From: a virus
Lineage: Duplodnaviria; Caudoviricetes
Virus record (IMG/VR): IMGVR_UViG_3300005841_000939
Reading direction: 5' to 3' (one strand)
Length of the DNA: 64,000 nt
In this document: positions 1 to 64,000 of the stretch, one piece after another
How positions within the stretch are numbered: the first letter of the stretch is position 1
How the letters are laid out: every line of letters begins with the position of its first letter
The notes under the pieces: generated by a model
What the model saw: only the letters and a program-made list of their open reading frames with translations
Told to the model about the DNA's origin: nothing
The model's database searches: none
Translations under genes and position numbers: made by a program

Positions 1-163
1 AATAATACTCTGTCAGCCCGTTAATACCAGATTCTTTGACGTAATGGTCATATTCTTTTTTATTCTTAGACATATTCGCAAAGTACAACGACTTAGCCAA
101 CTTAATCCTTGAATTTTCAAAGTCATTGAACTGAATTTTATTATATTTTTTCTTTTTATTCAT
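1..163 (-). CDS. Hypothetical protein, 3' end outside window (MNKKKKYNKIQF...)
   Basis: Manual translation from ATG at 163, open to the window edge; lies downstream of the array terminator. Confidence 0.4.
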   Translation of the reverse strand, partial: MNKKKKYNKIQFNDFENSRIKLAKSLYFANMSKNKKEYDHYVKESGINGLTEYY

Positions 164-218
164 ATTTAAAGAATATTATACGCCTTTCATATTAGGCCGC
201 AAAATGTTTATATAGGTG

Positions 219-250
219 AAAAAACCCATATACATTTCTGCATATGGGTT
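219..250 (-). terminator. Intrinsic terminator closing the tRNA array
   Basis: Minus strand AACCCATATGCA-GAAA-TGTATATGGGTT followed by TTTT, 10 nt after the last tRNA CCA. Confidence 0.85.
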
Positions 251-260
251 ATCCACTTTA

Positions 261-336
261 TGGTGCTGACAGAGGGAATTGAACCCCCAACCTATTGTTT
301 ACAAAACAATTGCTCTGCCAATTGAGCTATGTCAGC
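261..336 (-). tRNA. tRNA-Thr(UGU)
   Basis: Cloverleaf; anticodon arm ATTGT-TTTGTAA-ACAAT; encoded CCA. Confidence 0.95.
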
Positions 337-372
337 ATAAAAACATTATAAACGGTAGAATCAAAAAACAAG

Positions 373-448
373 TGGTCAGGGTAACGAGAATTGAACTCGT
401 GTTTCATCCGTGACAGGGATGCGTAATAAGCCACTATACCATACCCCG
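373..448 (-). tRNA. tRNA-Asp(GUC)
   Basis: CATCC-CTGTCAC-GGATG; T arm; CCA. Confidence 0.92.
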
Positions 449-453
449 AAAAT

Positions 454-528
454 TGGCCGCTTCCGTGGGATTCGGACCCACATGACAAGGTTCGTAGCCT
501 TGTATCCTTCCAGTTAGATGAAGAAGCG
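454..528 (-). tRNA. tRNA-Arg(ACG)
   Basis: CAAGG-CTACGAA-CCTTG; CCA. Confidence 0.92.
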
Positions 529-543
529 AAACATAAAACAAAT

Positions 544-618
544 TGGCGTCCCATAAAGGATTTGAACCTTTTCTCTCAGTTTAGAAGACTGATTTGCTTC
601 CAATTACAACAACGGGAC
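544..618 (-). tRNA. tRNA-Arg(UCU)
   Basis: TCAGT-CTTCTAA-ACTGA; CCA. Confidence 0.92.
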
Positions 619-627
619 AAGAAAAAA

Positions 628-1047
628 CATATGGTGTGCTATGCTGGGCCAAAGTCTATTGAGGTATATTCTTGAGAAGTCGGGCATACAACCTTTTGCT
701 TATCAATTGCAACGCCCTCAAACCCACCGTTCCGTAAGATACTTGATGGGCAATTCTCATGTCGTCTGTTATATCAACTTACACAAGCTTTATTGGGTCG
801 GAAATCATGCATTGCTGCAATCAAAAACCCCTTGCTCCCTGTAACTGCTTGCGCAATTTATGGGTTCTTTCGATGTAAGCCAATATCGTCAACTCTATCC
901 TAGGGTTATAAGTCTGGACTGTTGCTATGCACTCCCTGATTGCTATTCAGTTCGCTGTGCTGCCAGAAACTCTTGAACCGTTTGCGCGACAGTTCTTCCC
1001 TTCGACACTCCTTAGATGATGCCTTGTTAAAGGCCACATCCCATATG
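628..1047 (-). ncRNA. Large structured RNA A (420 nt) framed by a 23S rRNA L11-binding-domain-like motif
   Basis: Terminal stem CATATGG/CCATATG; 5' GGATGTGGCCTTTAACAAGGCATCATCTAAGGAGTG and 3' ATAGCACA resemble 23S H43/H44; several GCAA-capped hairpins inside. Confidence 0.7.
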
Positions 1048-1052
1048 CAAAT

Positions 1053-1126
1053 TGGTTCCCCGTCTGAGAATTGAACTCAGGTCTCCAGCGTCACAAGCCG
1101 ATATACTGCCATTGTACGAACGAGGG
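1053..1126 (-). tRNA. tRNA-His(GUG), non-canonical acceptor end
   Basis: CGGC-TTGTGAC-GCTG; CCA; A73 and C1.A72 mismatch, genomic -1 base is T. Confidence 0.88.
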
Positions 1127-1207
1127 AATAACAAAACCGATTTTTTCCATAGCTCGGTAAACACTATGTTCCTTAGACGAGAACACGTTCATAGAAATTT
1201 CAAATAT

Positions 1208-1282
1208 TGGTTCCCCATCCGAGAATCGAACTCGGGTCTCCGGTGCCACAAACCAGCGTACTAACCACTGTACGAATGAGAG
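1208..1282 (-). tRNA. tRNA-His(GUG), second copy, same non-canonical acceptor end
   Basis: CTGGT-TTGTGGC-ACCGG; CCA; A73 and C1.A72. Confidence 0.88.
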
Positions 1283-1283
1283 A

Positions 1284-1595
1284 ATGAGAAAGACATTTTA
1301 TAATATTGCAATGCTTCGTTTAAAAACATTACGTGATGGACATACTTGTGTATTTTGTGGCCTAACATCTAAGCTAGGTAACAAGTCATGCCGAAATCTC
1401 ATAGAGATTCATCATATTATTGAACGTCAAGATGGCGGATCTAACGAAAGTTCAAATTTAATTCCATGCTGTTCCAATCACCATTCGCTTATCCATTCAG
1501 GAAGCATCAACGTTGATCGTTGGTACAAATCCACAAAAGGATGGCTATTGCGATGGACAGATGAAACTGGTGTTGAACACTATTCACCAGAATAA
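1284..1595 (+). CDS. HNH endonuclease, antisense within the tRNA array (true start may be ATG 1311)
   Basis: CxxC...IEIHHI...GGSNESSNLIPCCSNHHSLIH HNH signature. Confidence 0.85.
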   Translation: MRKTFYNIAMLRLKTLRDGHTCVFCGLTSKLGNKSCRNLIEIHHIIERQDGGSNESSNLIPCCSNHHSLIHSGSINVDRWYKSTKGWLLRWTDETGVEHYSPE

Positions 1596-1599
1596 AAAA

Positions 1600-1945
1600 T
1601 TGTTTGAATGGTGTGTTATTACACCAAAGAACCGGTTTTCTTTACTCTTAATCAAACACGAATTATAAAAAGACACATTGAAAAAGTAATGTATTGTCTC
1701 TTTATAAAAGGAGAATAACTCCAAAGTTTCGTTCTTAAACATGTAGCTGACTCCGGTCAAAGAGTAGGATTATGAATCCTTGCGCGGTTTGTTCAGAAGA
1801 GGTTGCTAGCTAATCCCTTCGTCGTCATACTTTATTTACCTTTTTTATCAGGACCATATGACAATCATCGGGCAAGCACCTTGCTATTCAGCGAATTCAC
1901 TCTTTAAAAGATGGCTACTTCTAAGCCGACTTCCCATTCAAACAA
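1600..1945 (-). ncRNA. Large structured RNA B (346 nt) framed by a 23S rRNA L11-binding-domain-like motif
   Basis: Perfect 12-bp terminal stem TTGTTTGAATGG/CCATTCAAACAA; 5' GGAAGTCGGCTTAGAAGTAGCCATCTTTTAAAGAGTG and 3' TGTAATAACACA match the 23S 1051-1108 consensus, split by a ~290-nt insert. Confidence 0.8.
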
Positions 1946-1954
1946 AAAGAATTT

Positions 1955-2105
1955 CACGACAAAAGTGCCAAAGTAGACTCCTTGCGGATTAGCTGTGTCT
2001 ATCATTTCCACCATACTCCCAATTGGTGGGAGCACCGGGATTTAAACCACGGATGTACCTAAGTACGGCTACGGTTATATAATGTAAACTTTAACTGCAT
2101 TCGTG
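1955..2105 (-). ncRNA. Y RNA-like scaffold copy 1 with permuted type II tRNA-like domain
   Basis: CACGAATGC...TACAT...T arm, acceptor closed by ACCAATT loop, D arm...TTTTGTCGTG. Confidence 0.7.
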
Positions 2106-2110
2106 AAAAG

Positions 2111-2185
2111 TGGTGCGTCGTCTTGGAATCGAACCAAGTCCCGAGGATTAAAAGTCCCCTGCTCCACCATTTGAGCTTACAACGC
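2111..2185 (-). tRNA. tRNA-Lys(UUU)
   Basis: GGGGA-CTTTTAA-TCCTC; CCA. Confidence 0.95.
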
Positions 2186-2189
2186 GTGT

Positions 2190-2501
2190 TTATTTCTTTG
2201 GTAAATTGCCAGTTATGAAAAATTTAAGACGTTGAAAAAAGCCCATATGAACTATTTCTTCATATGACATCAACATACTTTCCATACATGAATCTTTTAA
2301 CTTATTACTTTCTTCAATCTTTTTATTTTCTTCAATCAGTCTTTTATTTTCGGATTGAAGTGAAACATAATGCTTTTGTTGATATTCGATCAAACCAGCA
2401 TGAAATGCAGTTCCGCCAACCAAAATAAATTCACGAAGTGGAATTGATTGAGGCATTGAGTCTTGCATCTGTTGCGCAGCTTTTTCTAAATCTTTAGTCA
2501 T
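2190..2501 (-). CDS. Hypothetical protein with coiled coil
   Basis: 103-aa ORF, ATG, overlaps the upstream stop (ATGA). Confidence 0.7.
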   Translation of the reverse strand: MTKDLEKAAQQMQDSMPQSIPLREFILVGGTAFHAGLIEYQQKHYVSLQSENKRLIEENKKIEESNKLKDSCMESMLMSYEEIVHMGFFQRLKFFITGNLPKK

Positions 2502-2650
2502 TTTATTTCTTTGTGATTGGTTTTAACGGACTTTGATCCATACCCTGGACCAAACTTTTCTATCTGCTTCTTATACCACAATGCATGTGATCTAAGCCTT
2601 AAGAAATCGCCAGGTCCACTTCCTTTTGGTATCGGAATTTTTCTGAACAT
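2498..2650 (-). CDS. Small basic hypothetical protein (MFRKIPIPKG..., 50 aa)
   Basis: AAGGAG RBS before ATG 2650; the longer track ORF runs into tRNA-Lys. Confidence 0.6.
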   Translation of the reverse strand: MFRKIPIPKGSGPGDFLRLRSHALWYKKQIEKFGPGYGSKSVKTNHKEIK

Positions 2651-2669
2651 GGCATCTCCTTTCTTAATT

Positions 2670-2744
2670 TGGTGGGTCGTCACGGAATCGAACCGTGTTC
2701 TCAGGATTAAGAGTCCTATGCATCGCCATTTATGCTTACAACCC
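2670..2744 (-). tRNA. tRNA-Lys(CUU)
   Basis: TAGGA-CTCTTAA-TCCTG; CCA. Confidence 0.95.
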
Positions 2745-2748
2745 AAAT

Positions 2749-3036
2749 TTATATTAAAGATAGTGTTGATTCATCAAATAGGAATTCTTTTTTGACTTGT
2801 TCAATTGGAACTTTTATGACTTGTTCGTGAAATTGCCTAGTTTCTTTATAAGACGATTTTGAATGCTTATATACATGACGAATTAGCACCGTCTTTTCAG
2901 TGACCTTCGCAATTTTACCAAACATGAATGATCTATATTCCAATTCTACAAATAAAACCCAATCACCTGCAGCTAATTCATTGCCAAGAAAATCTTTGTT
3001 CATGGCGAAAGTATATGCAACCAATTTCGTTGTCAA
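2749..3036 (-). CDS. Hypothetical protein (SH3/KOW-like small phage protein)
   Basis: ORF with DFLGNEL..GDWV.F...GKIAKVTEKTV pattern; start uncertain. Confidence 0.6.
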   Translation of the reverse strand: MTTKLVAYTFAMNKDFLGNELAAGDWVLFVELEYRSFMFGKIAKVTEKTVLIRHVYKHSKSSYKETRQFHEQVIKVPIEQVKKEFLFDESTLSLI

Positions 3037-3086
3037 TTCTAAAAGGATACCTGGTTAAGCAGCAGGGTGAGGTTACGATTCTGTCG

Positions 3087-3245
3087 TCACAGACCGATTA
3101 AATATTCTTCACTCATCACAAACGCCAAACAGTCATCATCCATTCCATTATCAATTATGACTGGACCTGTTGCTTCTGCACCATACATTTTGATGGCATT
3201 TTCCATGGAATCTTCACACAGTTTTTTGAATTCTGGATATTCCAT
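3087..3245 (-). CDS. Small acidic hypothetical protein (52 aa)
   Basis: Manual translation MEYPEFKKLCEDS...; below the track length cutoff. Confidence 0.45.
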   Translation of the reverse strand: MEYPEFKKLCEDSMENAIKMYGAEATGPVIIDNGMDDDCLAFVMSEEYLIGL

Positions 3246-3250
3246 GATGA

Positions 3251-3403
3251 TCACTTTATAATTCTAAGAGGATAAAATTTTGTTTCATCCTTCTTTTTAT
3301 TCTTTGGATTCTTACTACGTTTTTGTTCAGATTCATGCAAAAGTTTTGCATAAATTTTCTGAAACTCTTCTAACGTGATTCCTATATCGTCATCTTCTTT
3401 CAT
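3251..3403 (-). CDS. Small hypothetical protein (50 aa)
   Basis: Manual translation MKEDDDIGITLEEF... Confidence 0.4.
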   Translation of the reverse strand: MKEDDDIGITLEEFQKIYAKLLHESEQKRSKNPKNKKKDETKFYPLRIIK

Positions 3404-3420
3404 GATGAGTCTTTCTAAAA

Positions 3421-3496
3421 TGGTGGAGACGGCAGGACTCGAACCTGTAACCCTCTACGTGCAAGGCAGATGCTCTACCAATTGAGCTACGTCCCC
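3421..3496 (-). tRNA. tRNA-Ala(UGC)
   Basis: TCTGC-CTTGCAC-GTAGA; G3.U70; CCA. Confidence 0.96.
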
Positions 3497-3595
3497 ATTT
3501 TGTTTATTGATATTTAGCTTTCGCTATTTTCTTCTTCCATGATGGCCAGGAATTAAACTTTTTCTTAGCCTCTTTTAAAATTTGTGCAGATGATT

Positions 3596-4039
3596 TCATA
3601 TTTTATTGGCGAATGTATAAAACATTCCAGTCTTTGTGTCAATGAATTTATATTCCTCAACTTTATATTCAAAAACTAATGAAAATATTCCGTCTGTATC
3701 ATTTAAATCATGATCTAACTTAGTTCCATGATAGAGACCTGCCAGATAAATTTTAGTAAATTCAAGTTTCAATATTACATCACCATTTTTTGCTATTTGT
3801 GATGTAACAATTTTTTCTGGTTGTTTAAACATCAATTCAAGTGTTTTTGGATTTTTATCATCAACTAACATTTTTATTTTTAATGTATCTTTATTAGTGA
3901 AGTCAACCGTTCTCACAAGTGTTGTTAGTTCGTTCTTTGGAACTAGTTCTACGCCATTAGCATCAAAGGCTTCTACTAAAAATAGATATGATCTTAATGG
4001 ATCATTAAAAAGAAATTCTGGTTTTGGAATATTATTCAT
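3596..4039 (-). CDS. Hypothetical protein, weakly tail-tube (gp19)-like
   Basis: Start moved to ATG 4039 because the track ORF overlaps tRNA-Gln; DPLRSYLFLVE and LDH...FSLVFEY resemble gp19-family ends. Confidence 0.55.
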   Translation of the reverse strand: MNNIPKPEFLFNDPLRSYLFLVEAFDANGVELVPKNELTTLVRTVDFTNKDTLKIKMLVDDKNPKTLELMFKQPEKIVTSQIAKNGDVILKLEFTKIYLAGLYHGTKLDHDLNDTDGIFSLVFEYKVEEYKFIDTKTGMFYTFANKI

Positions 4040-4080
4040 ACAAGTAATTATACAAAATATATTACAATATGCGAGAAAAA

Positions 4081-4156
4081 TGGTTGGGGAGGAAGGATTC
4101 GAACCTTCAACTTCTGGATTCAAAGTCCAGCGTTCTACCGATTGAACTACTCCCCA
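4081..4156 (-). tRNA. tRNA-Gln(UUG)
   Basis: CTGGA-CTTTGAA-TCCAG; CCA. Confidence 0.95.
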
Positions 4157-4165
4157 ATGAAAATT

Positions 4166-4247
4166 TGGTGTGCCTGAGAGGACTTGAACCTCCACCCTTT
4201 CGGACTAGTTTCTAAAACTAGCGCGGCTGCCATTACGCCACAAGCAC
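4166..4247 (-). tRNA. tRNA-Leu(UAG)
   Basis: CTAGT-TTTAGAA-ACTAG; variable arm; A73. Confidence 0.93.
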
Positions 4248-4262
4248 ATGATGAAATTGAAA

Positions 4263-4349
4263 TGGTGTGTCCAAAAGGAGTCGAACCTTCACCCCTGTTA
4301 CGGGATTAGCACCTCAAGCTAACGCGGCTGCCAATTACGCCATAGACAC
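4263..4349 (-). tRNA. tRNA-Leu(GAG)
   Basis: TTAGC-TTGAGGT-GCTAA; long variable arm. Confidence 0.92.
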
Positions 4350-4356
4350 ATAAAAA

Positions 4357-4417
4357 TCAAGACTAATATTTGAGAAGTTTTGTTGTTTCATAATGTAAAC
4401 TTCTGCGGCATTCTTGA
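4357..4417 (-). ncRNA. Y RNA-like scaffold copy 2 (minimal, no tRNA domain)
   Basis: TCAAGAATGC..AGAAGTT-TACAT...AACTTCT...TATTAGTCTTGA. Confidence 0.65.
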
Positions 4418-4427
4418 AAAAATAAAA

Positions 4428-4522
4428 TGGCGCCCCAGGATGGATTTGAACCACCAACCTCTTCTTGATCCCCCAAGGGATGGCCTTGATCAAGAATCAC
4501 TCTACATTTGAGCTACCGGGGC
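4428..4522 (-). tRNA. tRNA-like gene with a greatly extended anticodon arm (identity undetermined)
   Basis: Normal acceptor, D and T arms and GCCA end; anticodon arm TTCTTGATC-17 nt-GATCAAGAA. Confidence 0.7.
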
Positions 4523-4532
4523 ATATAAAAAA

Positions 4533-4607
4533 TGGCACCCAAGATAGGACTCGAACCTATAACATCCTGATTAACAGTCAGGCTCTCTACCATTGAGATA
4601 CTCGGGT
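4533..4607 (-). tRNA. tRNA-Asn(GUU)
   Basis: CCTGA-CTGTTAA-TCAGG; G73; CCA. Confidence 0.94.
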
Positions 4608-4617
4608 ACAAAAAAAA

Positions 4618-4708
4618 TGGCTGGTAGTGAGGGACTCGAACCCCCATGATGTTTTTCACATCGGCTCGTTAACAGCGGGCTGCCTTACCAAATTCGGCAC
4701 AACTACCA
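4618..4708 (-). tRNA. Type II (long variable arm) tRNA with Asn anticodon GUU
   Basis: GCCCG-CTGTTAA-CGAGC; variable arm GATGT-GAAAA-ACATC; G73; CCA. Confidence 0.8.
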
Positions 4709-4720
4709 ATGAAAATAAAA

Positions 4721-4806
4721 TGGAGTCTGTAGCAGGATTTGAACCTGCGTGTGGTTTCCCAAACGGTTTTGCAAACCGTCGCTTTCAGCCGCTCAGCCAT
4801 ACAGAC
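4721..4806 (-). tRNA. tRNA-Cys(GCA) with extended variable arm
   Basis: ACGGT-TTGCAAA-ACCGT; U73; CCA. Confidence 0.9.
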
Positions 4807-4812
4807 ATATAA

Positions 4813-4891
4813 TCGCAACAAAATTTAAAAAGTTTTGGTTTTTCCAGAGCAAGCTCGGGTATATTAGATGTAAACTTTTCAGCATTTGCGA
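4813..4891 (-). ncRNA. Y RNA-like scaffold copy 3 (no tRNA domain)
   Basis: TCGCAAATGC..AAAAGTT-TACAT...AACTTTT...TTTTGTTGCGA. Confidence 0.65.
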
Positions 4892-4903
4892 AATAAAAAG
4901 AAT

Positions 4904-5036
4904 AAAGCGACAAAAAGTATGAAGTGGTTTTTCGTGTGTTAGCCGTTACACCACCACCCGTTATGGTCGGGCAGCCAGGAATCGAACCTAGATCACGTTC
5001 TCCGAATGAATGTACACCTCAAAAGGCATTCGCTTT
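4904..5036 (-). ncRNA. Y RNA-like scaffold copy 4 with permuted tRNA-like domain
   Basis: AAAGCGAATGC...TACAT...CTAGG-TTCGATT-CCTGG, CTGCCCG-ACCATAA-CGGGTGG, D arm...TTTTGTCGCTTT. Confidence 0.72.
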
Positions 5037-5039
5037 AAA

Positions 5040-5116
5040 TGGTGGTCCCTCAGGGAATCGAACCCTAACCTCAGGTTTTTCAAACCTACGTGCATACCTA
5101 ATTACACCAAAGGACC
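5040..5116 (-). tRNA. tRNA-Phe(GAA)
   Basis: TAGGT-TTGAAAA-ACCTG; CCA. Confidence 0.92.
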
Positions 5117-5133
5117 ATAATATCTTAAAAAAT

Positions 5134-5223
5134 TGGCGGATAGAGAGGGATTTGAACCCCCGGAACGTTTTCACGCTCATCGGTTTAGTAAACCGGCGCA
5201 TTCGGCCACTCTGCCATCTATCC
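5134..5223 (-). tRNA. tRNA-Ser(ACU), rare A34 anticodon
   Basis: CCGGT-TTACTAA-ACCGA; long variable arm; G73; acceptor and T arm identical to Ser(UGA) at 8811. Confidence 0.9.
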
Positions 5224-5232
5224 GTATGAAAC

Positions 5233-5306
5233 TGGTCGGTAATGATGGAGTCGAACCATCGCATTGGCCTTATGAGAGCCACGTTCTGCCGTTAAACTAA
5301 ATACCG
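5233..5306 (-). tRNA. tRNA with CAU anticodon (Met or Ile2)
   Basis: TGGCT-CTCATAA-GGCCA; A73; CCA. Confidence 0.88.
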
Positions 5307-5310
5307 ATAC

Positions 5311-5386
5311 TGGCACGCTGGGCAGGACTTGAACCTGCAACACCTGGTTTTGGAAACCAGTGCTCTGCCGATTGAGCTACCAGCGT
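5311..5386 (-). tRNA. tRNA-Trp(CCA)
   Basis: CTGGT-TTCCAAA-ACCAG; G73; CCA. Confidence 0.95.
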
Positions 5387-5393
5387 ATGAAAC

Positions 5394-5603
5394 TTAAAAA
5401 TCTTTCTCTTCAAGCAAATTTGTGCAACGACCTTCTGCAACTGCTCTATTTATGTCATCAAATTCTTTTTTGATTTCATCAAGCAATGCTTTCTTTTCTT
5501 CTTCTGATATATCAGAAGAATTTAACCTTTCTTCGGTTTTCTCATCCAAATGAATGCAACTTGAAATCATTCCTTCTGATAACCATTCCTGTGGAACTAT
5601 CAT
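5394..5603 (-). CDS. Small acidic hypothetical protein
   Basis: 69-aa ORF overlapping the HD gene stop. Confidence 0.55.
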   Translation of the reverse strand: MIVPQEWLSEGMISSCIHLDEKTEERLNSSDISEEEKKALLDEIKKEFDDINRAVAEGRCTNLLEEKDF

Positions 5604-6205
5604 TTGTCTTCTTTCTCTAAAAGGTTGTTAAAAATGATTTTGCAAATGGCCTTGCCACGACGGTCAATATGCTTCCACTTGATCTTAAAAGAATCCGAAT
5701 CAATACCACCAAACATATTGGCATTTGAATGGATTTCAGCAAGACCTGCAATTAGAAGTGTTATTGCTTCTTTGCGTTTGCAAAATTCTTCAATTTGTTC
5801 TGCTTTGAGACGATGAATATCCATATCCAACCTAATGAGATTGGCAATTTGTTCATCACCTCCATGATCTAACCAAATTTGTGCAGAAATTTCCGCATGA
5901 TTTGGAAAATGAATGCGACCTTCGCTATCAGTTTCCTGACAGAATGGTTTGCCGCAATCATGAAAAAGGGCATACTCAAGAATTGTTTCGGTGTCTAACA
6001 GATTCCCTAAAATCTGTGACTTGTATAATTGAAACCATTCAGGGAGTCGCCAATTTGGCAACACCTATGTTTCACCTTTTATAAACTGAATCAACTCTTG
6101 AAGATGATTCTTGACTGATTCTCCGTGTTGGAGAATCGTTTGATGTTGATTTTGATTACAACCCTTCATCTTTTCGATGAGGATCTACTGAAAGTCCTGC
6201 TTCAT
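5600..6205 (-). CDS. HD-domain phosphohydrolase with two in-frame TAG codons (6185-6187 and 6065-6067)
   Basis: AAGGA RBS before ATG 6205; same frame as track ORF 5600..6064; LQHG (first His), FHDCGKP and later DMDIH/EIHSN motifs. Confidence 0.7.
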
Positions 6206-6213
6206 GATGTTCC

Positions 6214-6384
6214 TTAAATGGTTGATGCGAGAGCGAGCGATGTTGCTATGCGTGAAAGTTCGTCATTTCTTTTACTATCAATTTGACCATTGTTCCATCC
6301 AATTTCTCGAATGTGAAATGCCAACGCCAAAGAATTTTCAAATTCTTCAACTTCAATTAATTTTTCTCCAACTCTAATCATCAT
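6214..6384 (-). CDS. Small hypothetical protein (56 aa)
   Basis: Manual translation MMIRVGEKLIEVEEF...; ATGA overlap with the HNH stop. Confidence 0.5.
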   Translation of the reverse strand: MMIRVGEKLIEVEEFENSLALAFHIREIGWNNGQIDSKRNDELSRIATSLALASTI

Positions 6385-6689
6385 TTCAATCTTTCTGATT
6401 TTTGAATTGCGAGTTGTTTTGACGATTTAATTTTATTATACAAGTCATCAGGATGGAAATTTGGTTCCCATTCTTTCCCTTGTGTAATATGAAATTTTTC
6501 TGCCATCATGTGATGGGTTGGGCAAAGAGAAATACCATTCTCTTTGACATAGCCACCGTTTGGCATTTCATTTCGATCAGTTATGTGATGCGCATCAAGA
6601 TTTTCTTTAATGTCACAAAACAAACATTTGCCACCGTCTCGCTTGAAGACTGCGTTGCGAAATGCTGAACGAATTTCCTTCTTGTTCAT
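6381..6689 (-). CDS. HNH endonuclease
   Basis: CLFC...LDAHHI...NGISLCPTHH. Confidence 0.85.
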   Translation of the reverse strand: MNKKEIRSAFRNAVFKRDGGKCLFCDIKENLDAHHITDRNEMPNGGYVKENGISLCPTHHMMAEKFHITQGKEWEPNFHPDDLYNKIKSSKQLAIQKSERLK

Positions 6690-6769
6690 GGCTTACGACA
6701 TAAGTTTAAGCCTTGTTTTTATATGTCAACTGAAAAAACACCTGGGTATTCGCTGTCTTTCAAACTCTG

Positions 6770-6887
6770 GTTAGTTGATGCATTCAACATCACCAATGCG
6801 CCAAGTGTGTATTGAAAATGCCGCAGTCAGGATATGCGCCAGCTTTGAACTTCTAGTTAGTTGATGCATCAACATCACTAATGCGCC
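6770..6887 (-). repeat. Direct repeat of a ~33-nt hairpin with ATGCA loop
   Basis: gttagttgatgcat(t)caacatcac(c/t)aatgcgcc at 6770-6802 and 6856-6887; related hairpin at 7090-7110. Confidence 0.8.
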
Positions 6888-6901
6888 TGAGATTGGCTTT
6901 T

Positions 6902-6977
6902 TGGTGGACAATGAGGGATTTGAACCCCCGACCTCTTGAATGTAAATCAAGCACTCTAGCCGCTGAGTTAATCGTCC
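6902..6977 (-). tRNA. tRNA-Val(UAC)
   Basis: CTTGA-TTTACAT-TCAAG; CCA. Confidence 0.94.
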
Positions 6978-7145
6978 AAAAATTGAAATTATAAAGGCAG
7001 CTTTCAATCGCGACCATATCGTATAATTTCTTCCTGTTTTTTATCCATGATGGATCATCATGCTATGCTTTTGACTTGTTGCAAACAAGCAATGTTATGC
7101 ATTAACATTGTTAGCATCTAACCGTCGCTAGATGCCCAAAAAAGA

Positions 7146-7212
7146 AATACGACTAAAAGCGAATAAGAGGGGTTATCTTAAATGGATGTACTCCTATTCT
7201 AGCATTCGTATT
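7146..7212 (-). ncRNA. Y RNA-like scaffold copy 5 (no tRNA domain)
   Basis: AATACGAATGC..GAATAGGAG-TACAT...CTCTTATTC-GCTTTTAGTCGTATT. Confidence 0.68.
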
Positions 7213-7214
7213 AT

Positions 7215-7300
7215 TGGTGCCCATAGCCGGACTTGAACCAGCACCCCTGTTACGGGAGAGGATTTTGAATCCACCGCGGCTGCCATTACGCCATACGGGC
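7215..7300 (-). tRNA. tRNA-Leu(CAA)
   Basis: GTGGA-TTCAAAA-TCCTC; long variable arm. Confidence 0.92.
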
Positions 7301-7343
7301 AAAAATTGATTGTCTAAAATGGTTGTGAATACTTTCGTTTATA

Positions 7344-7448
7344 GAAATGGTCTGCCGTAGCACGTTGGCCATTTCTTTGACGGGAGCATTCATATCTAAA
7401 AGGTGCCAATAATATCCCCAAAGCTGCCGTAGCACGTTCTATGAGGAA
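7344..7448 (-). repeat. Two hairpins with an identical 15-nt apical sequence AACGTGCTACGGCAG
   Basis: ctgccgtagcacgtt at 7352-7366 and 7424-7438, each between different complementary flanks. Confidence 0.8.
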
Positions 7449-7459
7449 GATGGCGAAAT

Positions 7460-7532
7460 TGCTGCGACACTTGGATTTAAACCAAGACTTTCCGATTTCC
7501 CCTCGGTGCTCTAATTATTAAGCTATATCACA
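7460..7532 (-). pseudogene. Degenerate tRNA-like element
   Basis: Acceptor, D and T arms fold; anticodon loop GGGGAAA lacks U33; 3' end GCAA. Confidence 0.6.
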
Positions 7533-7538
7533 ATAAGA

Positions 7539-7615
7539 TGGTCAGTATGAGAGGATTTGAACCTCTGACTTCTGGCTTCCAAAACCAGCACTCTTCCAGG
7601 CTGAGCTACACACTG
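7539..7615 (-). tRNA. tRNA-Pro(UGG)
   Basis: CTGGT-TTTGGAA-GCCAG; CCA. Confidence 0.94.
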
Positions 7616-7623
7616 ATAAAAAG

Positions 7624-7725
7624 TTTCACAACAAAATAAAAAAGAAGTGCTCCCCAATAGAGCATCTGAGGTTTCCCTAAGATTGGAATCGAACCAATAA
7701 TGTATTCTTTTTAGCATTTGTGAAA
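7624..7725 (-). ncRNA. Y RNA-like scaffold copy 6 with minimal permuted tRNA-like domain
   Basis: TTTCACAAATGC..TACAT-T-ATTGG-TTCGATT-CCAAT-CTTAGG-GAAA-CCTCAG-AT-GCTC-TATTGGG-GAGC...TTTTGTTGTGAAA. Confidence 0.72.
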
Positions 7726-7731
7726 ATGAAA

Positions 7732-7818
7732 TGGTGGGTGAAATAGGACTCGAACCTATGAAGTCATTAAAGACGGGACGTTTACAGCGTCCAGCAATTG
7801 CCGCTATGCGATTCACCC
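7732..7818 (-). tRNA. tRNA-Tyr(GUA)
   Basis: GGACG-CTGTAAA-CGTCC; long variable arm; A73. Confidence 0.94.
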
Positions 7819-7823
7819 AAAAA

Positions 7824-7964
7824 TATCACGACTAAATTGCGAAAGAAAATGGCTTGCGCCGAATCGGCTGTTCTACCGCTGAACTACATCACACCGAAAT
7901 GTGATGGTGGGATTTGAACCCACGACAGGCTGATGGAATGTAATCCTTCATTGCATTCGTGATA
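7824..7964 (-). ncRNA. Y RNA-like scaffold copy 7 with permuted tRNA-like domain
   Basis: TCACGAATGC..TACAT...GTGGG-TTCAAAT-CCCAC, CATCACA-TTTCGG-TGTGATG, GTTC-AGCGGTA-GAAC...TTTAGTCGTGA. Confidence 0.75.
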
Positions 7965-7975
7965 AAAACTGAAAA

Positions 7976-8052
7976 TGGTCGGACATGCTGGATTTGAACC
8001 AGCGGTCTCTTGCTCCCAAAGCAAGCGCGATACCAGGCTACGCTAATGTCCG
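7976..8052 (-). tRNA. tRNA-Pro(UGG), second copy
   Basis: CTTGC-TTTGGGA-GCAAG; CCA. Confidence 0.92.
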
Positions 8053-8054
8053 AA

Positions 8055-8131
8055 AAGCCGATCCGTCAAGATTTTAACTTGAATCTCCCAGCGTATAGTG
8101 CCAGGCATTCTTTACGTTGAACTACGAATCG
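8055..8131 (-). pseudogene. Degenerate tRNA-like element (no CCA, no U33)
   Basis: Cloverleaf folds; loop ACTATAC; T loop TTAAAAT; 3' end GCTT. Confidence 0.6.
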
Positions 8132-8146
8132 AAAAGTAAACTAAAA

Positions 8147-8223
8147 AGGCCCGACTGTCAAGATTTGAACTTGAATTTTCCAGCCATGACGGCCGGACGT
8201 TCTTTGCATTGAACTACAATCAG
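8147..8223 (-). pseudogene. Degenerate tRNA-like element, paralog of 8055-8131
   Basis: Cloverleaf folds; loop CGTCATG; 3' end GCCT. Confidence 0.6.
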
Positions 8224-8228
8224 AAAAA

Positions 8229-8361
8229 GAAACGACTAAAAGCGAAAAGATGTATTACGCGCTCTACCGGTGAGCTAAACGAGCAAATTGGCGCCCGCTC
8301 CAGGAATCGAACCTGGTCCTCGTCCTTAACATGGATGTAATCCTTTCAAAGCATTCGTTTC
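8229..8361 (-). ncRNA. Y RNA-like scaffold copy 8 with permuted tRNA-like domain
   Basis: GAAACGAATGC..TACAT...CCAGG-TTCGATT-CCTGG, AGCGGGC-GCCAATTT-GCTCGTT, GCTC-ACCGGTA-GAGC...TTTTAGTCGTTTC. Confidence 0.75.
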
Positions 8362-8370
8362 AAAGAAAAG

Positions 8371-8501
8371 GTCTGACAAATATTAGAGAAATTGTTTTTT
8401 AATGCTACCGTTACACCATACACACCTTTCGATGTGCAATAGGATTCGAACCTATACCCTTTGATTATCGGTCAATGTAAATCTCTCAAAGGCATTCAGA
8501 C
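8371..8501 (-). ncRNA. Y RNA-like scaffold copy 9 with permuted tRNA-like domain
   Basis: GTCTGAATGC..TACAT...ATAGG-TTCGAAT-CCTAT, TGCACAT-CGAAAG-GTGTGTA, D arm...TTTGTCAGAC. Confidence 0.72.
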
Positions 8502-8504
8502 TTG

Positions 8505-8580
8505 TGGTTGGCATACCAGGAATCGAACCTGGATCTTAACTTTATCAGAGTTATGTGATGAACCATTCTACTATACGCCA
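8505..8580 (-). tRNA. tRNA-Ile(GAU)
   Basis: TAACT-CTGATAA-AGTTA; A73; CCA. Confidence 0.93.
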
Positions 8581-8810
8581 ATATGGTGATGTCGATTTTT
8601 AGGCCGACACCACTAATCCAACGTTTAAACTCGGTTTTACCCAAATCTCCTAACGTTGGCAAAAGGAATGCTACTAGCCTTTCGACTAATAGCATTTTTA
8701 ATGCTATTTTTTGATTCTACAGTTATAAAGTTTTCAAGTTTGAATCTGGAACCATTATTCTGTCGTTCTTGGGTTTAGCAAGAACTATCCTTTTTGGTTT
8801 GTCGATTCAT

Positions 8811-8900
8811 TGGCGGATAGAGAGGGATTTGAACCCCCGGAGCCCTTTCAGGCCCTCTAGTTTTCAAGACTAGCGCAATAAGCCGCTCTGCCATCTATCC
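8811..8900 (-). tRNA. tRNA-Ser(UGA), first tRNA of the array
   Basis: CTAGT-CTTGAAA-ACTAG; long variable arm; G73. Confidence 0.95.
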
Positions 8901-8930
8901 AGCACATTCTAAATTTTTCAAAGATACTAC

Positions 8931-8966
8931 AAAACGAAAAACCCTGAGACTTTTTGGTCCCAGGGT
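8931..8966 (-). terminator. Attenuator-type intrinsic terminator just upstream of the first tRNA
   Basis: ACCCTGGGAC-CAAAAA-GTCTCAGGGT followed by TTTTCGTTTT. Confidence 0.85.
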
Positions 8967-8991
8967 CTTGAGTCAGTCAGTTATGACCTTC

Positions 8992-9108
8992 TCAGTTGGG
9001 ACCACTTCCGTTTCTATCCAACGGATTTGAGCGGCAAGGATATGTATTAAATGCTACTTGAGCATTCCAGACCTTGCTTTTCATAATGAGTTGATGGGAG
9101 CGTTTCAT
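8992..9108 (-). CDS. Putative 38-aa attenuator leader peptide MKRSHQLIMKSKVWNAQVAFNTYPCRSNPLDRNGSGPN
   Basis: Manual translation ATG 9108 to TGA 8992; 19 of 20 amino acids; its last codons carry TGGTCCCA, complementary to the terminator 5' arm; no clear SD. Confidence 0.65.
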   Translation of the reverse strand: MKRSHQLIMKSKVWNAQVAFNTYPCRSNPLDRNGSGPN

Positions 9109-9121
9109 GGCGTTATGTTGA

Positions 9122-9129
9122 TATTTATA
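9122..9129 (-). promoter_or_regulatory. T4-type late promoter TATAAATA driving leader and tRNA array (a sigma70-like TTGCAT...TATAAA overlaps it)
   Basis: Exact T4 late consensus 13 nt upstream of the leader ATG. Confidence 0.6.
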
Positions 9130-9164
9130 TATAACTTATTCTAGCATGCAAGAGAAATTTTTTC

Positions 9165-9608
9165 TCAGAAATCTAGAAGCTTGTAAACCTTGTCTTTTGC
9201 GTGTGTTAAGTCGTTGATGATTACATCAAACTTGGGATGCTTGTTTCTACGCTCACGTTCTAAGAAGTCAACGTACCACTCAAGTTGTCCTATGATTTTA
9301 TTTGCGTAGGATCTAACATTGTGTGGATTCACATTTTGACCTTGAACTTGAATATACTTATTCATTTTCTCTACGAGGTCCAAAATAGCCTTGTAATCTT
9401 TTATTCTAAAATATGAAATAGGATCACCATTTTCATCACGTTCAAATGGTGCTATTTTTTTATCAAACTGATGAATACGGTCATCAAAACCACTTAACAG
9501 TTGCCATACACGAAAAAATCTTTCTGATAGAGGTAAGCTTCTTTGTGCTTCTACATGAGCGTTTTCTAAAAACTTACTCCATTGTCTTTTCATGAATGCA
9601 GGGTGCAT
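9165..9608 (-). CDS. Hypothetical helical protein, paralog of the adjacent gene
   Basis: 147-aa ORF; aligns by eye with 9617..10063. Confidence 0.8.
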   Translation of the reverse strand: MHPAFMKRQWSKFLENAHVEAQRSLPLSERFFRVWQLLSGFDDRIHQFDKKIAPFERDENGDPISYFRIKDYKAILDLVEKMNKYIQVQGQNVNPHNVRSYANKIIGQLEWYVDFLERERRNKHPKFDVIINDLTHAKDKVYKLLDF

Positions 9609-9616
9609 ATTAGTCC

Positions 9617-10063
9617 TTAGAAATTTAATTCTTTGAATGCCGCTGGCAAGGCTTTTATCAAATTATTGGCTGCTTCATCAACTTTCTTATCATGACCACG
9701 TAAAGAAATTAATTTCTTAGCATAATTTGACATTGAATTGATAATGCCGTCACGGTAAACTTTTACTTTTTCAATATTTGGATTTTCATTTTTATACAAA
9801 TATTTACGAAGGGCATCCCAAGTACTTACAATATCTTTTAACTTATTTGTATCATAAAAAGATTTTTGTTCGCCGGTTTGAGAATCCATATTTTTATCCC
9901 AACCACCTGCACGTTCAGCTTTATACAAATCATCAATAAATGCTGATACTTCGCGATAACCCTTCATTATTTTATCTTCTACAGAATTACCAAGGGTAAT
10001 CATCTGTGGACGTTCAAGAAATAATTTCCATTTATTTTTAAATTGTTGTTTTTCTGTAGCCAT
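9617..10063 (-). CDS. Hypothetical helical protein
   Basis: 148-aa ORF; N-terminal W..FLE motif shared with its neighbour. Confidence 0.8.
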   Translation of the reverse strand: MATEKQQFKNKWKLFLERPQMITLGNSVEDKIMKGYREVSAFIDDLYKAERAGGWDKNMDSQTGEQKSFYDTNKLKDIVSTWDALRKYLYKNENPNIEKVKVYRDGIINSMSNYAKKLISLRGHDKKVDEAANNLIKALPAAFKELNF

Positions 10064-10209
10064 GATTATTTCTTTGGATTGTGTTTAAAATATTCAACTT
10101 GTTGAATTCTTTTTTCTGCTTGCTTGTGAGAAAGATTACTTTTAGAGAGATTTTTCTTTCCATCCTTGCTTACAACTTTGTATCCACTTTTTGTTTTTCT
10201 GATCATAAT

Positions 10210-11496
10210 TTACCCCAAAATAACGTTGAATTTATCACCTTCACCAGTGATCTTTTTTCCCTTATTCATCTTTTGATATGCATTCCAACCTTCGTTGATT
10301 TTCTTCAATTTAGATTTTTTGCGATCATCAGTTGTAACTTGTTCATAAAAATCAATCTTTGGTCCACAATCCATGCGACCAACGCCAGCATGTACAGGGG
10401 ATTGTTCTTTGATTTGTTCATCATCTTCAACAGGTTCTTCATCGTCTTGTTCAATATCGGCTGGTTTATCAGCAGCAACTTTAACATTATTATGTTTAGG
10501 TTTGAAATCGTGATGAATCACTTTCTTTGTTTCTTGATCAAAACCAAGAGCAGGATCATCTGGATCTAACAACCAAGTATCGCCACTTGCAATTTTCTTG
10601 AGCAATTCATTTTGTGCTTTAGTATCAAGACCCTTGATAATTTCTTGACGCTTCTTAAATCCACTTGCAAATGCACCATAGATATTAGCAATACGAACAT
10701 CATTGAAAATCTTTGCTGACAAATCAACCAATTGATTCCAATAATTGTAATCTTTGTTATTCTTCATCCAACTTGCAAAACTTGAAACACGCTCTGGAAT
10801 TTGTGATTTATTTGGATCAGCATCAACAACGTTTTTACGTTCACGACCATTGTCTTGTATACGTCCAAATAAATTTGGGGCTTCTGTGAGAGTACCTTTA
10901 TTTGCAACACCAAGTTTACCTGCAACTTCTGGTAATAGGTATGGAAGTAAAGCACCACGACCTTCTTTTGAATTAATTACAAAGTTTCTGAAACCATCAG
11001 TGTTATCAATATTTGGATAACCCAAATAATCAATACCTAGCCCAATGCCACGCTTTCTTACTGCTTCTGCAACCAATTTATTAAATTCGTCAACATGATT
11101 ATTTGCACTTGCTACAGCTTCAACTGACATTTCTGCCATTTCATCACGGTAAGAATTAAGTAATTCTAAAATTATATTAGTATCGCCTGATACAGATACA
11201 TTTGACAAATCTTTTGTAGCTTCTCTTGCAAAATCATGATAGACCTTATACATGGTCTTATCTTTCTTTGCTTTCTCAGCTTTCAAAATCTTTTGATATT
11301 CTGGATTCTTTGAAAGATCAGCAATATTCTTACCAAATGTTCTCAAGAAATCATCTTGAGAATCAAATTTACCGCCAGCAATTGGTGCGTCAGGATGAAC
11401 ATCTGATCCACCAAAAGCTTCATCCTCTTTAAGCAATTTACGCTTTTGGAAGACTTTCCAGTCACCTTTACCAGTATTGATGTATTCTTGATCCAT
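10210..11496 (-). CDS. Late protein, possibly internal head protein
   Basis: 428 aa; late promoter and GGAG RBS; LLKED and KINEG resemble prohead-protease sites. Confidence 0.75.
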   Translation of the reverse strand: MDQEYINTGKGDWKVFQKRKLLKEDEAFGGSDVHPDAPIAGGKFDSQDDFLRTFGKNIADLSKNPEYQKILKAEKAKKDKTMYKVYHDFAREATKDLSNVSVSGDTNIILELLNSYRDEMAEMSVEAVASANNHVDEFNKLVAEAVRKRGIGLGIDYLGYPNIDNTDGFRNFVINSKEGRGALLPYLLPEVAGKLGVANKGTLTEAPNLFGRIQDNGRERKNVVDADPNKSQIPERVSSFASWMKNNKDYNYWNQLVDLSAKIFNDVRIANIYGAFASGFKKRQEIIKGLDTKAQNELLKKIASGDTWLLDPDDPALGFDQETKKVIHHDFKPKHNNVKVAADKPADIEQDDEEPVEDDEQIKEQSPVHAGVGRMDCGPKIDFYEQVTTDDRKKSKLKKINEGWNAYQKMNKGKKITGEGDKFNVILG

Positions 11497-11520
11497 TAGG
11501 TTCTCCTAGTATCTTTTACG

Positions 11521-11528
11521 TATTTATA
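11521..11528 (-). promoter_or_regulatory. Late promoter TATAAATA
   Basis: Exact consensus between the terminator and the RBS of 10210..11496. Confidence 0.75.
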
Positions 11529-11541
11529 TGTTTTAAAAGCC

Positions 11542-11577
11542 AAAAAATAAACCTATGGAAATTTCTTCCATAGGTTT
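11542..11577 (-). terminator. Intrinsic terminator
   Basis: AAACCTATGGAA-GAAA-TTTCCATAGGTTT followed by ATTTTTT. Confidence 0.85.
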
Positions 11578-11603
11578 ACTAGATTCTAATTACTTTTTTA
11601 CTA

Positions 11604-12503
11604 TTATTCTTCGTCGGACTTATGTCCAGTTACTTTATGCTTTTCTTTTGAATCTGAACTAATCTTTGATGAAGACAACTTACCTTTGAGTTTTTCTATC
11701 TTTTTCTTCAATTCTTCTTTTTCTTCTGGATCAGTTTCATCGGCAAGCCACTTCTTAAGGCCTTCCAATTCTTTCTTCAAAGCTTCAAGATTTTGTTCGT
11801 TGAACTTTTGAACGCGGCCAGCTTGGAATGACTTCCATGACTTGCGACCTTCCATCATTGGGTCACGTTGCTTTTCACGATCTGCGGCATCTTGTTCTGC
11901 CTTATCGTCTGAATTGCAAACTTCTTCTTCCTTCAATTCAGTATCATCAACTGGTGCTGCATCGTCAGATGGAGCAACATCACCTACTGGTGCATCCAAT
12001 GCTGGATCAGCAACTGGTGCTGCATCAGGAACCATTGCACCTGAAGCGCCTGGGATTGCTGAATCAACTGGTTGAAGAATATTTGCAACATCTTGAATTG
12101 TCATTGTTGCTGGGAAAGTGACAACCATGAATTGGCCACTTTGATCATCATTAACTGATGCATTAAAGATACCATTTTCATTGACTGATTCTGCAATATT
12201 AACATCTGATGGGAGACCCTTCAAATATTTTGTAACGAAATCAGTTGTTGCCAACTTTGCTTGTGGATCAGCGGCAGCACCTTCTGCTGATGCATCTGGT
12301 GTAGTTGCAGGAACTTCTGGTGAAGTAACATCAACTGGTGCTGGTGCATCAGTTGCGGATGGATCTACTACTGGATCTTCCTCTTCTTCTTTTACTTTAA
12401 CGAGTCCCCAACTCTCTTTAAGAATTTGCTTATATGTTGAACGAAGGTCTTTACTGAGCTTGTTGCGCTTTTCGATAAGTTCGTCTCTTTTATTCATATC
12501 CAT
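11604..12503 (-). CDS. Acidic Pro/Ala/Asp-rich late protein, prohead core/scaffold-like
   Basis: 299 aa; low-complexity DAP repeats, coiled-coil ends, LKE/MME motifs; late promoter upstream. Confidence 0.7.
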   Translation of the reverse strand: MDMNKRDELIEKRNKLSKDLRSTYKQILKESWGLVKVKEEEEDPVVDPSATDAPAPVDVTSPEVPATTPDASAEGAAADPQAKLATTDFVTKYLKGLPSDVNIAESVNENGIFNASVNDDQSGQFMVVTFPATMTIQDVANILQPVDSAIPGASGAMVPDAAPVADPALDAPVGDVAPSDDAAPVDDTELKEEEVCNSDDKAEQDAADREKQRDPMMEGRKSWKSFQAGRVQKFNEQNLEALKKELEGLKKWLADETDPEEKEELKKKIEKLKGKLSSSKISSDSKEKHKVTGHKSDEE

Positions 12504-12537
12504 CTGAATGACTCCTAAGTAAAATGAATCTGAGATT

Positions 12538-12545
12538 TATTTATA
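12538..12545 (-). promoter_or_regulatory. Late promoter TATAAATA
   Basis: Exact consensus upstream of 11604..12503. Confidence 0.72.
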
Positions 12546-12596
12546 CACTTCTTTGATGTAAAATACTATGAAGCATAAATAAGAGAGTGAGATACC

Positions 12597-13376
12597 ATGG
12601 AAAAAAATAAATTTGAAGAAGGTCTGATCAAACAAGTATCAAGTCTAGCTAACGCTGGTGACGGTAATGATGGTCAAAAGAAAGTATTAGTTAATCAAGC
12701 AATTCAAATAAAAACACAAGATGCAAAATCTTTAAAAGATTTACAAGCTAATTTAAAAAAGTCACAAAGCGTTATCAGTAAGTCAATTAACTTGGTGACT
12801 GACCGTGATACTCGCAATGCGATGCAAAAAACTGTTGCTAATTTAAATAATACGTTGAAACAAAAATCTGATAAAGTTGGTGCTGATATTGACGCTATTA
12901 AGAGCGAAGCCAAAGAAGCGTTGGCTGTTTTGGATGCCCAAAAAACAACTGATCAAGAAGATAATCAAACCAGTACAATAGGGAGTTTTAAAAATACTAT
13001 GTCATTCATGGAAGAAAGCGAAGCCCTATTAGCAGGTAATAATTTACAGAAGATAGAAGATTTCCTTAAATCATCACCTTATTTAATGCTTCAAATATTG
13101 TCAACTGCAATAATGAATAAGCCTGGATTTCCAACTTGGTCATTGGCTGACATTGAATCAAACCCAAGTATTCTTCGTTCACCTGAAATGAAGGTAAAAA
13201 TGCAAAAAGTGGCAAATTCCAACTTTCCTGCATTCTTCAACAGTACTTTTAAGAAAGTTTTTCCGGCCGCTGGAAACAATCCGTCAGCATGGGCAAAACA
13301 ATTCAGCAATGACACCGCAGATTTAAACAACCCAAGAGTCGTTGAACTTCTGCAACGTGTCACAAATGTAAATTAA
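12597..13376 (+). CDS. Hypothetical coiled-coil protein
   Basis: 259-aa ORF; CATAAATA box at 12574-12581 and a GAG-rich RBS. Confidence 0.8.
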   Translation: MEKNKFEEGLIKQVSSLANAGDGNDGQKKVLVNQAIQIKTQDAKSLKDLQANLKKSQSVISKSINLVTDRDTRNAMQKTVANLNNTLKQKSDKVGADIDAIKSEAKEALAVLDAQKTTDQEDNQTSTIGSFKNTMSFMEESEALLAGNNLQKIEDFLKSSPYLMLQILSTAIMNKPGFPTWSLADIESNPSILRSPEMKVKMQKVANSNFPAFFNSTFKKVFPAAGNNPSAWAKQFSNDTADLNNPRVVELLQRVTNVN

Positions 13377-13927
13377 ACGTAAGCGTGAACAACTACACCG
13401 TCTGCTACACGCTTTACTTGATCCTCTTCCCATTTAAATCCATGTTTGCGTAATTCTGGCAAAATATGAGATTCATCAATGGTATTTTTACCTTTAAATT
13501 TAAAATATAGTCCAGGTTTTTCATTATTCTTGGCATCACGAACAGGAAAGACTTCTAAAATTTCATCACCTTCAGACAAATTCATAGTACATTCAAACAT
13601 ATGTTCTTTATGAGGTGAATATTTGAGAGGAAAGCCCATCTTTCTAAGAGTAGGACGTACTGAACCCCAATACTTATCAACATCTGTATAGGAACTTGGT
13701 GTTTTTACAATAAAATATTTGCCTTCATGCAAATCTTCTTTCAAATCTTCAGTAACGAATGATGGAGTTTCTACTGATTCTTCCATTTTGAAGATTGATT
13801 TAATACGCTCACCAGCTTTTACAGAAACTTCTTCTTTTTTCTCAACTTGCTTTTGCACGATAACTTTTTCTGGAGGATTGGTTAGTAACCCTTGAATGCG
13901 ATCCCTGTATGTTGGTTTGTTTTCCAT
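13373..13927 (-). CDS. Hypothetical protein
   Basis: 184-aa ORF with AAGGA RBS. Confidence 0.8.
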   Translation of the reverse strand: MENKPTYRDRIQGLLTNPPEKVIVQKQVEKKEEVSVKAGERIKSIFKMEESVETPSFVTEDLKEDLHEGKYFIVKTPSSYTDVDKYWGSVRPTLRKMGFPLKYSPHKEHMFECTMNLSEGDEILEVFPVRDAKNNEKPGLYFKFKGKNTIDESHILPELRKHGFKWEEDQVKRVADGVVVHAYV

Positions 13928-14234
13928 ATTTTTCCTTTAGTTTCTCAAGTCGTCGCAATGAATATATTACATTTGGTGTTTTTGTACGATAAAGCTCAAC
14001 CCATTCATTTATCTTATATGAGTTTAATATCTTTTCTAATGTATTAAATCTTTCTCGTAATTGCTGATTTGTAAAACACTTGTGAATAATTACATGACAT
14101 GTTTGACAAATATAAATTGTCGGTTCACTCTTTTCTTCACCCTTATAAGATGGTAAAAGATGATGCCATGTCATATATTGTTTGCTATGGTTTCTGCCGC
14201 ATATTGGACAGACATACATATCATCCAGGCTCAT
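13842..14234 (-). CDS. HNH-family endonuclease
   Basis: CPICGR...TWHHLLP...ICQTCHVIIH; 3' end overlaps the next gene. Confidence 0.75.
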   Translation of the reverse strand: MSLDDMYVCPICGRNHSKQYMTWHHLLPSYKGEEKSEPTIYICQTCHVIIHKCFTNQQLRERFNTLEKILNSYKINEWVELYRTKTPNVIYSLRRLEKLKEKYGKQTNIQGSHSRVTNQSSRKSYRAKAS

Positions 14235-14272
14235 TCAGTCATATTTTAGTTATCCACCCTTCATACTCTTAT

Positions 14273-14788
14273 TTATTCGTTTTCTCTTTTTGGAATAAGT
14301 GTATATGAAATGAATTCAGTCCATGGACCATCGTTTTGTTGTGAAATCCAATCCTTACTATCAAAGAATGGAAAAACAGTATCACCTACTACATTCATAT
14401 TCATAACATTTAGATACATGCGATCAACCAATCCACGACGTAATGCCTCTTCATAGATTTGAGTTCCACCAATAATAAATGCTTCAAGTACTTGAGTGTC
14501 ATCAATTGCATCAATGGCTTGTTCTAAAGATGAAACGAAAATTGGACCATCTTTATTATCTGATCCCAAACCATGCAATTGAGGATCTCTTGTAACAACT
14601 ATATTAAATCTATCCTTTAATGGGCGATTACGTAATGATTCCCAAGTTTTTCGGCCCATGATAACAGGATGCCCGATTGTCTTTTGTTTAAAATAGTCCA
14701 TATCTTGCTTGCTTTTCCAAGGTATTACTCCTTGGTTGCCAATAACACGATTTTGTGACATTGCTGCGATAAGTGAAATAGTTAACAT
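14273..14788 (-). CDS. frd: Dihydrofolate reductase
   Basis: ISLIAAMSQNRVIG...IPW...D..YFK..T.GHPVIMGRKTWES...RFNIVVTR...FIIGGTQIYE...GDTVFP. Confidence 0.97.
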   Translation of the reverse strand: MLTISLIAAMSQNRVIGNQGVIPWKSKQDMDYFKQKTIGHPVIMGRKTWESLRNRPLKDRFNIVVTRDPQLHGLGSDNKDGPIFVSSLEQAIDAIDDTQVLEAFIIGGTQIYEEALRRGLVDRMYLNVMNMNVVGDTVFPFFDSKDWISQQNDGPWTEFISYTLIPKRENE

Positions 14789-14795
14789 AATTTTC

Positions 14796-15506
14796 CTATG
14801 GTAATGGTAATCCTAAAAATTTATATGCTTCGTCTCTTGCAACCATCAATTCATTTGTCTTTTCAATAGACCCACCTCTATCAGGGTGACGAATCATGAT
14901 TTGCTTTCTAAAGTTTCTTTTGATCAATTCTTCATTAATTGGTTCATATAATCCAAAGCCAAGAATTTCGCGCCATTTAATTTCAGTAGATGGTGCTGGT
15001 GGAGGTGGTGGCCGTTGTTGATATTGTTTGGCGCGCTCTTTAGCTTCTTCTTGATTAAGCTTTTCGTTTTCTTTACGAACTTTTTCATGCCATTCATTCC
15101 ATTTACGGCGATCTTCATCTTCTTGCTTCTTTTTACGTTCCTCACGTTTATTTTTATGTTCTTCTTCTAAATCATTTACAGCTTTTTTGAAGATGTCATC
15201 AATTGATCCCCAATCAACATGATTTGAAATAGATACCTGACGTTGATTTGCAAACGGATCAGCAACTTGCTCAACATTTTTTGTATCGGACACAACTGAA
15301 AATGTAAAATCATTTCCCAATTTCTTTTGAATATCACCAACAATCAAATTGGCAATGAAGATGCAAGTAGTTTTATCAAAATATGGATCACCTAAACGGC
15401 GAAACAATTGTGGATTCCTTATTCTTGTATCTTGCCAATATTGATAAACATCGTGCCAAGAAACAGAAAATCCTTTAACAAAAAATACTTGAGATTGATC
15501 AATCAC
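14796..15506 (-). CDS. Protein with C-terminal J-domain (DnaJ-like)
   Basis: WREILG...IKRNFRK...RHPDRGG...ELMVARDEA; preceded by a charged coiled coil and poly-Pro linker. Confidence 0.88.
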   Translation of the reverse strand: MIDQSQVFFVKGFSVSWHDVYQYWQDTRIRNPQLFRRLGDPYFDKTTCIFIANLIVGDIQKKLGNDFTFSVVSDTKNVEQVADPFANQRQVSISNHVDWGSIDDIFKKAVNDLEEEHKNKREERKKKQEDEDRRKWNEWHEKVRKENEKLNQEEAKERAKQYQQRPPPPPAPSTEIKWREILGFGLYEPINEELIKRNFRKQIMIRHPDRGGSIEKTNELMVARDEAYKFLGLPLP

Positions 15507-15757
15507 TTTATCTTAACTGTATATTGAAATTCATTTTGACTTACTGTTGACTCTGCAATTATTTTATTTGCAAAATCATCAACATCCAATGGTGAAAATT
15601 TATAGACTTTCATTGCTGAAGCCAATTCTTGAATACGTGCTAATTTGGTTGTGTAATCTCTTGTAGCTTTTGTTTGAAACAAAATCAAATCATACGCCAC
15701 AAGAGACAACCCAATACATATTAAAGCTGTAAATATCCATTGAAAAACATTCTTCAT
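15503..15757 (-). CDS. Small membrane-anchored hypothetical protein
   Basis: N-terminal hydrophobic segment. Confidence 0.7.
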   Translation of the reverse strand: MKNVFQWIFTALICIGLSLVAYDLILFQTKATRDYTTKLARIQELASAMKVYKFSPLDVDDFANKIIAESTVSQNEFQYTVKIK

Positions 15758-15996
15758 TTTACTTCCTTAAAACGAGGTACTTTATTTCCCTCAAATTCAA
15801 CTAATTCCGTCCATGTGCTGATAAGCCGCAAATTCCATTTGTCGCTTATTTCTTCATCTTTACCTGGTTTACTAATTCTTTTGTAAACAACATATTTGTC
15901 CATAGTTTCAACATCTTCTGCAAAATTAATAATCTCTACCCAATGCCCATTTCTAAAATTTTCCCATTTTGTACCAATCTTTAGAGGTTTGTACAA
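15754..15996 (-). CDS. DUF1653-like protein
   Basis: W.NFRNG.W.EII..AEDVET....VVY...W..R....W.E.V...G..VPRF. Confidence 0.8.
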   Translation of the reverse strand: MYKPLKIGTKWENFRNGHWVEIINFAEDVETMDKYVVYKRISKPGKDEEISDKWNLRLISTWTELVEFEGNKVPRFKEVK

Positions 15997-15998
15997 GA

Positions 15999-16247
15999 TT
16001 AATTAACCTCCCTAATGAAGTTATTTGAAATTGAAATATGGTCGTATGGATATACATCAAAATCTGATGACAACGGTGCTGTCTTATCAATGCGAACAAT
16101 GTAATAGGTAAAAATATGTTCCATTGCAATACCTTCAATACTACCAGGATACCATTTACCTTCGTATTGAAATTCTATTTTCAAACCAGGTTTAAATTTG
16201 GTTGCATAGTAATCTGTTAAGTCTTGTTTTGTTTGTGTCATAGCCAA
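15999..16247 (-). CDS. Hypothetical protein (SH3-like)
   Basis: 82-aa ORF. Confidence 0.7.
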   Translation of the reverse strand: MAMTQTKQDLTDYYATKFKPGLKIEFQYEGKWYPGSIEGIAMEHIFTYYIVRIDKTAPLSSDFDVYPYDHISISNNFIREVN

Positions 16248-16267
16248 TTTATTCTAATTGATAAAAC

Positions 16268-16306
16268 AAAAAAATAAAGAGTGTGGAATGAACCACACTC
16301 TTTATT
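16268..16306 (-). terminator. Intrinsic terminator after the SPFH gene
   Basis: 14-bp inverted repeat AATAAAGAGTGTGG/CCACACTCTTTATT followed by a T run. Confidence 0.85.
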
Positions 16307-16326
16307 CAGACTGACTTTAAAGAATA

Positions 16327-17640
16327 TTACTTCTTTTCAGGAGTCGTAATCGTCATGTCAAGAGACAAGTCCTTTGCAGTCTTGACCATCAACATTTGCA
16401 TCAGAGCTTGAGCCTCCGAATCAGCAGTCCCACCAGTGCCTGATCCACCACCAGCCATCCAAATATTCGGGACCCTCTTTTGTGCGATAGCATCGGCATA
16501 TACCTTTTGCACAGCAACATATGCTTCAAGCTTTTGAGTCAAAGCACCGTCAGCACCTAACACCAATCGCTTTCTTTCAGCTTCACCAGTACCAATTTCA
16601 ATTTCTCTCTGCTTTTGGAGCTTCGCAGCATCCAATTCAAGTGCTGCAACTTCTTTTACCTGTTCAGCAAGAACAAGTGCTTGCTCCTTGGTTTTTGTGG
16701 CGACAGTTACCAACTTTTCAGCATTGATGGTTGCAACCGAAGCTTCTTGTTGAGCACGCACTTCCGCTTGAATTTTTTCTTGTTCTTTTTCGTACTTGGC
16801 CTTCATCACGTTGGCTTTACCAGTTTCTTCAGCAGTGATTGAGTCCTGTTGAGCACGCAAAGCATTTGCCTTTGCAGTTTGAACTGACATAATGGCTTCT
16901 TGCTGAGTTTTGATCTGCGCTTGAACGCGATCCTCATACTCAAAAGCCTTGACTTCAAAGTTTGAAAGATGGATACCCAATCCTTCAATTGGATTCTTTT
17001 CACGCTTTGCAACGCCACGCTCATCAACCATGATTTCTTTGACAACACGATTCACCATTTGACCAGTGATCGGATCAGCATCTTTGACTTGTACGTCCTT
17101 GGTGACATACAAACCATTTTCAATTTGATCCCAAGCGAGACGGAAGAAGTCTGAACGCTTATCCGAATATGATTCCTTGGCAGTCATAAAGTTAGCTGAC
17201 ATGATCAGCGCCTTACGAACAATCGGAAGAATCAGTTTATATTCAAGATCATCGTAAGTCTTGAAACCATGTACCGTGATCAGTTCAATTGCTTCTTTTT
17301 CAGATTTTGGCAAGTCAACACGACAGGTACCAGAAATGTGACAGACGGAACCGTCATTGAAACGAACTTCTACACTTGCATCAATCTTCTTGTCCTTTTC
17401 ATTTATTCCACCTTCTGAATCCTTGGTGAAATAGAATGTTTCTGAAACAGGAAATACGCTTACAGCGCCAAATCCTTGAAAATACATACCTGGACGCATG
17501 TATGCGGTCATTTCACCTGATCCAAGAGCCTGTTTGACGTGATAAGAACCACGATCAACTGTCTCAAATAATGATGGGAATGATACTGCAACTGCCAACA
17601 AGACAATTGCGATGAGGATATAACTGAATCTGATTTCCAT
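16327..17640 (-). CDS. SPFH/band-7 (prohibitin/flotillin-like) membrane protein
   Basis: Start set to MEIRFSY (17640); N-terminal TM helix, PG.YFQ.FG, VRF.DG, AE/EA-rich coiled coil. Confidence 0.9.
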   Translation of the reverse strand: MEIRFSYILIAIVLLAVAVSFPSLFETVDRGSYHVKQALGSGEMTAYMRPGMYFQGFGAVSVFPVSETFYFTKDSEGGINEKDKKIDASVEVRFNDGSVCHISGTCRVDLPKSEKEAIELITVHGFKTYDDLEYKLILPIVRKALIMSANFMTAKESYSDKRSDFFRLAWDQIENGLYVTKDVQVKDADPITGQMVNRVVKEIMVDERGVAKREKNPIEGLGIHLSNFEVKAFEYEDRVQAQIKTQQEAIMSVQTAKANALRAQQDSITAEETGKANVMKAKYEKEQEKIQAEVRAQQEASVATINAEKLVTVATKTKEQALVLAEQVKEVAALELDAAKLQKQREIEIGTGEAERKRLVLGADGALTQKLEAYVAVQKVYADAIAQKRVPNIWMAGGGSGTGGTADSEAQALMQMLMVKTAKDLSLDMTITTPEKK

Positions 17641-17641
17641 G

Positions 17642-17875
17642 TTACTTTTGTTCTTTCTGTTTTTGAAGGGCTTCATCAGCCTGTTTGATTTCTTCGTTGA
17701 GTTGTTTCTTTTTAGTGAGAATTTCAAGTTCTTTACGCTTGGATTCTGCTTCTTGTTCTAGCACACCGATTTCTTTTTCAACTGCTTTAATTTGAGGTTT
17801 ATGAGAAATCTTGAGTGCCAAAGCAATCACAGCGATTGCTAAAAACACGATAATAACGAATAGGAATGCTACCAT
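17642..17875 (-). CDS. Small TM plus coiled-coil protein coupled to the SPFH gene
   Basis: 77 aa; stop abuts the SPFH start. Confidence 0.8.
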   Translation of the reverse strand: MVAFLFVIIVFLAIAVIALALKISHKPQIKAVEKEIGVLEQEAESKRKELEILTKKKQLNEEIKQADEALQKQKEQK

Positions 17876-17938
17876 GTTGGATCCTTACTTATGAGGAATC
17901 CAATAATAGCGTCTGAAAATCAATGTTCAATAATAACT

Positions 17939-19069
17939 TTATTGAAAATGTAGGTACTTATTGACCGCTGATATAACATCAGAGGTTTTTATCATATCCA
18001 TACATTTAGGAATAATTGCATTACCTTCTGTTTGAATAGGGAAGGAACACAATGACTTATCCTTGTGATCATTATCACCTCTAGCAACAATTCGGCTCTT
18101 CCAACATCCACCGGTTTCACAGCATTTTAATGACCCAATAGTGTGAAGAAATTGATGACCAGGATATTCTTCCCATTGTACAGGTTCTCTGCCACCAGCA
18201 ATAACTACACAAGGACGTAATTTAGGTCTTCCTGGTTTGGTTTCTACAGCAGCAGCCAAGTGCATTAAAAATGTTACACCACAAATTACACCGTCAGCAT
18301 GATACATTAATCGTACCATTTGACGAAGATCAGTTTTACCAACCAAGTTGATTACACCTTTTAATGGTGGATGATTATGATTACCCTCACCAACTTGCAC
18401 AAACTGAATTACACCTTTGAAATGATCAACAACTTCTTGGAATCTACCTGGATGCCACCATTTTGTTGTGAAATCATATTTCCCACCCGAAACAATTAAC
18501 CAATATCTTGTATCAGTTTTTGTTACTTCTTGAACTTGAGAAATCCATGATTTTTCAGCAGCAGACAAATGAATATCACCTTTAAATGCAGATGGCGGTA
18601 TTTTTGTATCTAAATGATTTTCTAGGTCCATCCGATAACCATGAATAAAATGGTATGGAAGTTGATTTGATTGATTAATCAATGGATAATTCATATTTAA
18701 AATACGAACTTCAGGATCTTTTTCATCAAGCTTTGTGATGTATGGATTATTATCCCACAGCGATCCGCAACTTGTTCTTACATCAGTTAAAAATGCTTTT
18801 GGATATGCTTTATGCAAATCTCTAACAGCAGCAGTCAATGTAACAATATCACCAGGTGACAATGAAGATTTTAAAATTAATTTTTGTGGTTTAGGGGAAA
18901 AGACTGTTTCAATTGGTGATGCCGATATATCTACAGTATTTGATTGAAAAATGTTAAAAACAGGTTTACCATTTAAAGTCAATTCATTCCATTTTGGTTT
19001 ATCACCTGATAATGAAACTACCTCAATATTATTAGGTTGATCTGTAGGTTCTATTTCCATTTCATCCAT
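17939..19069 (-). CDS. Glycosyltransferase family 9 (heptosyltransferase-like)
   Basis: SPGDIVTLTAAVRDL...KWWHPGRFQEVV...FVQVG...NLVGKTDLRQMVRLMYHADGVICGVTFLMHLAAA...C...KCMDMI. Confidence 0.9.
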   Translation of the reverse strand: MDEMEIEPTDQPNNIEVVSLSGDKPKWNELTLNGKPVFNIFQSNTVDISASPIETVFSPKPQKLILKSSLSPGDIVTLTAAVRDLHKAYPKAFLTDVRTSCGSLWDNNPYITKLDEKDPEVRILNMNYPLINQSNQLPYHFIHGYRMDLENHLDTKIPPSAFKGDIHLSAAEKSWISQVQEVTKTDTRYWLIVSGGKYDFTTKWWHPGRFQEVVDHFKGVIQFVQVGEGNHNHPPLKGVINLVGKTDLRQMVRLMYHADGVICGVTFLMHLAAAVETKPGRPKLRPCVVIAGGREPVQWEEYPGHQFLHTIGSLKCCETGGCWKSRIVARGDNDHKDKSLCSFPIQTEGNAIIPKCMDMIKTSDVISAVNKYLHFQ

Positions 19070-19070
19070 T

Positions 19071-20288
19071 TTATATCAATTTCTTTATATTATCAATCAC
19101 AAATTCACCTAAAATAGGGCGTGTTGGACTCAAAACGTGTTTATATTCTAATGATTCTTTTTTAAAGAAAGAGCCAGGTCGTTTATCTAATCCCCTATCA
19201 TAAATATTTTTACTAATGATATGAATACTTTCATCTTTAGGTTCATCATACCAAGAAGGTAAATGTTCAATCCAAATACCAATAGTTGGATGTGTATTGC
19301 AAGCCATACTTAAATGATAAGGTCCAGTTGGAACACCTATTGTTAAATTTGCTCTACGTATTAATGTTTGAATGATCATCCCAAAAGGTAAAAAAGATAA
19401 ATCAGGAGTACCAAAAACATCAGCATATGAATAACAATGATGTTCTAAATTCTTTACTGTATTTTTTTCAGTAAAATGTCTATCTTCCATAACTAAGAAA
19501 ATCCATTTATCATCATGTTCTTTTAGAAGCTTGATAAAATCACGAACTTCTTCACCTTCATGACGTTTTTCTTCAACTAAATCTTCTCTAAATTCATGCC
19601 CCCAATTTTTACCAATAGCAGTGTAACCTACACGACTAATGATGCATAATTTCTTTTTTGCATCTAAACCTATTTTATTTTGCAAACGTGATTCTATCAT
19701 CGCATCAAGTGGAGTTGGTGCTAAAGAAATATATGTTTGTAAACTAGAAAAAATAGTCTTATCTTCTTTTTTATAATCTGTCAAAAACTTTAAAAGATTT
19801 CTACCTTTTGTATGAAATGGAAATTCTGAATTTCCATGGGTTTCTGGAAACCATGACCACAACATATGTCTAATATTATTTTTCTTACAAACTTCATATA
19901 GAGATATTGGCAATTTTAAGGGCTTCAATGTTCCATCAACAGTATGATATTCCAAACTGAAATGTTTGCAGCCATATTTTCCACCATCTGAACAATGTGT
20001 GCTGTTATAACCTGTTTTTATTGTTTTAACTTTGTCAGTTCCATCATGAATATACACATTATCATCACCAAAACGTGTTATCCAATATGTATTTGATTTT
20101 TCTAAAAGAGGTAAAATATAACTAACAAAGATTTGATCACCAAATCCATGCGGCCAATAAATCAAAATGTTTTGATTTTTTAAATTCTTAAAATCGCCAC
20201 GATCATGTGAATGGACATACATTTCCCATTCCTCAGTAGCGAAATTAAAAGATTTTGAAAAATATTCAATCTCTTCGCGTGTACTCAC
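19071..20288 (-). CDS. Second GT9/GT-B-like glycosyltransferase
   Basis: IYWPHGFGD...ANLTIGVPTGPYHLSMA...IGIW. Confidence 0.8.
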   Translation of the reverse strand: MSTREEIEYFSKSFNFATEEWEMYVHSHDRGDFKNLKNQNILIYWPHGFGDQIFVSYILPLLEKSNTYWITRFGDDNVYIHDGTDKVKTIKTGYNSTHCSDGGKYGCKHFSLEYHTVDGTLKPLKLPISLYEVCKKNNIRHMLWSWFPETHGNSEFPFHTKGRNLLKFLTDYKKEDKTIFSSLQTYISLAPTPLDAMIESRLQNKIGLDAKKKLCIISRVGYTAIGKNWGHEFREDLVEEKRHEGEEVRDFIKLLKEHDDKWIFLVMEDRHFTEKNTVKNLEHHCYSYADVFGTPDLSFLPFGMIIQTLIRRANLTIGVPTGPYHLSMACNTHPTIGIWIEHLPSWYDEPKDESIHIISKNIYDRGLDKRPGSFFKKESLEYKHVLSPTRPILGEFVIDNIKKLI

Positions 20289-20297
20289 TCATAGATT

Positions 20298-20984
20298 TTA
20301 CGAATCTTCTGGTGGATTTATTATAGGAGCAGCATCCAAATCACAAACTAAACCATATGTGCCAACATTAACTGTTCTTGTAGCACTTGATCCTGTAATT
20401 AACCAATCCGTTGTTGGACTATCAACTGTTTGAGCAATTGAAACGATTCTCCATGATGGAGATGGGACATAATTTCCATACCAATCAAATCCACCATCGT
20501 TTTGTGCAGTATAAAAGTATGCACATCCCGTTTGCACACAGCAACTAGTAATGTCTGGACGATAAATCATTCCATATTCTGTTCTATATCCTACTAATGT
20601 TGGATATGTTGGTTTTACTAATTGAACATATCCAGGTACAGTTTCACTCAACCACAATTTAACACCCATTTGTCCTGGAAGAGTTGAATTATTTTCTTGA
20701 ACAACTCCACCAATTTGATTGAAATATGATTTAGCAAATGGAAAACGATATGACATCGGGCATGGTTCACATTTTAACCAAAAATGTCTATCATCTACAA
20801 TGGACCACACAACACCAATAACTTGTGATGGTTTAAAATCACTAGCATAAGCTAATTTGTATTGACCAGATTCGTGCATATACAAAATTTGACCAGGAAC
20901 AAAATTTACAGGATAATCATGTTCAATCAACTTAGGATCATGATGAATATGAGAAATAGTTTTATCGCGTTGATGAATTGTCAT
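20298..20984 (-). CDS. Short paralog of the N-terminal domain of the Ser-rich fibre protein
   Basis: RDKTISHIH.DPKLI...GQ..Y...W..SET.PG.VQ..KP...VG..TE.G..YRPD..CC shared with 20986..24771. Confidence 0.8.
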   Translation of the reverse strand: MTIHQRDKTISHIHHDPKLIEHDYPVNFVPGQILYMHESGQYKLAYASDFKPSQVIGVVWSIVDDRHFWLKCEPCPMSYRFPFAKSYFNQIGGVVQENNSTLPGQMGVKLWLSETVPGYVQLVKPTYPTLVGYRTEYGMIYRPDITSCCVQTGCAYFYTAQNDGGFDWYGNYVPSPSWRIVSIAQTVDSPTTDWLITGSSATRTVNVGTYGLVCDLDAAPIINPPEDS

Positions 20985-20985
20985 A

Positions 20986-23900
20986 TTAACTTACCGTGGT
21001 TGTTAATGTAGATGCGAATGGGTATCCACATTGATCTTGTACGAGGGTATATCCACCAGTAAATTGATTTGGAATGCAATTACATGAATTATCAACTGCA
21101 CACCAACCGCCAGTTGTCCATTGTCCAAGGGTGCAATCCCATACCCAATCAGGAGAAGTATTTGTTGGATCATCAGTATAAACTCCAGTTGGAGCACAAA
21201 ACTGACATGTTAATCCATCCGGTGGAAAAGGATCATTTTGTGATTCAGCATAAATTAATGAATATGTTACAGTTGTAGCTGTTGATGCTGTCTTTTTATA
21301 AATTTGAGTTGTAGTACAATTACAATCGCTTGAACCTGTGTCACCACCTGATGATTGAAAATTATATGTCAATGTATCTGGTCCATCTGTACATGGATCA
21401 ATTGAGCCGCCACTTGATGTTTCCGAAGAGTCTGCTGATGAATCACTTGATCCTGGAGGAGTACCAGAAGAATCATTTGTAGAAGAAATACTTGAATTTG
21501 CTGAAGAATCGTTTGATGCACTACTTGTGGATGAATTAACTGATGAATTTGATGATGAATTATTTGATGCACTACTTGTTGATGATTGTTCAGATGATCC
21601 TACTGATGAACAGCATGTCGGACCTGGACCAAATCCTGGTAAACCAGCACTTGGCTTACCTGATCCGGTTGGAACATATATTCCATTAAATGCAGTGCAA
21701 TCATCGGATAATTGCCATCCATCATTTGAATCGCACGGAACATCAGTTGACAAAGGAGCAACTGGATCTGAATCCAATTCCCAAGCTGAAGTTTCACAGT
21801 TATAAACAGCGTGGAAATACCAGAAATCACAATTTGTTGTTGATGAGTTACTACTTACAGTTTCAGAAGAATTTTGTGATGAATTACTAGATGTTTGTGA
21901 ATTAACTGAGGACGCACTTGAAACTTCTGATGATGTCATTGATGATGGGCAACATGTTGGCCCTGGACCAATATCAGGATAATAATCAATACATGGTTGA
22001 TTTGTAAAAGGGGTTCCTGCTGGAACATAAACAGTTTTTGTTGCATTACAATCGTCAGATAATTGCCATGGTGTATCAGTTCCACATTCTTGATCAGTTG
22101 AAGATGATACAACACTTACAAACCAAGAGAATGAACCATTACATCCACCAGGTTCATCGCACCAGTAAAATGCAGCTAAGGAATAAATGTCACATAATCC
22201 CGAAGCAGATGATGTTGTTTCAGATGAGTTGTTTGAAGATTCACTTGAAATAGTTGATGATGTGGCAGATGATGCCGAAGAAACAATGGATGATACACCA
22301 CTTGAAACAGATGAAGATATTTCTGATGAATTATTTGATGATTCTTCAGATGATTGTGTTGAAGAAGTTGATGAACTACTTACACATTCACAACCAACAG
22401 GTTGAAATGTTGGTGCATCTGGTGCCGCTGGATATGGGGGAATATCACCTGGATTTTGTGGATCACAGCATCCTGACAATCTTGTGTAATAACGATATGT
22501 GCAAGCATCACCAAACGCAAGCCATTGATCAAAAGTAAAAGTATTTTCTGTACAATCAGCATAAACGCCAGTTACCGAACCCCATGTACATGTGGTTTGA
22601 TTATAAACCGTTTCCCATCCATAAATAATGCGTCCAGGAGTATCACCGCCACAAGAATTATCACTTGAAATTGTTGATGATTGGTCACTACTACCTTGTT
22701 GAGAAGATTGTGTTGATTGTTGACTTGAAGTTGTTCCAGATGATTGTGTATTACTACTTCCTTGTTTAGAAGATTGTGCGGATGATTCTTGACTTGATTC
22801 TGCTGATGATTCCTCAGATGATTCAACTGACGATTCTTGACTTGATTCGGCTGATGATTCTTCGGAAGATTCACTTGATGATGAACAAACACACAAATCT
22901 GGTTTAGGTGCAGTTGGTGCAGTTGGTGTTGGGGGTGGTGGTGAACCAGCAGAAACATAAATTTGTGTATCAAGACTGCAATCGCCACTAACAATTCCCT
23001 GATGCCAATCAACATTAGATGAACATAATGTATTGTGTATGACAACAGGTACAGAATCAACATTCCAAGTATTTGTAGAACAATCATATTCTGCAAAGAA
23101 TGTATATTGATCACACAATTGTTCAGAAGATGAAGAATGAGAACCTTGTGATGATGAAGATGATGGGCAACAATCATCCAATGGTTCTAATCCTTGATCA
23201 GTAGGATTTACTGGTACAACATAATCTTGTGTTTCACAATCAACAGAAGAATTACATGTTACTGGTGCAGTTGTTGTTGTGTAAATGTGGGCAACGCATG
23301 AAGATGTTGGAACAAGTTCCCAAACATTCAATACCTGACCAATACTGCAATCATAAGGATTTATTATAGAAATTGCTGGGTCTGACCAGGCTTGTGTTGA
23401 ACAATTAAATACTGATCGCCATTGTGCAACACAAATTGGAATTCCAGGACCAGATGATGAATTTCCAGAATTATTTGAACTACCTTGACTTGAATTATTT
23501 GAATTACTTGTAGATGATTGGCTAATTGATGATTGGCTAATTGATGATTGGCTTATTGAAGATTGACTAATTGATGAATGACTAATTGAAGAATTTGATT
23601 GTGATGAGACAACCGACGAAACGCTTGAATTATTTGAAGATATGTTTGAAGATATGTTTGATGATTCTTCGGATGATATACTTGATTCTTCGGATGATTC
23701 GCTTGATGATAATTCGGAAGATGAAGATTCAAAAACTTCTGATGATGCATTGCTTGATGACGAATGATTTATACTATTTGATTCGGATGAACTTCCACAG
23801 CAAGCATCATGATCACCTTGAACAGCGACTGGTTTATTAGTTGGTGGTAAAAGGACAACAGGGCATCCACCTTCCGATCCAGTGATACTTGAGCCACTTG

Positions 23901-24771
23901 AAAATGATTCAAGTGAAGTGCCAGAAGAATCGGTATCACATAAAATACCAATTTGCCAATAATGTGCAACACATCCAGTCTTTACCCAAACACCTAATGG
24001 TTCCCCTGGACCAGTTACTGAACAAATTATTTGAACAAGAATCGGTGATGTCCAATCAGATGTATTACAATCATATGACGATGTATACAAATAATAACAA
24101 TGTTTTATTTCTTCACTTGAATTACTACTTGATGAAAAATTAGATGAAAATTGTGAACTACTAGCGATTGATAATGAAGAAGATTGACTAGGTGATTCTG
24201 AACTTGAAGTCAAACTTGAGAAAAATGATGATTCACTTGAAATCAAACTTGAAAGACTTGAAGACATTGAACTTATACTAGAAGTTGGTTCAATGTTACA
24301 GCAAAAAATAGTGTCTGGACGATAATACAAACCAAATTCTGTTTTAAATCCAACTGCAAGAGGCCAGACCTTTGGTTTAAAAATTTGTACGCCACCTGGT
24401 TCAGTTTCACTCAACCAAAGACGATCACCAATATTTCCTGGAATCTTAAAAGGATTAACATTATATTCATCAACCGTACCATCACCATTTGTTAAGAAAA
24501 ATTCTGGACCAAAAGGAAAACGATATTTAACTGGCCCAACACTCATTCTTAAATAAAAATGATCTTCATCTATAAATGACCAAACGTAACCATGAATAAA
24601 AGTTTTTTGTTTACTTGAGCCAGAAAGGCCAGGTTTATATAGATCATCCGTGTCTAAATATACAAATTGACCAACTTTAAGAGTAGATTGGCAACCAATT
24701 TGAGTTATCAACTTGGGATCAGTATGAAGATGCGAAACAGTTTTATCCCGTACAGAAACAGTCATAGCCAT
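20986..24771 (-). CDS. Mucin-like Ser-rich, Cys-repeat putative virion fibre/decoration protein (likely start 24765)
   Basis: 1261 aa; six Cys-rich modules separated by Ser/Thr/Glu/Asn tracts; late promoter upstream. Confidence 0.8.
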   Translation of the reverse strand: MAMTVSVRDKTVSHLHTDPKLITQIGCQSTLKVGQFVYLDTDDLYKPGLSGSSKQKTFIHGYVWSFIDEDHFYLRMSVGPVKYRFPFGPEFFLTNGDGTVDEYNVNPFKIPGNIGDRLWLSETEPGGVQIFKPKVWPLAVGFKTEFGLYYRPDTIFCCNIEPTSSISSMSSSLSSLISSESSFFSSLTSSSESPSQSSSLSIASSSQFSSNFSSSSNSSEEIKHCYYLYTSSYDCNTSDWTSPILVQIICSVTGPGEPLGVWVKTGCVAHYWQIGILCDTDSSGTSLESFSSGSSITGSEGGCPVVLLPPTNKPVAVQGDHDACCGSSSESNSINHSSSSNASSEVFESSSSELSSSESSEESSISSEESSNISSNISSNNSSVSSVVSSQSNSSISHSSISQSSISQSSISQSSISQSSTSNSNNSSQGSSNNSGNSSSGPGIPICVAQWRSVFNCSTQAWSDPAISIINPYDCSIGQVLNVWELVPTSSCVAHIYTTTTAPVTCNSSVDCETQDYVVPVNPTDQGLEPLDDCCPSSSSSQGSHSSSSEQLCDQYTFFAEYDCSTNTWNVDSVPVVIHNTLCSSNVDWHQGIVSGDCSLDTQIYVSAGSPPPPTPTAPTAPKPDLCVCSSSSESSEESSAESSQESSVESSEESSAESSQESSAQSSKQGSSNTQSSGTTSSQQSTQSSQQGSSDQSSTISSDNSCGGDTPGRIIYGWETVYNQTTCTWGSVTGVYADCTENTFTFDQWLAFGDACTYRYYTRLSGCCDPQNPGDIPPYPAAPDAPTFQPVGCECVSSSSTSSTQSSEESSNNSSEISSSVSSGVSSIVSSASSATSSTISSESSNNSSETTSSASGLCDIYSLAAFYWCDEPGGCNGSFSWFVSVVSSSTDQECGTDTPWQLSDDCNATKTVYVPAGTPFTNQPCIDYYPDIGPGPTCCPSSMTSSEVSSASSVNSQTSSNSSQNSSETVSSNSSTTNCDFWYFHAVYNCETSAWELDSDPVAPLSTDVPCDSNDGWQLSDDCTAFNGIYVPTGSGKPSAGLPGFGPGPTCCSSVGSSEQSSTSSASNNSSSNSSVNSSTSSASNDSSANSSISSTNDSSGTPPGSSDSSADSSETSSGGSIDPCTDGPDTLTYNFQSSGGDTGSSDCNCTTTQIYKKTASTATTVTYSLIYAESQNDPFPPDGLTCQFCAPTGVYTDDPTNTSPDWVWDCTLGQWTTGGWCAVDNSCNCIPNQFTGGYTLVQDQCGYPFASTLTTTVS
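23513..23593 (-). repeat. 15-bp tandem repeat encoding (ISQSS)n
   Basis: gatgattggctaatt-type units, about 5 copies; SSEES/SSQES repeats also at about 22780-22880. Confidence 0.85.
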
Positions 24772-24779
24772 TATTTATA
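24772..24779 (-). promoter_or_regulatory. Late promoter TATAAATA, 6 nt before ATG 24765
   Basis: Exact consensus. Confidence 0.7.
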
Positions 24780-24813
24780 TATTTCTCTTGGTTATATAAT
24801 AATATCATAAGAG

Positions 24814-24996
24814 GTGAAAATGTCAGAAATCAAGTGTCCTAACTGTAGCGGAGTATTAAATGTTAATGGAAAATCCAAAAATAGAGTAATTTGCCAAAAA
24901 TGCCTTCAAGAAACTGGAAAGACTTTTATAATGATTGAAACAAAATCTAATCAAGATATTCAAAATCTTGGCGATGGATTTTTTACTAAATCATAA
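24814..24996 (+). CDS. Small zinc-ribbon protein
   Basis: CPNC...CQKC; GAGG RBS. Confidence 0.75.
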   Translation: MKMSEIKCPNCSGVLNVNGKSKNRVICQKCLQETGKTFIMIETKSNQDIQNLGDGFFTKS

Positions 24997-25005
24997 AGGT
25001 AAAAC

Positions 25006-25602
25006 ATGACAACAATTATTGGATTGGCAGGACCAGGTGGTGTTGGAAAATCAACCACATCTAAGGCTATTTCAAAACTGTTAAAAGATGATGGTTATAC
25101 TGTAACTTCATCTGCATTTGCTGAACCACTTTATGAAGTGACATCATTAATTACCGGAATTCCTGTAGAAAAACTAAAATCTCAGGATTATAAAGAAACT
25201 CCTTGGACTGATAATAATGCGCCTATTCCATGTCTTTCTGAATGGACTCCAAGAAAATTATTACAAATTATTGGAACTGAATGCTTTAGAGAAAATATTA
25301 ACTATGATTTTTGGATTCAATTAGCAATATCAAGAGTAAAAAATTATGATTTTGCAATATTTGAAGATGCTAGATTTGTCAACGAATATGAAAAATGTCA
25401 TGTTGTTTATGAATTGGCAAGACCTGGCGTTGAATATAAAATGAATCATCCTTCTGCGATGCCACCAGATAAAAAATATATAAATTCTATAATAGAACTA
25501 ACACCAAATTTAGATTTTTCACCTTGGGTGCAAGATATAATTCATTATAGAAAGTATGGTTATGGGCTGGAATGTCTTCAAGTTAATAAGAATAAAGTGT
25601 AA
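25006..25602 (+). CDS. Deoxynucleoside monophosphate kinase (T4 gp1-like)
   Basis: IIGLAGPGGVGKST...FAEPL...TPRKLLQIIGTECFR...FW...IFEDARFVNE. Confidence 0.92.
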   Translation: MTTIIGLAGPGGVGKSTTSKAISKLLKDDGYTVTSSAFAEPLYEVTSLITGIPVEKLKSQDYKETPWTDNNAPIPCLSEWTPRKLLQIIGTECFRENINYDFWIQLAISRVKNYDFAIFEDARFVNEYEKCHVVYELARPGVEYKMNHPSAMPPDKKYINSIIELTPNLDFSPWVQDIIHYRKYGYGLECLQVNKNKV

Positions 25603-25774
25603 CGACTGCAAAGAAACTATTGATGCTCCAAAAGACGGTAAAACTTGGAAGGAATGTAGTTGTGGTGGTTGTGCTGTAAAAGGTGCAGGCGTTGCTAAAC
25701 AAATTCGTGGGAAAAATTACGAGGATCTTTCAATAGAAAATTGGGAAGGTCTTGAGGGAGTTGATTCAAAATGA
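25556..25774 (+). CDS. Small zinc-binding protein
   Basis: CNDC...CSCGGCAVKG. Confidence 0.7.
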   Translation: MVMGWNVFKLIRIKCNDCKETIDAPKDGKTWKECSCGGCAVKGAGVAKQIRGKNYEDLSIENWEGLEGVDSK

Positions 25775-26421
25775 ATTCTCTAACTCCTGCTGAAAGTAAA
25801 GAAAATATAGTTACTTTACTTTTAAATAAATCAATATTAACTGAAAAAGACTTTGCCAACTTTAATAGTTGTAAAGCTTTTATCATTGATACCTATATGA
25901 CTGTACCTATGTATAGACCTCTTGTTGTTAAAATGTTTGGTGTTCTAGGTGACCCACAATTTTCAACATTAGAATCAAAATATTGGCAATGTAAAACAGA
26001 AGCTGAAACTCATGCTAATGAATTAATTAGAGAAATGCATGATTTAGAAAAGTTGAAGATTAATATTGATAGAAGTGAATATATTCTTAACAACAAAATG
26101 AAAAGCAATGAGCCAAACGAAGAATTAAATTTTGATCGTAGAGAACTTGCTGTAAATATTTCTCTTCTCAAATTTGAATTTGCTCAACTTGAAAAGAAAA
26201 TTAAATATCGTATTGAAGAAGTGACTGAATGGAAAAAAATAAGTGATTCTTTGTCAAGCTCAAAAGAATTTAATCCACAAACATATGCTCAAATGCTTTT
26301 GGTATCCCTAGAAAATAAATGGGATAAAGATTTAGAAAATCCACTAGTTAAAGATGATGACAAAGTTGTCATTAAGCAAAAACTAGATGGATTACGTAAA
26401 GTTAAAAGCCAACCACGCTAA
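25771..26421 (+). CDS. Hypothetical coiled-coil protein
   Basis: 216-aa ORF coupled to the upstream gene. Confidence 0.75.
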   Translation: MNSLTPAESKENIVTLLLNKSILTEKDFANFNSCKAFIIDTYMTVPMYRPLVVKMFGVLGDPQFSTLESKYWQCKTEAETHANELIREMHDLEKLKINIDRSEYILNNKMKSNEPNEELNFDRRELAVNISLLKFEFAQLEKKIKYRIEEVTEWKKISDSLSSSKEFNPQTYAQMLLVSLENKWDKDLENPLVKDDDKVVIKQKLDGLRKVKSQPR

Positions 26422-28267
26422 CACGTACTGATACCGTATCAGCCATAATCAATTTAAATGAATTTATGGAGAGCGCAACTACCTCTTGTGGAATTATCTT
26501 TCTATTAGTTGCAACATCTGTGACTGAAACAATAAAATCATTCTTATCAAATAATGAGAAATTATGATTGATAATAACTTGGAAACCAGTGTACGAAACT
26601 TCTGATGGGAATGAATATGTTACTGGTGTAAAATCACCAGTAGCAACAGTTAGAGTATATTTACTTCCAACTCCTCCACCGCCGCCAGCACCAACAGTAA
26701 CAACTTGTAATCCATTCCAATATTGAAGATTTCCATTACCCTTATTGTACCAAAATGGGACACCATAATTTAAATCATAATATTGAAAATTTGAAACATC
26801 AGCAGGATCTACTTGTCCTAAACGTAATTCATTTTTTACACCAATACCAAATGCGAAACTTTCTTTATTCCAGAAAGATTTAACAGGTTTTACTGAATTA
26901 TTCCCACCGGTTGCAGGAGAGCTAGTTGTTGGTGTTGATGTAGTAGGCGTAGAACTTGTTGATGGAGTAACAATTTGAACGTTATATATTTCATCAATAC
27001 CGGTTGCATTTAATACAACGGTTGAATCAACTTCAATCCAATCAACCAAGAGTGTTGTTCCGCCAGCACCTTCTTCAATTGGATTATATGAATCACGGAC
27101 AATGTTTGCATTGTGAATATCAACGATTGATGTATCAAATGCTTTCAAAAGCTTTGTCTTAACTCCAACAAAATAAACACTATTCCAATAACTCTTCTCA
27201 TCTAACGTTGGATTGATCAATTTCAATCTACCATTAAGGACAGTAGCTCCAACAAACGATGTTACCTTTGTAGCATCAACATTAACGTTGCCGTTTGATT
27301 GTTGTGGAAAAGCCAATTGCAAATCTTGGACAAATAAACTTGTTTCTCCGTTGTGATCCAAATAAAATAACTGAATGTCACTACTTGTTGAAAGAAGATT
27401 TGTAAAACTACCTAAATGAATATTTTTTGCAAAAACTGATGAAACTAGACGAACGCCAATATTAGATACATCTACTAAACGAACGTTCTTTTGTGTCCCG
27501 TTTACAAACGAAACACCAACATTTTCAATGTATGTTCCACTCTTATCCTTAACAAATGAATTGATTGGAGAATTTACAACGTGGATTGCTGAAACATAAT
27601 TACAATTTACAAATTCAAAATGAACATCCTTGATCAATGTTGAAATATTATTTTTAACTCCGTCTGTGTCAATTTGAATGAAATCAACATTATTTCCAAG
27701 TGTACCTGCAAAATTTGTCAAACGAATAGTTGGATTACCATATCCAATGATTTGAATCCCATTTTTCTTCAAAATTATTGGAAGCCATGTACCATCATAA
27801 ACAAATTCATGGACACCAATATCAGTAGTCAATTCTGCTGGACCTTGATCACGATGCGACCCCATCAAAACTATATTTACAGTATTGTAGCCATTGAAAG
27901 TCAATGAATCTGCATAAATTGCAGCAGATTTCAAGTTATTGTAAATTTGTCCTTCAACTACCATATCATTTGGAATAGTTGGATCAACAAAAAGAGTTTT
28001 ACCAACACTTTGCAAATATGCAGCTTGATTTAGGAATGTTAATGCTTGTTGAACAGTTGTAGCACCAACAAAAAATGTTCCAGTATTATCAAAAGGAATT
28101 TCGTTACTGTCAATTTTCTTCAACAACTCAGTTAAAGTTACGCCTGATGGATTTGGATCATCAGAAAATATCAAATTTCCTGTTGAATCCGAAGTAATAG
28201 CATTGACAATGCGCCCAACTTGGATGCGGGATGCCTTGAACGGTTCGTTTGCTGACATCTTATGCAT
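26402..28267 (-). CDS. Putative tail fibre/appendage protein with beta-helix-like centre
   Basis: 621 aa; beta-rich repeats, PTTS linker, C-terminal small beta domain. Confidence 0.7.
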   Translation of the reverse strand: MHKMSANEPFKASRIQVGRIVNAITSDSTGNLIFSDDPNPSGVTLTELLKKIDSNEIPFDNTGTFFVGATTVQQALTFLNQAAYLQSVGKTLFVDPTIPNDMVVEGQIYNNLKSAAIYADSLTFNGYNTVNIVLMGSHRDQGPAELTTDIGVHEFVYDGTWLPIILKKNGIQIIGYGNPTIRLTNFAGTLGNNVDFIQIDTDGVKNNISTLIKDVHFEFVNCNYVSAIHVVNSPINSFVKDKSGTYIENVGVSFVNGTQKNVRLVDVSNIGVRLVSSVFAKNIHLGSFTNLLSTSSDIQLFYLDHNGETSLFVQDLQLAFPQQSNGNVNVDATKVTSFVGATVLNGRLKLINPTLDEKSYWNSVYFVGVKTKLLKAFDTSIVDIHNANIVRDSYNPIEEGAGGTTLLVDWIEVDSTVVLNATGIDEIYNVQIVTPSTSSTPTTSTPTTSSPATGGNNSVKPVKSFWNKESFAFGIGVKNELRLGQVDPADVSNFQYYDLNYGVPFWYNKGNGNLQYWNGLQVVTVGAGGGGGVGSKYTLTVATGDFTPVTYSFPSEVSYTGFQVIINHNFSLFDKNDFIVSVTDVATNRKIIPQEVVALSINSFKLIMADTVSVRVSVVGF

Positions 28268-29624
28268 CTCCTTGGAACTTTAATTTTGTGGCAATCCAGT
28301 CAACTTGGCCAACAAATTTTCTTTCAGTTCTAATTATAAACCCTTGGTTTGTTTTGTTAGTGTACCAAACATTTATATTTTTATTGTTTGATAATGTAAT
28401 GGAATAGTCACTACTACTGAATGCTGTATCAAATGTAATTGATTGCAAATCGGAATTGTTGAACGCGATGACTCCAGCTTTTCTTCCAACAATATCAGTT
28501 GGTGTTGTATCAAAAATCATTACATCAATACTTGATGAAACGATAGGCTGATCAGAAATACCATTTGGTAAACCAATTACACGACGTTCAAGAGCTTTAT
28601 AGCGAACATCAGTTGTATCTTCAGTTGGAACATATAACGCTCCACTTACATTTTCACATTTTGAACCATATACATCAAAATTTGAAGTGTCCGGATAATA
28701 TTCTTCAACATGGAATTGAATTATCAAATCATGTGTAGGTTCAGTTTCAGCCAAAGCAATTTGTTCAGTTGTTGGACATTGGCAATTTAATTTTTGAATG
28801 GCTTCAATAACTGTAATTATTTTACCGGTATATGATAAAGTAATTTGTTCTTCTGTTGGTAATGGTGTTTCATTTTGAACAGCTTTTCTATCCAACTCAA
28901 TACCATTTGTTTTATCAAAAAGTCTAAAAACAACAGCTTTATCAGACATGATTAAACGCATATTGGTTTTTGCCAATATGAATGCAACTTTATTTGAATC
29001 TACTGGAGGAATAGTTATCTTTAAATTTGGAACATCATGCCACTTCCAAGAACCGTCAGTTTCATTTTTCCAATCACCCACATAATCTTTAATATATTGA
29101 TCAATTGAAAATGTTTTAGTTCCAACTGAAAATGTTGGATATGCTGAATTTATACTTTTATCAAAAAGACGAGGTATACCATATTCAGGTGATGTATTTG
29201 TAGCAAGATTAGGATCACCATTAATATTAACAATTAAATTATTACAATCGTTATCAGTAAATCTTTTTGAACCAATCCAGAAAATTCCACCATTGGTTAA
29301 TTTGTTTTTCCAATCAATGTATGCTCCAACTATTTCTTGGAGCGAATAGGCTTTTGTAACTGATGAATCTTTAAAATATAGCTTACCATTACTAACATAT
29401 ACACCCTTAATTCTTGTATATAAATCTTCAAGAGTTAAAGTTTCAACTTTTTCTCCTGTTATATCAACTAAGTTTTGAGTGTAATTGTCTTTAAAATGCA
29501 ATTTGCCATCAGCATCCAAGAAAATAGCATTGTCAATAGATTGTACATCGGTAGCAGATGTATTTGGTATTCCAAGTGTTATACCATCCGCCAAGAATGC
29601 ATTATTTGAAGGATCTGATGCCAT
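28260..29624 (-). CDS. Putative baseplate/fibre structural protein with a C-terminal lectin-like module
   Basis: 454 aa; GATAAATA box 6 nt upstream; C-terminal RKAG...ITFDTAF..SDYSITLS...WYTNKT..GF module. Confidence 0.7.
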   Translation of the reverse strand: MASDPSNNAFLADGITLGIPNTSATDVQSIDNAIFLDADGKLHFKDNYTQNLVDITGEKVETLTLEDLYTRIKGVYVSNGKLYFKDSSVTKAYSLQEIVGAYIDWKNKLTNGGIFWIGSKRFTDNDCNNLIVNINGDPNLATNTSPEYGIPRLFDKSINSAYPTFSVGTKTFSIDQYIKDYVGDWKNETDGSWKWHDVPNLKITIPPVDSNKVAFILAKTNMRLIMSDKAVVFRLFDKTNGIELDRKAVQNETPLPTEEQITLSYTGKIITVIEAIQKLNCQCPTTEQIALAETEPTHDLIIQFHVEEYYPDTSNFDVYGSKCENVSGALYVPTEDTTDVRYKALERRVIGLPNGISDQPIVSSSIDVMIFDTTPTDIVGRKAGVIAFNNSDLQSITFDTAFSSSDYSITLSNNKNINVWYTNKTNQGFIIRTERKFVGQVDWIATKLKFQGDA

Positions 29625-29657
29625 ATTTTCTATTTATCTATTTTTTATTGGTTTATC

Positions 29658-32600
29658 TTATTTGTTCCACTCATAACCATCAAATTCACCCAAACTAGAG
29701 ATGTCAGTTTCAGTAACGTTTATTACTGCTGTTGCTAAGAATGCAACTTCACCCTTCCAATCTGCTAATTCAGTGTTAATTGTAAAGCCAGCAACGGTTT
29801 TATCAGTCCACCAAACTTCAACATTATCATTTGGTGTCAAAGCAATTGAATAATTTACATCAATTTCACTTGGGAATGGTTTATCAAATATTGCAGTTGA
29901 TGTATTTGTACCATCAAAAACAACAGTACCCGTTCTTTCAACAATAATATTTGATTCAGCATCAAAAATTATTACATTAAGGTCAGAACTTGCTCCGGTT
30001 CCAGAAATTGGTACGGTCACATTTGGATTTTCTATTGTTGAGAAGAAACGACGACCAAGATAATTAGTTAAATATGTATCTTCTTCTGGAATTGTTTGAG
30101 TATCCCACACGAAAATACGTTTTGTAGTTGGTGATGCGTGAATACCTGATCCAACAAGAGTTCTACCGACATTTCTATCAACTCGGTGACCACCAACAAC
30201 GATTGCACGTAACGGAGTACCGAATGCCATTTGCCCGATATGCCATCCACCAATTTGACGCCATTGGTTTGCCAACTTCTCAATACTTTGTGGTGTATTC
30301 CAAATAGTATCGTAATTAGGAGCATCGCCACCAAGCCCAACACCGTCCATGTGACGCTTCCATGTACTTGATTTCCAATTTACTCCTGTATTTTCTGGCT
30401 TAATATCATAACCATTTGATTGAATCCATGATGCAGGGACTTTGTAACGCTTATCATCATGCCATTCTTGAACAAATGTAGTTGACCATTCAGTATATGA
30501 AACACCAGAAACTGGAATTGTTGACAAATCAATTGTTTTTGTTTCAGCAGATGTATCACAATCACTTAGACAATCAGATACATCTATAAACAATTGTCCA
30601 CTTTTGCATTCTTGTGTTGAAACAAATAATTTTCCAGTGGCAATTGAATTAATATTAACAACAAAGGTTTCGCCGAAAGTACCAAATCCAAATATCAATT
30701 CATACAATGATGGTGAAATTTGATTTATAGTTTGATATGTGAAATCTGCAGGGAAATTAAATGTTTGTGCAATGCAATTATTGACAAGACTTCCACCAAC
30801 ATTTGTATTTACTACATCATGCGGATTGCCTAAAGTTTGTGCGCCATTTAATGTTATTCCTGATGCATCAAAACAATAACCTGATGGGGAAATAACAAAT
30901 GATGAAGCTACAGCCCAAACGCAAGGATCAAAATAATGATATTGAACAAGATTTGAAATGGTATCATTTCCTTCAATTGTTTCGCCACTAATGCCGATCA
31001 ATTGGAAATTAGTTGGGAATGTTCCTTGTCCAGAGCAACATGTTGCACTAATATCAACAGTCAACAATGCAGGGATTGCATTTACAACCAAATCACCATA
31101 TGCACATTGATTTTCATCAAACGAAACATTGAATTGACGAACACATCCGCCACTTGCATTATTTTGTTGGAATTGCCATCCAACAACCTTATTTTTACTT
31201 GGTGCAATAATATCGTAAATCAGAGTTGTTTGTGAGCCGCTAGCAGATGTCACCAATGGAGAATATGAATTAAATGCAAAATGATCTGGCCATGTTGCGG
31301 ATGTAGGAGTACATGTATTTGTTACTTCCAAATCAAGTCCATATGAAACGCCTTCTGTTATCAATCCTGCAAAACATGCACCAGAAATGTTGATAACATT
31401 CAATACCTCACCGCAAGGTGAACCATCTTCAGCAGATAATGAAACATTCTGAACTGACCATCTACCAATAGGACCAACCTTGTTTATTGCAATTGCTTCG
31501 TGCTCTTGAATTTCACTCAAGCCACGAATAAGAACGCGACGATTTACAATAGCAGCAATTGAATCTGATGATACAGAAAGTGTTGCAACTTCATAATCTT
31601 CTGTCAAATGATTACCATCTGATCTTTCATCACGATGACTAAATGCCATATCAAGATCAAATGTTGCGCCACTATTGAATACAGCACTCCACAAAGGAGT
31701 ACCCCAACGCGAATCTTTTGCAGTTTTATTTTCTGCATTAATATCCAAATATGAAACAATATCTGAACCACATTTTTCAAGTGATGATGCCCACAATTCT
31801 CTAGTTGAGTCAACCTCAACCATGACTGCATTCCAATCATTCATTGATAATTCAAGGGATGCAGTTCCATACGCATACTTAGCACCAGACAAGTTTCCAC
31901 TTGTTGGTGTTTCAGTACTGACATACATCATAACATTTTGTATTGAATTAATTGGTTGGCCACTGATGATTGCAGTGTTGTACATATTATCCAATGAATC
32001 AAATTGGATAAATCCCTTTCCATTTATACCATAATTTATCAAATCAGTTCCAGAAATACCTTGTATATATTGGAAAGAATTCAAATAACCATATTCAAGA
32101 CGAGGTCCACCAATAGTATTTTGGAATGAACGGAATGCAAAAGATTTTTGAACGTTTGTGATAGATCCAGGTTTAACGTCTCTTGGATATACACGATCCA
32201 AATAATTGAAATCCATTTTTACACCAGTGATTGTTAAATCACCAGCAAATAAGAAATTACTTCCGCTAGTTTGTGAGACAACAGTAAATGTTCCACCAGA
32301 AACGATAGATGCTGAAATACTTAATGCATTTATTTCAGGATATTCAAAATCAATACCACTAAATGCTTGATCATATGTTTGGAATCTGTGAATACCAGAT
32401 GCGAAATCTAAAACAGTAAAGTCAGGAAAATCTGGATCACGACTATATTCTAAACGTGCTTCAGTAAATGCATGCGAATCATCAAAAATGTTATCAACTG
32501 CAAATGGATCTGCAAATAACAATCCATGAGTAATTTGTTCCCAAATTGGAGGTTCAATCCAACATCCACCAGAAACTATTGCTGGCAATGTTGAATATTC

Positions 32601-33686
32601 TGGACCTTGTTTCTTTTCAAAGAAAACTTCTGCGATACGTGAATCTCTACATGACCAATCAGCAAAGGTTGCAGATGGTGCATAACTGGTATTATCAACA
32701 TATGAAAATTTAAATGGTGCCAATGAATCATGCAATCCACCCCAAAAAATTGAGTGAACATCATCACCAACACCAGTATGCCAGTAAACAGATTCCAACA
32801 GGTTTTGTTGACGAATCCATGTTGATCCATCAAACTTATAAACCAAATCAAGAATTCTAGTCTTCACCAAATCATTAATATTAGTTGTAGTTGGAATATC
32901 AATTTGATAACCTTGAGAATATTTTTGTAAAAGGTTAATTTCAACATCTGAGATTGAAACTCTTTCACTTCTTCCACCAGTTGATAAACCATGGTCGCCA
33001 GTTCCAACGAAACGAATACCATGAGCAGCAACAGGATATGTAGCCAATGCATCAACCGTTGCATAATTAATAGCAACATTTTCACTATCATTACCATCAG
33101 AATTTTTGCAATTTGGACATTCAGTATCACCAAGGTATTCAACCTTAACGTTTACATATCCATTATTGTCTTTTAAATTGACATCATCAAAAATTAAACG
33201 TAATATACTATTAGGTTGATCAACACAAAATTCATATGTCTTTGGATAAAAACTTGAATTAAAACTATCTTGTGCTTCAACTAATGTATTGTAATAACCG
33301 TTTACTAAAGCTTTCTTCGCAACTGGCACTTCATTAATGAAAACATAAAATCCAACGTGAAATAAATTTGGACCCAAATTTGAATTGTCTGATCCTGTTG
33401 GTGTATCTGTATTATCATCACAATTATTATTACCAAATTTTCCCAAACCAGGGACAGATGGAAGCCAGTGAACACAAGGAATAAGATCAAGAGCGCCAGG
33501 AATATCAATAAGTCCTGGAATTTTAATACCAACCAATGGAGTTAATAATCCACCTGAAAGAATATTAGCAACTTGACTACCGCCGCCCAAAAAACCAACT
33601 GTTTGATTAAATGCATCGGAAATGGCGCCACCAACACTACTAAAAATGTCGCTTATACCACCAAAAATTCCGCCCGATCCACCCAT
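29658..33686 (-). CDS. Large putative structural protein
   Basis: 1342 aa; GAGG RBS; scattered Cys pairs; same C-terminal module. Confidence 0.75.
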   Translation of the reverse strand: MGGSGGIFGGISDIFSSVGGAISDAFNQTVGFLGGGSQVANILSGGLLTPLVGIKIPGLIDIPGALDLIPCVHWLPSVPGLGKFGNNNCDDNTDTPTGSDNSNLGPNLFHVGFYVFINEVPVAKKALVNGYYNTLVEAQDSFNSSFYPKTYEFCVDQPNSILRLIFDDVNLKDNNGYVNVKVEYLGDTECPNCKNSDGNDSENVAINYATVDALATYPVAAHGIRFVGTGDHGLSTGGRSERVSISDVEINLLQKYSQGYQIDIPTTTNINDLVKTRILDLVYKFDGSTWIRQQNLLESVYWHTGVGDDVHSIFWGGLHDSLAPFKFSYVDNTSYAPSATFADWSCRDSRIAEVFFEKKQGPEYSTLPAIVSGGCWIEPPIWEQITHGLLFADPFAVDNIFDDSHAFTEARLEYSRDPDFPDFTVLDFASGIHRFQTYDQAFSGIDFEYPEINALSISASIVSGGTFTVVSQTSGSNFLFAGDLTITGVKMDFNYLDRVYPRDVKPGSITNVQKSFAFRSFQNTIGGPRLEYGYLNSFQYIQGISGTDLINYGINGKGFIQFDSLDNMYNTAIISGQPINSIQNVMMYVSTETPTSGNLSGAKYAYGTASLELSMNDWNAVMVEVDSTRELWASSLEKCGSDIVSYLDINAENKTAKDSRWGTPLWSAVFNSGATFDLDMAFSHRDERSDGNHLTEDYEVATLSVSSDSIAAIVNRRVLIRGLSEIQEHEAIAINKVGPIGRWSVQNVSLSAEDGSPCGEVLNVINISGACFAGLITEGVSYGLDLEVTNTCTPTSATWPDHFAFNSYSPLVTSASGSQTTLIYDIIAPSKNKVVGWQFQQNNASGGCVRQFNVSFDENQCAYGDLVVNAIPALLTVDISATCCSGQGTFPTNFQLIGISGETIEGNDTISNLVQYHYFDPCVWAVASSFVISPSGYCFDASGITLNGAQTLGNPHDVVNTNVGGSLVNNCIAQTFNFPADFTYQTINQISPSLYELIFGFGTFGETFVVNINSIATGKLFVSTQECKSGQLFIDVSDCLSDCDTSAETKTIDLSTIPVSGVSYTEWSTTFVQEWHDDKRYKVPASWIQSNGYDIKPENTGVNWKSSTWKRHMDGVGLGGDAPNYDTIWNTPQSIEKLANQWRQIGGWHIGQMAFGTPLRAIVVGGHRVDRNVGRTLVGSGIHASPTTKRIFVWDTQTIPEEDTYLTNYLGRRFFSTIENPNVTVPISGTGASSDLNVIIFDAESNIIVERTGTVVFDGTNTSTAIFDKPFPSEIDVNYSIALTPNDNVEVWWTDKTVAGFTINTELADWKGEVAFLATAVINVTETDISSLGEFDGYEWNK

Positions 33687-33694
33687 TTAATTCC

Positions 33695-35626
33695 TCACTT
33701 ATTAGCGTTGTTTCCTACTTGTCCTGCACCATTTATATATGTTATTCTATACTTTCCACATTTCTTTAAGTTTAATTGTGTACCTTTATCTTCTGCTGAA
33801 TTGATCGTCATAACATCAGCAATCACTTCAACTTTAGTAGTTGTATACAAATCAGTATCAGAAGTACCAACATCAACAAAAATTGTTTTTAATCTTTCAA
33901 ATGATTGCAATGAATCTGTGGTATCAATTGATGTTAAATAAGATTTTCCAGTTGATGAACCTGCATATATAATGCCATCAATTGACATAGTTGTGTAACG
34001 TTTTGCATTATCAGTTCCACTTTGATTTGCAACAAATTGTGCCAGTGTTTGTTCGCCATCTTTGCCAAGTGCATAATTACTTAGTGAACTTTGAACAGCA
34101 AACTTATCTTGGCGGTCAGAAACTGAAACAGTTAATGCACCAGCCGAATCTCCACGACTTGTATTCAAATTAAAATTATCTATTTTTCTGAAATAAGAGA
34201 AATTGTAATCAGCATTGCCAACATAAACTTCCATACTTGAAAGAACACCTGATTTTCCATATTCTTGATATTGGCGATAATCAGTTACGTTGAAATTTTT
34301 AAATCCGCCAACCATAACAGCAGCTTTATTACTATTTCCGCCTTGAAGATGGAATGAACGTTGAGTATTACCTTTTGGTTGACCATTACGTGAAAAACCT
34401 GAACCATTCCAAATTTCAATAGTATCAAGTATTGTTGGTTCATTTGTATCAGTTTTATTGATGCCACCAAAAACTAAACCACCTGCAATATCTCCATTTG
34501 CACCACCGAATGAACGATCAACGTTCAACATACCTAAACTATTACGATTAATTTCGGATTCAGTTGAACGCCAATTAATAGGATCAATTGTTCCCAACAA
34601 ACTTTGTTTGTTAGGATCATAATCAACATTTATTGATACTTGACCAGCAATTGCATGACTTATTTCTGTATCAGCAGGAGTTGAAGTTTGTGGTTCAGTA
34701 CATGTATCAACAACATAATTACCAACTTCACCAACTGTTTGTAAATTTGCAGTACTTGTCAAACCGCCAATCCAATTACTAATCAATGTATCAGTATAAA
34801 CTGATGAATTTTGTCCTGTTCTACCTTTTGATACGTCAAATACAACATCACTGGTCAAATCTTTAATTCTGATTGCCATTGCTGAATCAAGAGTATAAAA
34901 TTGACCAAAATAACGTCCTGGTTCAAATGTATAATTGACATCAAGCAAAATTTGAGCGATTTTTAACTTTTCAAATGGCTTTGTTGATAATTTCAAATCA
35001 GGAACAGTTACCCATCCACCTACTGTAAAATCAGTATCTGTAAAAAATCCACTATATTGCAATGGATTTGCAGAATATTTTTTAAATTCATCGTTTATAT
35101 ATTTGTCTATTGAAAAGAATGACAAACTTTCTTGTGGAACTTCAACATCATAACCACTAATATTTGGAACCTTAACATTTGCAAATTTTGTGTTATCTTC
35201 CAAGAAATCTGTTGAAACTCTTGCCGACCACCAAACGTTGCCAAATTTTGCAAGACGTTGGTATACCATAAAAGTATCAACATCTTTTACGAATTCAGCT
35301 AAATCTATTTTTTCTACATCAATATCTTGGAATGACAAAATTTGGTTGAAATCATCCCATAAAATATTTTTATCAGCATATTCAAATAAATCACGCAACA
35401 ATACTTCATTGATTTTTTCTGTAGACCCATCAACCAAAAAAGATTGCGATGTAAATTCATCCTGAAATCCCATTTCAGTTGCTGACATGCTAGGAACAAA
35501 TTGATGAAATAAATTCTTATAATTAGGAACGAAAATCTTGCAGTTAGCACTTTTTACAGTGAACTTGACGCCAGTGAATGCTTGATAAAATCCATTCCAG
35601 TTAATAGGTTGATCATTCAGATTCAT
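33695..35626 (-). CDS. Putative structural protein with Kelch-like repeats
   Basis: 643 aa; GLVFGG...IEIWNG and AVMVGG...MEVY repeats; central domain resembles 28260..29624. Confidence 0.7.
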   Translation of the reverse strand: MNLNDQPINWNGFYQAFTGVKFTVKSANCKIFVPNYKNLFHQFVPSMSATEMGFQDEFTSQSFLVDGSTEKINEVLLRDLFEYADKNILWDDFNQILSFQDIDVEKIDLAEFVKDVDTFMVYQRLAKFGNVWWSARVSTDFLEDNTKFANVKVPNISGYDVEVPQESLSFFSIDKYINDEFKKYSANPLQYSGFFTDTDFTVGGWVTVPDLKLSTKPFEKLKIAQILLDVNYTFEPGRYFGQFYTLDSAMAIRIKDLTSDVVFDVSKGRTGQNSSVYTDTLISNWIGGLTSTANLQTVGEVGNYVVDTCTEPQTSTPADTEISHAIAGQVSINVDYDPNKQSLLGTIDPINWRSTESEINRNSLGMLNVDRSFGGANGDIAGGLVFGGINKTDTNEPTILDTIEIWNGSGFSRNGQPKGNTQRSFHLQGGNSNKAAVMVGGFKNFNVTDYRQYQEYGKSGVLSSMEVYVGNADYNFSYFRKIDNFNLNTSRGDSAGALTVSVSDRQDKFAVQSSLSNYALGKDGEQTLAQFVANQSGTDNAKRYTTMSIDGIIYAGSSTGKSYLTSIDTTDSLQSFERLKTIFVDVGTSDTDLYTTTKVEVIADVMTINSAEDKGTQLNLKKCGKYRITYINGAGQVGNNANK

Positions 35627-35674
35627 TCCAAGTTCCTACACGTATGTTTATAATAAATTCTATCCAAAATGCGT

Positions 35675-37357
35675 TTAGCATTCTGTCTGACCTACAAACA
35701 AGTTAGGATATACACCAGAATTTGGAATATCATCAGTTGGATTTGCAAAACCAGTCTTTGCACCAGCAATCATGAAGTTTCCTGGGAAAGTATCTAAAGT
35801 TGATTCGCCATCACGACTAATTGAGAAATAAGCGATTGCTCCACGACTATTTTGTAAATCTTGATAGAAATCGCCATAAATTTCAAAATATGCCATCTTA
35901 CCTGTCAATGTATAAGCTGGAATTGGTACCAAATATGAGAATGTCTTATAAAGCAAGTCACTAGGATTGCCAAATTCGCCAGTATTTACAATTGCAACTT
36001 TAATATCAAATTTAATATGACTGCAAATGCGTTGTGGATCGGTACCACTTATTCCACATGTAACTGTATCAGAGAAAGCATTTTGATTAACAAAATAACT
36101 AATTCCCAAGAAACATAAACCAGGAGATGGACCATCAACACGCATATTGTAATGCATGAAACGTGTAAAGTGTGGATCAAATTCAAAAACATTGGTCTTT
36201 GGCAAATAACCGGTTGGAGCGCCAGTTGCAGCACTAAATTCTAATTCAGTATGGCGAGGTCCAGACAACTGATCCCAATCAAATTCTTCAATAGTTCTAT
36301 TGAATTGAATTGCACAATTTATTTGTTCTCTTGTCAAAAGATTAGGAAGTTTTGCTCTTCCGCAACTACCAGCAGAAAAACGACCATCAACAGTTGTAAC
36401 ATTACTTTTGGTTATTCCAAGATTGAAATTATAGAATGAATTGATGTCTAAATTTTCAAATTCATAATCATCATAAGGAATAGCCAAATTTCCTAAGAAC
36501 ATTTGACTGATTGCCAATGCGCCATCATTTCTTGTTCTACGAATTCTGATTTTTACAGATTCAGTATTGAAACCAGCTCGGAATACAATGTAAACTGTGC
36601 GATACTCTGGCTTCCATTGTTGAAAATCATTTGCATACAATTCAAACATTGGCCAAGGGCCAACAGTTCTTATATCTTGGATAGTTACGCCAGTTCCAAT
36701 TACTTCCAATCCAATATCTTCATAACGGGCATAACAACCCGTTGAAAGATCGGGAACACAAGTCCCTGATGCAGGACTAGATGATGTTGATGGTGAACAT
36801 CCAGGAGTACCTACTCCACTAATATTAGGAACTTCAGAATCATTGCAATATGGAATTTCATAATCAAATGGTACTTCTTGATCAAGCAATGTGTTGACGC
36901 CAGTACCCTTTATTGCAAAAACAAATTGTGAACCACGAACTAATGGTGGGATATAAAATTCACGCTCTAACCAAATTCCATGCTCGCCATTCACATCTGT
37001 AAACGACTTACCACCCTTATATACCAATAATTGTTTAGCACCATCACCTTGAATGTCAGAATCATTTGAAACTAAACCATTGTTGATAGCAGTCCAAGCA
37101 TTTTTCTTTTCAAAGCAATCAAAATTTCCGCCATTACTGAAAATCTTATTACCTCTAGCATCATAATCTAAAAGATTACCATAAAGTTGTGATAAGAAAG
37201 ACGGTGAATTAGCAGCAGCTACAGAAACAAGTTTTGCAAGAACATTGATATTTTGTTGAAGTTCTTGGAGGGGAATATTTACATTCTCATCGGTAACGTT
37301 GGCGTTAGGATTAAGAAGTGATATTTCGTTAATGAAATCTTCTCTATTTTGAGCCAT
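35675..37357 (-). CDS. Putative structural protein
   Basis: 560 aa within the contiguous structural operon. Confidence 0.7.
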   Translation of the reverse strand: MAQNREDFINEISLLNPNANVTDENVNIPLQELQQNINVLAKLVSVAAANSPSFLSQLYGNLLDYDARGNKIFSNGGNFDCFEKKNAWTAINNGLVSNDSDIQGDGAKQLLVYKGGKSFTDVNGEHGIWLEREFYIPPLVRGSQFVFAIKGTGVNTLLDQEVPFDYEIPYCNDSEVPNISGVGTPGCSPSTSSSPASGTCVPDLSTGCYARYEDIGLEVIGTGVTIQDIRTVGPWPMFELYANDFQQWKPEYRTVYIVFRAGFNTESVKIRIRRTRNDGALAISQMFLGNLAIPYDDYEFENLDINSFYNFNLGITKSNVTTVDGRFSAGSCGRAKLPNLLTREQINCAIQFNRTIEEFDWDQLSGPRHTELEFSAATGAPTGYLPKTNVFEFDPHFTRFMHYNMRVDGPSPGLCFLGISYFVNQNAFSDTVTCGISGTDPQRICSHIKFDIKVAIVNTGEFGNPSDLLYKTFSYLVPIPAYTLTGKMAYFEIYGDFYQDLQNSRGAIAYFSISRDGESTLDTFPGNFMIAGAKTGFANPTDDIPNSGVYPNLFVGQTEC

Positions 37358-37372
37358 TGTCCGTTCTCATCC

Positions 37373-40300
37373 TTAGATTATCTCGTTCCACCACTCAACA
37401 CCATTCTTGACAACAAGCCAATGAACGACACATGGAGCAGGTGAACTTGTTTTAATTCTAAATCCATCCGACGATTTTTCAGTCCAGTACATATTTATAT
37501 TTTCATTACTGGAAAGTATGACGGAATAGCCAGGATCAGTTGGATCAATAGTCATAGATCCTGGATCACCTTGAACACCAATTTCCGGTTTTATCCATAA
37601 TTCGCTATTATACCAGTTATCCAAGTTAGGAGTTGTTGGTGATTCTCCATCAGGAGTTTCAATATATCCTTGTAAGGTTCTACTTCCACAGAAAATAGTA
37701 TCAGGAGTATAAACACCACCAAAAATATCACGATGGAAAGCCATCCAAGAAACTTCTTTTTGTAAAAAGTGACTTGCAGTAATATTGAAACGATTTGGGC
37801 AAAGCTGATTGAAATAAATCTTTTGATTTACAGGACTTGAGAAGAATACAAAGTAATCAGTATTTTTGAAAGGTGAATCAAACGTAATTGTGTCTGATTT
37901 CAATTTTCCATTAACTTTATAGACGCCGGCTTTGAAAACTGTTGTATCTAATGGTCTTGAAACAATCCAATCAACACTTTCACTATATCCATTAAATGAT
38001 GTAAGTATATTAAACTTAACATCTTCTGTACGTTCATAATATGTATTTACGTTTTGATTTGGGGTGAGAGCCACCAAGCCAGCAACGCGCTTATTTTGTG
38101 TTTCGGCCATGTTTCCTCCTCCAACTTCAAATATATCTATACCAAGTTTATTTATTGTGTGAATTTCTGTATAGCTTGGTTTAAAAATGCGTGTTGCATC
38201 TCTAATAAACTGTTCAAATCCATCTTTTTTAGCAGCATCAAACAATAATGATTCTTCTTTAGGAACTTCAAGCTCCAAATCAAAATAGTGAGACTTATAA
38301 ATTTTTGCCAATCCAAACATGTATTCTTTGTCAATTTGTGACAAACGAATTTCATTTGTATCAGTTTTTTCATAAATCCATGGCTCACCAGCATTAAGAA
38401 CCTTACCAGAAACGAATGCAGCACGGGTATCATCAATGATAGTATCAAAGTGCCATGCACCAAATGTTGTATTTGAATACAAATTCTTTCTCAAGTAATT
38501 GTAATCTTCAAATATAGTTCTAACTTTGGTATTTGCCAAATTACCATAGAACAGATACAATGATCCGCCCTTAGTTTGAGTAAAGTCTTTGACATCAACC
38601 CAAATAACTGCAAAGTCATGATCCCAATCAATTTTTGACAACTTAAATGATAATGGCTTTGTCATATCGCTATCTTTATACAAGCGCATAGAGAAATCAC
38701 GGATACCTATATGAGAGAAATTAAATGCTTCTTTAACTGCCAAATTAGATGTTGGGGAAATATTTCCATCAATCTTATAACCATTACCATAAAGAATAAT
38801 AGGAATAACAATTTTTGAACCAATTAATTCGTCGCCAGTTCTTTCAGGCAAACCACTTATTTCAATTTTACGATACCATTTAAATTCAGCTTGTTGTTCA
38901 CGATACTGTGGATTTACATCATATTCTTTTGAAATGTTCCAACTAATTTTGTTCAAAACGATTGGATGGAAATTCTTAACATGATATTGTACATTGAAGT
39001 TATCAGCGTTTCCAACTTCAAGGTAATTCAATCGTGAATTAAAATATTGATCAGGATTGAAAATGAAATATGAAATATTTCTTATATCTTTTGCATATGT
39101 CAAAATATCAATAACAGGTTCTACATTACCTTTAAAATATATTTTGTAATTGACTAATTTTAATTCTGTTCCAGTTGTTGTAGCACTTGCTTTAATAGTA
39201 AATGGTTGATAAACATCAGGTTCAATTACCCAATCTAAATCAAGGATATTAATTTGTGTGTAATCTTTTCCAACAGGTGATGCCGTTGTTGGCGATGTAG
39301 TTGTACTATTTTGGCCGTCTAAATGATCATAAATTTTGTATTGTTGATTGCCATCTCTATCATAATAGATTGCTTTCCACAAATTACGTTTGAAATTGTA
39401 TTGAACGGTGAAGAATGATGTTTGTTCAACTTCATCTGGAAGTGTTGAGAATAAGGTAATCCATTGATCACGATAAACTCTATCTTTCCATTCAATAGGA
39501 TATGAAAGACTACTTGATGAATTCAAGTCAATAATGTTTTGTTGAAATTGTGGTCGTGGATAAACTTCTGATCCAACAATATTTGAAATTTGACCTACAA
39601 GTGAATATGTTGAAAGTTTATGATCATAAATCTTGTCATCATTTTCAATAGCAAATGATGTTGTTATATAAACATTTTTCAACTGTGAATTAGTTGTAGG
39701 TAATTCATATGTCCAATAATTTGTACCTATTTTGAATTCTCTGTGATGAAATGAATTCAAATCAACATAACGAGTACCATCAAGCAAATATTTTATTTCT
39801 CTTGGGGAATATGTGTCGCCACTGACCTTTTCATGTGTTGACAACAACAAACGTAAATCAAAACTCTTTGTATTGTTGAAAGAAGTTGTGATTACCTCTG
39901 TTGGAATATTCTTTGGAAATAAACGTTGTGCAAATACTTCAATCCCTGGTTGTTGATTATGTTTGAATGTGGTATTCTTTTTAGAATCAATAATATCCTT
40001 CTCAAATACATAAAGAATTTCATTTCTAGAAATATTTACATCAATCAAGTTTTTCAAATTTTTACTAACAGTGTCTTGACCAAACATAACAAATAAATCT
40101 TCAAATTGCTCAACGTTAATTAATGAGAATTCATTTCTTAACAATTTGGAATCAATTACGTTATAGTTTTCAATACGACGATTTGCATAACCTTCTAAAA
40201 TATTATCAAATACACTGCCAGTCCAAATGGTCATATCCAAAATATGTACAAATACTTCATCAATTTCTGTTTGCTCACCAATGAATTGATAATCACACTT

Positions 40301-41356
40301 ATTAATTACATTCAATAAATTTCTCTTCCAGAAGAAATAAAAATGTGAAGGATCATAAAAAGATTTCTTAGTATCAATAAGATCATCGGATACCAGAATA
40401 ACATCGGTATATAATGGTTTTTCAAAATTCAAGAAAACGTTTATGTATTTGTTTTTTCTTACATCAGAATTAGGTTCAACAACTAAGAATGCATAATTTT
40501 TAGTCAATGAATTAGTTGGAGCAGTCCAATAAAAAACAATTAGTTTATCTTTATTTGTGTAAATGTTAATCGGATTAAATGTAGTAATATCAACTTCTTT
40601 TGGAATTATTTCGCGCATAGAAACGCGAGTATTTTTACCAAATGGAATTGTCCAATCATACCAATTTGAAAGACTGATACGCCCTTCGTTCTTAACATAG
40701 TTTGTCAATAACGAAGTTGAATTTGTTGAATCATACTCATTGATTGTTAATGTAAAGCCTTCAGTAATTTGTTGATCTGGCATTGTAGCTTTAGTAACAA
40801 TAACTTTTCTACGTAACCAAATTTTTAAAGCACAATCAAATGGAATATCTGTTGGCAAATCATTTACATCCAATGTCTTTTTGAAAACCATGCCAGATAA
40901 TTTGCCAGTTGAATCATATTCATCATCCAAATAGATTGATGGATTTTCAGCTTTACCAACCAATACAGGAATGGGTCTACTAACTTCACGAATTGTGTAA
41001 ATTCCTTCAACTGCAATATCAACATCACCAACTTGGATACCATAAATCGGATCTAAAACCATTTCGGCAACAATTGTATCTAAAACTACAGATTCAACAC
41101 CATAATTGGCAATGAAAACTGCACGATAATTGATTAAGTTGTCAATTACATCTGATGGAACGATTGGATCAAAAATATCAATGTTTCCATCAAGCAATTC
41201 AGGATAAACTACATTTGAATTTGCAATAATTTCTTTTCTAAAAATCTTTCCACCAATAGATTGTCCAAAAATGACCTTATCAGCAGACATACCAACTTGA
41301 TTTGAATATGGATTACCACGGGTCAAGTTAAACGCTATATTTTTATTGACTGTCAT
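37373..41356 (-). CDS. Large baseplate-associated protein with a DUF2341-like domain and three lectin-like modules
   Basis: 1327 aa; W.WYRKIEI...FSHI...DFSMRLY..SD...PLSF...AVIWV...LYLFYGN; FIRDATRIFKPSYT. Confidence 0.72.
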   Translation of the reverse strand: MTVNKNIAFNLTRGNPYSNQVGMSADKVIFGQSIGGKIFRKEIIANSNVVYPELLDGNIDIFDPIVPSDVIDNLINYRAVFIANYGVESVVLDTIVAEMVLDPIYGIQVGDVDIAVEGIYTIREVSRPIPVLVGKAENPSIYLDDEYDSTGKLSGMVFKKTLDVNDLPTDIPFDCALKIWLRRKVIVTKATMPDQQITEGFTLTINEYDSTNSTSLLTNYVKNEGRISLSNWYDWTIPFGKNTRVSMREIIPKEVDITTFNPINIYTNKDKLIVFYWTAPTNSLTKNYAFLVVEPNSDVRKNKYINVFLNFEKPLYTDVILVSDDLIDTKKSFYDPSHFYFFWKRNLLNVINKCDYQFIGEQTEIDEVFVHILDMTIWTGSVFDNILEGYANRRIENYNVIDSKLLRNEFSLINVEQFEDLFVMFGQDTVSKNLKNLIDVNISRNEILYVFEKDIIDSKKNTTFKHNQQPGIEVFAQRLFPKNIPTEVITTSFNNTKSFDLRLLLSTHEKVSGDTYSPREIKYLLDGTRYVDLNSFHHREFKIGTNYWTYELPTTNSQLKNVYITTSFAIENDDKIYDHKLSTYSLVGQISNIVGSEVYPRPQFQQNIIDLNSSSSLSYPIEWKDRVYRDQWITLFSTLPDEVEQTSFFTVQYNFKRNLWKAIYYDRDGNQQYKIYDHLDGQNSTTTSPTTASPVGKDYTQINILDLDWVIEPDVYQPFTIKASATTTGTELKLVNYKIYFKGNVEPVIDILTYAKDIRNISYFIFNPDQYFNSRLNYLEVGNADNFNVQYHVKNFHPIVLNKISWNISKEYDVNPQYREQQAEFKWYRKIEISGLPERTGDELIGSKIVIPIILYGNGYKIDGNISPTSNLAVKEAFNFSHIGIRDFSMRLYKDSDMTKPLSFKLSKIDWDHDFAVIWVDVKDFTQTKGGSLYLFYGNLANTKVRTIFEDYNYLRKNLYSNTTFGAWHFDTIIDDTRAAFVSGKVLNAGEPWIYEKTDTNEIRLSQIDKEYMFGLAKIYKSHYFDLELEVPKEESLLFDAAKKDGFEQFIRDATRIFKPSYTEIHTINKLGIDIFEVGGGNMAETQNKRVAGLVALTPNQNVNTYYERTEDVKFNILTSFNGYSESVDWIVSRPLDTTVFKAGVYKVNGKLKSDTITFDSPFKNTDYFVFFSSPVNQKIYFNQLCPNRFNITASHFLQKEVSWMAFHRDIFGGVYTPDTIFCGSRTLQGYIETPDGESPTTPNLDNWYNSELWIKPEIGVQGDPGSMTIDPTDPGYSVILSSNENINMYWTEKSSDGFRIKTSSPAPCVVHWLVVKNGVEWWNEII

Positions 41357-43092
41357 TAGTAATCCTTGAAGATAATATGTAGTCTATTATCATTTATCAC
41401 TACTTGATTTATAATCTTATGTGAGAAATCCATATATGATTTTAAATTATCGTTATAAAAAGTCTTATCTTTGATCAAAACTGGATATTCAGCAGAGAAA
41501 CCTTCTTGATAAACACGCACAAATCGTTCATAACGTCCAAAAGTTCCACTTAATGGGAACATAGAAGTCTTTCCATCTTCAATTATGATTTCTATGACAT
41601 CATCTATTAAAATAATTGGATCTAAACCACCAGATGTTGATGGAAACGATGCAATTTCAGTTCCGTCTCTGGTTATTGTCATCTTTTCCAAATGTGGAAC
41701 TTGTAAAGCGAAGTCTGATAGTGTCTTAATACCAGTTGTGTTTGATGAATATGACCAAACCATTGCATTTGAACCAGAAATTGATACCAAACCATTTAAA
41801 CAATCTCTAGGTACTACCTTTTCAACAACAATTGTCTTATCTCCAGAAACTTCAAACTGTTCAATTGATTTATCATACTTAACAGGAGTATTTTTGTCAA
41901 ATTGATAGAACAAACTATCATCAATTTGAATTAATGTATAAAGATTCAATGTTTTACGAACTTTAACAACATCACCAACGATTGCAAAGTCTTCTTTTAT
42001 TGAAGTAATCAAATCATCTTGCGAAGATGAATCATATGCCGCACCAAATGTATAAATTTTGTTCTCTTGAACACCATATTTTACATTTGCAACATATGTT
42101 TGATCATTTGAAAGTCTAAAACCAGAATAGAAACCATTTACTGGTAATGTTGATGCAAATTCTTCTTTAAAATTCTTAAAAGTAAAATCTGAACTAACAG
42201 TATTACCTAAACTACTTGGATATGTGATTCCCAAATCCTCTAAACCAATTATCAATGCTTGAAGGTTTTCAAATTCACCCTTCAAATATCTATCTGTGAT
42301 CTTTTCATTGCGTTTATCAATATTATATGAAAGAATCAATTGGGGATCTTCTTCCTCTTCATTGAAAAATATTTTTATATATGTTGGTGAAACTTGAGCT
42401 TTAAGCACATACCAAACATCAGCTTTAATGTTGCGTACATTGAAATCACCCCATGATGCTAAGAATGTTTCTTTAACTTCACCAGTTTCAACATCAATTG
42501 ACCGCATCCCTAAACCAACATCAAAATTATAAACACCTGGACCAACGAAATAATAATCAGTAATACCAAAATTGTTATTTTGAGTTGAAAAATGTTCTTC
42601 GCCCTTAAGAATCAATTCAAATTTCTTCAATAAATCACCATCAATAATTGACTTATCAAAAATAAATTTTACTTCAATTTCAAATACTGATGATGACACA
42701 TCTGTCAAATACATAAATGGAGCAGCACCATGATTGTCACCAATACCAACAGTTTTATCAGTTGTTGTGCTTCCACTAAATGCGTTTGCATTGACAAATT
42801 CAAATTTATCAGTGTATTTTAATACATTTTCATTTTTATATGAGTCAAGGATATATGGTAATGATATACCTGTATATTTTAATTGAGTATCAGATTTACG
42901 AACAACAGTTTTCCATACATCATCTTGTTCAACTCTTACATTCCAATTCAATTGACGATTATTTCCAAAATTATCAATAAATACCTGCTTTGTATTAGAG
43001 AACAATTTGTCAGGATAAAAACTCGCAACCATTTCAGCATTAGCAAAACGTGAAAAATCAAAAGTCTGATTGTTTAAAATCAAATTACTCAT
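41356..43092 (-). CDS. Putative baseplate protein with a ConA/LamG-like domain
   Basis: 578 aa; beta-sandwich segment resembling one in 43085..48097. Confidence 0.65.
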   Translation of the reverse strand: MSNLILNNQTFDFSRFANAEMVASFYPDKLFSNTKQVFIDNFGNNRQLNWNVRVEQDDVWKTVVRKSDTQLKYTGISLPYILDSYKNENVLKYTDKFEFVNANAFSGSTTTDKTVGIGDNHGAAPFMYLTDVSSSVFEIEVKFIFDKSIIDGDLLKKFELILKGEEHFSTQNNNFGITDYYFVGPGVYNFDVGLGMRSIDVETGEVKETFLASWGDFNVRNIKADVWYVLKAQVSPTYIKIFFNEEEEDPQLILSYNIDKRNEKITDRYLKGEFENLQALIIGLEDLGITYPSSLGNTVSSDFTFKNFKEEFASTLPVNGFYSGFRLSNDQTYVANVKYGVQENKIYTFGAAYDSSSQDDLITSIKEDFAIVGDVVKVRKTLNLYTLIQIDDSLFYQFDKNTPVKYDKSIEQFEVSGDKTIVVEKVVPRDCLNGLVSISGSNAMVWSYSSNTTGIKTLSDFALQVPHLEKMTITRDGTEIASFPSTSGGLDPIILIDDVIEIIIEDGKTSMFPLSGTFGRYERFVRVYQEGFSAEYPVLIKDKTFYNDNLKSYMDFSHKIINQVVINDNRLHIIFKDY

Positions 43093-46000
43093 TGGTCACG
43101 TTTCCTCTTACATAGTAATAGTCTGATGGTATTTCCCATCCATCTGCATATGTTTTTATACCACTATTGTACCATGCAGTGTACTTTTCATATAAAGCAG
43201 GAATTGCCCAAATGAAATTGTATCCATCTGAAACACCAAATACCTTACGGTCAGTTGTATTGATGCATTCTGTCTTATCTTTATCTATGGTAATATACAA
43301 TACCGAACCAAATGGTGGAATTTCAGTTGTATATGTCAAATATTTGTTAACTTTGATATTTTTTGTATCAGGTTTCCAATAAACGTAATTTATTTTGAAA
43401 CATTTAGTAAATTCGTCGTTCCAATCACTGACATCCCAACCTGCTTTTTCTCTTTCTTGAATTGATCCAAGATTTGAATGTGTTAAATACCAGTTATATA
43501 AACCGTATGGTGACGTTGTTCTTTCTCCAGTTTCTTTATTCAAGAAGAATGTTAAATCAAGAACCTTATCACCGGAAATATCAACAACATCAATCGGCAT
43601 ATTGATATGCATGTAGAAACTAGTTGGAATTAACTTTTCACCACTAATTGAAGCACCAGTTGAAAATCCAATTTTTTCATATGCAGATACATCAAATACA
43701 CCTACACCATAAGAATTATTATTTGTTGCCCATTCTTCGTCAACAGATACTGAACTGATGCACCAAGTAATATCAGCATTGTATAATGCTTGATTATAGT
43801 CATTATCTTTAATCAAGTGTACAAACTCTGCTGACGGAGCATTTGTTCCAGTAAACAAATTTATACCATCATTTGGTGGAAGAACTGTATTAAATGTTTC
43901 CTTTATGTAAAATTCGCTATTGATCCACCAATTGTAATCGTCAGTGAATGTTGCATATCCTTCCAACACACCAACTAACGATTGTACTTTTTCTGGCAAA
44001 TACCAAACATTATTGATTGTGCAAGTTTCTCTTGTCTTCCATGGTTGTGATGCTTTTACAGGACATATATTGAAATCACAACCATAAGTTGAACCAAATG
44101 GCTTTTCAACCGAATACGCCAAATCAGCATTCAAATCCAAGAAATAACGTGATGTTATTCTACCGTTTAATTGGATGTCCCATTTATTTTGTTCAAGAAT
44201 TTGTAATGTACGATTTTCTGTGAATTGGAAACCTTCAAATGAGTGTGGCGCATAAACACCCAACAAATTTATTTTAACTTGTGGGTTTCTCAAGATTTCC
44301 AGCGATGGTAAACAATAAACGCTACCTTCTTCTAATTTTCCGATTGGAATGAAATAACGCAAAGTGGTTGTTTCTTCTGGTTCCCAATACCAATCCTTAT
44401 TATAATTTTTTACAGCATAAGATGGTAATGTAACATCAAACAATCCAAAAATCATAGTATCAACGCAATATCTGCAAATCAAATCTTTGATTACATCATT
44501 ACTCTTGAATTTTACACCAATTGCTTCTTCTTGTGTCGTCTTATCTCTGTAAATAATAGAAAGAACTTCGTTTGATCCTGTTGCAACTCCAGTTGAACCA
44601 TTAAACGACCAAACATCTTGGTTTGATTGTGGGCAAATTTCTTCCCATACACCAATCAAATGAACATTACCATCTGAATTTAATAATTGACTACATACAT
44701 TATTAGGATATAACATATCCTTTACACGGATCATTTCTGAGAAACTGATTTGTGTTGATCCGCTTAATGCAACAGTATGTGGCAAAATTCTTGCGTCTGA
44801 TGCAATCACACGATTTAATGATGCGTGATTTGTAATGTCATATGAAGTACTTGAATCAACTGGAATCCAATTGATAAATGGTTCATAAACATGCCCCAAC
44901 GGTATGAGAACTTTTGAAATTAAATCTGCATCATCTTTGAATGTGTTTGCAACAAATTGATCATCCAACCAAATATTAAATCTAGTTGAAATTGAATCAG
45001 TTGATACCTTATTGAAAAATACTTTTTCAATTGAATTGTCGTCAATATTTTCAAATTGACTGATGTCATATGAAGTTTGTCCATTATAACTTGGAGTTAT
45101 TTCGTAATCAAAGGTGTTCTTTGTTGTTGGATCATTTTCATCATATGAATTGAATTTCAATAATGTGCTATCTCTTGAATCAAGATAATGTGCCTTAATT
45201 GTTTTCCATTTCTCTTCTGTACGTACTAATGTAATATCAGTATGATCTTTAGGTTCAACAATATATGAAATTAAGCGAACGATTGATGTCTTAACACCAA
45301 ATCCATAAAAACCTTCTTCAATAATTGGAATGTAATTTTCTGCAACATTAACTACATTCCCATCCAATCCATATATTTGCGTGTCATTATTAGTCTGATC
45401 TAATTTAACATTTGTAAATACATCAATGTAATCTTGTGCATCAGTATAATCAACAACAGCAATTGCACCAGGAATATCATTTTTCAACTTAGTCCAAGCA
45501 ACATTTTTTCTGAATTTTACAGAAACCAAATTATCAACAACAGAAACGATAACATCGTAATAACTGTTTTCATCAAATTTAAATGTATGACCAAATTCAT
45601 CAATTATAGTTGTTTCATATACTTGTTTATCCTTTTCATTGAGAAGCGGATTTAAATTTAAGTAACGATAGTAATATGCATAATTTTCTTTTGAATATGT
45701 TACGTTTACTAATTTTATTGTTGATTTATTTCCATCAACAACAACTGCATAATAATCATCAACAGTAGAATATACATCCTTGTTTCTATAAACAGCGCGG
45801 AAAACAATTTCAATACTCTTTGATGGAATTATTGTGTTTTCAGCATAATCACTTGGTTTTGCATATGCCCAGCGAACAGTAATATCCAAATTTTTCCATT
45901 GTACATCACTACTCAAAATACCTGATACACCATTTTTATCTAAGTTTGATTCTTTGTAAACGACAGATAATGTATCTGAACCTTCTAGAAGAGTATTTGG

Positions 46001-48097
46001 AACTATTAAAATTCCTTTTCCTTCTGTATCAGCGATTGTACTTTCAGTATCATTTAATGTGATATACGAATTGGATGGAATGGTTGATTTATTGATGAAT
46101 TTATTGAAATAAATTGTTGATTCAGTTTCTTGAATTTCAAATGCTTCCCAAAGAAGATTCAACTTCTTAAAGAAATTACTACTATAGGTTGATTTTATTT
46201 CAAATGCGTAATTTCCAGGTACTAAGTGATATGTTCCACTTTCAGTTGCACCTTCACCTTGACGAATTTCTATAACACCATATTCACCTGCTTTGGAATA
46301 CAAATTAAATGTTCCAGTGGCAGTTGTTCCAACGGTAATTGTTACATCAGTATTATCACGAATGAATGTAATATCATCAAGACTATCAATATATTTTAAA
46401 TCATTATCTGTATATGGTGTGGTATGCTTGAGACTGAATAAACCAACCGATTCACTTGATGAAATAGTTCCAGTGTTACCAATATCGTATGTAAAGACAT
46501 AATAACCTTCTTTAATTACTCTGATGAACCCACGGGCAACAATGAAGAAATCATTTGTTGTCTTCATTGGGAAATCTGCAACTTGAATCAAATTTCCATT
46601 GGTTATTGATGTTGTATAGTTAACAAAAGGAAGATTATCAACAACAGTTGGACGATTTAATCCCTTAACACCAATAATTTGTGGTGGAACAGTTACACCA
46701 GTTTTCCAATCTGCCCACAAATAATCATCACTGGTATCGCCATTGCCAGAACCTTCGTCAATTTCATCAACGCCATTTGGCAAATAACCAAAAATATTAA
46801 TAACTTGTTGAACATAGCCAGTCGGGGCGCCATAAAACTTATACAAAATTCCATCAATTTCGTTTGAAGCGCCATCCCAACTTGGATTTTTTATGACAGA
46901 AACTCCTGTTTCTGTGCAAGTACCACTTGTACCTGTAGTTCCAGTTGTACAAACTGATTCAACAGTATTTGAACCACAATCTTCCTTATCAGTAATATCT
47001 CTACCATCTGCACGAAGAATCTTGTCTATTTTTGGAATAAAATCATTTACAAAAAATTGCGTGTAGCAAGTATCACTTGCATCTGTTGCATCAGCAGGAT
47101 ATACCAAATGTGAAACATAGTGGTAATTATCAATGACCAATTCATTAATAGTCTTTTCTAAATGACCTAAACTATTATCCCACCCACCAACATTGATTCC
47201 ATTATATTTAAATTTACTTTCAGTATCCTCTATACGAGAAATAAACAAGAATTCATCAACAATTGCTTTTGGAAATTCAACACCAAAATTTTTAGTCCAC
47301 AATTCCTTTAGTGAAATAGTGAAATCATATAATTTGAAAAAAGATTCAATTGCTTCTTGTGAACCATTTTTCTTAAAAAGAATAGCAGTATCAAGAAGGA
47401 ATTGTCTGAAATATTTTACTTCGTCATCTGTTACAGTACCAGCTTCAACACGATCAAAGAAATTATAATCTAAGAAACCTTGAGCAGTTTGTTCAGAATA
47501 ACCAATACGTTGAGCATAGAAACGTTGATGGTTTAATGTATCTGACCAGTATTGCAAAAATTCAGATGGAATCTTATTGAAATCAACTAAATTTACAATG
47601 TCATGTATATCTTTGTAAATTCTATCAAAAAACTGTGCTGAGGTGTAAACAAGTTCTTGGAAACCAACATTATTTTCAACGCTTTCTTTTTGTGGCGCAA
47701 TCATGTGTTGCAAAAACCATGCATAAGTTGTCAAACCAATATTGACAGTCTTTTGAATTGTATTCTTTACTCTATATGTTTTTGAAGAAGTGAAATCAAA
47801 AAATTCTTGTGAATAGATATTCAACGTTACATCATAATCACCAGATAATTCATATGTTTTATCAGGAGAAGGATCAGTTGACAATGTTCCGTCACCAAAT
47901 TTCCATTCATATGTTGAAATAATTGTTTGTAAGGTTGTAATATCTACCGTTAAATTGAGAACATTTCCCAAATTATCAACTAAAACGGTATAACCATCAT
48001 CAACTGGATTACCTGCAACAGATAGATTTTTAAAACCTATTTTTACAGGAGCATAATTGATAGTTGGTTCAAAAGAAAAATCGGCTTTAAAATACAT
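43085..48097 (-). CDS. Baseplate wedge protein (gp7/P2 gpI-like) with N-terminal PKD domain
   Basis: FSFEPT...F.NLS...YEWKFGDG..STDPSP.KTY...GDY.V.L (PKD); IPSEFLQYW...FKKNGSQEAIESFF (gpI-like). Confidence 0.78.
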   Translation of the reverse strand: MYFKADFSFEPTINYAPVKIGFKNLSVAGNPVDDGYTVLVDNLGNVLNLTVDITTLQTIISTYEWKFGDGTLSTDPSPDKTYELSGDYDVTLNIYSQEFFDFTSSKTYRVKNTIQKTVNIGLTTYAWFLQHMIAPQKESVENNVGFQELVYTSAQFFDRIYKDIHDIVNLVDFNKIPSEFLQYWSDTLNHQRFYAQRIGYSEQTAQGFLDYNFFDRVEAGTVTDDEVKYFRQFLLDTAILFKKNGSQEAIESFFKLYDFTISLKELWTKNFGVEFPKAIVDEFLFISRIEDTESKFKYNGINVGGWDNSLGHLEKTINELVIDNYHYVSHLVYPADATDASDTCYTQFFVNDFIPKIDKILRADGRDITDKEDCGSNTVESVCTTGTTGTSGTCTETGVSVIKNPSWDGASNEIDGILYKFYGAPTGYVQQVINIFGYLPNGVDEIDEGSGNGDTSDDYLWADWKTGVTVPPQIIGVKGLNRPTVVDNLPFVNYTTSITNGNLIQVADFPMKTTNDFFIVARGFIRVIKEGYYVFTYDIGNTGTISSSESVGLFSLKHTTPYTDNDLKYIDSLDDITFIRDNTDVTITVGTTATGTFNLYSKAGEYGVIEIRQGEGATESGTYHLVPGNYAFEIKSTYSSNFFKKLNLLWEAFEIQETESTIYFNKFINKSTIPSNSYITLNDTESTIADTEGKGILIVPNTLLEGSDTLSVVYKESNLDKNGVSGILSSDVQWKNLDITVRWAYAKPSDYAENTIIPSKSIEIVFRAVYRNKDVYSTVDDYYAVVVDGNKSTIKLVNVTYSKENYAYYYRYLNLNPLLNEKDKQVYETTIIDEFGHTFKFDENSYYDVIVSVVDNLVSVKFRKNVAWTKLKNDIPGAIAVVDYTDAQDYIDVFTNVKLDQTNNDTQIYGLDGNVVNVAENYIPIIEEGFYGFGVKTSIVRLISYIVEPKDHTDITLVRTEEKWKTIKAHYLDSRDSTLLKFNSYDENDPTTKNTFDYEITPSYNGQTSYDISQFENIDDNSIEKVFFNKVSTDSISTRFNIWLDDQFVANTFKDDADLISKVLIPLGHVYEPFINWIPVDSSTSYDITNHASLNRVIASDARILPHTVALSGSTQISFSEMIRVKDMLYPNNVCSQLLNSDGNVHLIGVWEEICPQSNQDVWSFNGSTGVATGSNEVLSIIYRDKTTQEEAIGVKFKSNDVIKDLICRYCVDTMIFGLFDVTLPSYAVKNYNKDWYWEPEETTTLRYFIPIGKLEEGSVYCLPSLEILRNPQVKINLLGVYAPHSFEGFQFTENRTLQILEQNKWDIQLNGRITSRYFLDLNADLAYSVEKPFGSTYGCDFNICPVKASQPWKTRETCTINNVWYLPEKVQSLVGVLEGYATFTDDYNWWINSEFYIKETFNTVLPPNDGINLFTGTNAPSAEFVHLIKDNDYNQALYNADITWCISSVSVDEEWATNNNSYGVGVFDVSAYEKIGFSTGASISGEKLIPTSFYMHINMPIDVVDISGDKVLDLTFFLNKETGERTTSPYGLYNWYLTHSNLGSIQEREKAGWDVSDWNDEFTKCFKINYVYWKPDTKNIKVNKYLTYTTEIPPFGSVLYITIDKDKTECINTTDRKVFGVSDGYNFIWAIPALYEKYTAWYNSGIKTYADGWEIPSDYYYVRGNVTNE

Positions 48098-48104
48098 AAT
48101 CCGT

Positions 48105-51100
48105 TTATGCCTCTAATTCTATAATGATATTACCTTTTGTTGGGAACTCAAAACGACTCAAAACAATATCGCCTGTAAATTGGAATTCTTTAACATTGGT
48201 TGTTGGATTTCTAATATCAAATAATGGTTCAATGATAGTAAACAATGATGGATCCTTAGCAAGTAATTCAAGAACTTTCTTGCGCTTTACTTGTTGAACG
48301 GTTTCAACACCAGTTACAACAGCATCAGTAACATAATCGGATGTTGATAATCCAATATTTCTATTCATTGCAATTTGAGCAGTTTGAACACCAGCAAGAT
48401 TTAAAATTGTTTTTTCCAATTCACCATAATGTAGTGTTTCACCCAATTCATGAGAATCCGCAAGGAAATAATCATTGATCGCTTTATTTATTGCAGTCTT
48501 GATAGATTCTCCACTTGCGTTTTTCAATTTCTTGAAACGAACACGAACGTCAATAGGAACATATTTTGCTGTGAAAATTTGATGTTCAACTGTTGCCATT
48601 GCCTTGAAATTATTATTCAATGTATCTAACATCCAATCAGTTTGTTGCTTTGTTAAATAATTTCCATAACGTGGCAATCCTATAATGAAAATATAATTGA
48701 AGAAATACTTTGTCAACTCATCAGCAGAAATAAATCCACTCTCAGCAATTTCCTTATATGATAATACTTGAGTTTTTATCAAATAATCTGAAAACATTTG
48801 ATTACAGAAAGATGCATAATCATCAAGAGAAACCACACGGTCTTGACGAAGATTTGCACTACCAGCATTTGCACGCAATTCTTCAACTGTTTCAATGTTT
48901 GCACCACTAAATGCATTTGTTGGTTGTTGAATTGAAAGAATCTCTTCTGTTATTTGTGTTCCTTCACTATCGTAAATTGTACCAACTTGGATTTGCGCAC
49001 CTGAAGCAAAATATGCATCCTTTTTCAATCCAACTAATTGAATAAATTGATCTTCAAAATTAATGGTAATGTCATCATCACCAAGAATATTTTCTGAAAT
49101 GACGATTGTATCGGATAAAGTATTTGGAGGAATATTTCCATCAATTCCAACAGTTCTCAAACCAAAAATAATTATTTCTTTTCCAACTGGATCAGTACCA
49201 TATGTTACGCCATCACCAAACCAAATTTCAATTTTCTTATATTCATTTACACGAACGAAGAATACCTTAGATCCTGGTTTTGTATCAATAGTTGCCGCAA
49301 GATTACTTGCATTATCCCATTCTTCCCAATCACCATCAGGATCCTTCAAGAAAATTCTCAAATCAGAATAAGAAACATCATCTAAATCAAGATAGAATTT
49401 TATTTCGTTGATAGATGTTCTATCAGCAGTAAATGCAGCACTTAAATAATTATTTGCTACATCAATAGCACCATTTTGATTAATATATGACAACTTAATG
49501 TCACCTTGTCTCAATGAATCTATTGAAAATGTTTCTGGAACATTTGAATAACGAATACCGGGCAATGTACCATCGTTACTGATTTGACCTGCAAAATTAA
49601 TTGTTCCGTGCTTTTGATAAATGTATTCAGATGAAAAATCGGCGAACCAATCTGCTACAACTTGTCCTTCAAAACCAGTTTCTATATTCAATGTAAAACC
49701 AGTATTTGTTTTATCAGTGTACCATGAATTGATATTTTGATTTGTTACAATATGTAAACCATAATTAGCATCTTGGAAAGCAGTATCAAAAGTAATTTGT
49801 CTAGTAACGACATCACCTGAAAGAGTAACAGTACCCTTCTTTTGTGTTGATGTTGTTGCTTCATCTTGTACCGCTTGATCACCAGAAAACACGAAAGTTG
49901 AATATGAAACTGTTCCTGTGAATGAACGCTCAGTATTTACTTTGAAACCTTTACTTGTTTTATCTGTATACCAAACACGAACATTGTCAGATGGAGTCAA
50001 GAAAACAGTATAATCAACTGGTTCGCCTGCAATTTCTGGAATTTCTGTATCAAAAGAAACATCAAATGTTCTTACAGCATCTTCTTTAAAACGAGTTGCA
50101 ATCCAATTGACATTACCATCAAAACCTGTGTTTGCTTCAACATTGATTGTGAAACCTTTTTCACTCTTTGAAGAAAACCATATTTGAACATTTTGGTCGG
50201 GAGTTAATTCTAAAATATATTCAATAACTTCATTTGGTGCTGATGTTGTGAACGGAGTATCAAAAGAAACATAAACACTATTGATACCATCAACGAATTT
50301 AACGTAACCACTTTTTTGTTCAGTTGTTGTGTAATCTATTTTTGGAATTACTTGGAAATTACCAAAACGTTGACCTGGATCTTTTGATAAAGCTTTAATA
50401 TCTGTATCAGGATCAACATAATTAGGATAAATTTTTGCAATTGTTACTTCGTTATATCCAGGTTCTTTTGATGTAACATTCAAAACAGCATCATAATTGG
50501 TACCAGGAGAATCTGGTGTTACAATTTGTAAATTGATGTTGAAAACTGGTTGTGTAACATCCCATGTGTTTACATCAAATACTTGTGATGAAACTTCACC
50601 GGAATAGAAAGAATAAACTTGACCTTCTACAAGAGCATTAAAAGGTGGTTTATCACCATCTTGATTAATTATCAAGTGAATTTGTTTTATACCATTTGCA
50701 GTTGATTCCAACTTATCATATGAAAATTGAACACTGTCCAAATTTTCCATACCAAGAACACCAACATAAAATCTTCCTAAACTATTATTTTGAACTTCTT
50801 CAAGAACATAAAAATCACCTGAAGAATCTGTTGGCTTCAATTGTAAAGTTGTAATAATATCATCTTGACGTTGTTGTGCTGAATCGGGATCAGCAATGAC
50901 ACTTAATGATGGCTTGCTTGTTTGCTTATCATAATTAAATAATACAAAGTAATTTGTACTTGGAACTACAGAAAATGAAACTGGATTTGTTGTAATTGTT
51001 CTATTAAATGGTTGACCAACAGAAGAAGCGTCAGAAGGATCAAACATCGGAACATTGTTAGTATCAAATCCTTTAAAGTTTGTTGGATCTAAACGATCCA

Positions 51101-51713
51101 AAACAGATAATGGTTTTGTATCAGACAATGTTAAAGAAATTTTCTGTGGATCAAAAGTTGGTGTTGCACTTGCACCGGATGTTCCACTTGTCCAAAAAGA
51201 AACTGGTTTTGTTAATGGCAATTGATTTCCATCGTAAGCAAAATCATTTTGTGTAACAGTACGTGTTCCATAACCTTTAATCAAATAAAGGATTTGATTT
51301 GTGTTGGTGAAAACAAAGTTTTGGTTTGATGGTGTTGCTTTTTGTGATGGAAATTGAGAATATGCAGGAATTTCAAAGAAAGCGTTTTCTTTACCAAAGC
51401 AATATTCGGGAGATAATGAACCAACCGCGGAAAGAGTTGCAGCAACATCACCTCTAGGATTGTATGCCAAAAGACGTGCAATTCTATTCAAATTTTTCCA
51501 ACGCTTTGCACTTGGCAAGAAGACTTCATTTGCAACTGAATTTGCATAATAACCAAATAGAGAACCTAAATAGGCTTCAAGGTCTACCCAATTACTGATA
51601 TTTGATTGAGCAAAGTCTACATCTTTATAAGTTTTGGTTTCTCTAAGATATTGAATCAATTCATTACGAAGCGCATCATAATCAATTGCAGTGTAATTAA
51701 TATTGATGGGCAT
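48105..51713 (-). CDS. Baseplate wedge subunit, T4 gp6-like, expanded to 1202 aa
   Basis: IDYDALRNELIQYL...FAQSNIS...LAYNPRG; IWFGDG..G; ETVEELR.NA...QDRVVSLDDY. Confidence 0.92.
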   Translation of the reverse strand: MPININYTAIDYDALRNELIQYLRETKTYKDVDFAQSNISNWVDLEAYLGSLFGYYANSVANEVFLPSAKRWKNLNRIARLLAYNPRGDVAATLSAVGSLSPEYCFGKENAFFEIPAYSQFPSQKATPSNQNFVFTNTNQILYLIKGYGTRTVTQNDFAYDGNQLPLTKPVSFWTSGTSGASATPTFDPQKISLTLSDTKPLSVLDRLDPTNFKGFDTNNVPMFDPSDASSVGQPFNRTITTNPVSFSVVPSTNYFVLFNYDKQTSKPSLSVIADPDSAQQRQDDIITTLQLKPTDSSGDFYVLEEVQNNSLGRFYVGVLGMENLDSVQFSYDKLESTANGIKQIHLIINQDGDKPPFNALVEGQVYSFYSGEVSSQVFDVNTWDVTQPVFNINLQIVTPDSPGTNYDAVLNVTSKEPGYNEVTIAKIYPNYVDPDTDIKALSKDPGQRFGNFQVIPKIDYTTTEQKSGYVKFVDGINSVYVSFDTPFTTSAPNEVIEYILELTPDQNVQIWFSSKSEKGFTINVEANTGFDGNVNWIATRFKEDAVRTFDVSFDTEIPEIAGEPVDYTVFLTPSDNVRVWYTDKTSKGFKVNTERSFTGTVSYSTFVFSGDQAVQDEATTSTQKKGTVTLSGDVVTRQITFDTAFQDANYGLHIVTNQNINSWYTDKTNTGFTLNIETGFEGQVVADWFADFSSEYIYQKHGTINFAGQISNDGTLPGIRYSNVPETFSIDSLRQGDIKLSYINQNGAIDVANNYLSAAFTADRTSINEIKFYLDLDDVSYSDLRIFLKDPDGDWEEWDNASNLAATIDTKPGSKVFFVRVNEYKKIEIWFGDGVTYGTDPVGKEIIIFGLRTVGIDGNIPPNTLSDTIVISENILGDDDITINFEDQFIQLVGLKKDAYFASGAQIQVGTIYDSEGTQITEEILSIQQPTNAFSGANIETVEELRANAGSANLRQDRVVSLDDYASFCNQMFSDYLIKTQVLSYKEIAESGFISADELTKYFFNYIFIIGLPRYGNYLTKQQTDWMLDTLNNNFKAMATVEHQIFTAKYVPIDVRVRFKKLKNASGESIKTAINKAINDYFLADSHELGETLHYGELEKTILNLAGVQTAQIAMNRNIGLSTSDYVTDAVVTGVETVQQVKRKKVLELLAKDPSLFTIIEPLFDIRNPTTNVKEFQFTGDIVLSRFEFPTKGNIIIELEA

Positions 51714-51714
51714 C

Positions 51715-52098
51715 TTATAATTTCTCCAAAGAAACGCTTACTGAATCAACTTGTTGTGTATTGGCTATTTGATAGATTACTTGAACGTCATAAGATGTAG
51801 AATCTGAATCCATAACAACATTTATACTGATAATTGTTATTCTAGTTTCCCAATTCTTCAAACTTTCTTCTGCATCTGTTCCTATACGTGTAGCAGTGGT
51901 TTCATCAAATGGTTCAAAGAGGAATGTTTTAATTTTTGATCCATAATCAGGCATGAAGATTCTTGTTCCCTTAGGAGTATTCAAAATCATATAAATGGAT
52001 TGTTTGATACTATCTATGTTTTGGATAGAACTCAAATCGCCAGATGAGTTTACATCAGGATTTATAGGTAAGTCTTGATAATAAATCTGCGTAGCCAT
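51715..52098 (-). CDS. Baseplate wedge protein, T4 gp25-like
   Basis: SIKQSI..IL.TPKGTRIFMPDYGS.I...LFEP...WETRI. Confidence 0.95.
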   Translation of the reverse strand: MATQIYYQDLPINPDVNSSGDLSSIQNIDSIKQSIYMILNTPKGTRIFMPDYGSKIKTFLFEPFDETTATRIGTDAEESLKNWETRITIISINVVMDSDSTSYDVQVIYQIANTQQVDSVSVSLEKL

Positions 52099-52104
52099 AA
52101 CGCA

Positions 52105-52112
52105 TATTTATA
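52105..52112 (-). promoter_or_regulatory. Late promoter TATAAATA, 6 nt before the gp25 ATG
   Basis: Exact consensus. Confidence 0.7.
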
Positions 52113-52131
52113 TGTTTTTGCATCAAATATA

Positions 52132-53745
52132 TTACTTTGTTGGTATTGTTGGTAATTTTGTATTACCCGGGATCTTCAATTCAGTCTTTGTTAAGTTTGG
52201 AATATCAACATTCTTTACAGTTGGTTTGGCTGGCGTTGGTGCAGCACCCGCAGTTGCTGTTTTTGCTGGACGACCGGTACCAGTTGCAACTCCAGGAAGA
52301 ACAATTAATCCATGCGCCGTTAATGGCGCACCCAAATCTGCTGGGCCTCTATTTCTTATAAATCCACCACAATCAATACCAAGTACGGCATAACTTATTT
52401 GCGAAACAATACAATTTCCAGTAATATTCATATCACCACGAACATAAGCAGCACCAACAACGCTTAAATCACCATTTATTTTTACATTTCCAGTCACGTC
52501 AATCTCAGATGCTGCCATTTTAACTTTTCCAGCGGCAATCAAATTAACATCTTTGCCAGCATTAACACTTACGTCACCTACAGCGTTAACATCAGTTGAG
52601 CCTTTAACAGTTGCTGCAAGATTTCCATCAACCATTAATGAAACATTTTTTGTAACTTTAGCATTCATGTTTCCATGGCAATTAACATTAACATTTTGTT
52701 GAATTTCTGCATTTAATGCACCCTTTTCAACAATTACATCAACATCACCCTCACGTACAACAATTCCAACATTTTTCTTGGCATCAATTTGAACATTACT
52801 ATCACATTGAATGAAAATATCACCTATAGGATATAATTTATATTTACCTGCGATATAGATTTCATAATCACCTTCTATACCTACTTCTTGATTTGTTCCA
52901 GTTGATCCATTTTTACCATTAAATTCTTTTTTATTTCCAGCTTCATCAATAAAATCAATGTGATTTTTATGAATGACATAAATTCGTTCTTTACCATTTC
53001 TATTATCAATGACTACAGTTGTACCTTGAGCACTTGTTGTAGTTGTAATATCTCTATTACTATCACTTTGCGTAATTTCTGGAATGTTTATGACAGGTTT
53101 ATCAATTCTAGGATTTACAACCGCTGAACTTGCCCAAGAATCGGGAAGAGGTATTGCTACATCTCTAGGATTAAACTCCGTTCTAAACTTTTTGATCGCT
53201 TGGATTTTCTCTTCAATGATGACTGTTCTCTGTGATTTAGTTGTAGACCAGTCGCGTTCCATTGGTGCCATAGCAAAATAATATGGCTCCATGTGGTTGC
53301 CACCATCAAAGAATAAGAAAACCCAATTACCACGCTTTGGAACAACAAATTGGCCGCCAGTACCACATGCATTTCCAAACGGATCAATGCTTTCAGCAGC
53401 AAATTTTGTAGGATCAATTGTTGGATATTTTGATGCTGTGAAATCTGTACCAGCAACAGTACTACTGCTTCCAGGATCATATCTATCACCAGGGACATCT
53501 GGTGTTGAATTTATGTGATCAATATTGTTGTTGTTATAACCACCGGACCAAGATAATCCTAAAGCAGGTTTAGCCCATGGCAATTGTATTACGGGTGTTT
53601 TACTTCCATTTGTATCATGCACACCAAAAACTCTAACTTGAACTCTACCAGCATCTAATGGATCAGCATTGTTTTCAACAATACCACGATAAATCCCATC
53701 AAGAGAATAAGAAGGTTTTTCAAAATTATTTGGATTAATCGGCAT
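52132..53745 (-). CDS. Baseplate hub/spike protein, T4 gp5/VgrG-like (OB fold plus beta-helix, no lysozyme domain seen)
   Basis: YRGIVENNADPLDAGRVQVRVFGVH...LPWA...VPKRGNWVFLFFDGG; C-terminal VxG beta repeats. Confidence 0.92.
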   Translation of the reverse strand: MPINPNNFEKPSYSLDGIYRGIVENNADPLDAGRVQVRVFGVHDTNGSKTPVIQLPWAKPALGLSWSGGYNNNNIDHINSTPDVPGDRYDPGSSSTVAGTDFTASKYPTIDPTKFAAESIDPFGNACGTGGQFVVPKRGNWVFLFFDGGNHMEPYYFAMAPMERDWSTTKSQRTVIIEEKIQAIKKFRTEFNPRDVAIPLPDSWASSAVVNPRIDKPVINIPEITQSDSNRDITTTTSAQGTTVVIDNRNGKERIYVIHKNHIDFIDEAGNKKEFNGKNGSTGTNQEVGIEGDYEIYIAGKYKLYPIGDIFIQCDSNVQIDAKKNVGIVVREGDVDVIVEKGALNAEIQQNVNVNCHGNMNAKVTKNVSLMVDGNLAATVKGSTDVNAVGDVSVNAGKDVNLIAAGKVKMAASEIDVTGNVKINGDLSVVGAAYVRGDMNITGNCIVSQISYAVLGIDCGGFIRNRGPADLGAPLTAHGLIVLPGVATGTGRPAKTATAGAAPTPAKPTVKNVDIPNLTKTELKIPGNTKLPTIPTK

Positions 53746-53755
53746 ATTATTTCAT

Positions 53756-54379
53756 TTATATACAATCAAAAAGTTGAAATGATTCTATTTCTAAATCTTT
53801 TATAGTTCCATTGTCCAATTTTTCTAATAAATTTAAAAATGCGCTAAACTTTTTGAAACCTTTATTTATAGACGACTTTGGCAAATATGGTTTACGTTCA
53901 ATATGATTAAAACGTACAATTCCAACTAAGAAAAGATTAATTAATCTTGTTTCTAATTTACGTCTTGAAATTTCATTTTTTGTATTGAGATATACCTTAT
54001 TGTATTTCAATATCATTTTAATTGTTTTTGGAACTTCAACTTTAGGATCCCAAGTCCAATCATATTCACTTTTAAAAACATGCATTGCCAACTCATCGCT
54101 GGTGCAAATTTTATCTACATCAATTTCAAAAAGAGGTTCAGATGTTCCATCAGCGTAAATTACAGTATCAGCTTCAGGTAAATCTTGGAACCACCATTTC
54201 ATTTCATCTTTTGTAGGTAAATCCTTAATACTGTAACCATTTTCATCTATGTATTCGTGGATTTCAATCCATTCATCTACAAGACCTTCAAGATTTTTTT
54301 CAAGAACCTCTCTCTTGACTTTATCTTGATATTTTTTCTTAATTAATAAGGCTATTTGTTCTCTATCTTCAAATTTCAT
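53756..54379 (-). CDS. Hypothetical protein
   Basis: 207-aa ORF. Confidence 0.75.
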   Translation of the reverse strand: MKFEDREQIALLIKKKYQDKVKREVLEKNLEGLVDEWIEIHEYIDENGYSIKDLPTKDEMKWWFQDLPEADTVIYADGTSEPLFEIDVDKICTSDELAMHVFKSEYDWTWDPKVEVPKTIKMILKYNKVYLNTKNEISRRKLETRLINLFLVGIVRFNHIERKPYLPKSSINKGFKKFSAFLNLLEKLDNGTIKDLEIESFQLFDCI

Positions 54380-54380
54380 G

Positions 54381-54422
54381 AAAAGAAAATCCCTGTAAAG
54401 CCATTATAGCCATACAGGGATT
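54381..54422 (-). terminator. Intrinsic terminator after the AAA+/VWA cluster
   Basis: AATCCCTGTA...TACAGGGATT followed by TTCTTTT. Confidence 0.75.
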
Positions 54423-54443
54423 ATTCTTCAAAACGAAGAGAAC

Positions 54444-55451
54444 TTAACCGATAAACTTGTATGCGTTCAGTACCGTCAAGAACTTTTTGACCTTGGAGTA
54501 GTTGTTGATTATGTCATCAATTGATACCTTCTTGAACGTACCTTTTGTTGCACTATCAATTTCAATAGCAGTAGTCACATTCATTTTCTTTTTCAAGAAC
54601 TGCATGTAATCGTGAGTCAGAATTGCGCCAACTAGATAGCGAACAACACCAATCTCTTGCCCGATGAGATTTAAATCCTGTGGATCATGGTAGATGCATG
54701 CTTCAGATGTCAATTCAACGTGGGTATTTTCTTCTTGCTGTTTGCGCAGTTTGAAAGAAGTCAAGAACTTGAATTGTGGAATGATGTCAACAGAACCGTT
54801 CAAGAAATCATTGTCTCCCGAAATCAGGATAAACGCATTCTTGCCTGATGGCGTCGTATATGGAACAACCCAACGAACAAACTCATTTGATTTTTCACCA
54901 AATTCAGTGATCGCACCTCTTTCACGCAAATATTCAACATCACTGGTGCTACATACCGAAGTATCAATAAGATTTTTGGTCTTTCTATCACCCTTGCTAT
55001 TCCAAAGCTTCTTTGAACCTAGAATAGCACAGATAGTTGGACTATCCCATTTGCGAATGATTTGATGTGCTGCATAGAAATATTCTACACGATGTTGAGT
55101 ATCTGATTGCAGCAACTTGGCAGCGTCAACGTTACCTTCAAATGCAACTGGTTTGGGTACTTCAGTCCAACGATTCAAATTAAACCACATTGGAGGAATT
55201 GAATCTGCCAAAGAATCATTTGCACACAGCTTCAATATTTGTGGAAACAAATCACTGACCTTACTGTACAAGGTTTCTAGTGACAATTCTTGTTGTTGAA
55301 TAGTGATTTCATCCGAATTACTCGCACGTTGAACAACATTTCCACCCTTTGCAGAAGCGTTGATTACGCCGATGAGAACATCCTTTGATGTTCCAAGAAA
55401 GTCTATGACAGCTTTTTGTTGAGGATTCATTTTAAACCTTATTTCTCGCAA
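54444..55451 (-). CDS. Hypothetical protein downstream of the AAA+ ATPase
   Basis: 335-aa ORF overlapping the ATPase end. Confidence 0.75.
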   Translation of the reverse strand: MREIRFKMNPQQKAVIDFLGTSKDVLIGVINASAKGGNVVQRASNSDEITIQQQELSLETLYSKVSDLFPQILKLCANDSLADSIPPMWFNLNRWTEVPKPVAFEGNVDAAKLLQSDTQHRVEYFYAAHQIIRKWDSPTICAILGSKKLWNSKGDRKTKNLIDTSVCSTSDVEYLRERGAITEFGEKSNEFVRWVVPYTTPSGKNAFILISGDNDFLNGSVDIIPQFKFLTSFKLRKQQEENTHVELTSEACIYHDPQDLNLIGQEIGVVRYLVGAILTHDYMQFLKKKMNVTTAIEIDSATKGTFKKVSIDDIINNYSKVKKFLTVLNAYKFIG

Positions 55452-56704
55452 ATTGCGTATTGGTCGTTGAAGCGGTCTTCGCCCTTAAAGATTCCTGAGT
55501 CAAAGAATTCTTCGCAGAGCGATGGATATTCCCATAAATTAATACGGGTGATGAATGCAACCATTATATCCTTTGGTATGAATTGCATTTTGAAGAAGTC
55601 AATAAGCCATGTCACTGTACTTACACCATCCTTATATTCTTCTCGTATCCAATCAATCATAGTGTCAATAGCAGCGTCAAGGAGATCCATACGAACGCTT
55701 TCAACACCACCATCAATATACGTTACCAGACGATGTTTGATCTTCTCTTCCTTGCTCTTGCAAGATTTCAATTCGTCAAGAGTGAAATATTCATCAGAAC
55801 GGAACTTTTCATTCCACCAAATATTTAAGAAAGAACCACCAAGATAAGTACCAATAACTGCACGTCCGTTTTCACGAATCCAATTGCGATCCTTATCTTT
55901 AAGATGTTGCATGATGTTGACCAAGCTACGACGCGATGGCTCAACTCGGAAGTTCAAATCAAATTCAGCAAGATTGACAAAGTTTGAATGCTTCTGAACA
56001 ACCTTCATAGTTGTTTCATCAAAATATTCAGAAGCGTATGCGTAAAACTCTTCCTTGGTTGGTTCCACGATGATATGACCGCACCGGTCTTTCAAAGCTT
56101 CATCCATGCTGAATGCATCGTTTACCTGATATTTTCCATTTGATGGATTGCAGGCCGCTACGATAAAATCTTTTGGACCTATTTGATGTTCATGCATTTT
56201 ACCTTCGTTTAAGAAAGGCAACATACACGCCATAACGAATTTGTTTGCGCGATTCATTTCATCGAGGAAGTAGCATGTTGGGTTATCAACATCATTGGTC
56301 AACCAATTAGGACGAGTCCAAACCGTCTTTTGCTTGCCAGAAGATGATGCTGACATTGTCCGAACCCATTCATATTCACTTGAAGTGAGATCCTTGTTTT
56401 TGTTGACCTTTTCAAGAAGTCTGTTCATGTATACTTGATCCTCATCATCAAGTGAACGAGACATCAAGCCAACAAGGTCTTCAACACCTTGCGATGCAAG
56501 ATGGAGAACAACAATTCTATAATTGTTATCTTCACAATATTTTTTGATGATGCTGGTTTTACCTACAGCCTTCACACCCCAAAGAACAAGAGGATTTCTT
56601 GTCTCAGCAGAGAATGCAATTGCCTTGAGAACTTCGCTAATTGGAAATCTCATGCAATCGGAACGAGTTGATTGCTGTACAGCTAAATTTTCAGTGGTTG
56701 TCAT
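55439..56704 (-). CDS. MoxR-like AAA+ ATPase
   Basis: Walker A GVKAVGKT; Walker B YFLDEMNRA; IVAACNP; DEALKDR. Confidence 0.92.
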   Translation of the reverse strand: MTTTENLAVQQSTRSDCMRFPISEVLKAIAFSAETRNPLVLWGVKAVGKTSIIKKYCEDNNYRIVVLHLASQGVEDLVGLMSRSLDDEDQVYMNRLLEKVNKNKDLTSSEYEWVRTMSASSSGKQKTVWTRPNWLTNDVDNPTCYFLDEMNRANKFVMACMLPFLNEGKMHEHQIGPKDFIVAACNPSNGKYQVNDAFSMDEALKDRCGHIIVEPTKEEFYAYASEYFDETTMKVVQKHSNFVNLAEFDLNFRVEPSRRSLVNIMQHLKDKDRNWIRENGRAVIGTYLGGSFLNIWWNEKFRSDEYFTLDELKSCKSKEEKIKHRLVTYIDGGVESVRMDLLDAAIDTMIDWIREEYKDGVSTVTWLIDFFKMQFIPKDIMVAFITRINLWEYPSLCEEFFDSGIFKGEDRFNDQYAICEK

Positions 56705-56736
56705 GGTTTCGGATTCTACATGTTAAATGTGGACAA

Positions 56737-58425
56737 TCAATGCATTTTAGAGAACCAATCGTTATTACCACCTTGATGGATAACGATAAATCCTCTTTCT
56801 CTTAGGGATTCTGCTTGTGAATCTGAACAAGAAGATGTAGCGAAAATGAGAATTTGGAAAGAAAAGTCTGCCTGTTTATATCCATCCTCAATATATCCGT
56901 CAGTAAAGCAAAGAACTGGTTTTCCATTTCCTTCTTTAGCTAACATGGTAAGGACTGGAAGGAATGCAGTTCCACCTGTCGCAGAAATTGGGACTTCAGG
57001 AATACTTTTAACAGAGACATAATGATCACCAACAACACCGTCCGAAAATTCTATAAATCGGACCATATCATCATGAACCGTCTGTGAAATTTTTTCAGTT
57101 TCAGCAGCAAATGCATTGTAATCAGCCTTGCTTACTGATCCACTTCGGTCCATAGCATATACTGCATCATAGCCAATCTCCATGCTTCTGCCAGGAAACT
57201 GACCTTCTATTTTTCTTGATTCCTTCTTATATGTGTATTCATAATCATTGAAATTCGTCCACCGCATAATGAAGAACTGATAAATTGTTTCCCAAGAAAT
57301 TTTTGAAGGGGATATAATTGCTTTGACGTATTTTTTGACAAAATCTGGAATCTGATGACTATCAAAGAAATCATCCAATGATGTTCTATTTTGAGATTTG
57401 GCATTTCTATCTGCTTGGCGCAGATCATTATCAGTAACACGTTTTTCTTCGTCAGTTAAATCATTGAATTCGTTGAATTGTTCAACGCCCTTTCCAGCCC
57501 AAACTCCACATTCATTTCCATGGCCAGTTAGGTCTTCAATTGAATATTCTTTTCCTGACAAACTACCAATCGCAACACCTAATTTAGCTAATGATTGTTC
57601 ACCTTGTGGAGTTTGGCCACCCTTTTTCAACAAATCAATATAATATTCACTGGTCTGATTCATGAACCGATCATGATCAAAATATTTTATATTGATATTT
57701 TCTTCGGTTATCTCTGAAAAAGATAGTTCGCGATCAGCACCTCTTGATTGAAATAATGTTTCATCGCTCATCAAAAAAGTAAACAACAATGTTTTGTTGT
57801 ATCTTGTCATGAAAGATTTTGCGATTTCTTCCGAACCAAAATTGAGAGATTGATTGATGGCAAAATCCATGCCAATATTTTCAATTTGAGCGAGAGTTTT
57901 GCGCTTTTCCTTATTTGTCTCTATAATGCTTTCTGATCTATGAATCGTTAAATGATTCATAATGATGTGACAAATTTCGTGTGTCGTTACAGCCTTGATA
58001 AAATGGTGTAAATCTGCACGAATGAATTTTTCTTTTTGATGAAGATCAGTCCAATCCTTGAATGCTTCTTCTGAAATCCAATGTCCCCGTTGCATTGATT
58101 TGGTCAAAATGTCATCGTAATAATTGATAACACTTTCATCCATAAACTTTTTGCACTCTTCACGATAAACAACGTCCCAAATTATATAAGGGTTGTATGT
58201 GATTCGGTGCTTTCTTGAAGTTGGGATGAATGATGCCATGCCAATTGCAGGACATGAGAAATCATCACGAACATACAAGCGATTATAGAATGCTCTTAAA
58301 AAATCACCTATATCATAATTGGGATTTTTTGTGTAGAACAGAAACCGAGTCGTATTCCATTTCTGAATCTCGGATGGAAGAATTTTTGGCGCTTCAGTTT
58401 TTTCAGGTTCTGCTGTTGAATTCAT
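56737..58425 (-). CDS. DUF2201-type HExxH metallopeptidase-like plus VWA domain protein
   Basis: THEICHIIMNH...DFAINQ; MIDAS DRSGSVS...TGGTAF.PV...CFTDGY. Confidence 0.9.
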   Translation of the reverse strand: MNSTAEPEKTEAPKILPSEIQKWNTTRFLFYTKNPNYDIGDFLRAFYNRLYVRDDFSCPAIGMASFIPTSRKHRITYNPYIIWDVVYREECKKFMDESVINYYDDILTKSMQRGHWISEEAFKDWTDLHQKEKFIRADLHHFIKAVTTHEICHIIMNHLTIHRSESIIETNKEKRKTLAQIENIGMDFAINQSLNFGSEEIAKSFMTRYNKTLLFTFLMSDETLFQSRGADRELSFSEITEENINIKYFDHDRFMNQTSEYYIDLLKKGGQTPQGEQSLAKLGVAIGSLSGKEYSIEDLTGHGNECGVWAGKGVEQFNEFNDLTDEEKRVTDNDLRQADRNAKSQNRTSLDDFFDSHQIPDFVKKYVKAIISPSKISWETIYQFFIMRWTNFNDYEYTYKKESRKIEGQFPGRSMEIGYDAVYAMDRSGSVSKADYNAFAAETEKISQTVHDDMVRFIEFSDGVVGDHYVSVKSIPEVPISATGGTAFLPVLTMLAKEGNGKPVLCFTDGYIEDGYKQADFSFQILIFATSSCSDSQAESLRERGFIVIHQGGNNDWFSKMH

Positions 58426-58966
58426 TTTGTGTTGATTGAGGGTCTTGATCGTTTACTCCCGACGATCCAAAACCCTTTTCTCCTCTTTCTGTATGAGTAG
58501 AAATATCATCAACTTCAACAAAATCAACATCAAAAACAGGACATAACACCAATTGTGCTAATTTATCACCTGGAGTTACATTAAACGGATATTTACCATG
58601 ATTTATTACCACTAGGATTAATTCTCCACGATAATCAGAATCTATTGTGCTTGGAGAATTTAGAATGGTTAAACCTTTATTTAAAGCTAAACCAGAACGA
58701 GGTCTTATTTGTATTTCCCAACCAAGAGGGATTTCAACCTGAACACCAGTTTTAATTGCTTTCCATTCACCAGCATTTATCAATTTATGCTCGCAGGAAG
58801 AAATATCATATCCTGAATCAGTTTTATGAGCCTTCTTTGGAATTCTAGCAAATTCGTGTATCAATTTATATTTAAAAATTGGCTTTTCAGAATGGAAAGC
58901 ATCAGGAATAAATAGGATTTTTGGAGTTGGTTTGAAAAAGTTGAGGATCTTAGTTATAAAAGACAT
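58403..58966 (-). CDS. dut: dUTPase (trimeric)
   Basis: DSGYDI; IRPRSGLA; TIDSDYRGEL; GDKLAQLV; RGEKGFGSSG. Confidence 0.97.
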   Translation of the reverse strand: MSFITKILNFFKPTPKILFIPDAFHSEKPIFKYKLIHEFARIPKKAHKTDSGYDISSCEHKLINAGEWKAIKTGVQVEIPLGWEIQIRPRSGLALNKGLTILNSPSTIDSDYRGELILVVINHGKYPFNVTPGDKLAQLVLCPVFDVDFVEVDDISTHTERGEKGFGSSGVNDQDPQSTQNEFNSRT

Positions 58967-59191
58967 TTAAGGTGCTCTTTGTGTACAGGCCCAACAGTGG
59001 TTTCCGTCGGTTATCTTCTTATTAAGAAGTGTACAGTTGAAGCTACAACTTACAACAATATCCTTAGCGATGCAACATGCTGTCGCAGGTTCATGCTTTG
59101 TCTTTATATCAAGAGGACCACGATATTTACAAGGTATTGCTCCTTGAATTTGATCATAAGTGACTTGTTGATGTGGAACCTTGTCACCCAT
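58967..59191 (-). CDS. Small Cys-rich protein
   Basis: PCKY...CC...C..NC...CWAC. Confidence 0.7.
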   Translation of the reverse strand: MGDKVPHQQVTYDQIQGAIPCKYRGPLDIKTKHEPATACCIAKDIVVSCSFNCTLLNKKITDGNHCWACTQRAP

Positions 59192-59531
59192 TTTTATATG
59201 TCCTACAACCTTGGCAATATGAGCCCTTCACTTGGCCATAAATCTTACAAAAAACTTTTTTTGTTTCCGTTGAAGGGCCATCTTCCCACACTTCAACAGT
59301 TTCTGCTACCTGCTGTTTAACCATGGTTGTCTGTCCTGCATTTTTATTTTTACAGGAACATCCACCTTGTTTAACTGGCACATCTATAGTCTTATAAACC
59401 TGATTGCCATTTTCATCTTTTTTTGGAACTAATTTACGAACTTTCCCTACAGGAGTATTTGATTCGGCCACAATTTCTTTTATCTTAAAATTGCAAGGGC
59501 TTGCTTGAAGATCAGCGTCTGTTCTTGACAT
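59184..59531 (-). CDS. Small Cys-rich protein
   Basis: PCNF...CSC...FC...CQGC. Confidence 0.7.
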   Translation of the reverse strand: MSRTDADLQASPCNFKIKEIVAESNTPVGKVRKLVPKKDENGNQVYKTIDVPVKQGGCSCKNKNAGQTTMVKQQVAETVEVWEDGPSTETKKVFCKIYGQVKGSYCQGCRTYKNG

Positions 59532-59532
59532 A

Positions 59533-60186
59533 TTAGATGTACCTCAAAACATAGTTGTTTGTTGGAACCATACCAGAATGAGCGAATGTACAACTAATTC
59601 TCATGGTATCAGCATTGCGATATGTAAATGATAACGGATTTAATCCAATTGGGAATGCATCAATAAATTTGTATTCTGAAACCTTATCTCTATGATTATT
59701 TGTGACGATCAAATAAATGTCTGTAAAATATTCCTCAACCATACGACGACCAGAAATTTTATTATATTCTTCTGGATTATGAAGACCGTACATCCAATAT
59801 AAAAGAGCATTATAATTAATAAGATTTTCTGAAACGATCATTTCTAATTCAAGTTCACCAAAATGAATCTTACTTGCTCTTGAAATATCAGCAAATTGTG
59901 TACCTAATGTTACTTTATCAATATTTACTGATGGAAGATTTGCATCAGCCAAATAAAGACGAAAATTGGTCATATCTAAATTTGTTTCACGTCTCAACTG
60001 TGCATTTGTTGGTTGATAACAATCAGCAGATAAACTAGGTGTAATTATTCCTGGATGTGTTTTATCTCTGAAAGCTGAACTTATATATTGTAAAGTAGGT
60101 ATTTTGGGGATAACGAGATAAAAGTTATCCGCATTACTATTATTCAACTCAAGAATACCGTTTGGCTCTGAGTAATTTTCAACCAT
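59533..60186 (-). CDS. Tail completion/tube terminator protein, T4 gp3-like
   Basis: F.L.IPKIP...ANLPSVNI...FGELELEMIVSENLINY..L..WM.GL...KFIDAFP..L..LSF. Confidence 0.82.
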   Translation of the reverse strand: MVENYSEPNGILELNNSNADNFYLVIPKIPTLQYISSAFRDKTHPGIITPSLSADCYQPTNAQLRRETNLDMTNFRLYLADANLPSVNIDKVTLGTQFADISRASKIHFGELELEMIVSENLINYNALLYWMYGLHNPEEYNKISGRRMVEEYFTDIYLIVTNNHRDKVSEYKFIDAFPIGLNPLSFTYRNADTMRISCTFAHSGMVPTNNYVLRYI

Positions 60187-60536
60187 TATACAATCCCATC
60201 ATCAAGTAATTCAAAATCTTGTACCGCTCTATTAGTATATTCAATACCATCAATTTTAGTAAGTGATGTAAAAATGGCAGTATAGATTCCAGAAGACATA
60301 TTAGGATGAGTTTGGTATCTATGGAAATACCAACCAGGGCGATTTGGAACGCGAGTCATATCAACCGCGTAAACTAGTCTTTCTTTTGTTGAGGAATCAT
60401 ATATCGCCAAAGTGACACAAATTGCATCACGATATTCATTTGTACATGGCGGTAAACTCAAATCAACATAAGGTTTATGCTTAAATATAAATGTAATAGC
60501 ATCGCCTCGTCTATATGCTGAATCGTATGTTTCCAT
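60186..60536 (-). CDS. Hypothetical late protein
   Basis: 116 aa; CATAAATA box at 60552-60559 and GAGG RBS. Confidence 0.72.
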   Translation of the reverse strand: METYDSAYRRGDAITFIFKHKPYVDLSLPPCTNEYRDAICVTLAIYDSSTKERLVYAVDMTRVPNRPGWYFHRYQTHPNMSSGIYTAIFTSLTKIDGIEYTNRAVQDFELLDDGIV

Positions 60537-60736
60537 TGTTGCCTCGTATCTTATTTATGTTTTTCTTGACTTTTTAAAATTGTGATGGAAAATTCTTTTG
60601 CAGTCTCAGCAAAATTAGAATAACAATTCCGCTTGTGAATCTTTCAATATAGAAATTTCAATGCATGCAGTTGGTTGAATTTCAAACTCATTTCCATTTA
60701 TAGGATTGATGGAAATCTCACTACAGTTATTATCAC

Positions 60737-62137
60737 TCATTTAAATATTCCTGTTACTTCTGGAAGAATTGGTTTCTTGTTTTGAGCAGATGGCTCATAG
60801 ATATTGAAGAACGAATCCTTAATTATTACCATCTTACGCATTCCATGTCCATCAATTGATTGATCAGTTATTTCTTCAACCAACCAAGCACCAGACATTT
60901 GTTCATCAATAGGATGTGATTGCATCTTATCAATTTCTGCCATACCTGACAAGAAAGTGATATAAATCTTATCGCCAATTTGAACAGTCTCATCAATAAA
61001 TGTCAAAATTTCACAACGCAATTGATATTGATGCTCTGTTAACTTATTTGATAGATAATCTTTAGCTTCTACTTTATTTCTTTTTTCACCCAAAAAATAT
61101 TGACGAGCTTGATCATTATCAATTTGTGTACTCCATAACGCAAAGTTATAGAAACTCTTATTTGTTTTGATATTTTCTGAATATCTATTTAAATGTGTTA
61201 CATATTGTGATTTTGTATAATCATAACTTAAAAGATATGCGCCACTTGATCCACTTGGAATGGCAGTTATGTCATATGTCAAAAACTTATAATTTAAAAT
61301 CATATTTGGTGTTCTTGAACCAAATGCAATATTACTTCCAGTTTTTTCAACAGATGAAACATCAATCATTGTGAATACTGTTGTCTTCGCATTTTCAAAC
61401 ATTGCATTCATGCTTTTCAAATTGATGCGAATTGATCCAGAATCCAAATCTGATGTTGTAAAAAATTTAACACATCCATTATTTTTTGTTGATTTTGCAA
61501 AATCTAACAAATAAGAAAACATTTTTTGGGTTTTCCATGAAGGACAGTAGAAATATGGTGATGTTCTCAAAACTTCAAAATCTAAAGTAAATAGACTCTT
61601 TTCATTTATTTTTAAATCTTCTTCTATGTGTTGGCGAAAAATTTGATCTATAGCGACACCCTTAATATCTGATCCAGTATCATTTCCCCAAGCTCTTTGC
61701 CATTGAACATCATTATATTTAAGGAAAAATGGTGCTTCAACTAAGTGAAATTTTAAAGCTTTTCTTGAAAAACGAGTTGAATCGTTTCCATCAATCATTG
61801 CTTCTTCCATATCAAAAATATTGAAATGGATAAAGACAGGTTTAGCTGTTGTAATTGATCCTCTTGTCGCGTTATTGTACGCAATCGTAATAATTTCGTT
61901 TCCAGTAATAGGAAGAGATTCACGAATGCCATACTTATCTTCTACAGTCAACGAGCCATAGCGATACATTCCATTTAACGAAGTATGTACTTCAAATGAG
62001 TGTGGGATACCAAACTTATTTTTAATTAAATCCCCAGCTTTTAAACCATCCATGTATGGGCCGCGAGTTATCCAGCAGAATGATGACACCGTGTCAAATT
62101 CTGGTTTACCTTCAAGATTTGGATATGTTTCAGGCAT
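60737..62137 (-). CDS. Baseplate hub protein (gp27/late control D-like)
   Basis: YGSLTVED...ESLPITGNEII.I...P..K....L; C-terminal GDKI...SG.WLV..I. Confidence 0.72.
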   Translation of the reverse strand: MPETYPNLEGKPEFDTVSSFCWITRGPYMDGLKAGDLIKNKFGIPHSFEVHTSLNGMYRYGSLTVEDKYGIRESLPITGNEIITIAYNNATRGSITTAKPVFIHFNIFDMEEAMIDGNDSTRFSRKALKFHLVEAPFFLKYNDVQWQRAWGNDTGSDIKGVAIDQIFRQHIEEDLKINEKSLFTLDFEVLRTSPYFYCPSWKTQKMFSYLLDFAKSTKNNGCVKFFTTSDLDSGSIRINLKSMNAMFENAKTTVFTMIDVSSVEKTGSNIAFGSRTPNMILNYKFLTYDITAIPSGSSGAYLLSYDYTKSQYVTHLNRYSENIKTNKSFYNFALWSTQIDNDQARQYFLGEKRNKVEAKDYLSNKLTEHQYQLRCEILTFIDETVQIGDKIYITFLSGMAEIDKMQSHPIDEQMSGAWLVEEITDQSIDGHGMRKMVIIKDSFFNIYEPSAQNKKPILPEVTGIFK

Positions 62138-62553
62138 TAGTTGGTATCACCTATACGGTCATTTGAAATCTTTGCTTGTCTTGCTTGTAGCAATAATTGA
62201 TCAACATATTGTTTATCAAGGATTTTTAAATCACTGACTTCATCAGTAAAGATTGTTTGGTCCATAACGATAAAAGGATTCTCAATATCATTAAACATTG
62301 GAATTAACCACCAAAGGCGCTGATCATCATAATATGTGTTTGCAAGACTAACCCAGGTATCTCCTTGCTTAACATTATACAAGAAAAAGTAGCGAAGTTT
62401 ATCTTTATAAAACGGTGAAATAACATACGCATCCCATATATCCAACATTTGATTTGGATTTTCTGCTTTATCGTATGTTATAGCTCTAAACAAGTTCATG
62501 AAACTTGTTGTTGGAAAGTTTAAATTAGAAGCCATTTGCTCTTGATACTCCAT
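62137..62553 (-). CDS. Baseplate wedge protein gp53-like (LysM-like)
   Basis: YNVKQGDTWVSLANTYYDDQRLWWLI..FN.I.NP. Confidence 0.85.
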   Translation of the reverse strand: MEYQEQMASNLNFPTTSFMNLFRAITYDKAENPNQMLDIWDAYVISPFYKDKLRYFFLYNVKQGDTWVSLANTYYDDQRLWWLIPMFNDIENPFIVMDQTIFTDEVSDLKILDKQYVDQLLLQARQAKISNDRIGDTN

Positions 62554-64000
62554 TTGCCAAGTTTAAGTTACTTGCAAATCCAGCTTGTTTTTCAGAAACA
62601 GTAACAAGACCGTTTCCAGGATTTGGTCCACCACCAGCATAAAATGATTCTAAGAAATCATCTCTAAACATTGGTAGAGCATTACTTACTGTTATTGAAA
62701 TTTTTGCCCAAGAAGGATACGCATATGGAAGACTATACTTATTGTAATAAGCAGTGTCATTTTTAAATGTTTTTGATGCTCTATCAGTCAAACTACCTGG
62801 ATTCATTGGATTAATAAACGTTGTTTGTGGATTATTTGTTTTACTTTTTGATGTGCCAGCATTTTCAAACGCATTTTTAAATGCATCTGAAATAGAATCT
62901 AAGAAACCTTTACTTGCTGCTGCCGCTGCAACACTGTTTCTTACTGTATTTTCCAATTCACCATTTGGTGAAAGTGGATCACCATTGAAGTTGTACCATG
63001 GACCTTGGAATGAGTAATCAACGCTATCAATATAAGCTAACGGGAATGTAAACAATCCCGATGCGTGACGAATGGACATATATTCTGGACGACGAGAAAC
63101 ATAATAACGATAAGGACCAATACCACCATAACGAGAAAATTTATTTTCCAAGTTATCTAACAATTTTCCTGCTTCTTCTGCTTTGACACCAGACGCCAAC
63201 AACAAACTTCTAATACTATCAGGTGTTCCAGCGTTCAATGCTGCTTTTTGAGTTGCTTTACTTGCAGCTTGACCAATATTTGCAAAATTACCACTTGTTG
63301 TTCTCTTTGGATAAGACAATGATGTCAAAAACATAATTGGTCTGAATACATCTCTAATGAAATCATTTTTTGTGAAAAGAACGAAATCAATTGTGATTGA
63401 TTGTTTAGCAGTACCTGAATATGTTGAAATACTTTCAATACGTCGTTGAACAATTGAATTTACACCTTGTTCTTGACCTCTTTGTGAACTACCAAGAACC
63501 GTTGCACCTAATGAAAGCAATGTATCTGCTGTATTAACAGTTCCCAAAACTTGATTAATTGATGATGCAACACGATCTTCATCATTATATGTGTGTTTGT
63601 GAGAGAAATTAAGATAATCACTATTTGTAGGATAAATAGTAAATACACCTAATGTATTGCTCTTTGCTGCGTCAACGTCATTGACAACTAAACCAGCAGA
63701 ATCTGTTGTTGCTTTTGGTGCTGGTGGTGTAATTTCAAAAATATTGAAGTGGACAGCATCACGCGCAACATCCAATGCCCCACGCTTGCCATATGGTGAA
63801 ATACCATTTGCTAATTTGAAATCACCAAGTGAATTCAATGTTGGCATTTGTAAATAAAATGGTGCTCCATTATTAATACCTTCAAATCCAGTATCAGGTC
63901 TTATATTTGAACTTTCTAGTTGTGATGTAACTTGTGTACTACTAAAATTAGCATCAGATACATTACCTGTAATAGTATTATTTCCAAAAACGATATTGCT
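62525..64000 (-). CDS. Baseplate tail-tube cap, gp48-like; 5' end outside the window
   Basis: Frame stays open from 64000 through ATG 63847 (51 extra codons); F.F.L.T...I..I...P...AYIDSVD..F.GP. Confidence 0.65.
   Translation of the reverse strand, partial: SNIVFGNNTITGNVSDANFSSTQVTSQLESSNIRPDTGFEGINNGAPFYLQMPTLNSLGDFKLANGISPYGKRGALDVARDAVHFNIFEITPPAPKATTDSAGLVVNDVDAAKSNTLGVFTIYPTNSDYLNFSHKHTYNDEDRVASSINQVLGTVNTADTLLSLGATVLGSSQRGQEQGVNSIVQRRIESISTYSGTAKQSITIDFVLFTKNDFIRDVFRPIMFLTSLSYPKRTTSGNFANIGQAASKATQKAALNAGTPDSIRSLLLASGVKAEEAGKLLDNLENKFSRYGGIGPYRYYVSRRPEYMSIRHASGLFTFPLAYIDSVDYSFQGPWYNFNGDPLSPNGELENTVRNSVAAAAASKGFLDSISDAFKNAFENAGTSKSKTNNPQTTFINPMNPGSLTDRASKTFKNDTAYYNKYSLPYAYPSWAKISITVSNALPMFRDDFLESFYAGGGPNPGNGLVTVSEKQAGFASNLNLANGVSRANGF

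Follow-up and report, generated by a model that had tools for sequence, protein, structure and literature searches.

Copy 1, a 420-nt non-coding element at positions 628-1047 (minus strand) of the analysed window, is rather likely to represent a stable non-coding RNA in which the scaffold of a ribosomal RNA site was kept and the specificity was altered or narrowed, and which is not dead but stands beside a canonical relative, copy 2 (1600-1945, minus strand). The window, i.e. the whole stretch of 64,000 nucleotides, belongs to a 262.5-kb IMG/VR virus record from rhizosphere samples, which is 97% complete according to CheckV. Both copies are located in a tRNA array (261-8900) with at least 27 tRNA genes, which lie on the minus strand throughout. 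Copy 1 is flanked by two of them: upstream, the CCA end of tRNA-His(GUG) (1053-1126, minus strand) is 5 nt away from the element, and downstream a 9-nt spacer precedes the 5' end of tRNA-Arg(UCU) (544-618, minus strand). No promoter-like or terminator-like site of its own was detected adjoining copy 1. The sole ORF of at least 50 codons inside the element is an antisense ORF (641-844), for which no Pfam or PHROG family was matched. In Rfam 15, no family was found at copy 1; only tRNAs and sub-threshold YrlA hits were obtained in the region 1-9500 (gathering scores; E up to 10). A megablast search of the array against GenBank phages matched tRNA fragments alone. The identical sequence of copy 1 was present in three further rhizosphere samples, and the four samples (DNA runs) contained the same phage with zero variants.

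Some further features of the array were observed. Sub-threshold matches to YrlA (Y RNA-like) were located between tRNA genes on the minus strand (7837-7950, 8226-8361 and 4901-5036), with scores of 37.9, 32.6 and 22.5 bits, respectively, in comparison to the Rfam gathering score of 69. An HNH endonuclease ORF (1284-1595, plus strand; Pfam HNH 25.8 bits, PHROG 589) lies opposite to the array strand between tRNA-His and copy 2 and is probably a homing endonuclease gene which landed in the array. Two segments on the minus strand (4431-4522 and 8058-8131) were recognized as tRNA in a permissive Rfam scan (42.5 and 36.7 bits); neither was called by ARAGORN, and both were absent when the 64 kb were scanned at the gathering threshold. 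A tRNA-like 3' part (GGUUUAAAUCCCGGUGCUCCCACCA) occurs in the 160-nt stretch (1952-2110, minus strand) which separates tRNA-Lys from copy 2.

The phage GAC-mimic RNA family

A degenerate 18-nt pattern drawn from both copies detected 94 viral loci, and 76 unique family members were contained among the collected loci. About 80 of the 94 loci showed the H43 motif GGRAWGUnGGCUUAGAAGCA upstream and CUUUGGCGUAAYAGCACAC downstream, together with a closing helix. The family, which is defined by alignment A4 and by R1, a covariance model derived from 23 further members, reproduces helices 42-44 of 23S rRNA, i.e. the uL11-binding GTPase-associated centre (GAC), with covariation of the rRNA type, and thus imitates the site at which translation factors dock on the ribosome. 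In the core of 23 short members, 89.7% was paired (shuffled 69.2%) and the covariation score was 0.549 (shuffled 0.172; 0/500 shuffles). As in rRNA, the pair 1058:1080 occurred in the 23 members as U:A (14) or A:U (8), 1082:1086 as U:A (15) or C:G (7), with A:U in L171, L173 and L174, and 1092:1099 as C:G (19) or U:A (4). The equivalent of the closing helix showed covariation at 9/9 pairs in 23 family members. The insert helix of the family, which likewise covaries, begins with a pair between the final G of GAGUG and the first letter of CUUUGG.

In its helices, the family core agrees with the 23S GAC (H42-H44, E. coli 1051-1108, the 58-nt uL11/thiostrepton domain), and it shares the junction nucleotides U1060, A1077, U1078, UAA, G1087 and A1088; the pairs 1058:1080, 1082:1086 and 1092:1099 covary alike, and the loops with A1067 and A1095 are retained in canonical members, including copy 2. 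Unlike the 23S GAC, the family RNA is freestanding in the phage, possesses its own closing helix and carries an insert of 60-370 nt on the 5' side of H44, which is joined via CUUUGG. Copy 1 departs further from the rRNA, as both apical loops are replaced, so that its H43 loop and H44 are unable to engage in the tertiary contacts known from rRNA.

The initial annotation had proposed a search of jumbo-phage tRNA arrays, and the family does occur in named jumbo phages, for example in GAP32, Serratia BF and XacN1. Cultured jumbo-phage carriers are Cronobacter phage GAP32, Serratia phage BF and several Erwinia pEa_SNUABM phages, and furthermore Xanthomonas phages XacN1 and XbC2, Aeromonas phage 4_4572 and Paenibacillus phage Pd_22F. 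The element is unannotated in the two records which were inspected (GAP32 and XacN1). The family was also detected in 26 bacterial assemblies, mostly MAGs. Rfam 15 contained no matching family, also when eight canonical loci were scanned, and a published description of the phage GAC-mimic RNA family was not found in the literature. A tRNA was located within 500 nt of 35 out of 60 unique elements, in many cases at a distance of -1 to 15 nt, and 333 of the 334 tRNAs in family loci share the strand of the element. Fifteen of the 60 loci are without any tRNA, and the members of GAP32 and XacN1 lie away from tRNAs amid protein genes.

The length of the members ranges from 124 to about 420 nt in the approximately 80 full loci, with a short exception of 81 nt (L080). 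A bare copy of the 58-nt rRNA domain, the smallest form which the family takes, is the insert-free element (GUGGAAUGUAGGCUUCAAAGUAGCCAUCAUCUAAGGAGUGCGUAAUAGCUCACCAC) at L009:4863-4920 (minus strand of the locus; IMGVR_UViG_3300045988_133080). In Xanthomonas phage XacN1 (L123, AP018399.1, 150244-150606), the element is situated between protein genes, directly downstream of an annotated 2'-5' RNA ligase gene. Three unrelated contigs (L008, L018 and L077) share a small ORF immediately downstream of the element, which starts with the zinc-ribbon-like sequence MEKC(M/L)RCGH..I.GGNFMLS. Its product may be a partner protein; the ORF is absent beside both elements of this window.

Anatomy of copy 1 and the two-site sub-family

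The RNA strand of copy 1 reads CAUAUGG, then GAUGU GGCCUUUAACAAGGC AUCAU CUAAG GAGUG, the 351-nt insert, CUUUGG C CCAGCAUA GCACA and finally CCAUAUG. All strings which had been quoted for this element beforehand were located as stated on the minus strand, and the sequence agrees with the earlier description of a retained closing stem and a retained H43 stem and junction with a diverged H43 loop. The closing helix comprises 7 bp between its 5' strand CAUAUGG (1041-1047, minus strand), the counterpart of the top of 23S H42 (E. coli 1051-1055), and its 3' strand CCAUAUG (628-634, minus strand). It is the equivalent of 1051-1055 paired with 1104-1108 and is paired in alignment A3. The 5' segment of the element is GGAUGUGGCCUUUAACAAGGCAUCAUCUAAGGAGUG (1041-1006), and the 3' segment AUAGCACACC directly precedes the 3' strand of the helix.

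In the H43-like hairpin (1016-1040, minus strand) the lower stem GAUGU/AUCAU is retained and the apex is remodelled. A 5-bp helix GCCUU/AAGGC (1034-1030 with 1025-1021), capped by UAAC (1029-1026), replaces the 9-nt H43 loop UUAGAAGCA, which contains A1067 and which copy 2 keeps. The junction CUAAG plus GAGUG (1006-1015, minus strand) provides C:G at the position of 1082:1086, followed by G1087 and A1088. Altogether, A1057, W1058:W1080, G1059:C1079, U1060, A1077, U1078, Y1082:R1086, UAA and GAGUG are all present in copy 1. On the other side of the insert, the junction motif CUUUGG (649-654, minus strand), which the initial annotation had noticed near the 3' end, is near-invariant across the whole family, and its first letter, C654, pairs with G1006 at the end of GAGUG. 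The H44-like hairpin (635-648, minus strand) has retained its closing pairs G:C and C:G and is followed by GCACA(C). Its loop is the 8-nt CCAGCAUA (647-640) instead of the hexaloop GUAAYA; the closing pairs and GCACAC are unchanged.

The insert (655-1005, minus strand) is of the sub-family A type. Its length is 351 nt when measured from the end of GAGUG (1006) to the start of CUUUGG (654), and about 363 nt by the limits used in the initial annotation. Comparative structure covers just a part of it. The helix at its base consists of G1006:C654, U1005:A655 and C1004:G656 and of GG (999-998) with CC (664-663); the helix covaries, its first three pairs in A3 and A4. The first insert hairpin, GAACUGU-CGCGCAA-ACGGUUC (975-995, minus strand), has counterparts of different sequence at the same place in L014, L048, L032 and L013; L014 and L048 are also the best BLAST relatives of copy 1, across the core and this hairpin. 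Another hairpin, GGGC...GCCC (682-717, minus strand), follows GUUUGA and precedes GAC, and the same arrangement occurs in L125 and L157, where the stems UCGG/CCGA and CAGG/CCUG, respectively, appear by eye to be its counterparts. Both GCAA-capped hairpins reported previously (UUGC-GCAA-GCAG and UGCA-GCAA-UGCA) occur in the insert.

A feature which the initial annotation had overlooked is a hairpin at 722-751 (minus strand) resembling the sarcin-ricin loop (SRL; H95, E. coli 2653-2667). Its 7-bp stem GCCCAUC/GGUGGGU, with G:U as the outermost pair, surrounds A-AGUA-U-C[UUAC]G-GAAC. The stem and the bulged-G frame AGUA/GAAC of the SRL are kept at the same place (AGUA-U-C[UUAC]G-GAAC compared to AGUA-C[GAGA]G-GAAC); unlike the rRNA with C[GAGA]G, copy 1 contains C[UUAC]G plus an extra U. 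In rRNA, ricin-type and sarcin-type enzymes act on A2660 and G2661. Since UUAC stands for GAGA, the equivalents of these two bases are absent from copy 1.

Copy 1 belongs to a two-site sub-family (sub-family A), in which the GAC frame is combined with an SRL-like hairpin. The inserts of this sub-family start with an nCGAGnGGAAG-like sequence and end with CCnUnrGAGn before CUUUGG, and copy 1 conforms to this (UCGAAGGGAAG at the start and CCUCAAUAGA at the end). Short forms are present in GAP32 and Serratia BF; long forms are L032, L013, L172, L129, L035, L134, L125 and L157, and in these a hairpin copying the SRL lies about 100 nt ahead of the 3' end. The hairpin of L032 is AGUACGAGAGGAAC, which agrees with Salmonella 23S rRNA in an unbroken run of 12 bases (AGUACGAGAGGA); L032 and L172 are letter-perfect to this rRNA over 12-13 nt (AGUACGAGAGGA), and L013 and L129 are near. 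In sub-family A, a covarying stem bears AGUACGAGAGGA(A/C)C. The SRL-like hairpin of copy 1 was aligned to all eight long forms, and its stem covaries at 6/7 pairs in the nine sequences. It is located 116 nt from the 3' end of the element (about 105 nt by the measure that gives 102-103 nt for L013, L032, L035 and L129). In place of the UUAC tetraloop of copy 1, the other members contain GAGA, GGGA, GUGA, AGAA or CAGC. For copy 1 and eight members, 90.5% of the cells were paired (shuffled 75.6%) and the covariation was 0.456 (shuffled 0.160; 0/500 shuffles). Beyond the matches to GAC and SRL, no other rRNA-like segments of Salmonella 23S rRNA were found in sub-family A.

Exchange of loops in copy 1 and its relation to copy 2

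The changes in copy 1 are distributed unevenly. Only 1 of 40 frame positions is changed in comparison to 8 of 15 loop positions (Fisher p = 4e-5), and the contrast between frame and loops increases when the SRL-like hairpin is added (Fisher p = 4e-7). The lone substitution among the 40 conserved frame positions is C1075 to G; furthermore, the variable base 1061 is absent. In the H43 loop 5 of 9 positions differ, and in the H44 loop at least 3 of 6 positions differ and two extra bases are present. The earlier view of a general divergence of copy 1 had thus to be given up in favour of a change confined mainly to three apical loops, the ones which ordinarily touch the factors. Two of the new loops, UAAC at the H43 apex and UUAC in the SRL-like hairpin, are UNAC tetraloops on perfect stems; such tetraloops reportedly adopt a GNRA-like fold. 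The concentration of change in the loops speaks more for a structured RNA whose specificity was altered than for a decaying copy, as far as can be judged from the pattern of substitutions.

The 5' half of copy 1 was recognized by R1 with 25.2 bits (E ~2e-6). This score and the covariation of the sub-family bear out the previous claim of a selected structural RNA instead of a chance match to rRNA. With BLAST, no significant match of copy 1 to Salmonella 23S rRNA was obtained, and LSU rRNA was not matched in Rfam (E up to 10). The MFE z-score of copy 1 was -0.66 and therefore no better than shuffles. The MFE was likewise unremarkable in most of 11 elements tested, including five canonical long members of sub-family A, and because most of these elements score alike, the value is uninformative for copy 1.

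Loop variants occur also in unrelated phages, i.e. in L125, L157, L080 and the first copy of L008. The H43 and H44 loops seem to be either canonical together or replaced together, which is an impression gained by eye, as the automated variant table is too noisy for counting. The 409.5-kb contig L008 (IMGVR_UViG_3300028048_000038) contains two members in one tRNA region on the minus strand (1415-1620 and 2270-2580), a loop variant (H43 loop GUAGAAA, H44 CC-UUGAAA-GG) and a canonical copy 850 nt apart, and thereby mirrors the pair of this window. The 81-nt member of L080 (525-605, plus strand; IMGVR_UViG_3300028805_000058) has an insert of only about 10 nt and is followed by tRNA genes; its H43 apex AGCUCUGGUCGAGAGGCGCC and its H44 loop GGGCAUAUAGCC are both replacements. 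An orthologue of copy 1 was not found, neither in viral contigs with the H44 variant nor in metagenome contigs with the H43 variant. In the whole 262-kb genome, R1 detected copies 1 and 2 alone and no third member.

Copy 2 is a canonical family member (GGCUUAGAAGUAGCCAUCUUUUAAAGAGUG ... CUUUGGUGUAAUAACACACC), which reads ...GGGAAGUCGGCUUAGAAGUAGCCAUCUUUUAAAGAGUG, insert, CUUUGGUGUAAUAACACACC... and was recognized by R1 with 53.9 and 32.2 bits. Across H43 it is identical to Salmonella 23S rRNA at 25 of 27 positions, and its MFE z-score is -4.1. The two elements had been regarded as paralogues with one architecture and a shared insert fold. One frame is indeed common to both; the elements, however, belong to different sub-families of a very large phage family, their inserts are without significant similarity, and they are not a local paralogous pair. 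The shared sequence near the 5' end of the inserts, which had been pointed out before, exists as the 11-mer CUGAAUAGCAA. This is the only similarity between the inserts (BLAST E 0.41), and the local structures differ, as the 11-mer forms a hairpin loop in copy 1 and part of a stem in copy 2. BLAST between the copies yielded nothing significant, and a pairwise MAFFT alignment of them was meaningless and was discarded. On sequence grounds, copies 1 and 2 are members of different sub-families and no recent paralogues.

Alternative explanations and putative function

That copy 1 is a retired, decaying two-site duplicate, which is functionless and survives inside a transcribed tRNA array, is unlikely. 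Such a fate could explain why copy 1 lacks each of the three loops on which the imitation rests, why no orthologues were found in viral and metagenome contigs, why copy 1 alone shows no significant similarity to rRNA and why its MFE z-score is only -0.66. However, this weak z-score is usual in the sub-family, also among canonical members, and decay does not account for the uneven change (1/40 frame compared to 8/15 loop positions, p = 4e-5). In addition, pairing is perfect in the remodelled H43 apex as well as in the SRL-like stem, two of the new loops are of one type (UNAC), all helices common to the sub-family are still paired in copy 1, and comparable loop variants recur in unrelated phages. 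It is very unlikely that the frame serves as a spacer or folding platform acting in cis on the maturation of adjacent tRNAs, with an rRNA likeness that has no role in trans. The tight fit between tRNAs on the same strand at many loci would suit such a scaffold, but members are also found away from tRNAs (GAP32, XacN1 and the 15 of 60 loci without tRNA), and a spacer needs no near-letter-perfect rRNA loops, yet most members retain these.

Assembly into multimeric cages, as envisaged by the initial annotation, is highly improbable for copy 1. Like GOLLD and ROOL, it would be a large, ornate RNA in a phage tRNA array, where these two often occur (PMC12286853); nevertheless, there were zero Rfam matches, including GOLLD and ROOL, at E up to 10, and lengths of 81 to about 420 nt around a constant small core are more readily explained by a small functional core whose insert varies than by a fixed cage subunit. 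It is barely conceivable that copy 1 was captured as a fragment from a host 23S rRNA gene, or that it arose as an assembly chimera. The match of copy 2 to 23S rRNA over H43 (25/27) might suggest it, but the rRNA-like part is only about 60 nt long, is split by the insert and is closed by a new helix, and other rRNA segments were not found. The same architecture with covariation exists in about 80 independent phage contigs, and the identical sequence was obtained from four separate samples; this candidate was ruled out by the family-wide architecture.

If copy 1 is the stable RNA with a kept scaffold which we favour, it would be transcribed together with the tRNA array and excised by tRNA processing, with RNase P acting at tRNA-Arg and 3' trimming at tRNA-His, and the 7-bp closing helix would seal the excised RNA. 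The RNAs of the family may serve as decoys or sponges away from the ribosome and titrate a host protein that reads the GAC site. Candidate partners would be uL11, translational GTPases or stringent factors, and defence toxins directed against H44 or the SRL. The isolated 58-nt rRNA domain is able to bind uL11 and thiostrepton. Moreover, a bacterial toxin, Tre23, ADP-ribosylates H44 at 1095-1098 (PMC8661411). Because of this binding and this precedent, an off-ribosome, titrating mimic would be the most economical reading of the family. A search of the phage's own genome yielded no uL11, GTP_EFTU or RelA_SpoT domain; therefore, any partner would be a host protein.

Copy 1 itself would exhibit an altered or narrowed binding specificity, alongside copy 2. 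The designation as an 'L11-domain' is doubtful as a statement on its function, since the nucleotides of the H43 loop which build the compact uL11-binding fold are gone from copy 1. In rRNA, the H43 bases 1071 and 1072 form base triples with H44, as seen in GAC crystal structures, and the lack of these bases in copy 1 likewise makes a binding of uL11 doubtful. As A1067, A1095, A2660, G2661 and the 1071/1072 triples, at which the candidate partners touch rRNA, are all missing, copy 1 should not share the job of copy 2. The strict retention of the frame argues that it still has a scaffold-dependent role. A more speculative and rather improbable extension is that the matched pair is the trace of an arms race, in which the loops of copy 1 were swapped with the shape kept (UNAC for GNRA) and the sequence changed, and that the pairing in L008 is convergent. 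The canonical RNA would then soak up a host factor or toxin reading the rRNA loops, and the variant would either escape a host counter-measure destroying the decoy or target a protein that reads the scaffold (uL11 or uL10, uL6).

Imitation of an rRNA protein site outside the ribosome is likewise found in the leaders of r-protein operons, e.g. the L10 leader (RF00557). Those are cis-acting 5' UTRs of bacteria, whereas copy 1 is located between tRNA genes with no r-protein gene nearby and without an Rfam match. YrlA and other bacterial Y RNAs are also non-coding, occur among phage tRNA genes and mimic one component of the translation machinery (tRNA), but differ from the GAC mimics in their fold and in their partner (Ro60). 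GOLLD (RF01998) and ROOL (RF03087) are large structured RNAs too, often phage-borne and tRNA-adjacent; in contrast to the GAC mimics they assemble into homo-oligomeric cages without imitating any rRNA site (PMC12286853), and copy 1 matches them neither in sequence nor in structure.

If the decoy reading is true, host defences would attack the ribosomal GTPase centre during infection. A free phage RNA that rebuilds a factor-binding site would be a new tool of host take-over or counter-defence and would join the tRNA arrays, Y RNAs and tmRNA-like genes of phages. Copies 1 and 2 could be used directly as constructs when uL11, EF-G, RelA and toxins against H44 or the sarcin-ricin loop are assayed for binding and competition. 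Copy 1 in particular represents a natural experiment, in which the scaffold is fixed and three loops are exchanged while a canonical copy lies in the same array, and which separates the roles of the frame from those of the loops.

Follow-up and report, generated by a model that had tools for sequence, protein, structure and literature searches.

A phage RNA family from tRNA gene arrays reproduces the fold of the 23S rRNA GTPase-associated centre around a variable insert

Results

A split GTPase-associated centre in a giant-phage tRNA array

We analysed a 64,000-nt stretch of viral DNA (hereafter the window), which is part of a 262.5-kb virus record, IMGVR_UViG_3300005841_000939, from rhizosphere metagenomes. 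The window contains 27 tRNA genes, all on the minus strand (Rfam 15). Within this giant-phage tRNA array, between tRNA-Lys and tRNA-His, a 346-nt non-coding element (the GAC-mimic element) occupies exactly 1945→1600 on the minus strand. Its upstream same-strand neighbour is tRNA-Lys(UUU) (2111..2185, minus), and the 150-nt stretch at 1955-2105 (minus) between this gene and the element is free of ORFs. The next same-strand gene downstream is a tRNA-His (1208..1282, minus), and a free-standing HNH endonuclease gene of 103 aa (1284-1595, plus; Pfam HNH, E 1.2e-5) runs antisense within the minus-strand array and abuts the element's 3' end. A promoter and terminator scan around the element yielded nothing convincing and nothing above shuffle expectation. 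In run searches, the sequencing runs containing the element sequence were rhizosphere-metagenome DNA runs only. Elsewhere in the window, a tRNA with anticodon UCA (8148-8223, minus), which ARAGORN calls tRNA-SeC, may be a UGA-reading suppressor, and a tRNA-Sec-like gene also lies at 6756-6842 of L010, a locus that bears the RNA family described below; a link with recoded stop codons is conceivable. A 560-aa protein of the structural region had no tblastn match in cultured phages, and Pfam was uninformative for it.

The element consists of a 12-bp stem enclosing two pieces that jointly match 23S rRNA nt 1055-1104, namely H43/H44 of the GTPase-associated centre (GAC). The 5' strand of this terminal, H42-like stem comprises the first 11 nt of the element (1935..1945, minus), which read UUGUUUGAAUG, and the exact complement forms the element's end as the 3' strand (1600..1610, minus); with G1055-C1104 included, 12/12 pairs are perfect Watson-Crick pairs. 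The 36-nt 5' half of the GAC, equivalent to 23S G1055-U1090 (1899..1934, minus), aligns without gaps and contains H43 with its 1067 loop, the 1082-1086 mini-hairpin and the 5' strand of the H44 base. It is followed, between U1090 and G1091, by a variable insert of 270 nt (1629..1898, minus), which is closed by helix P-ins (1898-1894 with 1633-1629, minus; pairs G-C, A-U, A-U, U-G and U-G). A UUUG linker (1625..1628, minus), a signature of the family that is absent from rRNA, leads from the insert helix to G1091. The 14-nt 3' half of the GAC, equivalent to G1091-C1104 (1611..1624, minus), comprises the top of H44 with the 1095 loop and the 3' strand of the H44 base. The equivalents of A1067 and A1095 lie at window positions 1922 and 1620, respectively. 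The initial annotation had described an insert of about 290 nt; the insert is present, and it measures 270 nt plus the UUUG linker.

Identity was counted against the real 23S rRNA of Salmonella LT2 (L170). The 5' piece was identical at 30/36 positions and the 3' piece at 11/14, giving 41/50 in total, and seven of the nine differences belong to compensatory sets. These sets change U-A in Salmonella 23S rRNA to A-U in the window at 1058/1080, A-U to U-A at 1090/1101, and C/C-G to U/U-A at 1072/1092/1099. The window thus carries U1072/U1092/A1099 in the latter triple, and its residues at 1071/1091/1100 are G/G/C. These counts bear out the earlier proposal of a rebuilt H43/H44 within a 12-bp stem, and the compensatory changes that it had named at 1092-1099 and 1090-1101 are real relative to Salmonella 23S rRNA and backed by covariation in the family.

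The folding stability of the element was compared with that of shuffled sequences. The whole element folds better than its shuffles (z -4.06), whereas the insert folded alone has no extra stability relative to mononucleotide shuffles (z -0.9). This qualifies the description of the insert as hairpin-rich; within it, comparative support exists for the closing helix only.

The split element belongs to a large phage family

We scanned IMG/VR with an exact pattern of the H43 half (scan 1) and obtained 58 loci. One of the 58 was a true 23S rRNA gene (L047, 2213 bits with the LSU model), and all others were split at the same place. A second scan of IMG/VR, using the 3' signature only (linker plus H44 half), returned at least 120 loci; among the matches listed, the 5' half was found upstream wherever enough sequence was present, and these loci carry variants of the H43 loop and of 1082-1086 that lie beyond the reach of the first pattern. 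At least 113 distinct canonical elements were parsed from the two independent IMG/VR patterns, and the split design occurs in more than 110 distinct viral contigs, plus cultured jumbo phages.

The hosts of these cultured phages are Pseudomonas, Xanthomonas, Erwinia, Serratia, Cronobacter, Pectobacterium, Yersinia, Vibrio, Aeromonas, Ralstonia and Paenibacillus. Against cultured phages, blastn with the whole element gave a match limited to the ~39-nt 5' core, in Aeromonas phage 4_4572 and Ralstonia phage RSP15, whose loci run in the order stem, H43 half, AAAGAGU, insert, UUUGG, H44 half, stem. Short-query blastn located the core in Pseudomonas phages pf16, Astolliot, Milchi and UNO-G1W1, in Xanthomonas phages XacN1, XbC2 and XaC1, in Paenibacillus phage Pd_22F and one Vibrio phage, and in the enterobacterial giants Serratia BF, the Erwinia pEa_SNUABM phages, Cronobacter GAP32, Pectobacterium CBB and Yersinia fHe-Yen9-04. 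The region is unannotated or labelled 'hypothetical protein' in every cultured-phage genome with the core. In bacterial and archaeal genome contigs, an 18-nt 3' pattern gave 120 matches, of which 39 were true members and 81 were chance matches that have neither a 5' half nor tRNAs nearby and are not family members. The 39 members, mostly on tRNA-rich MAG contigs with same-strand tRNAs, are probably phage or prophage DNA.

A covariance model (CM R1) was built from an alignment (A1) of 41 sequences from other phages, made with MAFFT and leaving the window out. CM R1 matched the window at 1775-1946 for the 5' half (48.3 bits, E 3.6e-14) and at 1599-1687 for the 3' half (22.8 bits, E 6.8e-6), as two separate matches and no single alignment because of the long insert. 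The match of the window to the GAC-mimic model lies far above what chance would produce.

A second, degenerate GAC-like element was observed at window 943-1053 (minus), directly downstream of a tRNA-His at 1053-1126 (CM R1 22.8 bits, E 6.7e-6). Its H43 stem and the CUAAGGAGU segment are still recognisable; its 1067 loop is replaced (UUUAACAA), its 1095 loop is deleted and a terminal stem is not evident. Either decay of a duplicate or divergence of a variant could account for it.

Six members (L070, L095, L107, L117, L143 and L144) have an extra hairpin or domain in the H43 3' strand near A1077, a second permissive insertion site besides that at 1090/1091. The flanks of L107, a 223-kb viral contig, still resemble real 23S H42 (GACAGCCAGG ... 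CACUGGCCGAG), which hints that the family may have originated by capture of host rRNA sequence.

Covariation reveals selection on the three-dimensional GAC fold

Base-pair types were counted in E. coli numbering, anchored on the two conserved pieces. Pair 1058-1080 occurred as UA (49), GC (29), AU (26) and CG (3) and was canonical in 98% of cases, compared with 43% after partner shuffling. Pair 1082-1086 (UA 80, CG 19, AU 10) was likewise canonical in 98% (shuffled 68%), and pairs 1064-1074 (CG 103, AU 8) and 1092-1099 (CG 76, UA 32, UG 5) were canonical in 100% (shuffled 85% and 81%, respectively). The eight core-adjacent pairs of the terminal stem used many pair types and were 79-100% canonical, with about 40% for most after partner shuffling; the sequence of this stem is unconstrained beyond 1054-1055. 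The non-canonical features of the rRNA were retained as well, with U1060 facing U/C1078, G/A1056 facing A1103 and G1093 facing A1098, and U1090-A1101 and G1089 are fixed in the family.

In A1, 92.2% of cells were paired, compared with 66.9% in shuffled alignments, and 0/500 shuffles reached the observed value. The covariation score was 0.662, against 0.179 for shuffled alignments and at most 0.199 in slid registers. Double changes were found at 19/24 pairs, including 10/10 pairs of helix 1, the terminal stem.

The tertiary contacts of the domain covary too. The triple 1072/1092/1099 was C/C/G in 76 elements, U/U/A in 32 and U/U/G in 5, with no mixed combination. In the rRNA GAC, a cis Watson-Crick/Hoogsteen contact between C1072 and C1092 together with a C1072-G1099 hydrogen bond forms a tertiary interaction between the H43 loop and H44, and the contact of G1071 with G1091-C1100 is another documented interaction of this kind (PMC2952862). 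The perfect covariation of 1072 with 1092-1099 therefore demonstrates selection on the three-dimensional GAC fold, beyond its hairpins.

We further inspected 81 elements that, among the matches listed, had been retrieved through the 3' pattern only and are unbiased for the 5' half. In this set, U1060 and A1085 were each present in 81/81 elements, and A1088 and G1071 each in 79/81; we take these four residues to build the GAC tertiary fold, as in L11-RNA crystal structures. Position 1067 was A in 58/81 and G in 21/81, and this relaxation argues against strict selection for the EF-G/thiostrepton contact of the 1067 loop. The 1095 loop reads GUA(A/G)(U/C)A in nearly all members; part of this conservation was imposed by the retrieval patterns. 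Fold-building residues, and not the exposed loops, are the most strongly conserved. These results show that a phage RNA family reproduces the secondary and tertiary fold of the GAC under strong purifying selection. The covariation across the family, tertiary triple included, upholds the initial annotation's view that the RNA stands alone within a tRNA operon as a structural mimic of H43/H44 (the L11/thiostrepton domain); the H43/H44 pairs covary among homologs, and a model built without the window finds both of its halves.

The insert is a helix-closed domain of variable length and content

Insert length ranged from 25 to 365 nt (median 159), the shortest insert being a plain 25-nt hairpin whose bearers retain the full GAC core. 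Insert sequences are unrelated between lineages, and blastn against cultured phages and comparison with the 129 family elements revealed no relative of the window's insert. The first nucleotide of the insert, directly after U1090, pairs with the nucleotide directly before UUU. Over 113 elements the first three P-ins pairs were 98/96/89% canonical (95.9% in A1), with G-C, A-U, U-A and C-G all used and other registers at background. This covariation defines the insert as a domain that a helix closes off; it forms part of a three-way junction, and UUU(G/A) connects it to G1091. The UUU(G/A)G linker was present in essentially all members retrieved by the 5' pattern alone.

Several modules recur in otherwise unrelated inserts. 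An exact or near-exact sarcin-ricin-loop (SRL) hairpin, (A/G)GUACG(A/G)GAGGA, was found in 9-10 of the 129 elements and in at least five unrelated insert types; its bearers are L063, L077, L085, L091 and L128, where it lies about 135-195 nt before the linker, and L102, L110, L123 and L141. These RNAs consequently carry both rRNA elements of the translational-GTPase binding site. Apart from this minority SRL, no rRNA similarity was detected inside the inserts, and a second copy of the 1095 hairpin was rejected (1/99 observed against 2 expected).

Another recurrent module consists of CACCCC, a small GNRA-type hairpin and then GGUAAGG, ~18 nt before the UUUG linker (for example in L001, L003, L005, L006, L021, L029, L044, L097, L111, L120 and L150). 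GGUAAGG occurred in 16/99 non-redundant inserts compared with 1.5 expected, and inclusion of the looser GGUA(A/G) at that position raises the share to roughly a quarter. This module may be a tertiary-contact motif. In addition, CCCUUAGAG adjoins the closing helix in about 10% of inserts. The window's own insert contains no clear copy of the SRL, GGUAAGG or CCCUUAGAG modules, and neither an SRL-like nor an H44-like hairpin; window 1642-1648 reads AGUAAAG at the position of GGUAAGG.

The elements travel with tRNA genes

The elements nearly always sit in tRNA arrays of matching orientation. Across the family loci, 761 tRNAs lay on the same strand as the element and 3 on the opposite strand. A same-strand tRNA was located within 1 kb of 76/129 elements. 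Where a same-strand tRNA is present, about 40% of elements have it no more than 40 nt from the core. Such tight packing is expected of a stable RNA cut from a tRNA precursor, from which it would be released in the manner of RNase P/Z. No consistently conserved neighbouring protein gene was found at the family loci; the commonest were TerD (14 loci) and HNH (10 loci), and a subset had P-type ATPase neighbours. The HNH genes near family members are probably mobile homing endonucleases. A search of the phage for an encoded L11, L12 or RelA/SpoT homologue that might point to a partner found none.

Comparison with known RNA classes

We searched Rfam 15 over the whole window at gathering thresholds, over 1200-2700 at E<=10, and on six other family members. 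The results were tRNAs only in the whole window and in the six members, with no LSU rRNA, intron, GOLLD or ROOL match in 1200-2700. On this basis LSU rRNA, group I/II introns, GOLLD, ROOL, HEARO and r-protein leaders were rejected. No Rfam 15 family matches the element, full-length or otherwise, and the statement in the initial annotation that no other rRNA sequence is nearby proved accurate. For an LSU rRNA gene or fragment in particular, there was no match at gathering or at E<=10, and the true 23S L047 served as the control.

Self-splicing, which had been considered possible, is excluded. As in group I introns of rRNA genes, the insert interrupts a conserved rRNA helix and its boundaries can be read as U...G. 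Unlike them, the GAC-mimic RNA has no intron core: no group I or group II match was obtained at E<=10, and family inserts can be as short as 25 nt, whereas a group I intron (RF00028) has a conserved catalytic core (P3-P9) and a size of ~200 nt or more. The insert is instead a length-variable domain with a covarying closing helix and a conserved, non-rRNA UUUG linker, which would be missing from a spliced product.

Phages often encode the large structured RNAs GOLLD and ROOL close to tRNA genes, and the element is likewise a large structured RNA in such a setting. Its architecture is unrelated to GOLLD (RF01998) and ROOL (RF03087), however, and its core is recognisably rRNA; neither model matched the window or six other members, which removes the suggestion of a divergent GOLLD/ROOL RNA.

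Autoregulatory mRNA leaders of r-proteins mimic rRNA sites, as in the L10 leader (RF00557) and the L1-binding leader of the L11 operon. In both cases another RNA mimics the rRNA binding site of an r-protein, but the leaders are cis-acting, cellular and limited to a local motif, whereas the GAC-mimic RNA is free-standing and comprises a whole domain with its tertiary contacts. The neighbours of the element are tRNAs and the antisense HNH gene, no r-protein gene lies downstream and no Rfam leader model matched, so that a leader was rejected.

The closest known object is the rRNA domain itself, and the closest principle is rRNA mimicry by r-protein mRNA leaders. Compared with the GAC of 23S rRNA (H42-H44, E. 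coli nt 1051-1108, the 58-nt uL11/thiostrepton-binding domain), the phage RNA has an identical secondary structure, keeps the 1067 and 1095 loops, and retains U1060/U1078, G1056/A1103, G1093/A1098 and the triples of 1072 with 1092-1099 and of G1071 with G1091-C1100. It differs in lying outside any rRNA gene, in tRNA arrays, in the generic stem that replaces H42, and in the three-way junction with a 25-365-nt domain and UUUG linker at 1090/1091. This stem bears on the L10 binding that had also been proposed. L10 needs helix 42 'almost completely' (PMC1635324). In the phage RNA the conserved H42 core below the three-way junction is absent and the stem is a plain, freely varying helix, which makes binding of uL10 (the stalk protein) doubtful. 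The pseudo-ToxI antitoxin mimic is a phage-encoded decoy that likewise copies a host RNA and thereby neutralises a host protein, as the GAC-mimic RNA may do, with a different target and structure (PMC3475682). We found no description of an RNA such as the GAC-mimic in the open-access literature, a scope outside which most subscription journals fall, and the family is apparently undescribed so far.

Discussion

We infer that window 1945-1600 encodes a stable ncRNA of a large phage family, for which the name 'GAC-mimic RNA' is suitable. Its most likely role would be that of a stable stalk-base decoy that binds uL11 and/or GAC-directed factors or toxins; for the more specific claim that it is a uL11-binding decoy of the ribosomal stalk base, we put the chances at about even. 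The RNA would be transcribed together with the tRNA array, released by tRNA-processing nucleases and accumulate as a free copy of the stalk base. It would then bind host uL11, to our knowledge the sole protein known to recognise the GAC fold alone with high affinity, and the free RNP or RNA would compete with ribosomes for stalk-base ligands as a decoy or sponge, altering the sensing or attack of the infected cell's translation apparatus. uL11 is involved in RelA activation, and candidate routes are uL11-dependent RelA activation and GAC-directed factors or toxins. Candidate ligands would be uL11, GAC-directed toxins and translational GTPases, the last suggested by the SRL-bearing members. Several points weaken the decoy reading. 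To be effective, a decoy would need to be about as plentiful as its target; A1067 is relaxed in the family; no convincing promoter or terminator flanks the element; and neither an L11, L12 or RelA/SpoT homologue in the phage nor a conserved neighbour gene points to a partner.

The partner could also be something other than uL11. The RNA might serve as a decoy substrate, presenting surplus H43/H44 loops to an enzyme with which a defence or competitor system inactivates ribosomes at the GAC (for instance an ADP-ribosyltransferase, nuclease or methyltransferase), so that the ribosomes would be spared. We consider this unlikely. We know of no anti-phage system that targets the GAC, and the family conserves its fold-building residues most, not the exposed loops, with A1067 varying. 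The SRL, on the other hand, is a classic toxin target and some members add an SRL hairpin, and a hypervariable 'cargo' insert fits an arms race. Tre23 ADP-ribosylates H44 nt 1095-1098, and GAC-directed toxins thus exist (PMC8661411). The 1095 loop hit by this toxin is well conserved, as GUA(A/G)(U/C)A in nearly all members, although the retrieval patterns forced part of this conservation.

Improbable in our estimation is a factor sponge, or 'ribosome in pieces': alone or together with uL11, the RNA would capture a translational GTPase or a sensor of the RelA type off the ribosome, thereby modulating elongation, termination or the stringent response. The factor-binding site has two rRNA elements, the GAC and the SRL, which co-occur in 9-10 members, and Munishkin and Wool are said to have found in 1997 that isolated GAC and SRL oligoribonucleotides bind EF-G in vitro. 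Yet most members, the window included, are without the SRL, and A1067, which is a key contact for factors, is replaced by G in roughly one member in four. Moreover, factors bind isolated rRNA pieces weakly, and RelA requires a whole ribosome with deacylated tRNA.

We give just as little credence to the idea that the GAC fold is a structural handle, that is, a compact, nuclease-resistant and perhaps protein-capped scaffold on which the phage-specific variable insert is the functional part. Inserts of 25-365 nt with unrelated sequences would be consistent with this, as would the recurrent modules within them (the SRL, GGUAAGG ~18 nt before the linker, and CCCUUAGAG). It leaves unexplained, however, why the exposed 1067 and 1095 loops are nearly identical to rRNA; minimal members with a 25-nt hairpin insert keep the full GAC core, and the window's insert alone is no stabler than shuffles. 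Finally, a functionless, captured or decaying piece of host 23S rRNA interrupted by a self-splicing intron or intervening sequence is already contradicted by the data and has next to no probability, for although the 5' piece can be read as ending in U and the insert in G, and the rRNA-like H42 flanks of L107 suggest an origin by capture, there is no LSU, group I or group II match, some inserts measure no more than 25 nt, both the UUUG linker and the helix that closes the insert are conserved, and strong purifying selection with compensatory changes acts in more than 110 phages of many host phyla.

The SRL-bearing members suggest that what the family copies is the entire translational-GTPase binding site. 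More tentatively, with the odds somewhat against it, large phages of many host phyla may deploy a modular, free-standing replica of the ribosomal factor-binding site (GAC always, SRL sometimes) that intercepts a host response aimed at the ribosome, for example uL11-dependent stringent signalling or an undiscovered defence that attacks the GTPase centre. If this replica reading is true, these RNAs would form a new class among viral RNA counter-measures and, among natural RNAs, the first 'ribosome in pieces'.

No counterpart has been described for a free-standing RNA that reproduces an entire functional domain of rRNA, including its tertiary base triples. The RNA is common among jumbo phages and phages rich in tRNA genes, some of which are easily grown, and the proposals made here are therefore directly testable. 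For RNA structural biology and engineering, the family would supply natural, highly diversified GAC variants and a permissive insertion site at 1090/1091. Phage tRNA arrays are full of unannotated RNAs, and a function for the GAC-mimic RNA would account for one of them. Binding of uL11 or of GAC-directed proteins would represent a new viral way to manipulate or protect translation, and the GAC-mimic RNA could point to undiscovered host defences aimed at the GTPase centre.

Follow-up and report, generated by a model that had tools for sequence, protein, structure and literature searches.

What are the repeated elements that lie between the tRNA genes of a large soil phage, and with which protein might they work? 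The phage genome (262.5 kb; IMGVR_UViG_3300005841_000939) contains ten genes for small RNAs of the Y RNA type, scattered through its tRNA clusters. The window, a 64,000-nt stretch of this genome, holds nine of them. An earlier note, made from the letters of the window, had described nine copies of a common RNA scaffold, six with circularly permuted tRNA domains, and had compared them to the bacterial YrlA RNAs.

Position of the elements

The nine elements of the window (E1–E9) are present where the earlier note had placed them, and all of them show the common scaffold of stems, fixed motifs and variable cargo. They are encoded on the minus strand of the window, which is also the strand of the 27–30 tRNA genes of the array. 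The count of nine holds for the window and not for the genome, as a tenth copy, E10, is found outside the window at genome positions 122379-122445. Each element starts 2–13 nt past the preceding tRNA gene or sister element. For instance, E1 starts 5 nt past tRNA-Lys(UUU), E4 3 nt past tRNA-Phe, E5 2 nt past tRNA-Leu(CAA), and E9 3 nt past tRNA-Ile, while E3 is positioned 12 nt past E4. The CCA end is encoded in 33 of the 34 phage tRNAs, with spacers of 2–17 nt.

A conserved handle

The part common to all copies is referred to here as the handle. On its 5′ side, a closing stem (S1, 6–9 bp) is followed by AAUGC plus 0–4 nt and then by an inner stem (S2, 6–10 bp), which directly abuts UACAU; the variable cargo comes next. 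On its 3′ side, the 3′ strand of S2 leads into a U-rich loop ending in UU[AU]G and into the 3′ strand of S1, which starts with U[CU]. A de novo covariance model (R1) was built from only the four copies that lack a tRNA cargo (E2, E3, E5 and E10). When both strands of the 262.5-kb genome were searched with it, these cargo-less copies alone recovered every one of the six tRNA-cargo copies, with E values from 1e-5 to 1e-3. The next match in the rest of the genome, on either strand, had E=0.6 and lacked both UACAU and the 3′ motif.

As had been claimed, both the closing and the inner stem covary, in a set from three phages as well as in 148 further members. In alignments fitted to the model, and hence biased toward the structure, 91.5% of cells are paired among 16 matches from three phages (one of them a false positive, with E=0.28), and 93.3% among the 148 further members. 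Changes on both sides are observed in 12 of 14 pairs in the former and in 13 of 14 in the latter, with covariation scores of 0.852 and 0.806, respectively, versus at most 0.17 and 0.13 when the partner is slid. In addition, AAUGC, UACAU and GU are invariant in 15/15 copies from three phages, over a GC content of 31–65%.

These invariant letters are also where the similarity to YrlA is found. The motifs named in the earlier note (RAAUGC, UACAU and UU(A/U)GUY) correspond to CGAAUGC, YUAY and UUGUCG of the Rfam YrlA consensus (RF02553). In the cmscan alignment, CGAAUGC, UAC and UUAGUCG of E7 and E8 fall on CgaAUGC, CUAc and cUuGucG of the model, which also aligns T, AS and D of both elements. Bacterial YrlA RNAs are known to carry the motifs GNCGAAN0-1G and YUAY (Chen 2014, PMC4201824). 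At the position of YUAY, the start of the variable region, UAC is present in 10/10 copies here (family-wide, U 100%, A 99% and C 100%); any of the four bases may precede it, which makes the first Y loose. As for the other motif, CGAAUG is found in five of the ten copies, the rest reading CAAAUG (three), AGAAUG and UGAAUG, and the GN that precedes it in GNCGAAN0-1G, with a G two positions upstream, is not conserved in the present genome. In a relative, G001, the whole of GNCGAAN0-1G is matched by GGCCGAAUG, the reading in six of its eight copies, and the family-wide frequencies over CGAAUG are C 65%, G 92%, A 99%, A 100%, U 100% and G 97%.

Full-length matches to RF02553 were obtained for E6 (41.7 bits, spanning model positions 1-114), E7 (37.9 bits) and E8 (32.6 bits), but no copy reaches the gathering score of 69 bits. 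Nevertheless, this cut-off does not separate phage members, since it would also leave out the YrlA-like matches next to the Ro genes in phages Catera and Blueeyedbeauty, which have only 36 and 34 bits. In Catera, which belongs to the mycobacteriophage group for which YrlA RNAs have been reported (Chen 2014, PMC4201824), the single 36-bit match lies 190 nt upstream of Ro. The Y RNA identity proposed in the earlier note is supported by the handle motifs and these full-length, sub-threshold matches, together with the topology and the Ro60 gene described below. A second handle model, R2, detects neither mycobacteriophage nor phiLo Y RNAs.

tRNA-like and short modules

The end of the RNA opposite the handle takes two forms: six copies carry a permuted tRNA mimic with a sealed acceptor, and the other four are short and end in an open A-rich loop or in small hairpins. 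The former are YrlA-like and the latter YrlB-like. In the six mimics the cargo is ordered T arm, acceptor 3′ strand, loop, acceptor 5′ strand, D arm, and three of the loops contain an internal NCCA, both as the earlier note had described. Each of these three also has a 7-bp acceptor and a variable-region hairpin. In E1 (1954..2106; R1 34.3 and R2 63.7 bits) the loop is ACCA+AUU. In E4 (4903..5037; R1 30.1, R2 66.4 and RF02553 22.5 bits) it is ACCA+UAA, with a canonical T loop, UUCGAUU, and the D loop AACGGCUA. In E8 (8229..8361; R1 33.4 and R2 66.7 bits) it is GCCA+AUUU, and the T arm and acceptor are followed by a UA linker and the D loop ACCGGUA. The acceptors of the other three are sealed by stable tetraloops. 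E6 (7624..7725; R1 37.2 and R2 58.2 bits) consists of a T arm, a 7-bp acceptor-like hairpin capped by GAAA and a D arm, with a minimal variable region. E7 (7824..7964; R1 29.3 and R2 57.9 bits) has a T arm, an 8-bp acceptor capped by UUCG, a UA linker and the D loop AGCGGUA, and E9 (8371..8501; R1 30.0 and R2 61.2 bits) a T arm, a GAAA-capped 8-bp acceptor and the D loop AACGGUA.

When the cargos were de-permuted into tRNA order and given a generic anticodon arm, ARAGORN called a tRNA in five of six, versus none of six mismatched chimeras. The one without a call was E1, where the T loop (UUUAAAU) is degenerate and the D loop lacks GG; canonical T and D loops are present in five of the six tRNA-cargo copies. 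The anticodon arm is absent from the elements, and the native copies were called by neither ARAGORN nor Rfam tRNA, apart from a 19-bit partial match to the latter on E9. Two suggestions about the origin of the cargos fared less well. That they come from different tRNAs could not be confirmed: their best identity to tRNAs, 0.67–0.74, is that of the tRNA-to-tRNA background (0.75), which leaves none of the cargos with an identifiable parent tRNA. The type II label given to one cargo does not set it apart, since a variable-region hairpin is found in E4 and E8 too, as in many YrlA RNAs.

The three window copies that had been described as lacking a tRNA cargo indeed lack one. E2 (4357..4417; R2 54.6 bits) is a handle with an 18-nt A-rich loop, E3 (4813..4891; R2 51.5 bits) carries two small hairpins on the handle, and E5 (7146..7212; R2 60.2 bits) is, like E2, a short, YrlB-like RNA. 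The tenth copy, E10, is also short and cargo-less.

An Rsr gene in the genome and in related phages

The earlier note saw no Ro60 gene in the window, which is correct; the search that it proposed for the full genome found one 8.3 kb past the window edge. This gene, at genome positions 110810-112501 on the plus strand (the same strand as the elements), encodes an Rsr, or Ro60, orthologue in which both domains are recognized: vWA_Ro60 (Pfam, 6e-19, profile positions 2-165 of 165) and TROVE (6e-7). It also matches NCBIfam Rsr (4e-24, under the equivalog cut-off). Over residues 21-526 it matches the structures 2nvo (D. radiodurans Rsr; 1e-21), 9nen (2e-19) and 1yvp (2e-15), and over residues 21-460 it aligns with human and Xenopus Ro60. 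Its identity is 45% to the protein of Myxococcus phage Mx1 and 22–25% to the mycobacteriophage and phiLo Ro proteins. The copies upstream of it lie at distances from 10.3 kb (E1) to 16.8 kb (E9), and E10 lies 9.9 kb downstream. RtcB is absent from the genome, so the suggested role in RtcB repair loses its basis. The Rsr gene is flanked by genes for a CCA-adding-type enzyme and a phosphoesterase; neither is a conserved Rsr neighbour in other phages, which leaves the link to repair weak.

A census of viral contigs was made by scanning first for the RNA motif, so that loci were retrieved by RNA and not by protein. At least 148 further family members were found in about 50 contigs, usually 2–9 per phage, with a conserved, bimodal size distribution; 41 of the 148 have no tRNA-like module. 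An Rsr homologue lies inside 21 of 80 short motif-retrieved loci, and of 33 R2-positive contigs another 21 carry it in a different part of the contig. In total, Rsr is present in 36 of 48 RNA-positive contigs (75%), versus 383 of 50,697 phage records (0.76%) with any Rsr-like match. In two relatives the copies are 0.1–2.4 kb from Rsr: eight within 2.4 kb in G001, and three within 0.9 kb upstream of the gene in G023. On the other hand, Rsr was not detected in four complete phages of 48–70 kb with one or two family members, and no member was found in five Rsr-encoding relatives, of which four are fragments and one (G006) is complete. Although phage Y RNAs are already known, sets so large and varied, recurring in dozens of big phages, were not found in the searchable literature.

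Interpretation and alternatives

The covarying YrlA-type handle, the phage's own Rsr and the co-occurrence with Rsr across phages together indicate that the ten elements are probably phage Y RNAs of the YrlA/YrlB type that act as RNA partners of this Rsr. From their arrangement, they would be made within polycistronic tRNA transcripts, and the enzymes that release the adjoining tRNAs would also define their ends, with the closing stem protecting the RNA. From what is known of Rsr, YrlA, Yrn1 and the phiLo Yrl RNAs, Rsr is expected to bind the closing stem and its bulge. The opposite end may recruit a second protein or merely gate the Rsr ring; tRNA-like L-shapes might recruit tRNA-binding enzymes, and open loops a 3′–5′ exoribonuclease, such as host PNPase. 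With up to ten alternative adaptors to program it, a single phage Ro60 could then serve in the surveillance or decay of RNA in the infected cell. In addition, E1, E4 and E8, with a 7-bp acceptor, NCCA and a 3–4-nt spacer, are predicted RNase P substrates, as the YrlA of M. smegmatis is cleaved by RNase P and receives CCA (Chen 2014, PMC4201824). Such a cut would yield two-piece mimics with a free CCA end.

The elements might instead be decoys, independent of Rsr, for host defence enzymes that target tRNAs or for tRNA-binding toxins, with the handle serving only as a stabilizing clamp. In favour of this, the six modules imitate tRNAs well and have sealed ends that cannot be cleaved, and it has been suggested that YrlA might inhibit an anticodon nuclease by competition (Hughes 2020, PMC7790460). 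Moreover, family members occur in the four complete small phages that lack an Rsr gene, and about 10 kb separate Rsr from the copies here. Yet the handle is kept without a tRNA-like module in four of the ten copies and in the 41 members elsewhere, so that the conserved part is the handle and not the mimic. In its invariant letters the handle agrees with the part of YrlA that Ro binds, the co-occurrence with Rsr is high (75%), and the RNAs offer no anticodon loop as bait for anticodon nucleases. Decoys are thus unlikely, although they are the best placed of the alternatives.

Two further explanations start from the tRNA genes themselves. The elements could be processing or punctuation hairpins of the tRNA operon, guiding RNases P, E or Z, or decaying tRNA debris, with no role in trans. 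Their tRNA-like slots with 2–13-nt spacers and the degenerate T and D loops of E1 would fit this, but it is improbable, since unpaired motifs stay invariant and paired positions show compensatory changes in phages whose GC content spans 31–65%. The stable GNRA and UNCG caps, the bimodal, conserved sizes and the link of the family with Rsr also speak against it; a covarying 14-bp scaffold would not survive decay. They could also be permuted tRNA genes like those of Cyanidioschyzon merolae, which would mature to working tRNAs once the handle was excised, the ends ligated into an anticodon loop and the acceptor opened by RNase P. The topology is that of permuted pre-tRNAs (Wang 2018, 10.1101/312249), and E1, E4 and E8 have NCCA and a spacer at the junction. 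However, bacteria have no known bulge-helix-bulge motif or splicing endonuclease (10.1101/312249), the genome has no RtcB ligase, four of the ten copies contain nothing of a tRNA and three others have a cargo sealed by a tetraloop, and the handle is conserved as such, which is unexpected for a discarded, intron-like segment. This last explanation is highly improbable.

Comparison with known systems

As probable phage Y RNAs, the elements stand close to YrlA (RF02553), which is found in Salmonella Typhimurium, M. smegmatis and about 250 bacteria (Chen 2014, PMC4201824; Wang 2018, 10.1101/312249), has a permuted-tRNA topology (Wang 2018, 10.1101/312249) and is modified by TruB and DusA (Chen 2014, PMC4201824). 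They share with it a closing stem of the CGAAUGC/UUGUCG type, the UA(C) that opens the variable region, the order T arm, closed acceptor stem, UA, D arm, and an rsr gene on the same strand; the 7-bp acceptor form with its CCA junction also recalls the YrlA of M. smegmatis, which RNase P cleaves. They differ in scoring 22–42 bits against the gathering score, in the loss of GN from GNCGAA, in lacking an rtcBA operon, and in number, with ten genes instead of one or two. Moreover, they are spread in tRNA arrays 10–17 kb from rsr, whereas a location within 4 kb of a Ro60 orthologue has been used as a criterion for Y RNAs (Chen 2014, PMC4201824). The short copies (E2, E3, E5 and E10) resemble YrlB, the short second Y RNA of Salmonella and M. 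smegmatis, in being handle RNAs without a full tRNA-like domain that are co-encoded with the YrlA type. Here, however, there are four, and the likeness to YrlB rests on the handle, with no YrlB Rfam match.

With the C. merolae genes, the elements share the order 3′ half, junction, 5′ half and an acceptor that is closed in the primary transcript. Those genes mature into real tRNAs with anticodons, whereas the elements have no anticodon arm and their terminal stem appears to be a conserved protein-binding handle. A phage-encoded Ro60 with Y-like RNAs is also known from mycobacteriophages (YrlA of the Bxz1/Catera type) and from Thermus phage phiLo (Yrl1/Yrl2 with phiRo60), although theirs are one or two RNAs adjoining the Ro gene. 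In phiLo, Ro60 binds both Yrl RNAs as well as the PNPase of the host (PMC12135203). Finally, the working model resembles the Yrn1/RYPER complex of D. radiodurans (Rsr, Y RNA and PNPase), although the tRNA-like parts of Yrn1 are differently arranged (PMC4201824) and the PNPase would here have to be the host enzyme: the handle would sit on Ro60, and the other module would tether an exoribonuclease or gate the ring.

Structure and covariation of the elements

The sequence comparisons described here give good support to the conclusion that ten elements of the viral genome IMGVR_UViG_3300005841_000939 (G000) constitute a real family of Y RNAs. The earlier note had described nine copies, between positions 1955 and 8501, and all nine (E1 to E9) are present, on the strand of the tRNA genes (minus) and slotted between them. 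That count is right for the window but not for the genome, which holds a tenth copy, E10, at genome positions 122379-122445. From 5′ to 3′, an element consists of a closing stem (S1) of 6-9 bp, AAUGC followed by 0-4 nt, an inner stem (S2) of 6-10 bp that abuts UACAU, and the cargo, after which come the 3′ strand of S2, a U-rich loop with a UU[AU]G end and the 3′ strand of S1. Here, the two stems and their motifs are called the handle, and the variable cargo the head.

A MAFFT alignment of the six long copies, which carry tRNA cargos (E1, E4, E6, E7, E8 and E9), was dropped because the cargos were misaligned. Consequently, a covariance model, R1, was built only from the four copies without tRNA cargo (E2, E3, E5 and E10), with a structure set by hand. 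When both strands of the whole genome are searched, R1 recovers the six tRNA-cargo copies with E-values of 1e-5 to 1e-3, whereas the next match after the ten copies has an E-value of 0.6 and lacks the motifs. Searching the genome with a second model, R2, likewise yields ten copies and no more. The co-variation of both stems, which had been proposed from the window, also extends beyond it. In alignments fitted to the model, a procedure that favours the structure, 148 further members are 93.3% paired, with 13 of 14 pairs changed on both sides and a covariation score of 0.806 (at most 0.13 with slid partners), and 16 hits from three phages, one of them a false positive (E = 0.28), are 91.5% paired, with 12 of 14 pairs changed on both sides and a score of 0.852 (at most 0.17 when slid); neither the slid-partner controls nor the R1 cross-validation depends on this fitting.

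The false positive, a minus-strand hairpin with GAAGAAUGC that R1 places at window 13189-13239, is not counted as a family member because UACAU and the 3′ motif are absent. Regular-expression candidates at window 9042-9067 and elsewhere, also without UACAU and the 3′ motif, were likewise rejected.

The tRNA-like cargos

The six tRNA cargos run in the permuted order that had been read from the sequence: T arm, acceptor 3′ strand, loop, acceptor 5′ strand and D arm. After the cargo halves were rejoined in tRNA order via a generic anticodon arm, ARAGORN called a tRNA in five of the six cases (E1 fails), compared with none of six mismatched chimeras. An internal NCCA is indeed found in three copies, E1, E4 and E8, where a 7-bp acceptor is followed by NCCA and a spacer of 3-4 nt, so that these cargos are putatively cleavable. 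E6, E7 and E9 are sealed by tetraloops (GAAA, UUCG and GAAA, respectively), and E2, E3, E5 and E10 have only A-rich loops or small hairpins. Cargo-to-cargo likeness is 46-74%. No parent tRNA can be named, since the best identities of the cargos to any of 34 phage tRNAs (0.67-0.74) are no better than the tRNA-to-tRNA background (median 0.75, range 0.62-0.92).

In E1, E4 and E8, the loop with NCCA and a spacer resembles the tRNA-tRNA junctions of the same array. This likeness fits the proposal that YrlA derives from dimeric tRNA transcripts (10.1101/312249) and is also in line with the YrlA of M. smegmatis, which has a 7-bp acceptor and has been shown to be cleaved by RNase P and to receive CCA (PMC4201824).

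Resemblance to YrlA

The consensus of the Rfam YrlA family (RF02553) reads acggCgaAUGC ... ggGgaaCUAc ... T arm, acceptor hairpin, UA, D arm ... cUuGucGccg, and E7 and E8 align on it end to end in cmscan. The three strings that the earlier note had called invariant therefore match published Y RNA features, namely the GNCGAAN0-1G motif of the Ro-binding region, the conserved YUAY (PMC4201824) and the handle's 3′ strand. An acceptor that is sealed, with the scaffold in place of the anticodon arm, is likewise the YrlA topology as described in 10.1101/312249. Similarity to the Rfam model is full length for E6 (41.7 bits), E7 (37.9), E8 (32.6) and E4 (22.5) but does not attain the gathering score of 69. 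At gathering thresholds, Rfam reports tRNAs only, and YrlA surfaces in E-value mode alone. The YrlA-like hits of the phages Catera and Blueeyedbeauty, which lie beside Ro genes, also score only 36 and 34 bits.

Packaging in the tRNA array

The window corresponds to G000:C1:38471-102470 read in reverse, within a 262,529-bp IMG/VR virus record rated 97% complete. In a search of sequencing runs, this DNA occurs in rhizosphere metagenomes only and in no RNA sequencing run. Window positions 1-9000 form a minus-strand array with 27 tRNA genes called by ARAGORN and three more by Rfam, separated by spacers of 2-17 nt; CCA is encoded in 33 of the 34 phage tRNAs. Each Y element starts 2-13 nt past the preceding tRNA or element, the next gene follows 4-12 nt downstream of eight of the ten, and E10 is located between tRNA-Met and tRNA-Glu. 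From these slots and spacings, we infer that the Y elements would be co-transcribed with the tRNAs and that their ends would be made by tRNA-processing enzymes. A promoter and terminator scan gave no signal above shuffles, and the region had zero megablast matches in 50,697 phage records.

The array also includes a sister pair of minus-strand tRNAs (window 8058-8131 and 8148-8223) in which the acceptor has 8 bp and the T stem 4 bp. The member with the anticodon UCA is called tRNA-SeC by ARAGORN and could be a UGA suppressor; the other, with the loop ACUAUAC, is detected by Rfam only. At window 4431-4522 (minus strand), Rfam but not ARAGORN detects a tRNA-like gene of 92 nt (42.5 bits with the tRNA model) whose anticodon arm is a 9-bp stem with an extra small hairpin instead of a 7-nt loop; this gene is either a tRNA with an intron or a further tRNA mimic. 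Type II tRNAs, with long variable arms and unexpected anticodons, are found on the minus strand at window 4618-4708, 4721-4806 and 5134-5223, with GUU (Asn, 91 nt), GCA (Cys, 86 nt) and ACU (90 nt). An HD-domain ORF lies inside the array at window 5600-6064 (minus strand) and has a 49%-identical homologue in viral locus L062.

Rsr and its neighborhood

The window lacks a Ro60 gene, as had been noticed; the gene for a Ro60 orthologue, Rsr, is at genome 110810-112501, 8.3 kb past the window edge, on the strand of the Y elements and 10.3 kb from E1. Its product matches Pfam vWA_Ro60 (6e-19) and TROVE (6e-7), NCBIfam Rsr (4e-24) and D. radiodurans Rsr (2nvo, 1e-21), as well as human and Xenopus Ro60 across residues 21-460. 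Another gene that the earlier note had suggested seeking, RtcB, is absent from the 262-kb genome.

Rsr is part of an island of translation and tRNA genes outside the window (G000:C1:110060-121380; L006:7861-19181 in the locus around Rsr). Upstream of it is a calcineurin-type phosphoesterase gene; downstream come, in this order, genes for a class II CCA-adding/PcnB-type nucleotidyltransferase, an IF3 homologue and TyrRS. The synteny of the phosphoesterase and the CCA-adding-type enzyme with Rsr is not conserved in other phage loci. Near the array, also outside the window, a stand-alone vWA protein of 259 aa is encoded (G000:C1:103186-103965; L006:987-1766); homologues with 28-39% identity occur in Myxococcus phage Mx1 and in the Y-RNA-bearing loci L030, L052 and L076, and this could be a second protein that recurs in Y RNA islands.

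Distribution among viral contigs

The closest cultured Rsr (45% identity) is that of Mx1, which has two unannotated members within its tRNA array (locus L017). One, at L017:608-709 (OR576727.2 45522-45623; 67 bits with R2), is overlain by a CDS that is annotated as 'hypothetical protein' (WNM70101.1, 45524-45646) and was probably called in error; the other is at L017:256-379 (OR576727.2 45170-45293). On the GC-rich IMG/VR contig G001 (Rsr 42% identical), eight members flank Rsr in a tRNA array; a Pfam search of the ORFs of this locus (L002) gave zero matches. At L002:7667-7775 and L002:8180-8306, the cargo is an unpermuted tRNA-like cloverleaf joined to the handle by its acceptor stem. In the former, AUGUA pairs with UACAU, and the latter reaches 45.9 bits with the Rfam tRNA model and has an 'anticodon' loop of 4 nt. 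Thus, one handle carries tRNA mimics in differing topologies.

Viral contigs were then scanned, by RNA sequence pattern alone, for GAATGC and TACAT separated by 8-15 nt, with a T loop 1-30 nt further on. At least 115 stretches matched, 80 loci were taken further, and R2 confirms at least 155 members in them, with a bimodal size of ~60-70 nt and 120-140 nt. The T arm is absent from 41 of 148 members, which, therefore, the retrieval pattern could not have selected. Outside G000, 85 copies have a T arm, of which six show an exact NCCA junction and 18 a tetraloop cap. Among the contigs examined, G000 has the most copies (10), followed by 9, 9, 8, 8, 8, 6 and downwards, a ranking that is biased because R2 was trained largely on G000. 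The near-invariants of the family, GAAUGC, UACAU, U-GUC and a G-U wobble beside a G-C pair in S2, are partly due to the retrieval pattern and the model. At S2 columns 19-372 and 20-370 of alignment A9, the wobble is found in 110 and the adjacent G-C pair in 140 of 148 members; this step, two pairs below UACAU in the inner stem, may be a protein-recognition feature.

An Rsr homologue lies inside 21 of the 80 short loci and elsewhere on the contig in 21 of 33 further positive contigs. Rsr is found on 36 of 48 positive contigs; among 50,697 phage records at large, 383 have an Rsr-like match of any kind, although tRNA-array phages would be a better suited background. The Rsr relatives in L003 and L018-L021 are without an R2 or RF02553 member and without a nearby tRNA array, one weak candidate being present at L003 20781-20851 (minus strand); four of the five Rsr-encoding relatives without a member are fragments. 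Conversely, four complete genomes of 48-70 kb (G007, G018, G024 and G026) carry one or two members each with no Rsr homologue detected. These small phages may rely on host Ro60, or the role of the RNA may be independent of Rsr.

Possible function and comparison with known systems

A programmable Ro60 system in large phages can be envisaged from these sequences. A single Rsr ring would have at its disposal as many as ten interchangeable Y RNA adaptors that originate from the tRNA array and mature in the manner of its genes. Each kind of head (sealed in permuted form, permuted with an NCCA junction open to cleavage, unpermuted as in G001, or missing) would give the RNP its own tRNA-handling enzyme or RNA target. 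If YrlA arose from tandem tRNA transcripts, as has been proposed, the copies with NCCA and a spacer would be living intermediates of that origin, and their opening by RNase P would produce two-piece mimics with a free CCA end. That the adaptor repertoire, the head-directed RNP and the NCCA intermediates all hold jointly seems rather unlikely.

G000 and roughly 50 viral contigs provide more than 150 natural variants with a constant handle and a changing head (sealed, putatively cleavable or absent). The family bears on two questions about bacterial Y RNAs: which partner their tRNA-like domain binds, and for what reason Ro60 needs several of them. It offers a comparative set for effector finding and also touches the 'dimeric tRNA' model of YrlA origin. 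The system is experimentally reachable, since Mx1 is cultured and has both members and Rsr. As for annotation, Rfam thresholds miss Y RNAs of the G000 type, and a gene call can hide one, as in Mx1.

The kind of RNA itself is known. Y-like RNAs with Ro60 have been reported in 22 phages (Chen 2014, PMC4201824), Yrl1/2 of phiLo bind Ro60 and host PNPase (PMC12135203), and TROVE proteins have been noted in jumbo phages (PMC7824862). In the literature covered, which leaves out several key reviews, no paper was found that describes phage tRNA arrays with many Y RNA copies scattered through them. What appears new relative to this literature is the copy number, the three head classes, the packaging in tRNA arrays and the wide spread in large phages: whereas published phage Ro60 systems have one or two Y-like RNAs, G000 has ten.

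Follow-up and report, generated by a model that had tools for sequence, protein, structure and literature searches.

The tRNA array and the region upstream of it

The DNA studied here comes from a soil-phage IMG/VR record of 262,529 b with 36% G+C. The window, meaning the whole stretch of 64,000 nucleotides that was analysed, is the reverse strand of this record, and its minus strand is the plus strand of the record. On the minus strand of the window lies a large tRNA array, and a short segment between the last upstream gene and the first tRNA gene contains a promoter-like box, a short ORF, and an intrinsic terminator. All features of the putative attenuator are on this strand, and they are as follows in the order of transcription.

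Ends at 9165, minus strand: orphan gene for a 147-aa protein, the last gene upstream of the leader
9146..9151, minus strand: -35-like TTGCAT, read from the sequence, 16 nt upstream of TATAAATA
9122..9129, minus strand: promoter-like box TATAAATA, the T4 late promoter consensus; presumed start at about 9116-9114
8992..9108, minus strand: leader ORF of 38 codons (ATG at 9108, TGA at 8994-8992), 13 nt after TATAAATA
9007..9025, minus strand: hairpin UCCGUU/AACGGA (arms 9025-9020 and 9012-9007) over codons 28-34, present in every predicted fold
8997..9004, minus strand: predicted antiterminator 5' strand UGGUCCCA (DNA TGGTCCCA) in codons 35-38, the exact complement of 8962-8955
8969..8994, minus strand: inner hairpin UGAG..GGUCA-UAAC-UGACU..CUCA of the predicted fold, enclosed by the antiterminator and including the stop codon
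8955..8962, minus strand: predicted antiterminator 3' strand UGGGACCA (DNA TGGGACCA), made of the upper half of the terminator 5' arm and 2 loop bases
8930..8969, minus strand: intrinsic terminator with a 13-bp stem (8969-8938), a 6-nt loop, and a U tract to about 8930
8811..8900, minus strand: tRNA-Ser(UGA), gene 1 of the array (ARAGORN and Rfam), 37 nt past the terminator stem
261..8900, minus strand: tRNA array of 8.7 kb with 27 ARAGORN tRNAs, 23 distinct sense anticodons, and 18 amino acids

Besides these tRNA genes, the array contains three weaker tRNA-like genes detected with Rfam, Y RNA-like genes, and a few ORFs, and it ends with its own terminator just past tRNA-Thr (genome position 102223). 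One tRNA-like gene inside the array (8223-8148) has the anticodon UCA, and the stop codon of the leader ORF is UGA. In addition, a terminator-like hairpin with its own competing hairpin was found at 8694-8665, downstream of the first tRNA (tRNA-Ser). The genes for tRNA-Glu and tRNA-Gly are found in a separate three-gene cluster (Met-Glu-Gly) about 20 kb downstream of the array; a promoter and a leader of 64 nt precede this cluster, with neither a terminator nor a matching ORF. No second promoter-ORF-terminator cassette of this kind was found elsewhere in the phage genome, and all other terminators of the genome are located behind long genes.

The putative promoter of the leader

The octamer TATAAATA occurs 37 times in the genome, and 27 of the 37 copies overlap no called gene, where the gene calls are crude and leave about 10% of the genome intergenic. 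Wholly within intergenic segments there were 26 copies versus 6.2 +/- 2.4 expected from per-segment Markov shuffles, an enrichment of about 4-fold. Most copies are located 6-60 nt upstream of the start of a gene in the same direction and have an A-rich upstream context. Furthermore, a copy in front of the Met-Glu-Gly tRNA cluster has a perfect TTGACA at -35. Judged from its sequence, the box at 9129-9122 is a credible promoter, because the octamer is enriched in intergenic DNA and is placed before genes and before the second tRNA cluster. The TTGCAT upstream of this box is regarded as optional, since only three of its six positions match TTGACA.

The T4 late promoter has no -35 element. The elements of this phage resemble the T4-type late promoter in that the octamer is the same, is enriched before genes, and mostly occurs without a -35. 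They differ from it in that some copies, for instance that of the second tRNA cluster, have a perfect TTGACA at -35. For this reason, the TATAAATA box may also serve as a -10 element of the sigma-70 type.

No terminator was found between the upstream genes and the leader, so transcription from upstream can enter the leader as well. A separate promoter between the terminator and tRNA-Ser was considered and is unlikely, because the 37 nt of this interval contain TAGAAT with no usable -35.

The leader ORF

No ORF other than the leader ORF lies between the last upstream gene and the array. The leader ORF would encode a basic peptide of 38 residues, in which 19 kinds of amino acids are found and Glu alone is absent. 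A peptide of 38 residues with 19 kinds is mildly unusual (P 0.02-0.05), and the count of 19 of 20 amino acids was dropped as the key statistic because its P value is only in this range. There was no match to the leader peptide in Pfam, and a search of 1.8 billion representative proteins returned no homologue, the sole hit being a repeat protein matched by chance. In addition, no paralogue of the leader stretch was found within the phage genome.

There is no Shine-Dalgarno sequence upstream of the leader ATG. If transcription starts about 6-7 nt past TATAAATA, the presumed 5' leader is 6-8 nt long. The other genes driven by TATAAATA have either exactly 6 nt to the ATG, or at least 15 nt together with an AGGAG-like site, and the 6-nt spacing suggests that genes of the former class have leaderless mRNAs. 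Initiation at the leader ORF is uncertain, since a 5' leader of 6-8 nt lacking a Shine-Dalgarno sequence fits neither of these two classes. Meanwhile, longer transcripts arriving from upstream would supply the AUG with a normal 5' context. The 43 nt around the leader AUG are nearly free of structure (-0.4 kcal/mol) and are less folded than 94% of the gene starts; the means of the same region are -3.7 kcal/mol for genes and -5.1 kcal/mol for random ATGs. The leader overall is strongly structured (z = -4.0).

Codon content of the leader and anticodons of the array

To compare the leader with the array, a codon was counted as cognate according to strict wobble rules. Of the 23 distinct sense anticodons in the array, 22 were found to have a cognate codon in the leader, the exception being Leu-UAG. 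The agreement extends to isoacceptors: both for Lys, both for Arg, both for Ser, and two of three for Leu. For instance, Lys-UUU and Lys-CUU are matched by AAA and AAG, Arg-ACG and Arg-UCU by CGC and AGA, Leu-GAG and Leu-CAA by CTC and TTG, and Ser-UGA and Ser-ACU by TCA and AGC/AGT, respectively.

In 38-codon windows of the phage genes, 14.2 +/- 2.1 anticodons were covered, with a maximum of 20 (n = 1,877 windows), and among two million leaders simulated from the phage codon usage the probability of 22 or more was 5.7e-5. Furthermore, the leader ranked first among the 1,786 ATG ORFs of 20-60 codons in all six frames of the whole genome, and this rank holds both for absolute coverage and for coverage given length. 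The genome-wide ranking removes the bias that the ORF had been picked for its diversity. The ORF with the top coverage in the genome thus sits at exactly the position that an attenuator model requires.

The position of the codons was also considered post hoc. All 22 sampled tRNA species have already been sampled by codon 32, and each of them is sampled by one to three scattered codons, with no runs. Sensitivity to a mild tRNA shortage would be low, because one to three scattered codons per tRNA are unlike the runs of classical leaders. The tRNAs for Thr, Asp, Arg, and His are matched by the leader though they are more than 7 kb away in the array. Since the match extends to the far end of the array, it suggests that the leader is tuned to the whole tRNA set.

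A sequence-only reading of this DNA had described the leader as one that samples nearly all amino acids. The 19 kinds are indeed there, and the better description is that it samples the array's own tRNA set, with 22 of 23 sense anticodons at the isoacceptor level. The same reading had noted that Glu, the residue absent from the leader, also has no tRNA in the array. Both observations hold, and the coincidence is weaker than it seemed, since a tRNA-Glu gene exists in the separate cluster. Gly had been given as a counter-example, being encoded in the leader while the array has no tRNA-Gly. This is true of the array; however, the two Gly codons (codons 34 and 36) fall in the structural zone of the leader, and tRNA-Gly is likewise encoded in the separate cluster. 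Codon 34 is in the hairpin and codon 36 is in the antiterminator strand, where the RNA structure fixes the sequence. As a post hoc observation on the folding model, a ribosome stalled at either Gly codon would be too far along to leave the antiterminator free.

Terminator, predicted antiterminator, and ribosome position

The terminator hairpin has a predicted energy of -19.7 kcal/mol and is typical among the about 30 canonical intrinsic terminators of the genome. Its stem begins 23 nt past the stop codon of the ORF, which is the usual distance for ordinary genes of this phage. Folding of the RNA transcribed as far as the terminator loop gave the 8-bp helix between 9004-8997 and 8962-8955 as the minimum-energy structure, and the antiterminator module is more stable than the terminator hairpin alone (-22.2 versus -19.7 kcal/mol). 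Once the 3' arm is present, the terminator fold is favoured overall by about 6 kcal/mol at equilibrium, so antitermination depends on kinetics. The refolding barrier was about 14.5 kcal/mol by a direct-path estimate, and given this barrier the antiterminator should persist on the time scale of transcription. The hairpin at 9007..9025 is possibly a pause hairpin.

We asked how unusual the competing strand is. With dinucleotide shuffles of the 120 nt upstream of the terminator, a perfect 8-nt complement had P = 0.009, and the energy gain of -11.2 kcal/mol had P = 0.014. Among the 33 terminator-like sites of the genome, this competitor ranked first on both measures, with a modest margin over the next values of -10.2 kcal/mol and 7 nt.

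The effect of a ribosome on the leader was mimicked by holding a 30-nt stretch unpaired during folding. With the A site at codon 14, 25, or 30, the antiterminator was still predicted to form. When the A site was moved to codon 33 or to the stop codon, 9004-8997 was covered and the terminator was predicted to form. In addition, folding of the untranslated leader found no strong pairing of the 1:2 type that sequesters 9004-8997. Since such a pairing was not found, read-through would be the default of a ribosome-free leader in this model.

Every element of the anatomy that the sequence-only reading had listed was recovered. The promoter box, the 38-codon ORF with 19 of 20 amino acids, and the synonymous codons that it had listed are all present on the minus strand, and no Shine-Dalgarno sequence is present on the leader, as it had stated. 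The hairpin TCCGTT/AACGGA was recovered with 9025-9020 pairing with 9012-9007, and the 8-nt complement between 9004-8997 and 8962-8955 is exact. The inner TGAG/CTCA and GTCA/TGAC stems appear in the predicted fold as UGAG/CUCA and GGUCA/UGACU. The terminator had been placed 35 nt after the stop codon; it is present before the first tRNA, and the distance to its stem needs to be corrected to the 23 nt given above. Finally, the comparison with trp-type attenuation was borne out at the level of anatomy, with a promoter, an ORF, an overlapping antiterminator, and a terminator directly before the tRNAs, and the predicted geometry works in masked folding.

Relatives of the locus

Several searches for related loci were performed, and they gave no close relative in the collections covered. 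Searches with blastn and tblastn against phage records gave tRNA-Ser as the sole match. A 25-nt pattern of this tRNA-Ser was absent from viral contigs, and in metagenomes it was found in one unrelated contig only. The neighbouring proteins of 147 aa and 428 aa had no homologues in 5.8 billion sequences. Other contigs that carry the neighbouring proteins have an identical leader, and no variant strain with the leader was found among the DNA contigs compared. Four distant contigs share one protein at about 47% identity, and only one of the four (G003/L005) has a tRNA array. The array of G003/L005 is behind a structured leader of 230 nt with neither an ORF nor a terminator, and the cassette described here is absent from it.

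When positions 1-12000 were searched against Rfam with cmscan (E up to 1), the matches near the leader were all to tRNAs and Y RNA-like genes, and 8925-9165 had no cis-regulatory match. A T-box or another known riboswitch was considered as a candidate and rejected, because there was no match to RF00230 or to a riboswitch in cmscan at E up to 1.

How the leader may work

On the basis of these results, we consider it reasonably probable that the segment is a ribosome-mediated transcription attenuator of the trp type, in which a leader peptide sets transcription into the main array and is tuned to the tRNAs of that array. Its anatomy, the alternative folds, the geometry, and the match of codons to anticodons come directly from the computation. 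From them we infer that the leader is translated, that read-through is conditional, and that there is a physiological trigger. In this model, the array is probably transcribed more when ribosomes decode the codons of the leader slowly.

The steps would be as follows. RNA polymerase would start at TATAAATA or arrive from the upstream genes, and the 38-codon leader would be transcribed. The nascent RNA would first fold the antiterminator (9004-8997 with 8962-8955) around the inner hairpin, and the upper part of the terminator 5' arm would be tied up. If translation is fast and the ribosome reaches the last codons or the UGA, it would cover 9004-8997 and block the antiterminator; the hairpin 8969-8938 would then fold, and transcription would stop 37 nt before tRNA-Ser. 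If the ribosome is delayed within about the first 30-32 codons, or is not loaded, the antiterminator would form, and the polymerase would read into the array. Slow decoding by any of the 22 sampled species would raise the synthesis of the array, since about codons 1-32 cover 22 of the 23 species, and this would be a demand-driven feedback.

How far the switch reaches is a separate question. We infer gating of the whole array with reserve, because of the second terminator-like hairpin at 8694-8665 and possible internal promoters; the ORFs in the array may have promoters of their own.

Three other explanations were weighed against the attenuator. The ORF may be an ordinary small late gene with its own TATAAATA promoter and terminator that lies next to the array by chance, the tRNAs being made through leakage of the terminator or from other promoters. 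The 23 nt between stop codon and terminator are the same as for normal genes of this genome, units of a terminator followed by TATAAATA are its normal grammar of gene cassettes, and the start region is unstructured like that of real genes. However, the peptide has neither homologues nor a family, and no promoter fits between the terminator and tRNA-Ser. Moreover, a small gene leaves unexplained why the ORF covers 22 of 23 anticodons (P about 6e-5, first of 1,786 ORFs) and why the strongest upstream competitor among 33 terminators falls exactly on its last codons. We regard this explanation as unlikely. The same grade is given to a non-coding origin, in which the segment belongs to the 3' end of the upstream operon or encodes a structured small RNA (about 180 nt) with its own terminator, and both the reading frame and its codon content are due to chance. 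This would agree with the strong structure (z = -4.0), with the missing Shine-Dalgarno sequence and very short presumed 5' leader, and with the array itself being rich in non-coding RNAs; in addition, the distant relative G003/L005 has a structured RNA of about 200 nt with no ORF before its array. Against it, an open frame of 38 codons starts from an unstructured AUG in DNA with 36% G+C, the codon content is the extreme of the whole genome for the match to the array, and the segment has no match to an Rfam family and no paralogue in the genome.

It is also conceivable that the terminator is conditional and that a protein of the phage or the host, or an RNA such as a tRNA, rather than a ribosome stabilises one of the two folds. 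The alternative folds exist with or without translation of the ORF, and riboswitch-like leaders typically have a promoter and then a terminator immediately in front of the genes that they regulate. Yet no T-box or riboswitch of Rfam was matched at E up to 1, neither a specifier-loop nor a T-box bulge architecture was seen, and the codon match is left unexplained by a factor of this kind. We consider such a factor very unlikely.

Possible implications for phage tRNA supply

A further step, which we put forward tentatively and think rather doubtful, is that the leader is a compact "test message" with a codon for nearly each tRNA of the array: losing or slowing any single decoding species would switch on the whole set of replacement tRNAs. 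Phage tRNAs have been proposed to counter host nucleases that target tRNAs (PMC10264068). Candidate triggers of a test message might be anticodon nucleases or other host defences that target tRNAs, or the decay of host tRNAs in infection. One sensor would then provide both an inducible counter-defence and a self-tuning tRNA supply, and such a design may be general among large phages.

If the attenuator is real, the phage would measure decoding capacity directly and make tRNAs on demand. Attenuation would also be extended from amino-acid operons and genes induced by ribosome-targeting antibiotics to the tRNA pool. With about 200 nt, the element is compact and self-contained, and the codon-match statistic is applicable to the tRNA arrays of all phages as a measure of how widespread the design is. 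To our knowledge, little work has been done on how phage tRNA genes are regulated, and our full-text literature searches found no published account of such control for them.

Comparison with known systems

Attenuators of amino-acid operons include trpL, hisL, leuL, and pheL, and the multivalent ones include thrL and the leader of ilvGMEDA. The theory of leader-peptide attenuation has been treated previously (PMC1183508). Like them, the phage leader has a short promoter-proximal ORF, and its regulated genes are preceded by an intrinsic terminator. As in these systems, one strand of the predicted antiterminator is also part of the terminator, and the other would be covered by a ribosome that has reached the last codons. 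In both cases, the regulatory codons reflect what the regulated genes produce, and several amino acids are sampled, as in thrL and ilvGMEDA. However, the regulated genes here are tRNA genes rather than biosynthetic enzymes, and the setting is a phage. Instead of having runs of one codon, the phage leader samples each of 22 tRNA species with one to three dispersed codons. It also differs in having no Shine-Dalgarno sequence and no strong 1:2 pairing, and for the latter reason an untranslated leader should read through and not super-attenuate, as far as the folding model goes.

Antibiotic-responsive, ribosome-mediated transcription attenuators have been described for bmrB-bmrCD of Bacillus subtilis (PMC4191407) and for the leader of mef/mel (PMC4335068). 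They have the same layout of a short leader ORF before a terminator, and read-through in them results from generally slowed translation and not from the shortage of one amino acid. By analogy, attenuators of this kind are the closest functional counterpart of a sensor of translation health. They differ in that ribosomes are stalled by drugs, the controlled genes serve efflux or ribosome protection, and the leaders are not codon-matched to the genes they control. Taken as an analogy, the logic proposed for the phage leader is closest to that of the multivalent leaders together with attenuators that sense general slowing of ribosomes. The T-box (RF00230) is alike in being a leader RNA with a terminator and an antiterminator, in sensing the state of a tRNA, and in acting on genes related to translation. 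In contrast, its ligand is a single uncharged tRNA, which is contacted directly by a specifier codon and the T-box bulge, and translation is not involved.

An independent parallel to the match of leader and array is found in Caulobacter phage RB23, where gp135 (MZ574433.1) is a 39-codon ORF just before a block of 12 tRNAs. In this ORF, 33 of the 38 residues after the start belong to the 8 amino acids of the block (binomial P about 1e-7). Both cassettes consist of a promoter, an ORF of about 40 codons that mirrors the tRNAs behind it, and alternative pairings, followed by the tRNA block. The two have no sequence relationship, and they differ in breadth: the RB23 block serves 8 amino acids and its leader is built from those 8, whereas the leader described here covers an array for 18 amino acids and so looks like one for "all amino acids". 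The attenuation mechanism itself is known; what would be new is that phage tRNA genes are its target and that the whole set is sampled by single codons.

Second hairpin and unusual genes in the tRNA array

We found that the tRNA array contains a second terminator-like hairpin with a competing structure of its own.

Window 8694-8665 (-): second terminator-like hairpin, 11 pairs and a weak U tract
Window about 8716-8690 (-): competing hairpin just upstream

The hairpin at 8694-8665 separates the first tRNA (Ser) from the second (Ile), and no ORF lies ahead of it. A 7-nt upstream complement provides an alternative partner for its 5′ arm (energy gain -8.4 kcal/mol), and this competitor ranked in the top four of the 33 terminator-like sites of the 262,529-b phage record (G000). 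In addition, one piece in a freshwater metagenome run was about 91% identical to window 8546-8696 and another was identical to window 8715-8865; these matches thus indicate that diverged strains exist. The freshwater contigs stop short of the leader (the 38-codon ORF ahead of the array).

Several tRNA-like genes of the array were unusual.

Window 8223-8148 and 8131-8058 (-): paralogous tRNA-like pair, anticodons UCA and UAU
Window 7532-7462 (-): odd tRNA-like gene, anticodon loop GGGGAAA, read as GGA
Window 4522-4431 (-): odd His-like tRNA-like gene, anticodon arm enlarged by a 15-nt insert

In both members of the pair U33 is missing, as is a purine at position 37, and their products may have no role in decoding. 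An anticodon UCA would read UGA, which is the stop codon of the leader.

Second tRNA cluster, putative late promoters and possible genome extent

G000 122206-122613: second tRNA cluster (Met, Glu, Gly)
G000 18351, 22036, 50359, 77692, 126638 (+) and 137439 (-): TATAAATA-6 nt-ATG sites, outside or partly inside the window

The second cluster supplies exactly the two amino acids absent from the main array. Its promoter is a perfect TTGACA-16-TATAAATA, and it has its own terminator and a 64-nt leader, in which we found neither a terminator nor a matching ORF. Furthermore, the ATG follows TATAAATA by exactly 6 nt in six cases in G000, and this spacing suggests that these genes form a group with late mRNAs that are leaderless or nearly so. 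In other TATAAATA genes the spacing is 15-60 nt, with an AGGAG-like site.

Neither the protein at window 9165-9608 nor the one at 10210-11496 had any homologue among 5.8 billion proteins. The two are also on record for a 379,560-b contig, and the genome may therefore extend beyond the 262-kb record.

tRNA-array leaders in other phages

L005 (IMGVR_UViG_3300027917_000020, a distantly related viral contig) 13393-13653: region of the promoter and structured RNA before the tRNA array
L007 (Caulobacter phage RB23, MZ574433.1) 5680-5995: region of gp135, an annotated 39-codon gene

In the distant relative, a sigma-70-like promoter is followed by a roughly 200-nt RNA with strong structure (z = -3.65), which showed no ORF, terminator or Rfam match, and then by the tRNA array. 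In RB23, gp135 immediately precedes a 12-tRNA block, and the 8 amino acids served by this block account for nearly all residues of gp135. After the gene comes a direct repeat with alternative pairings.
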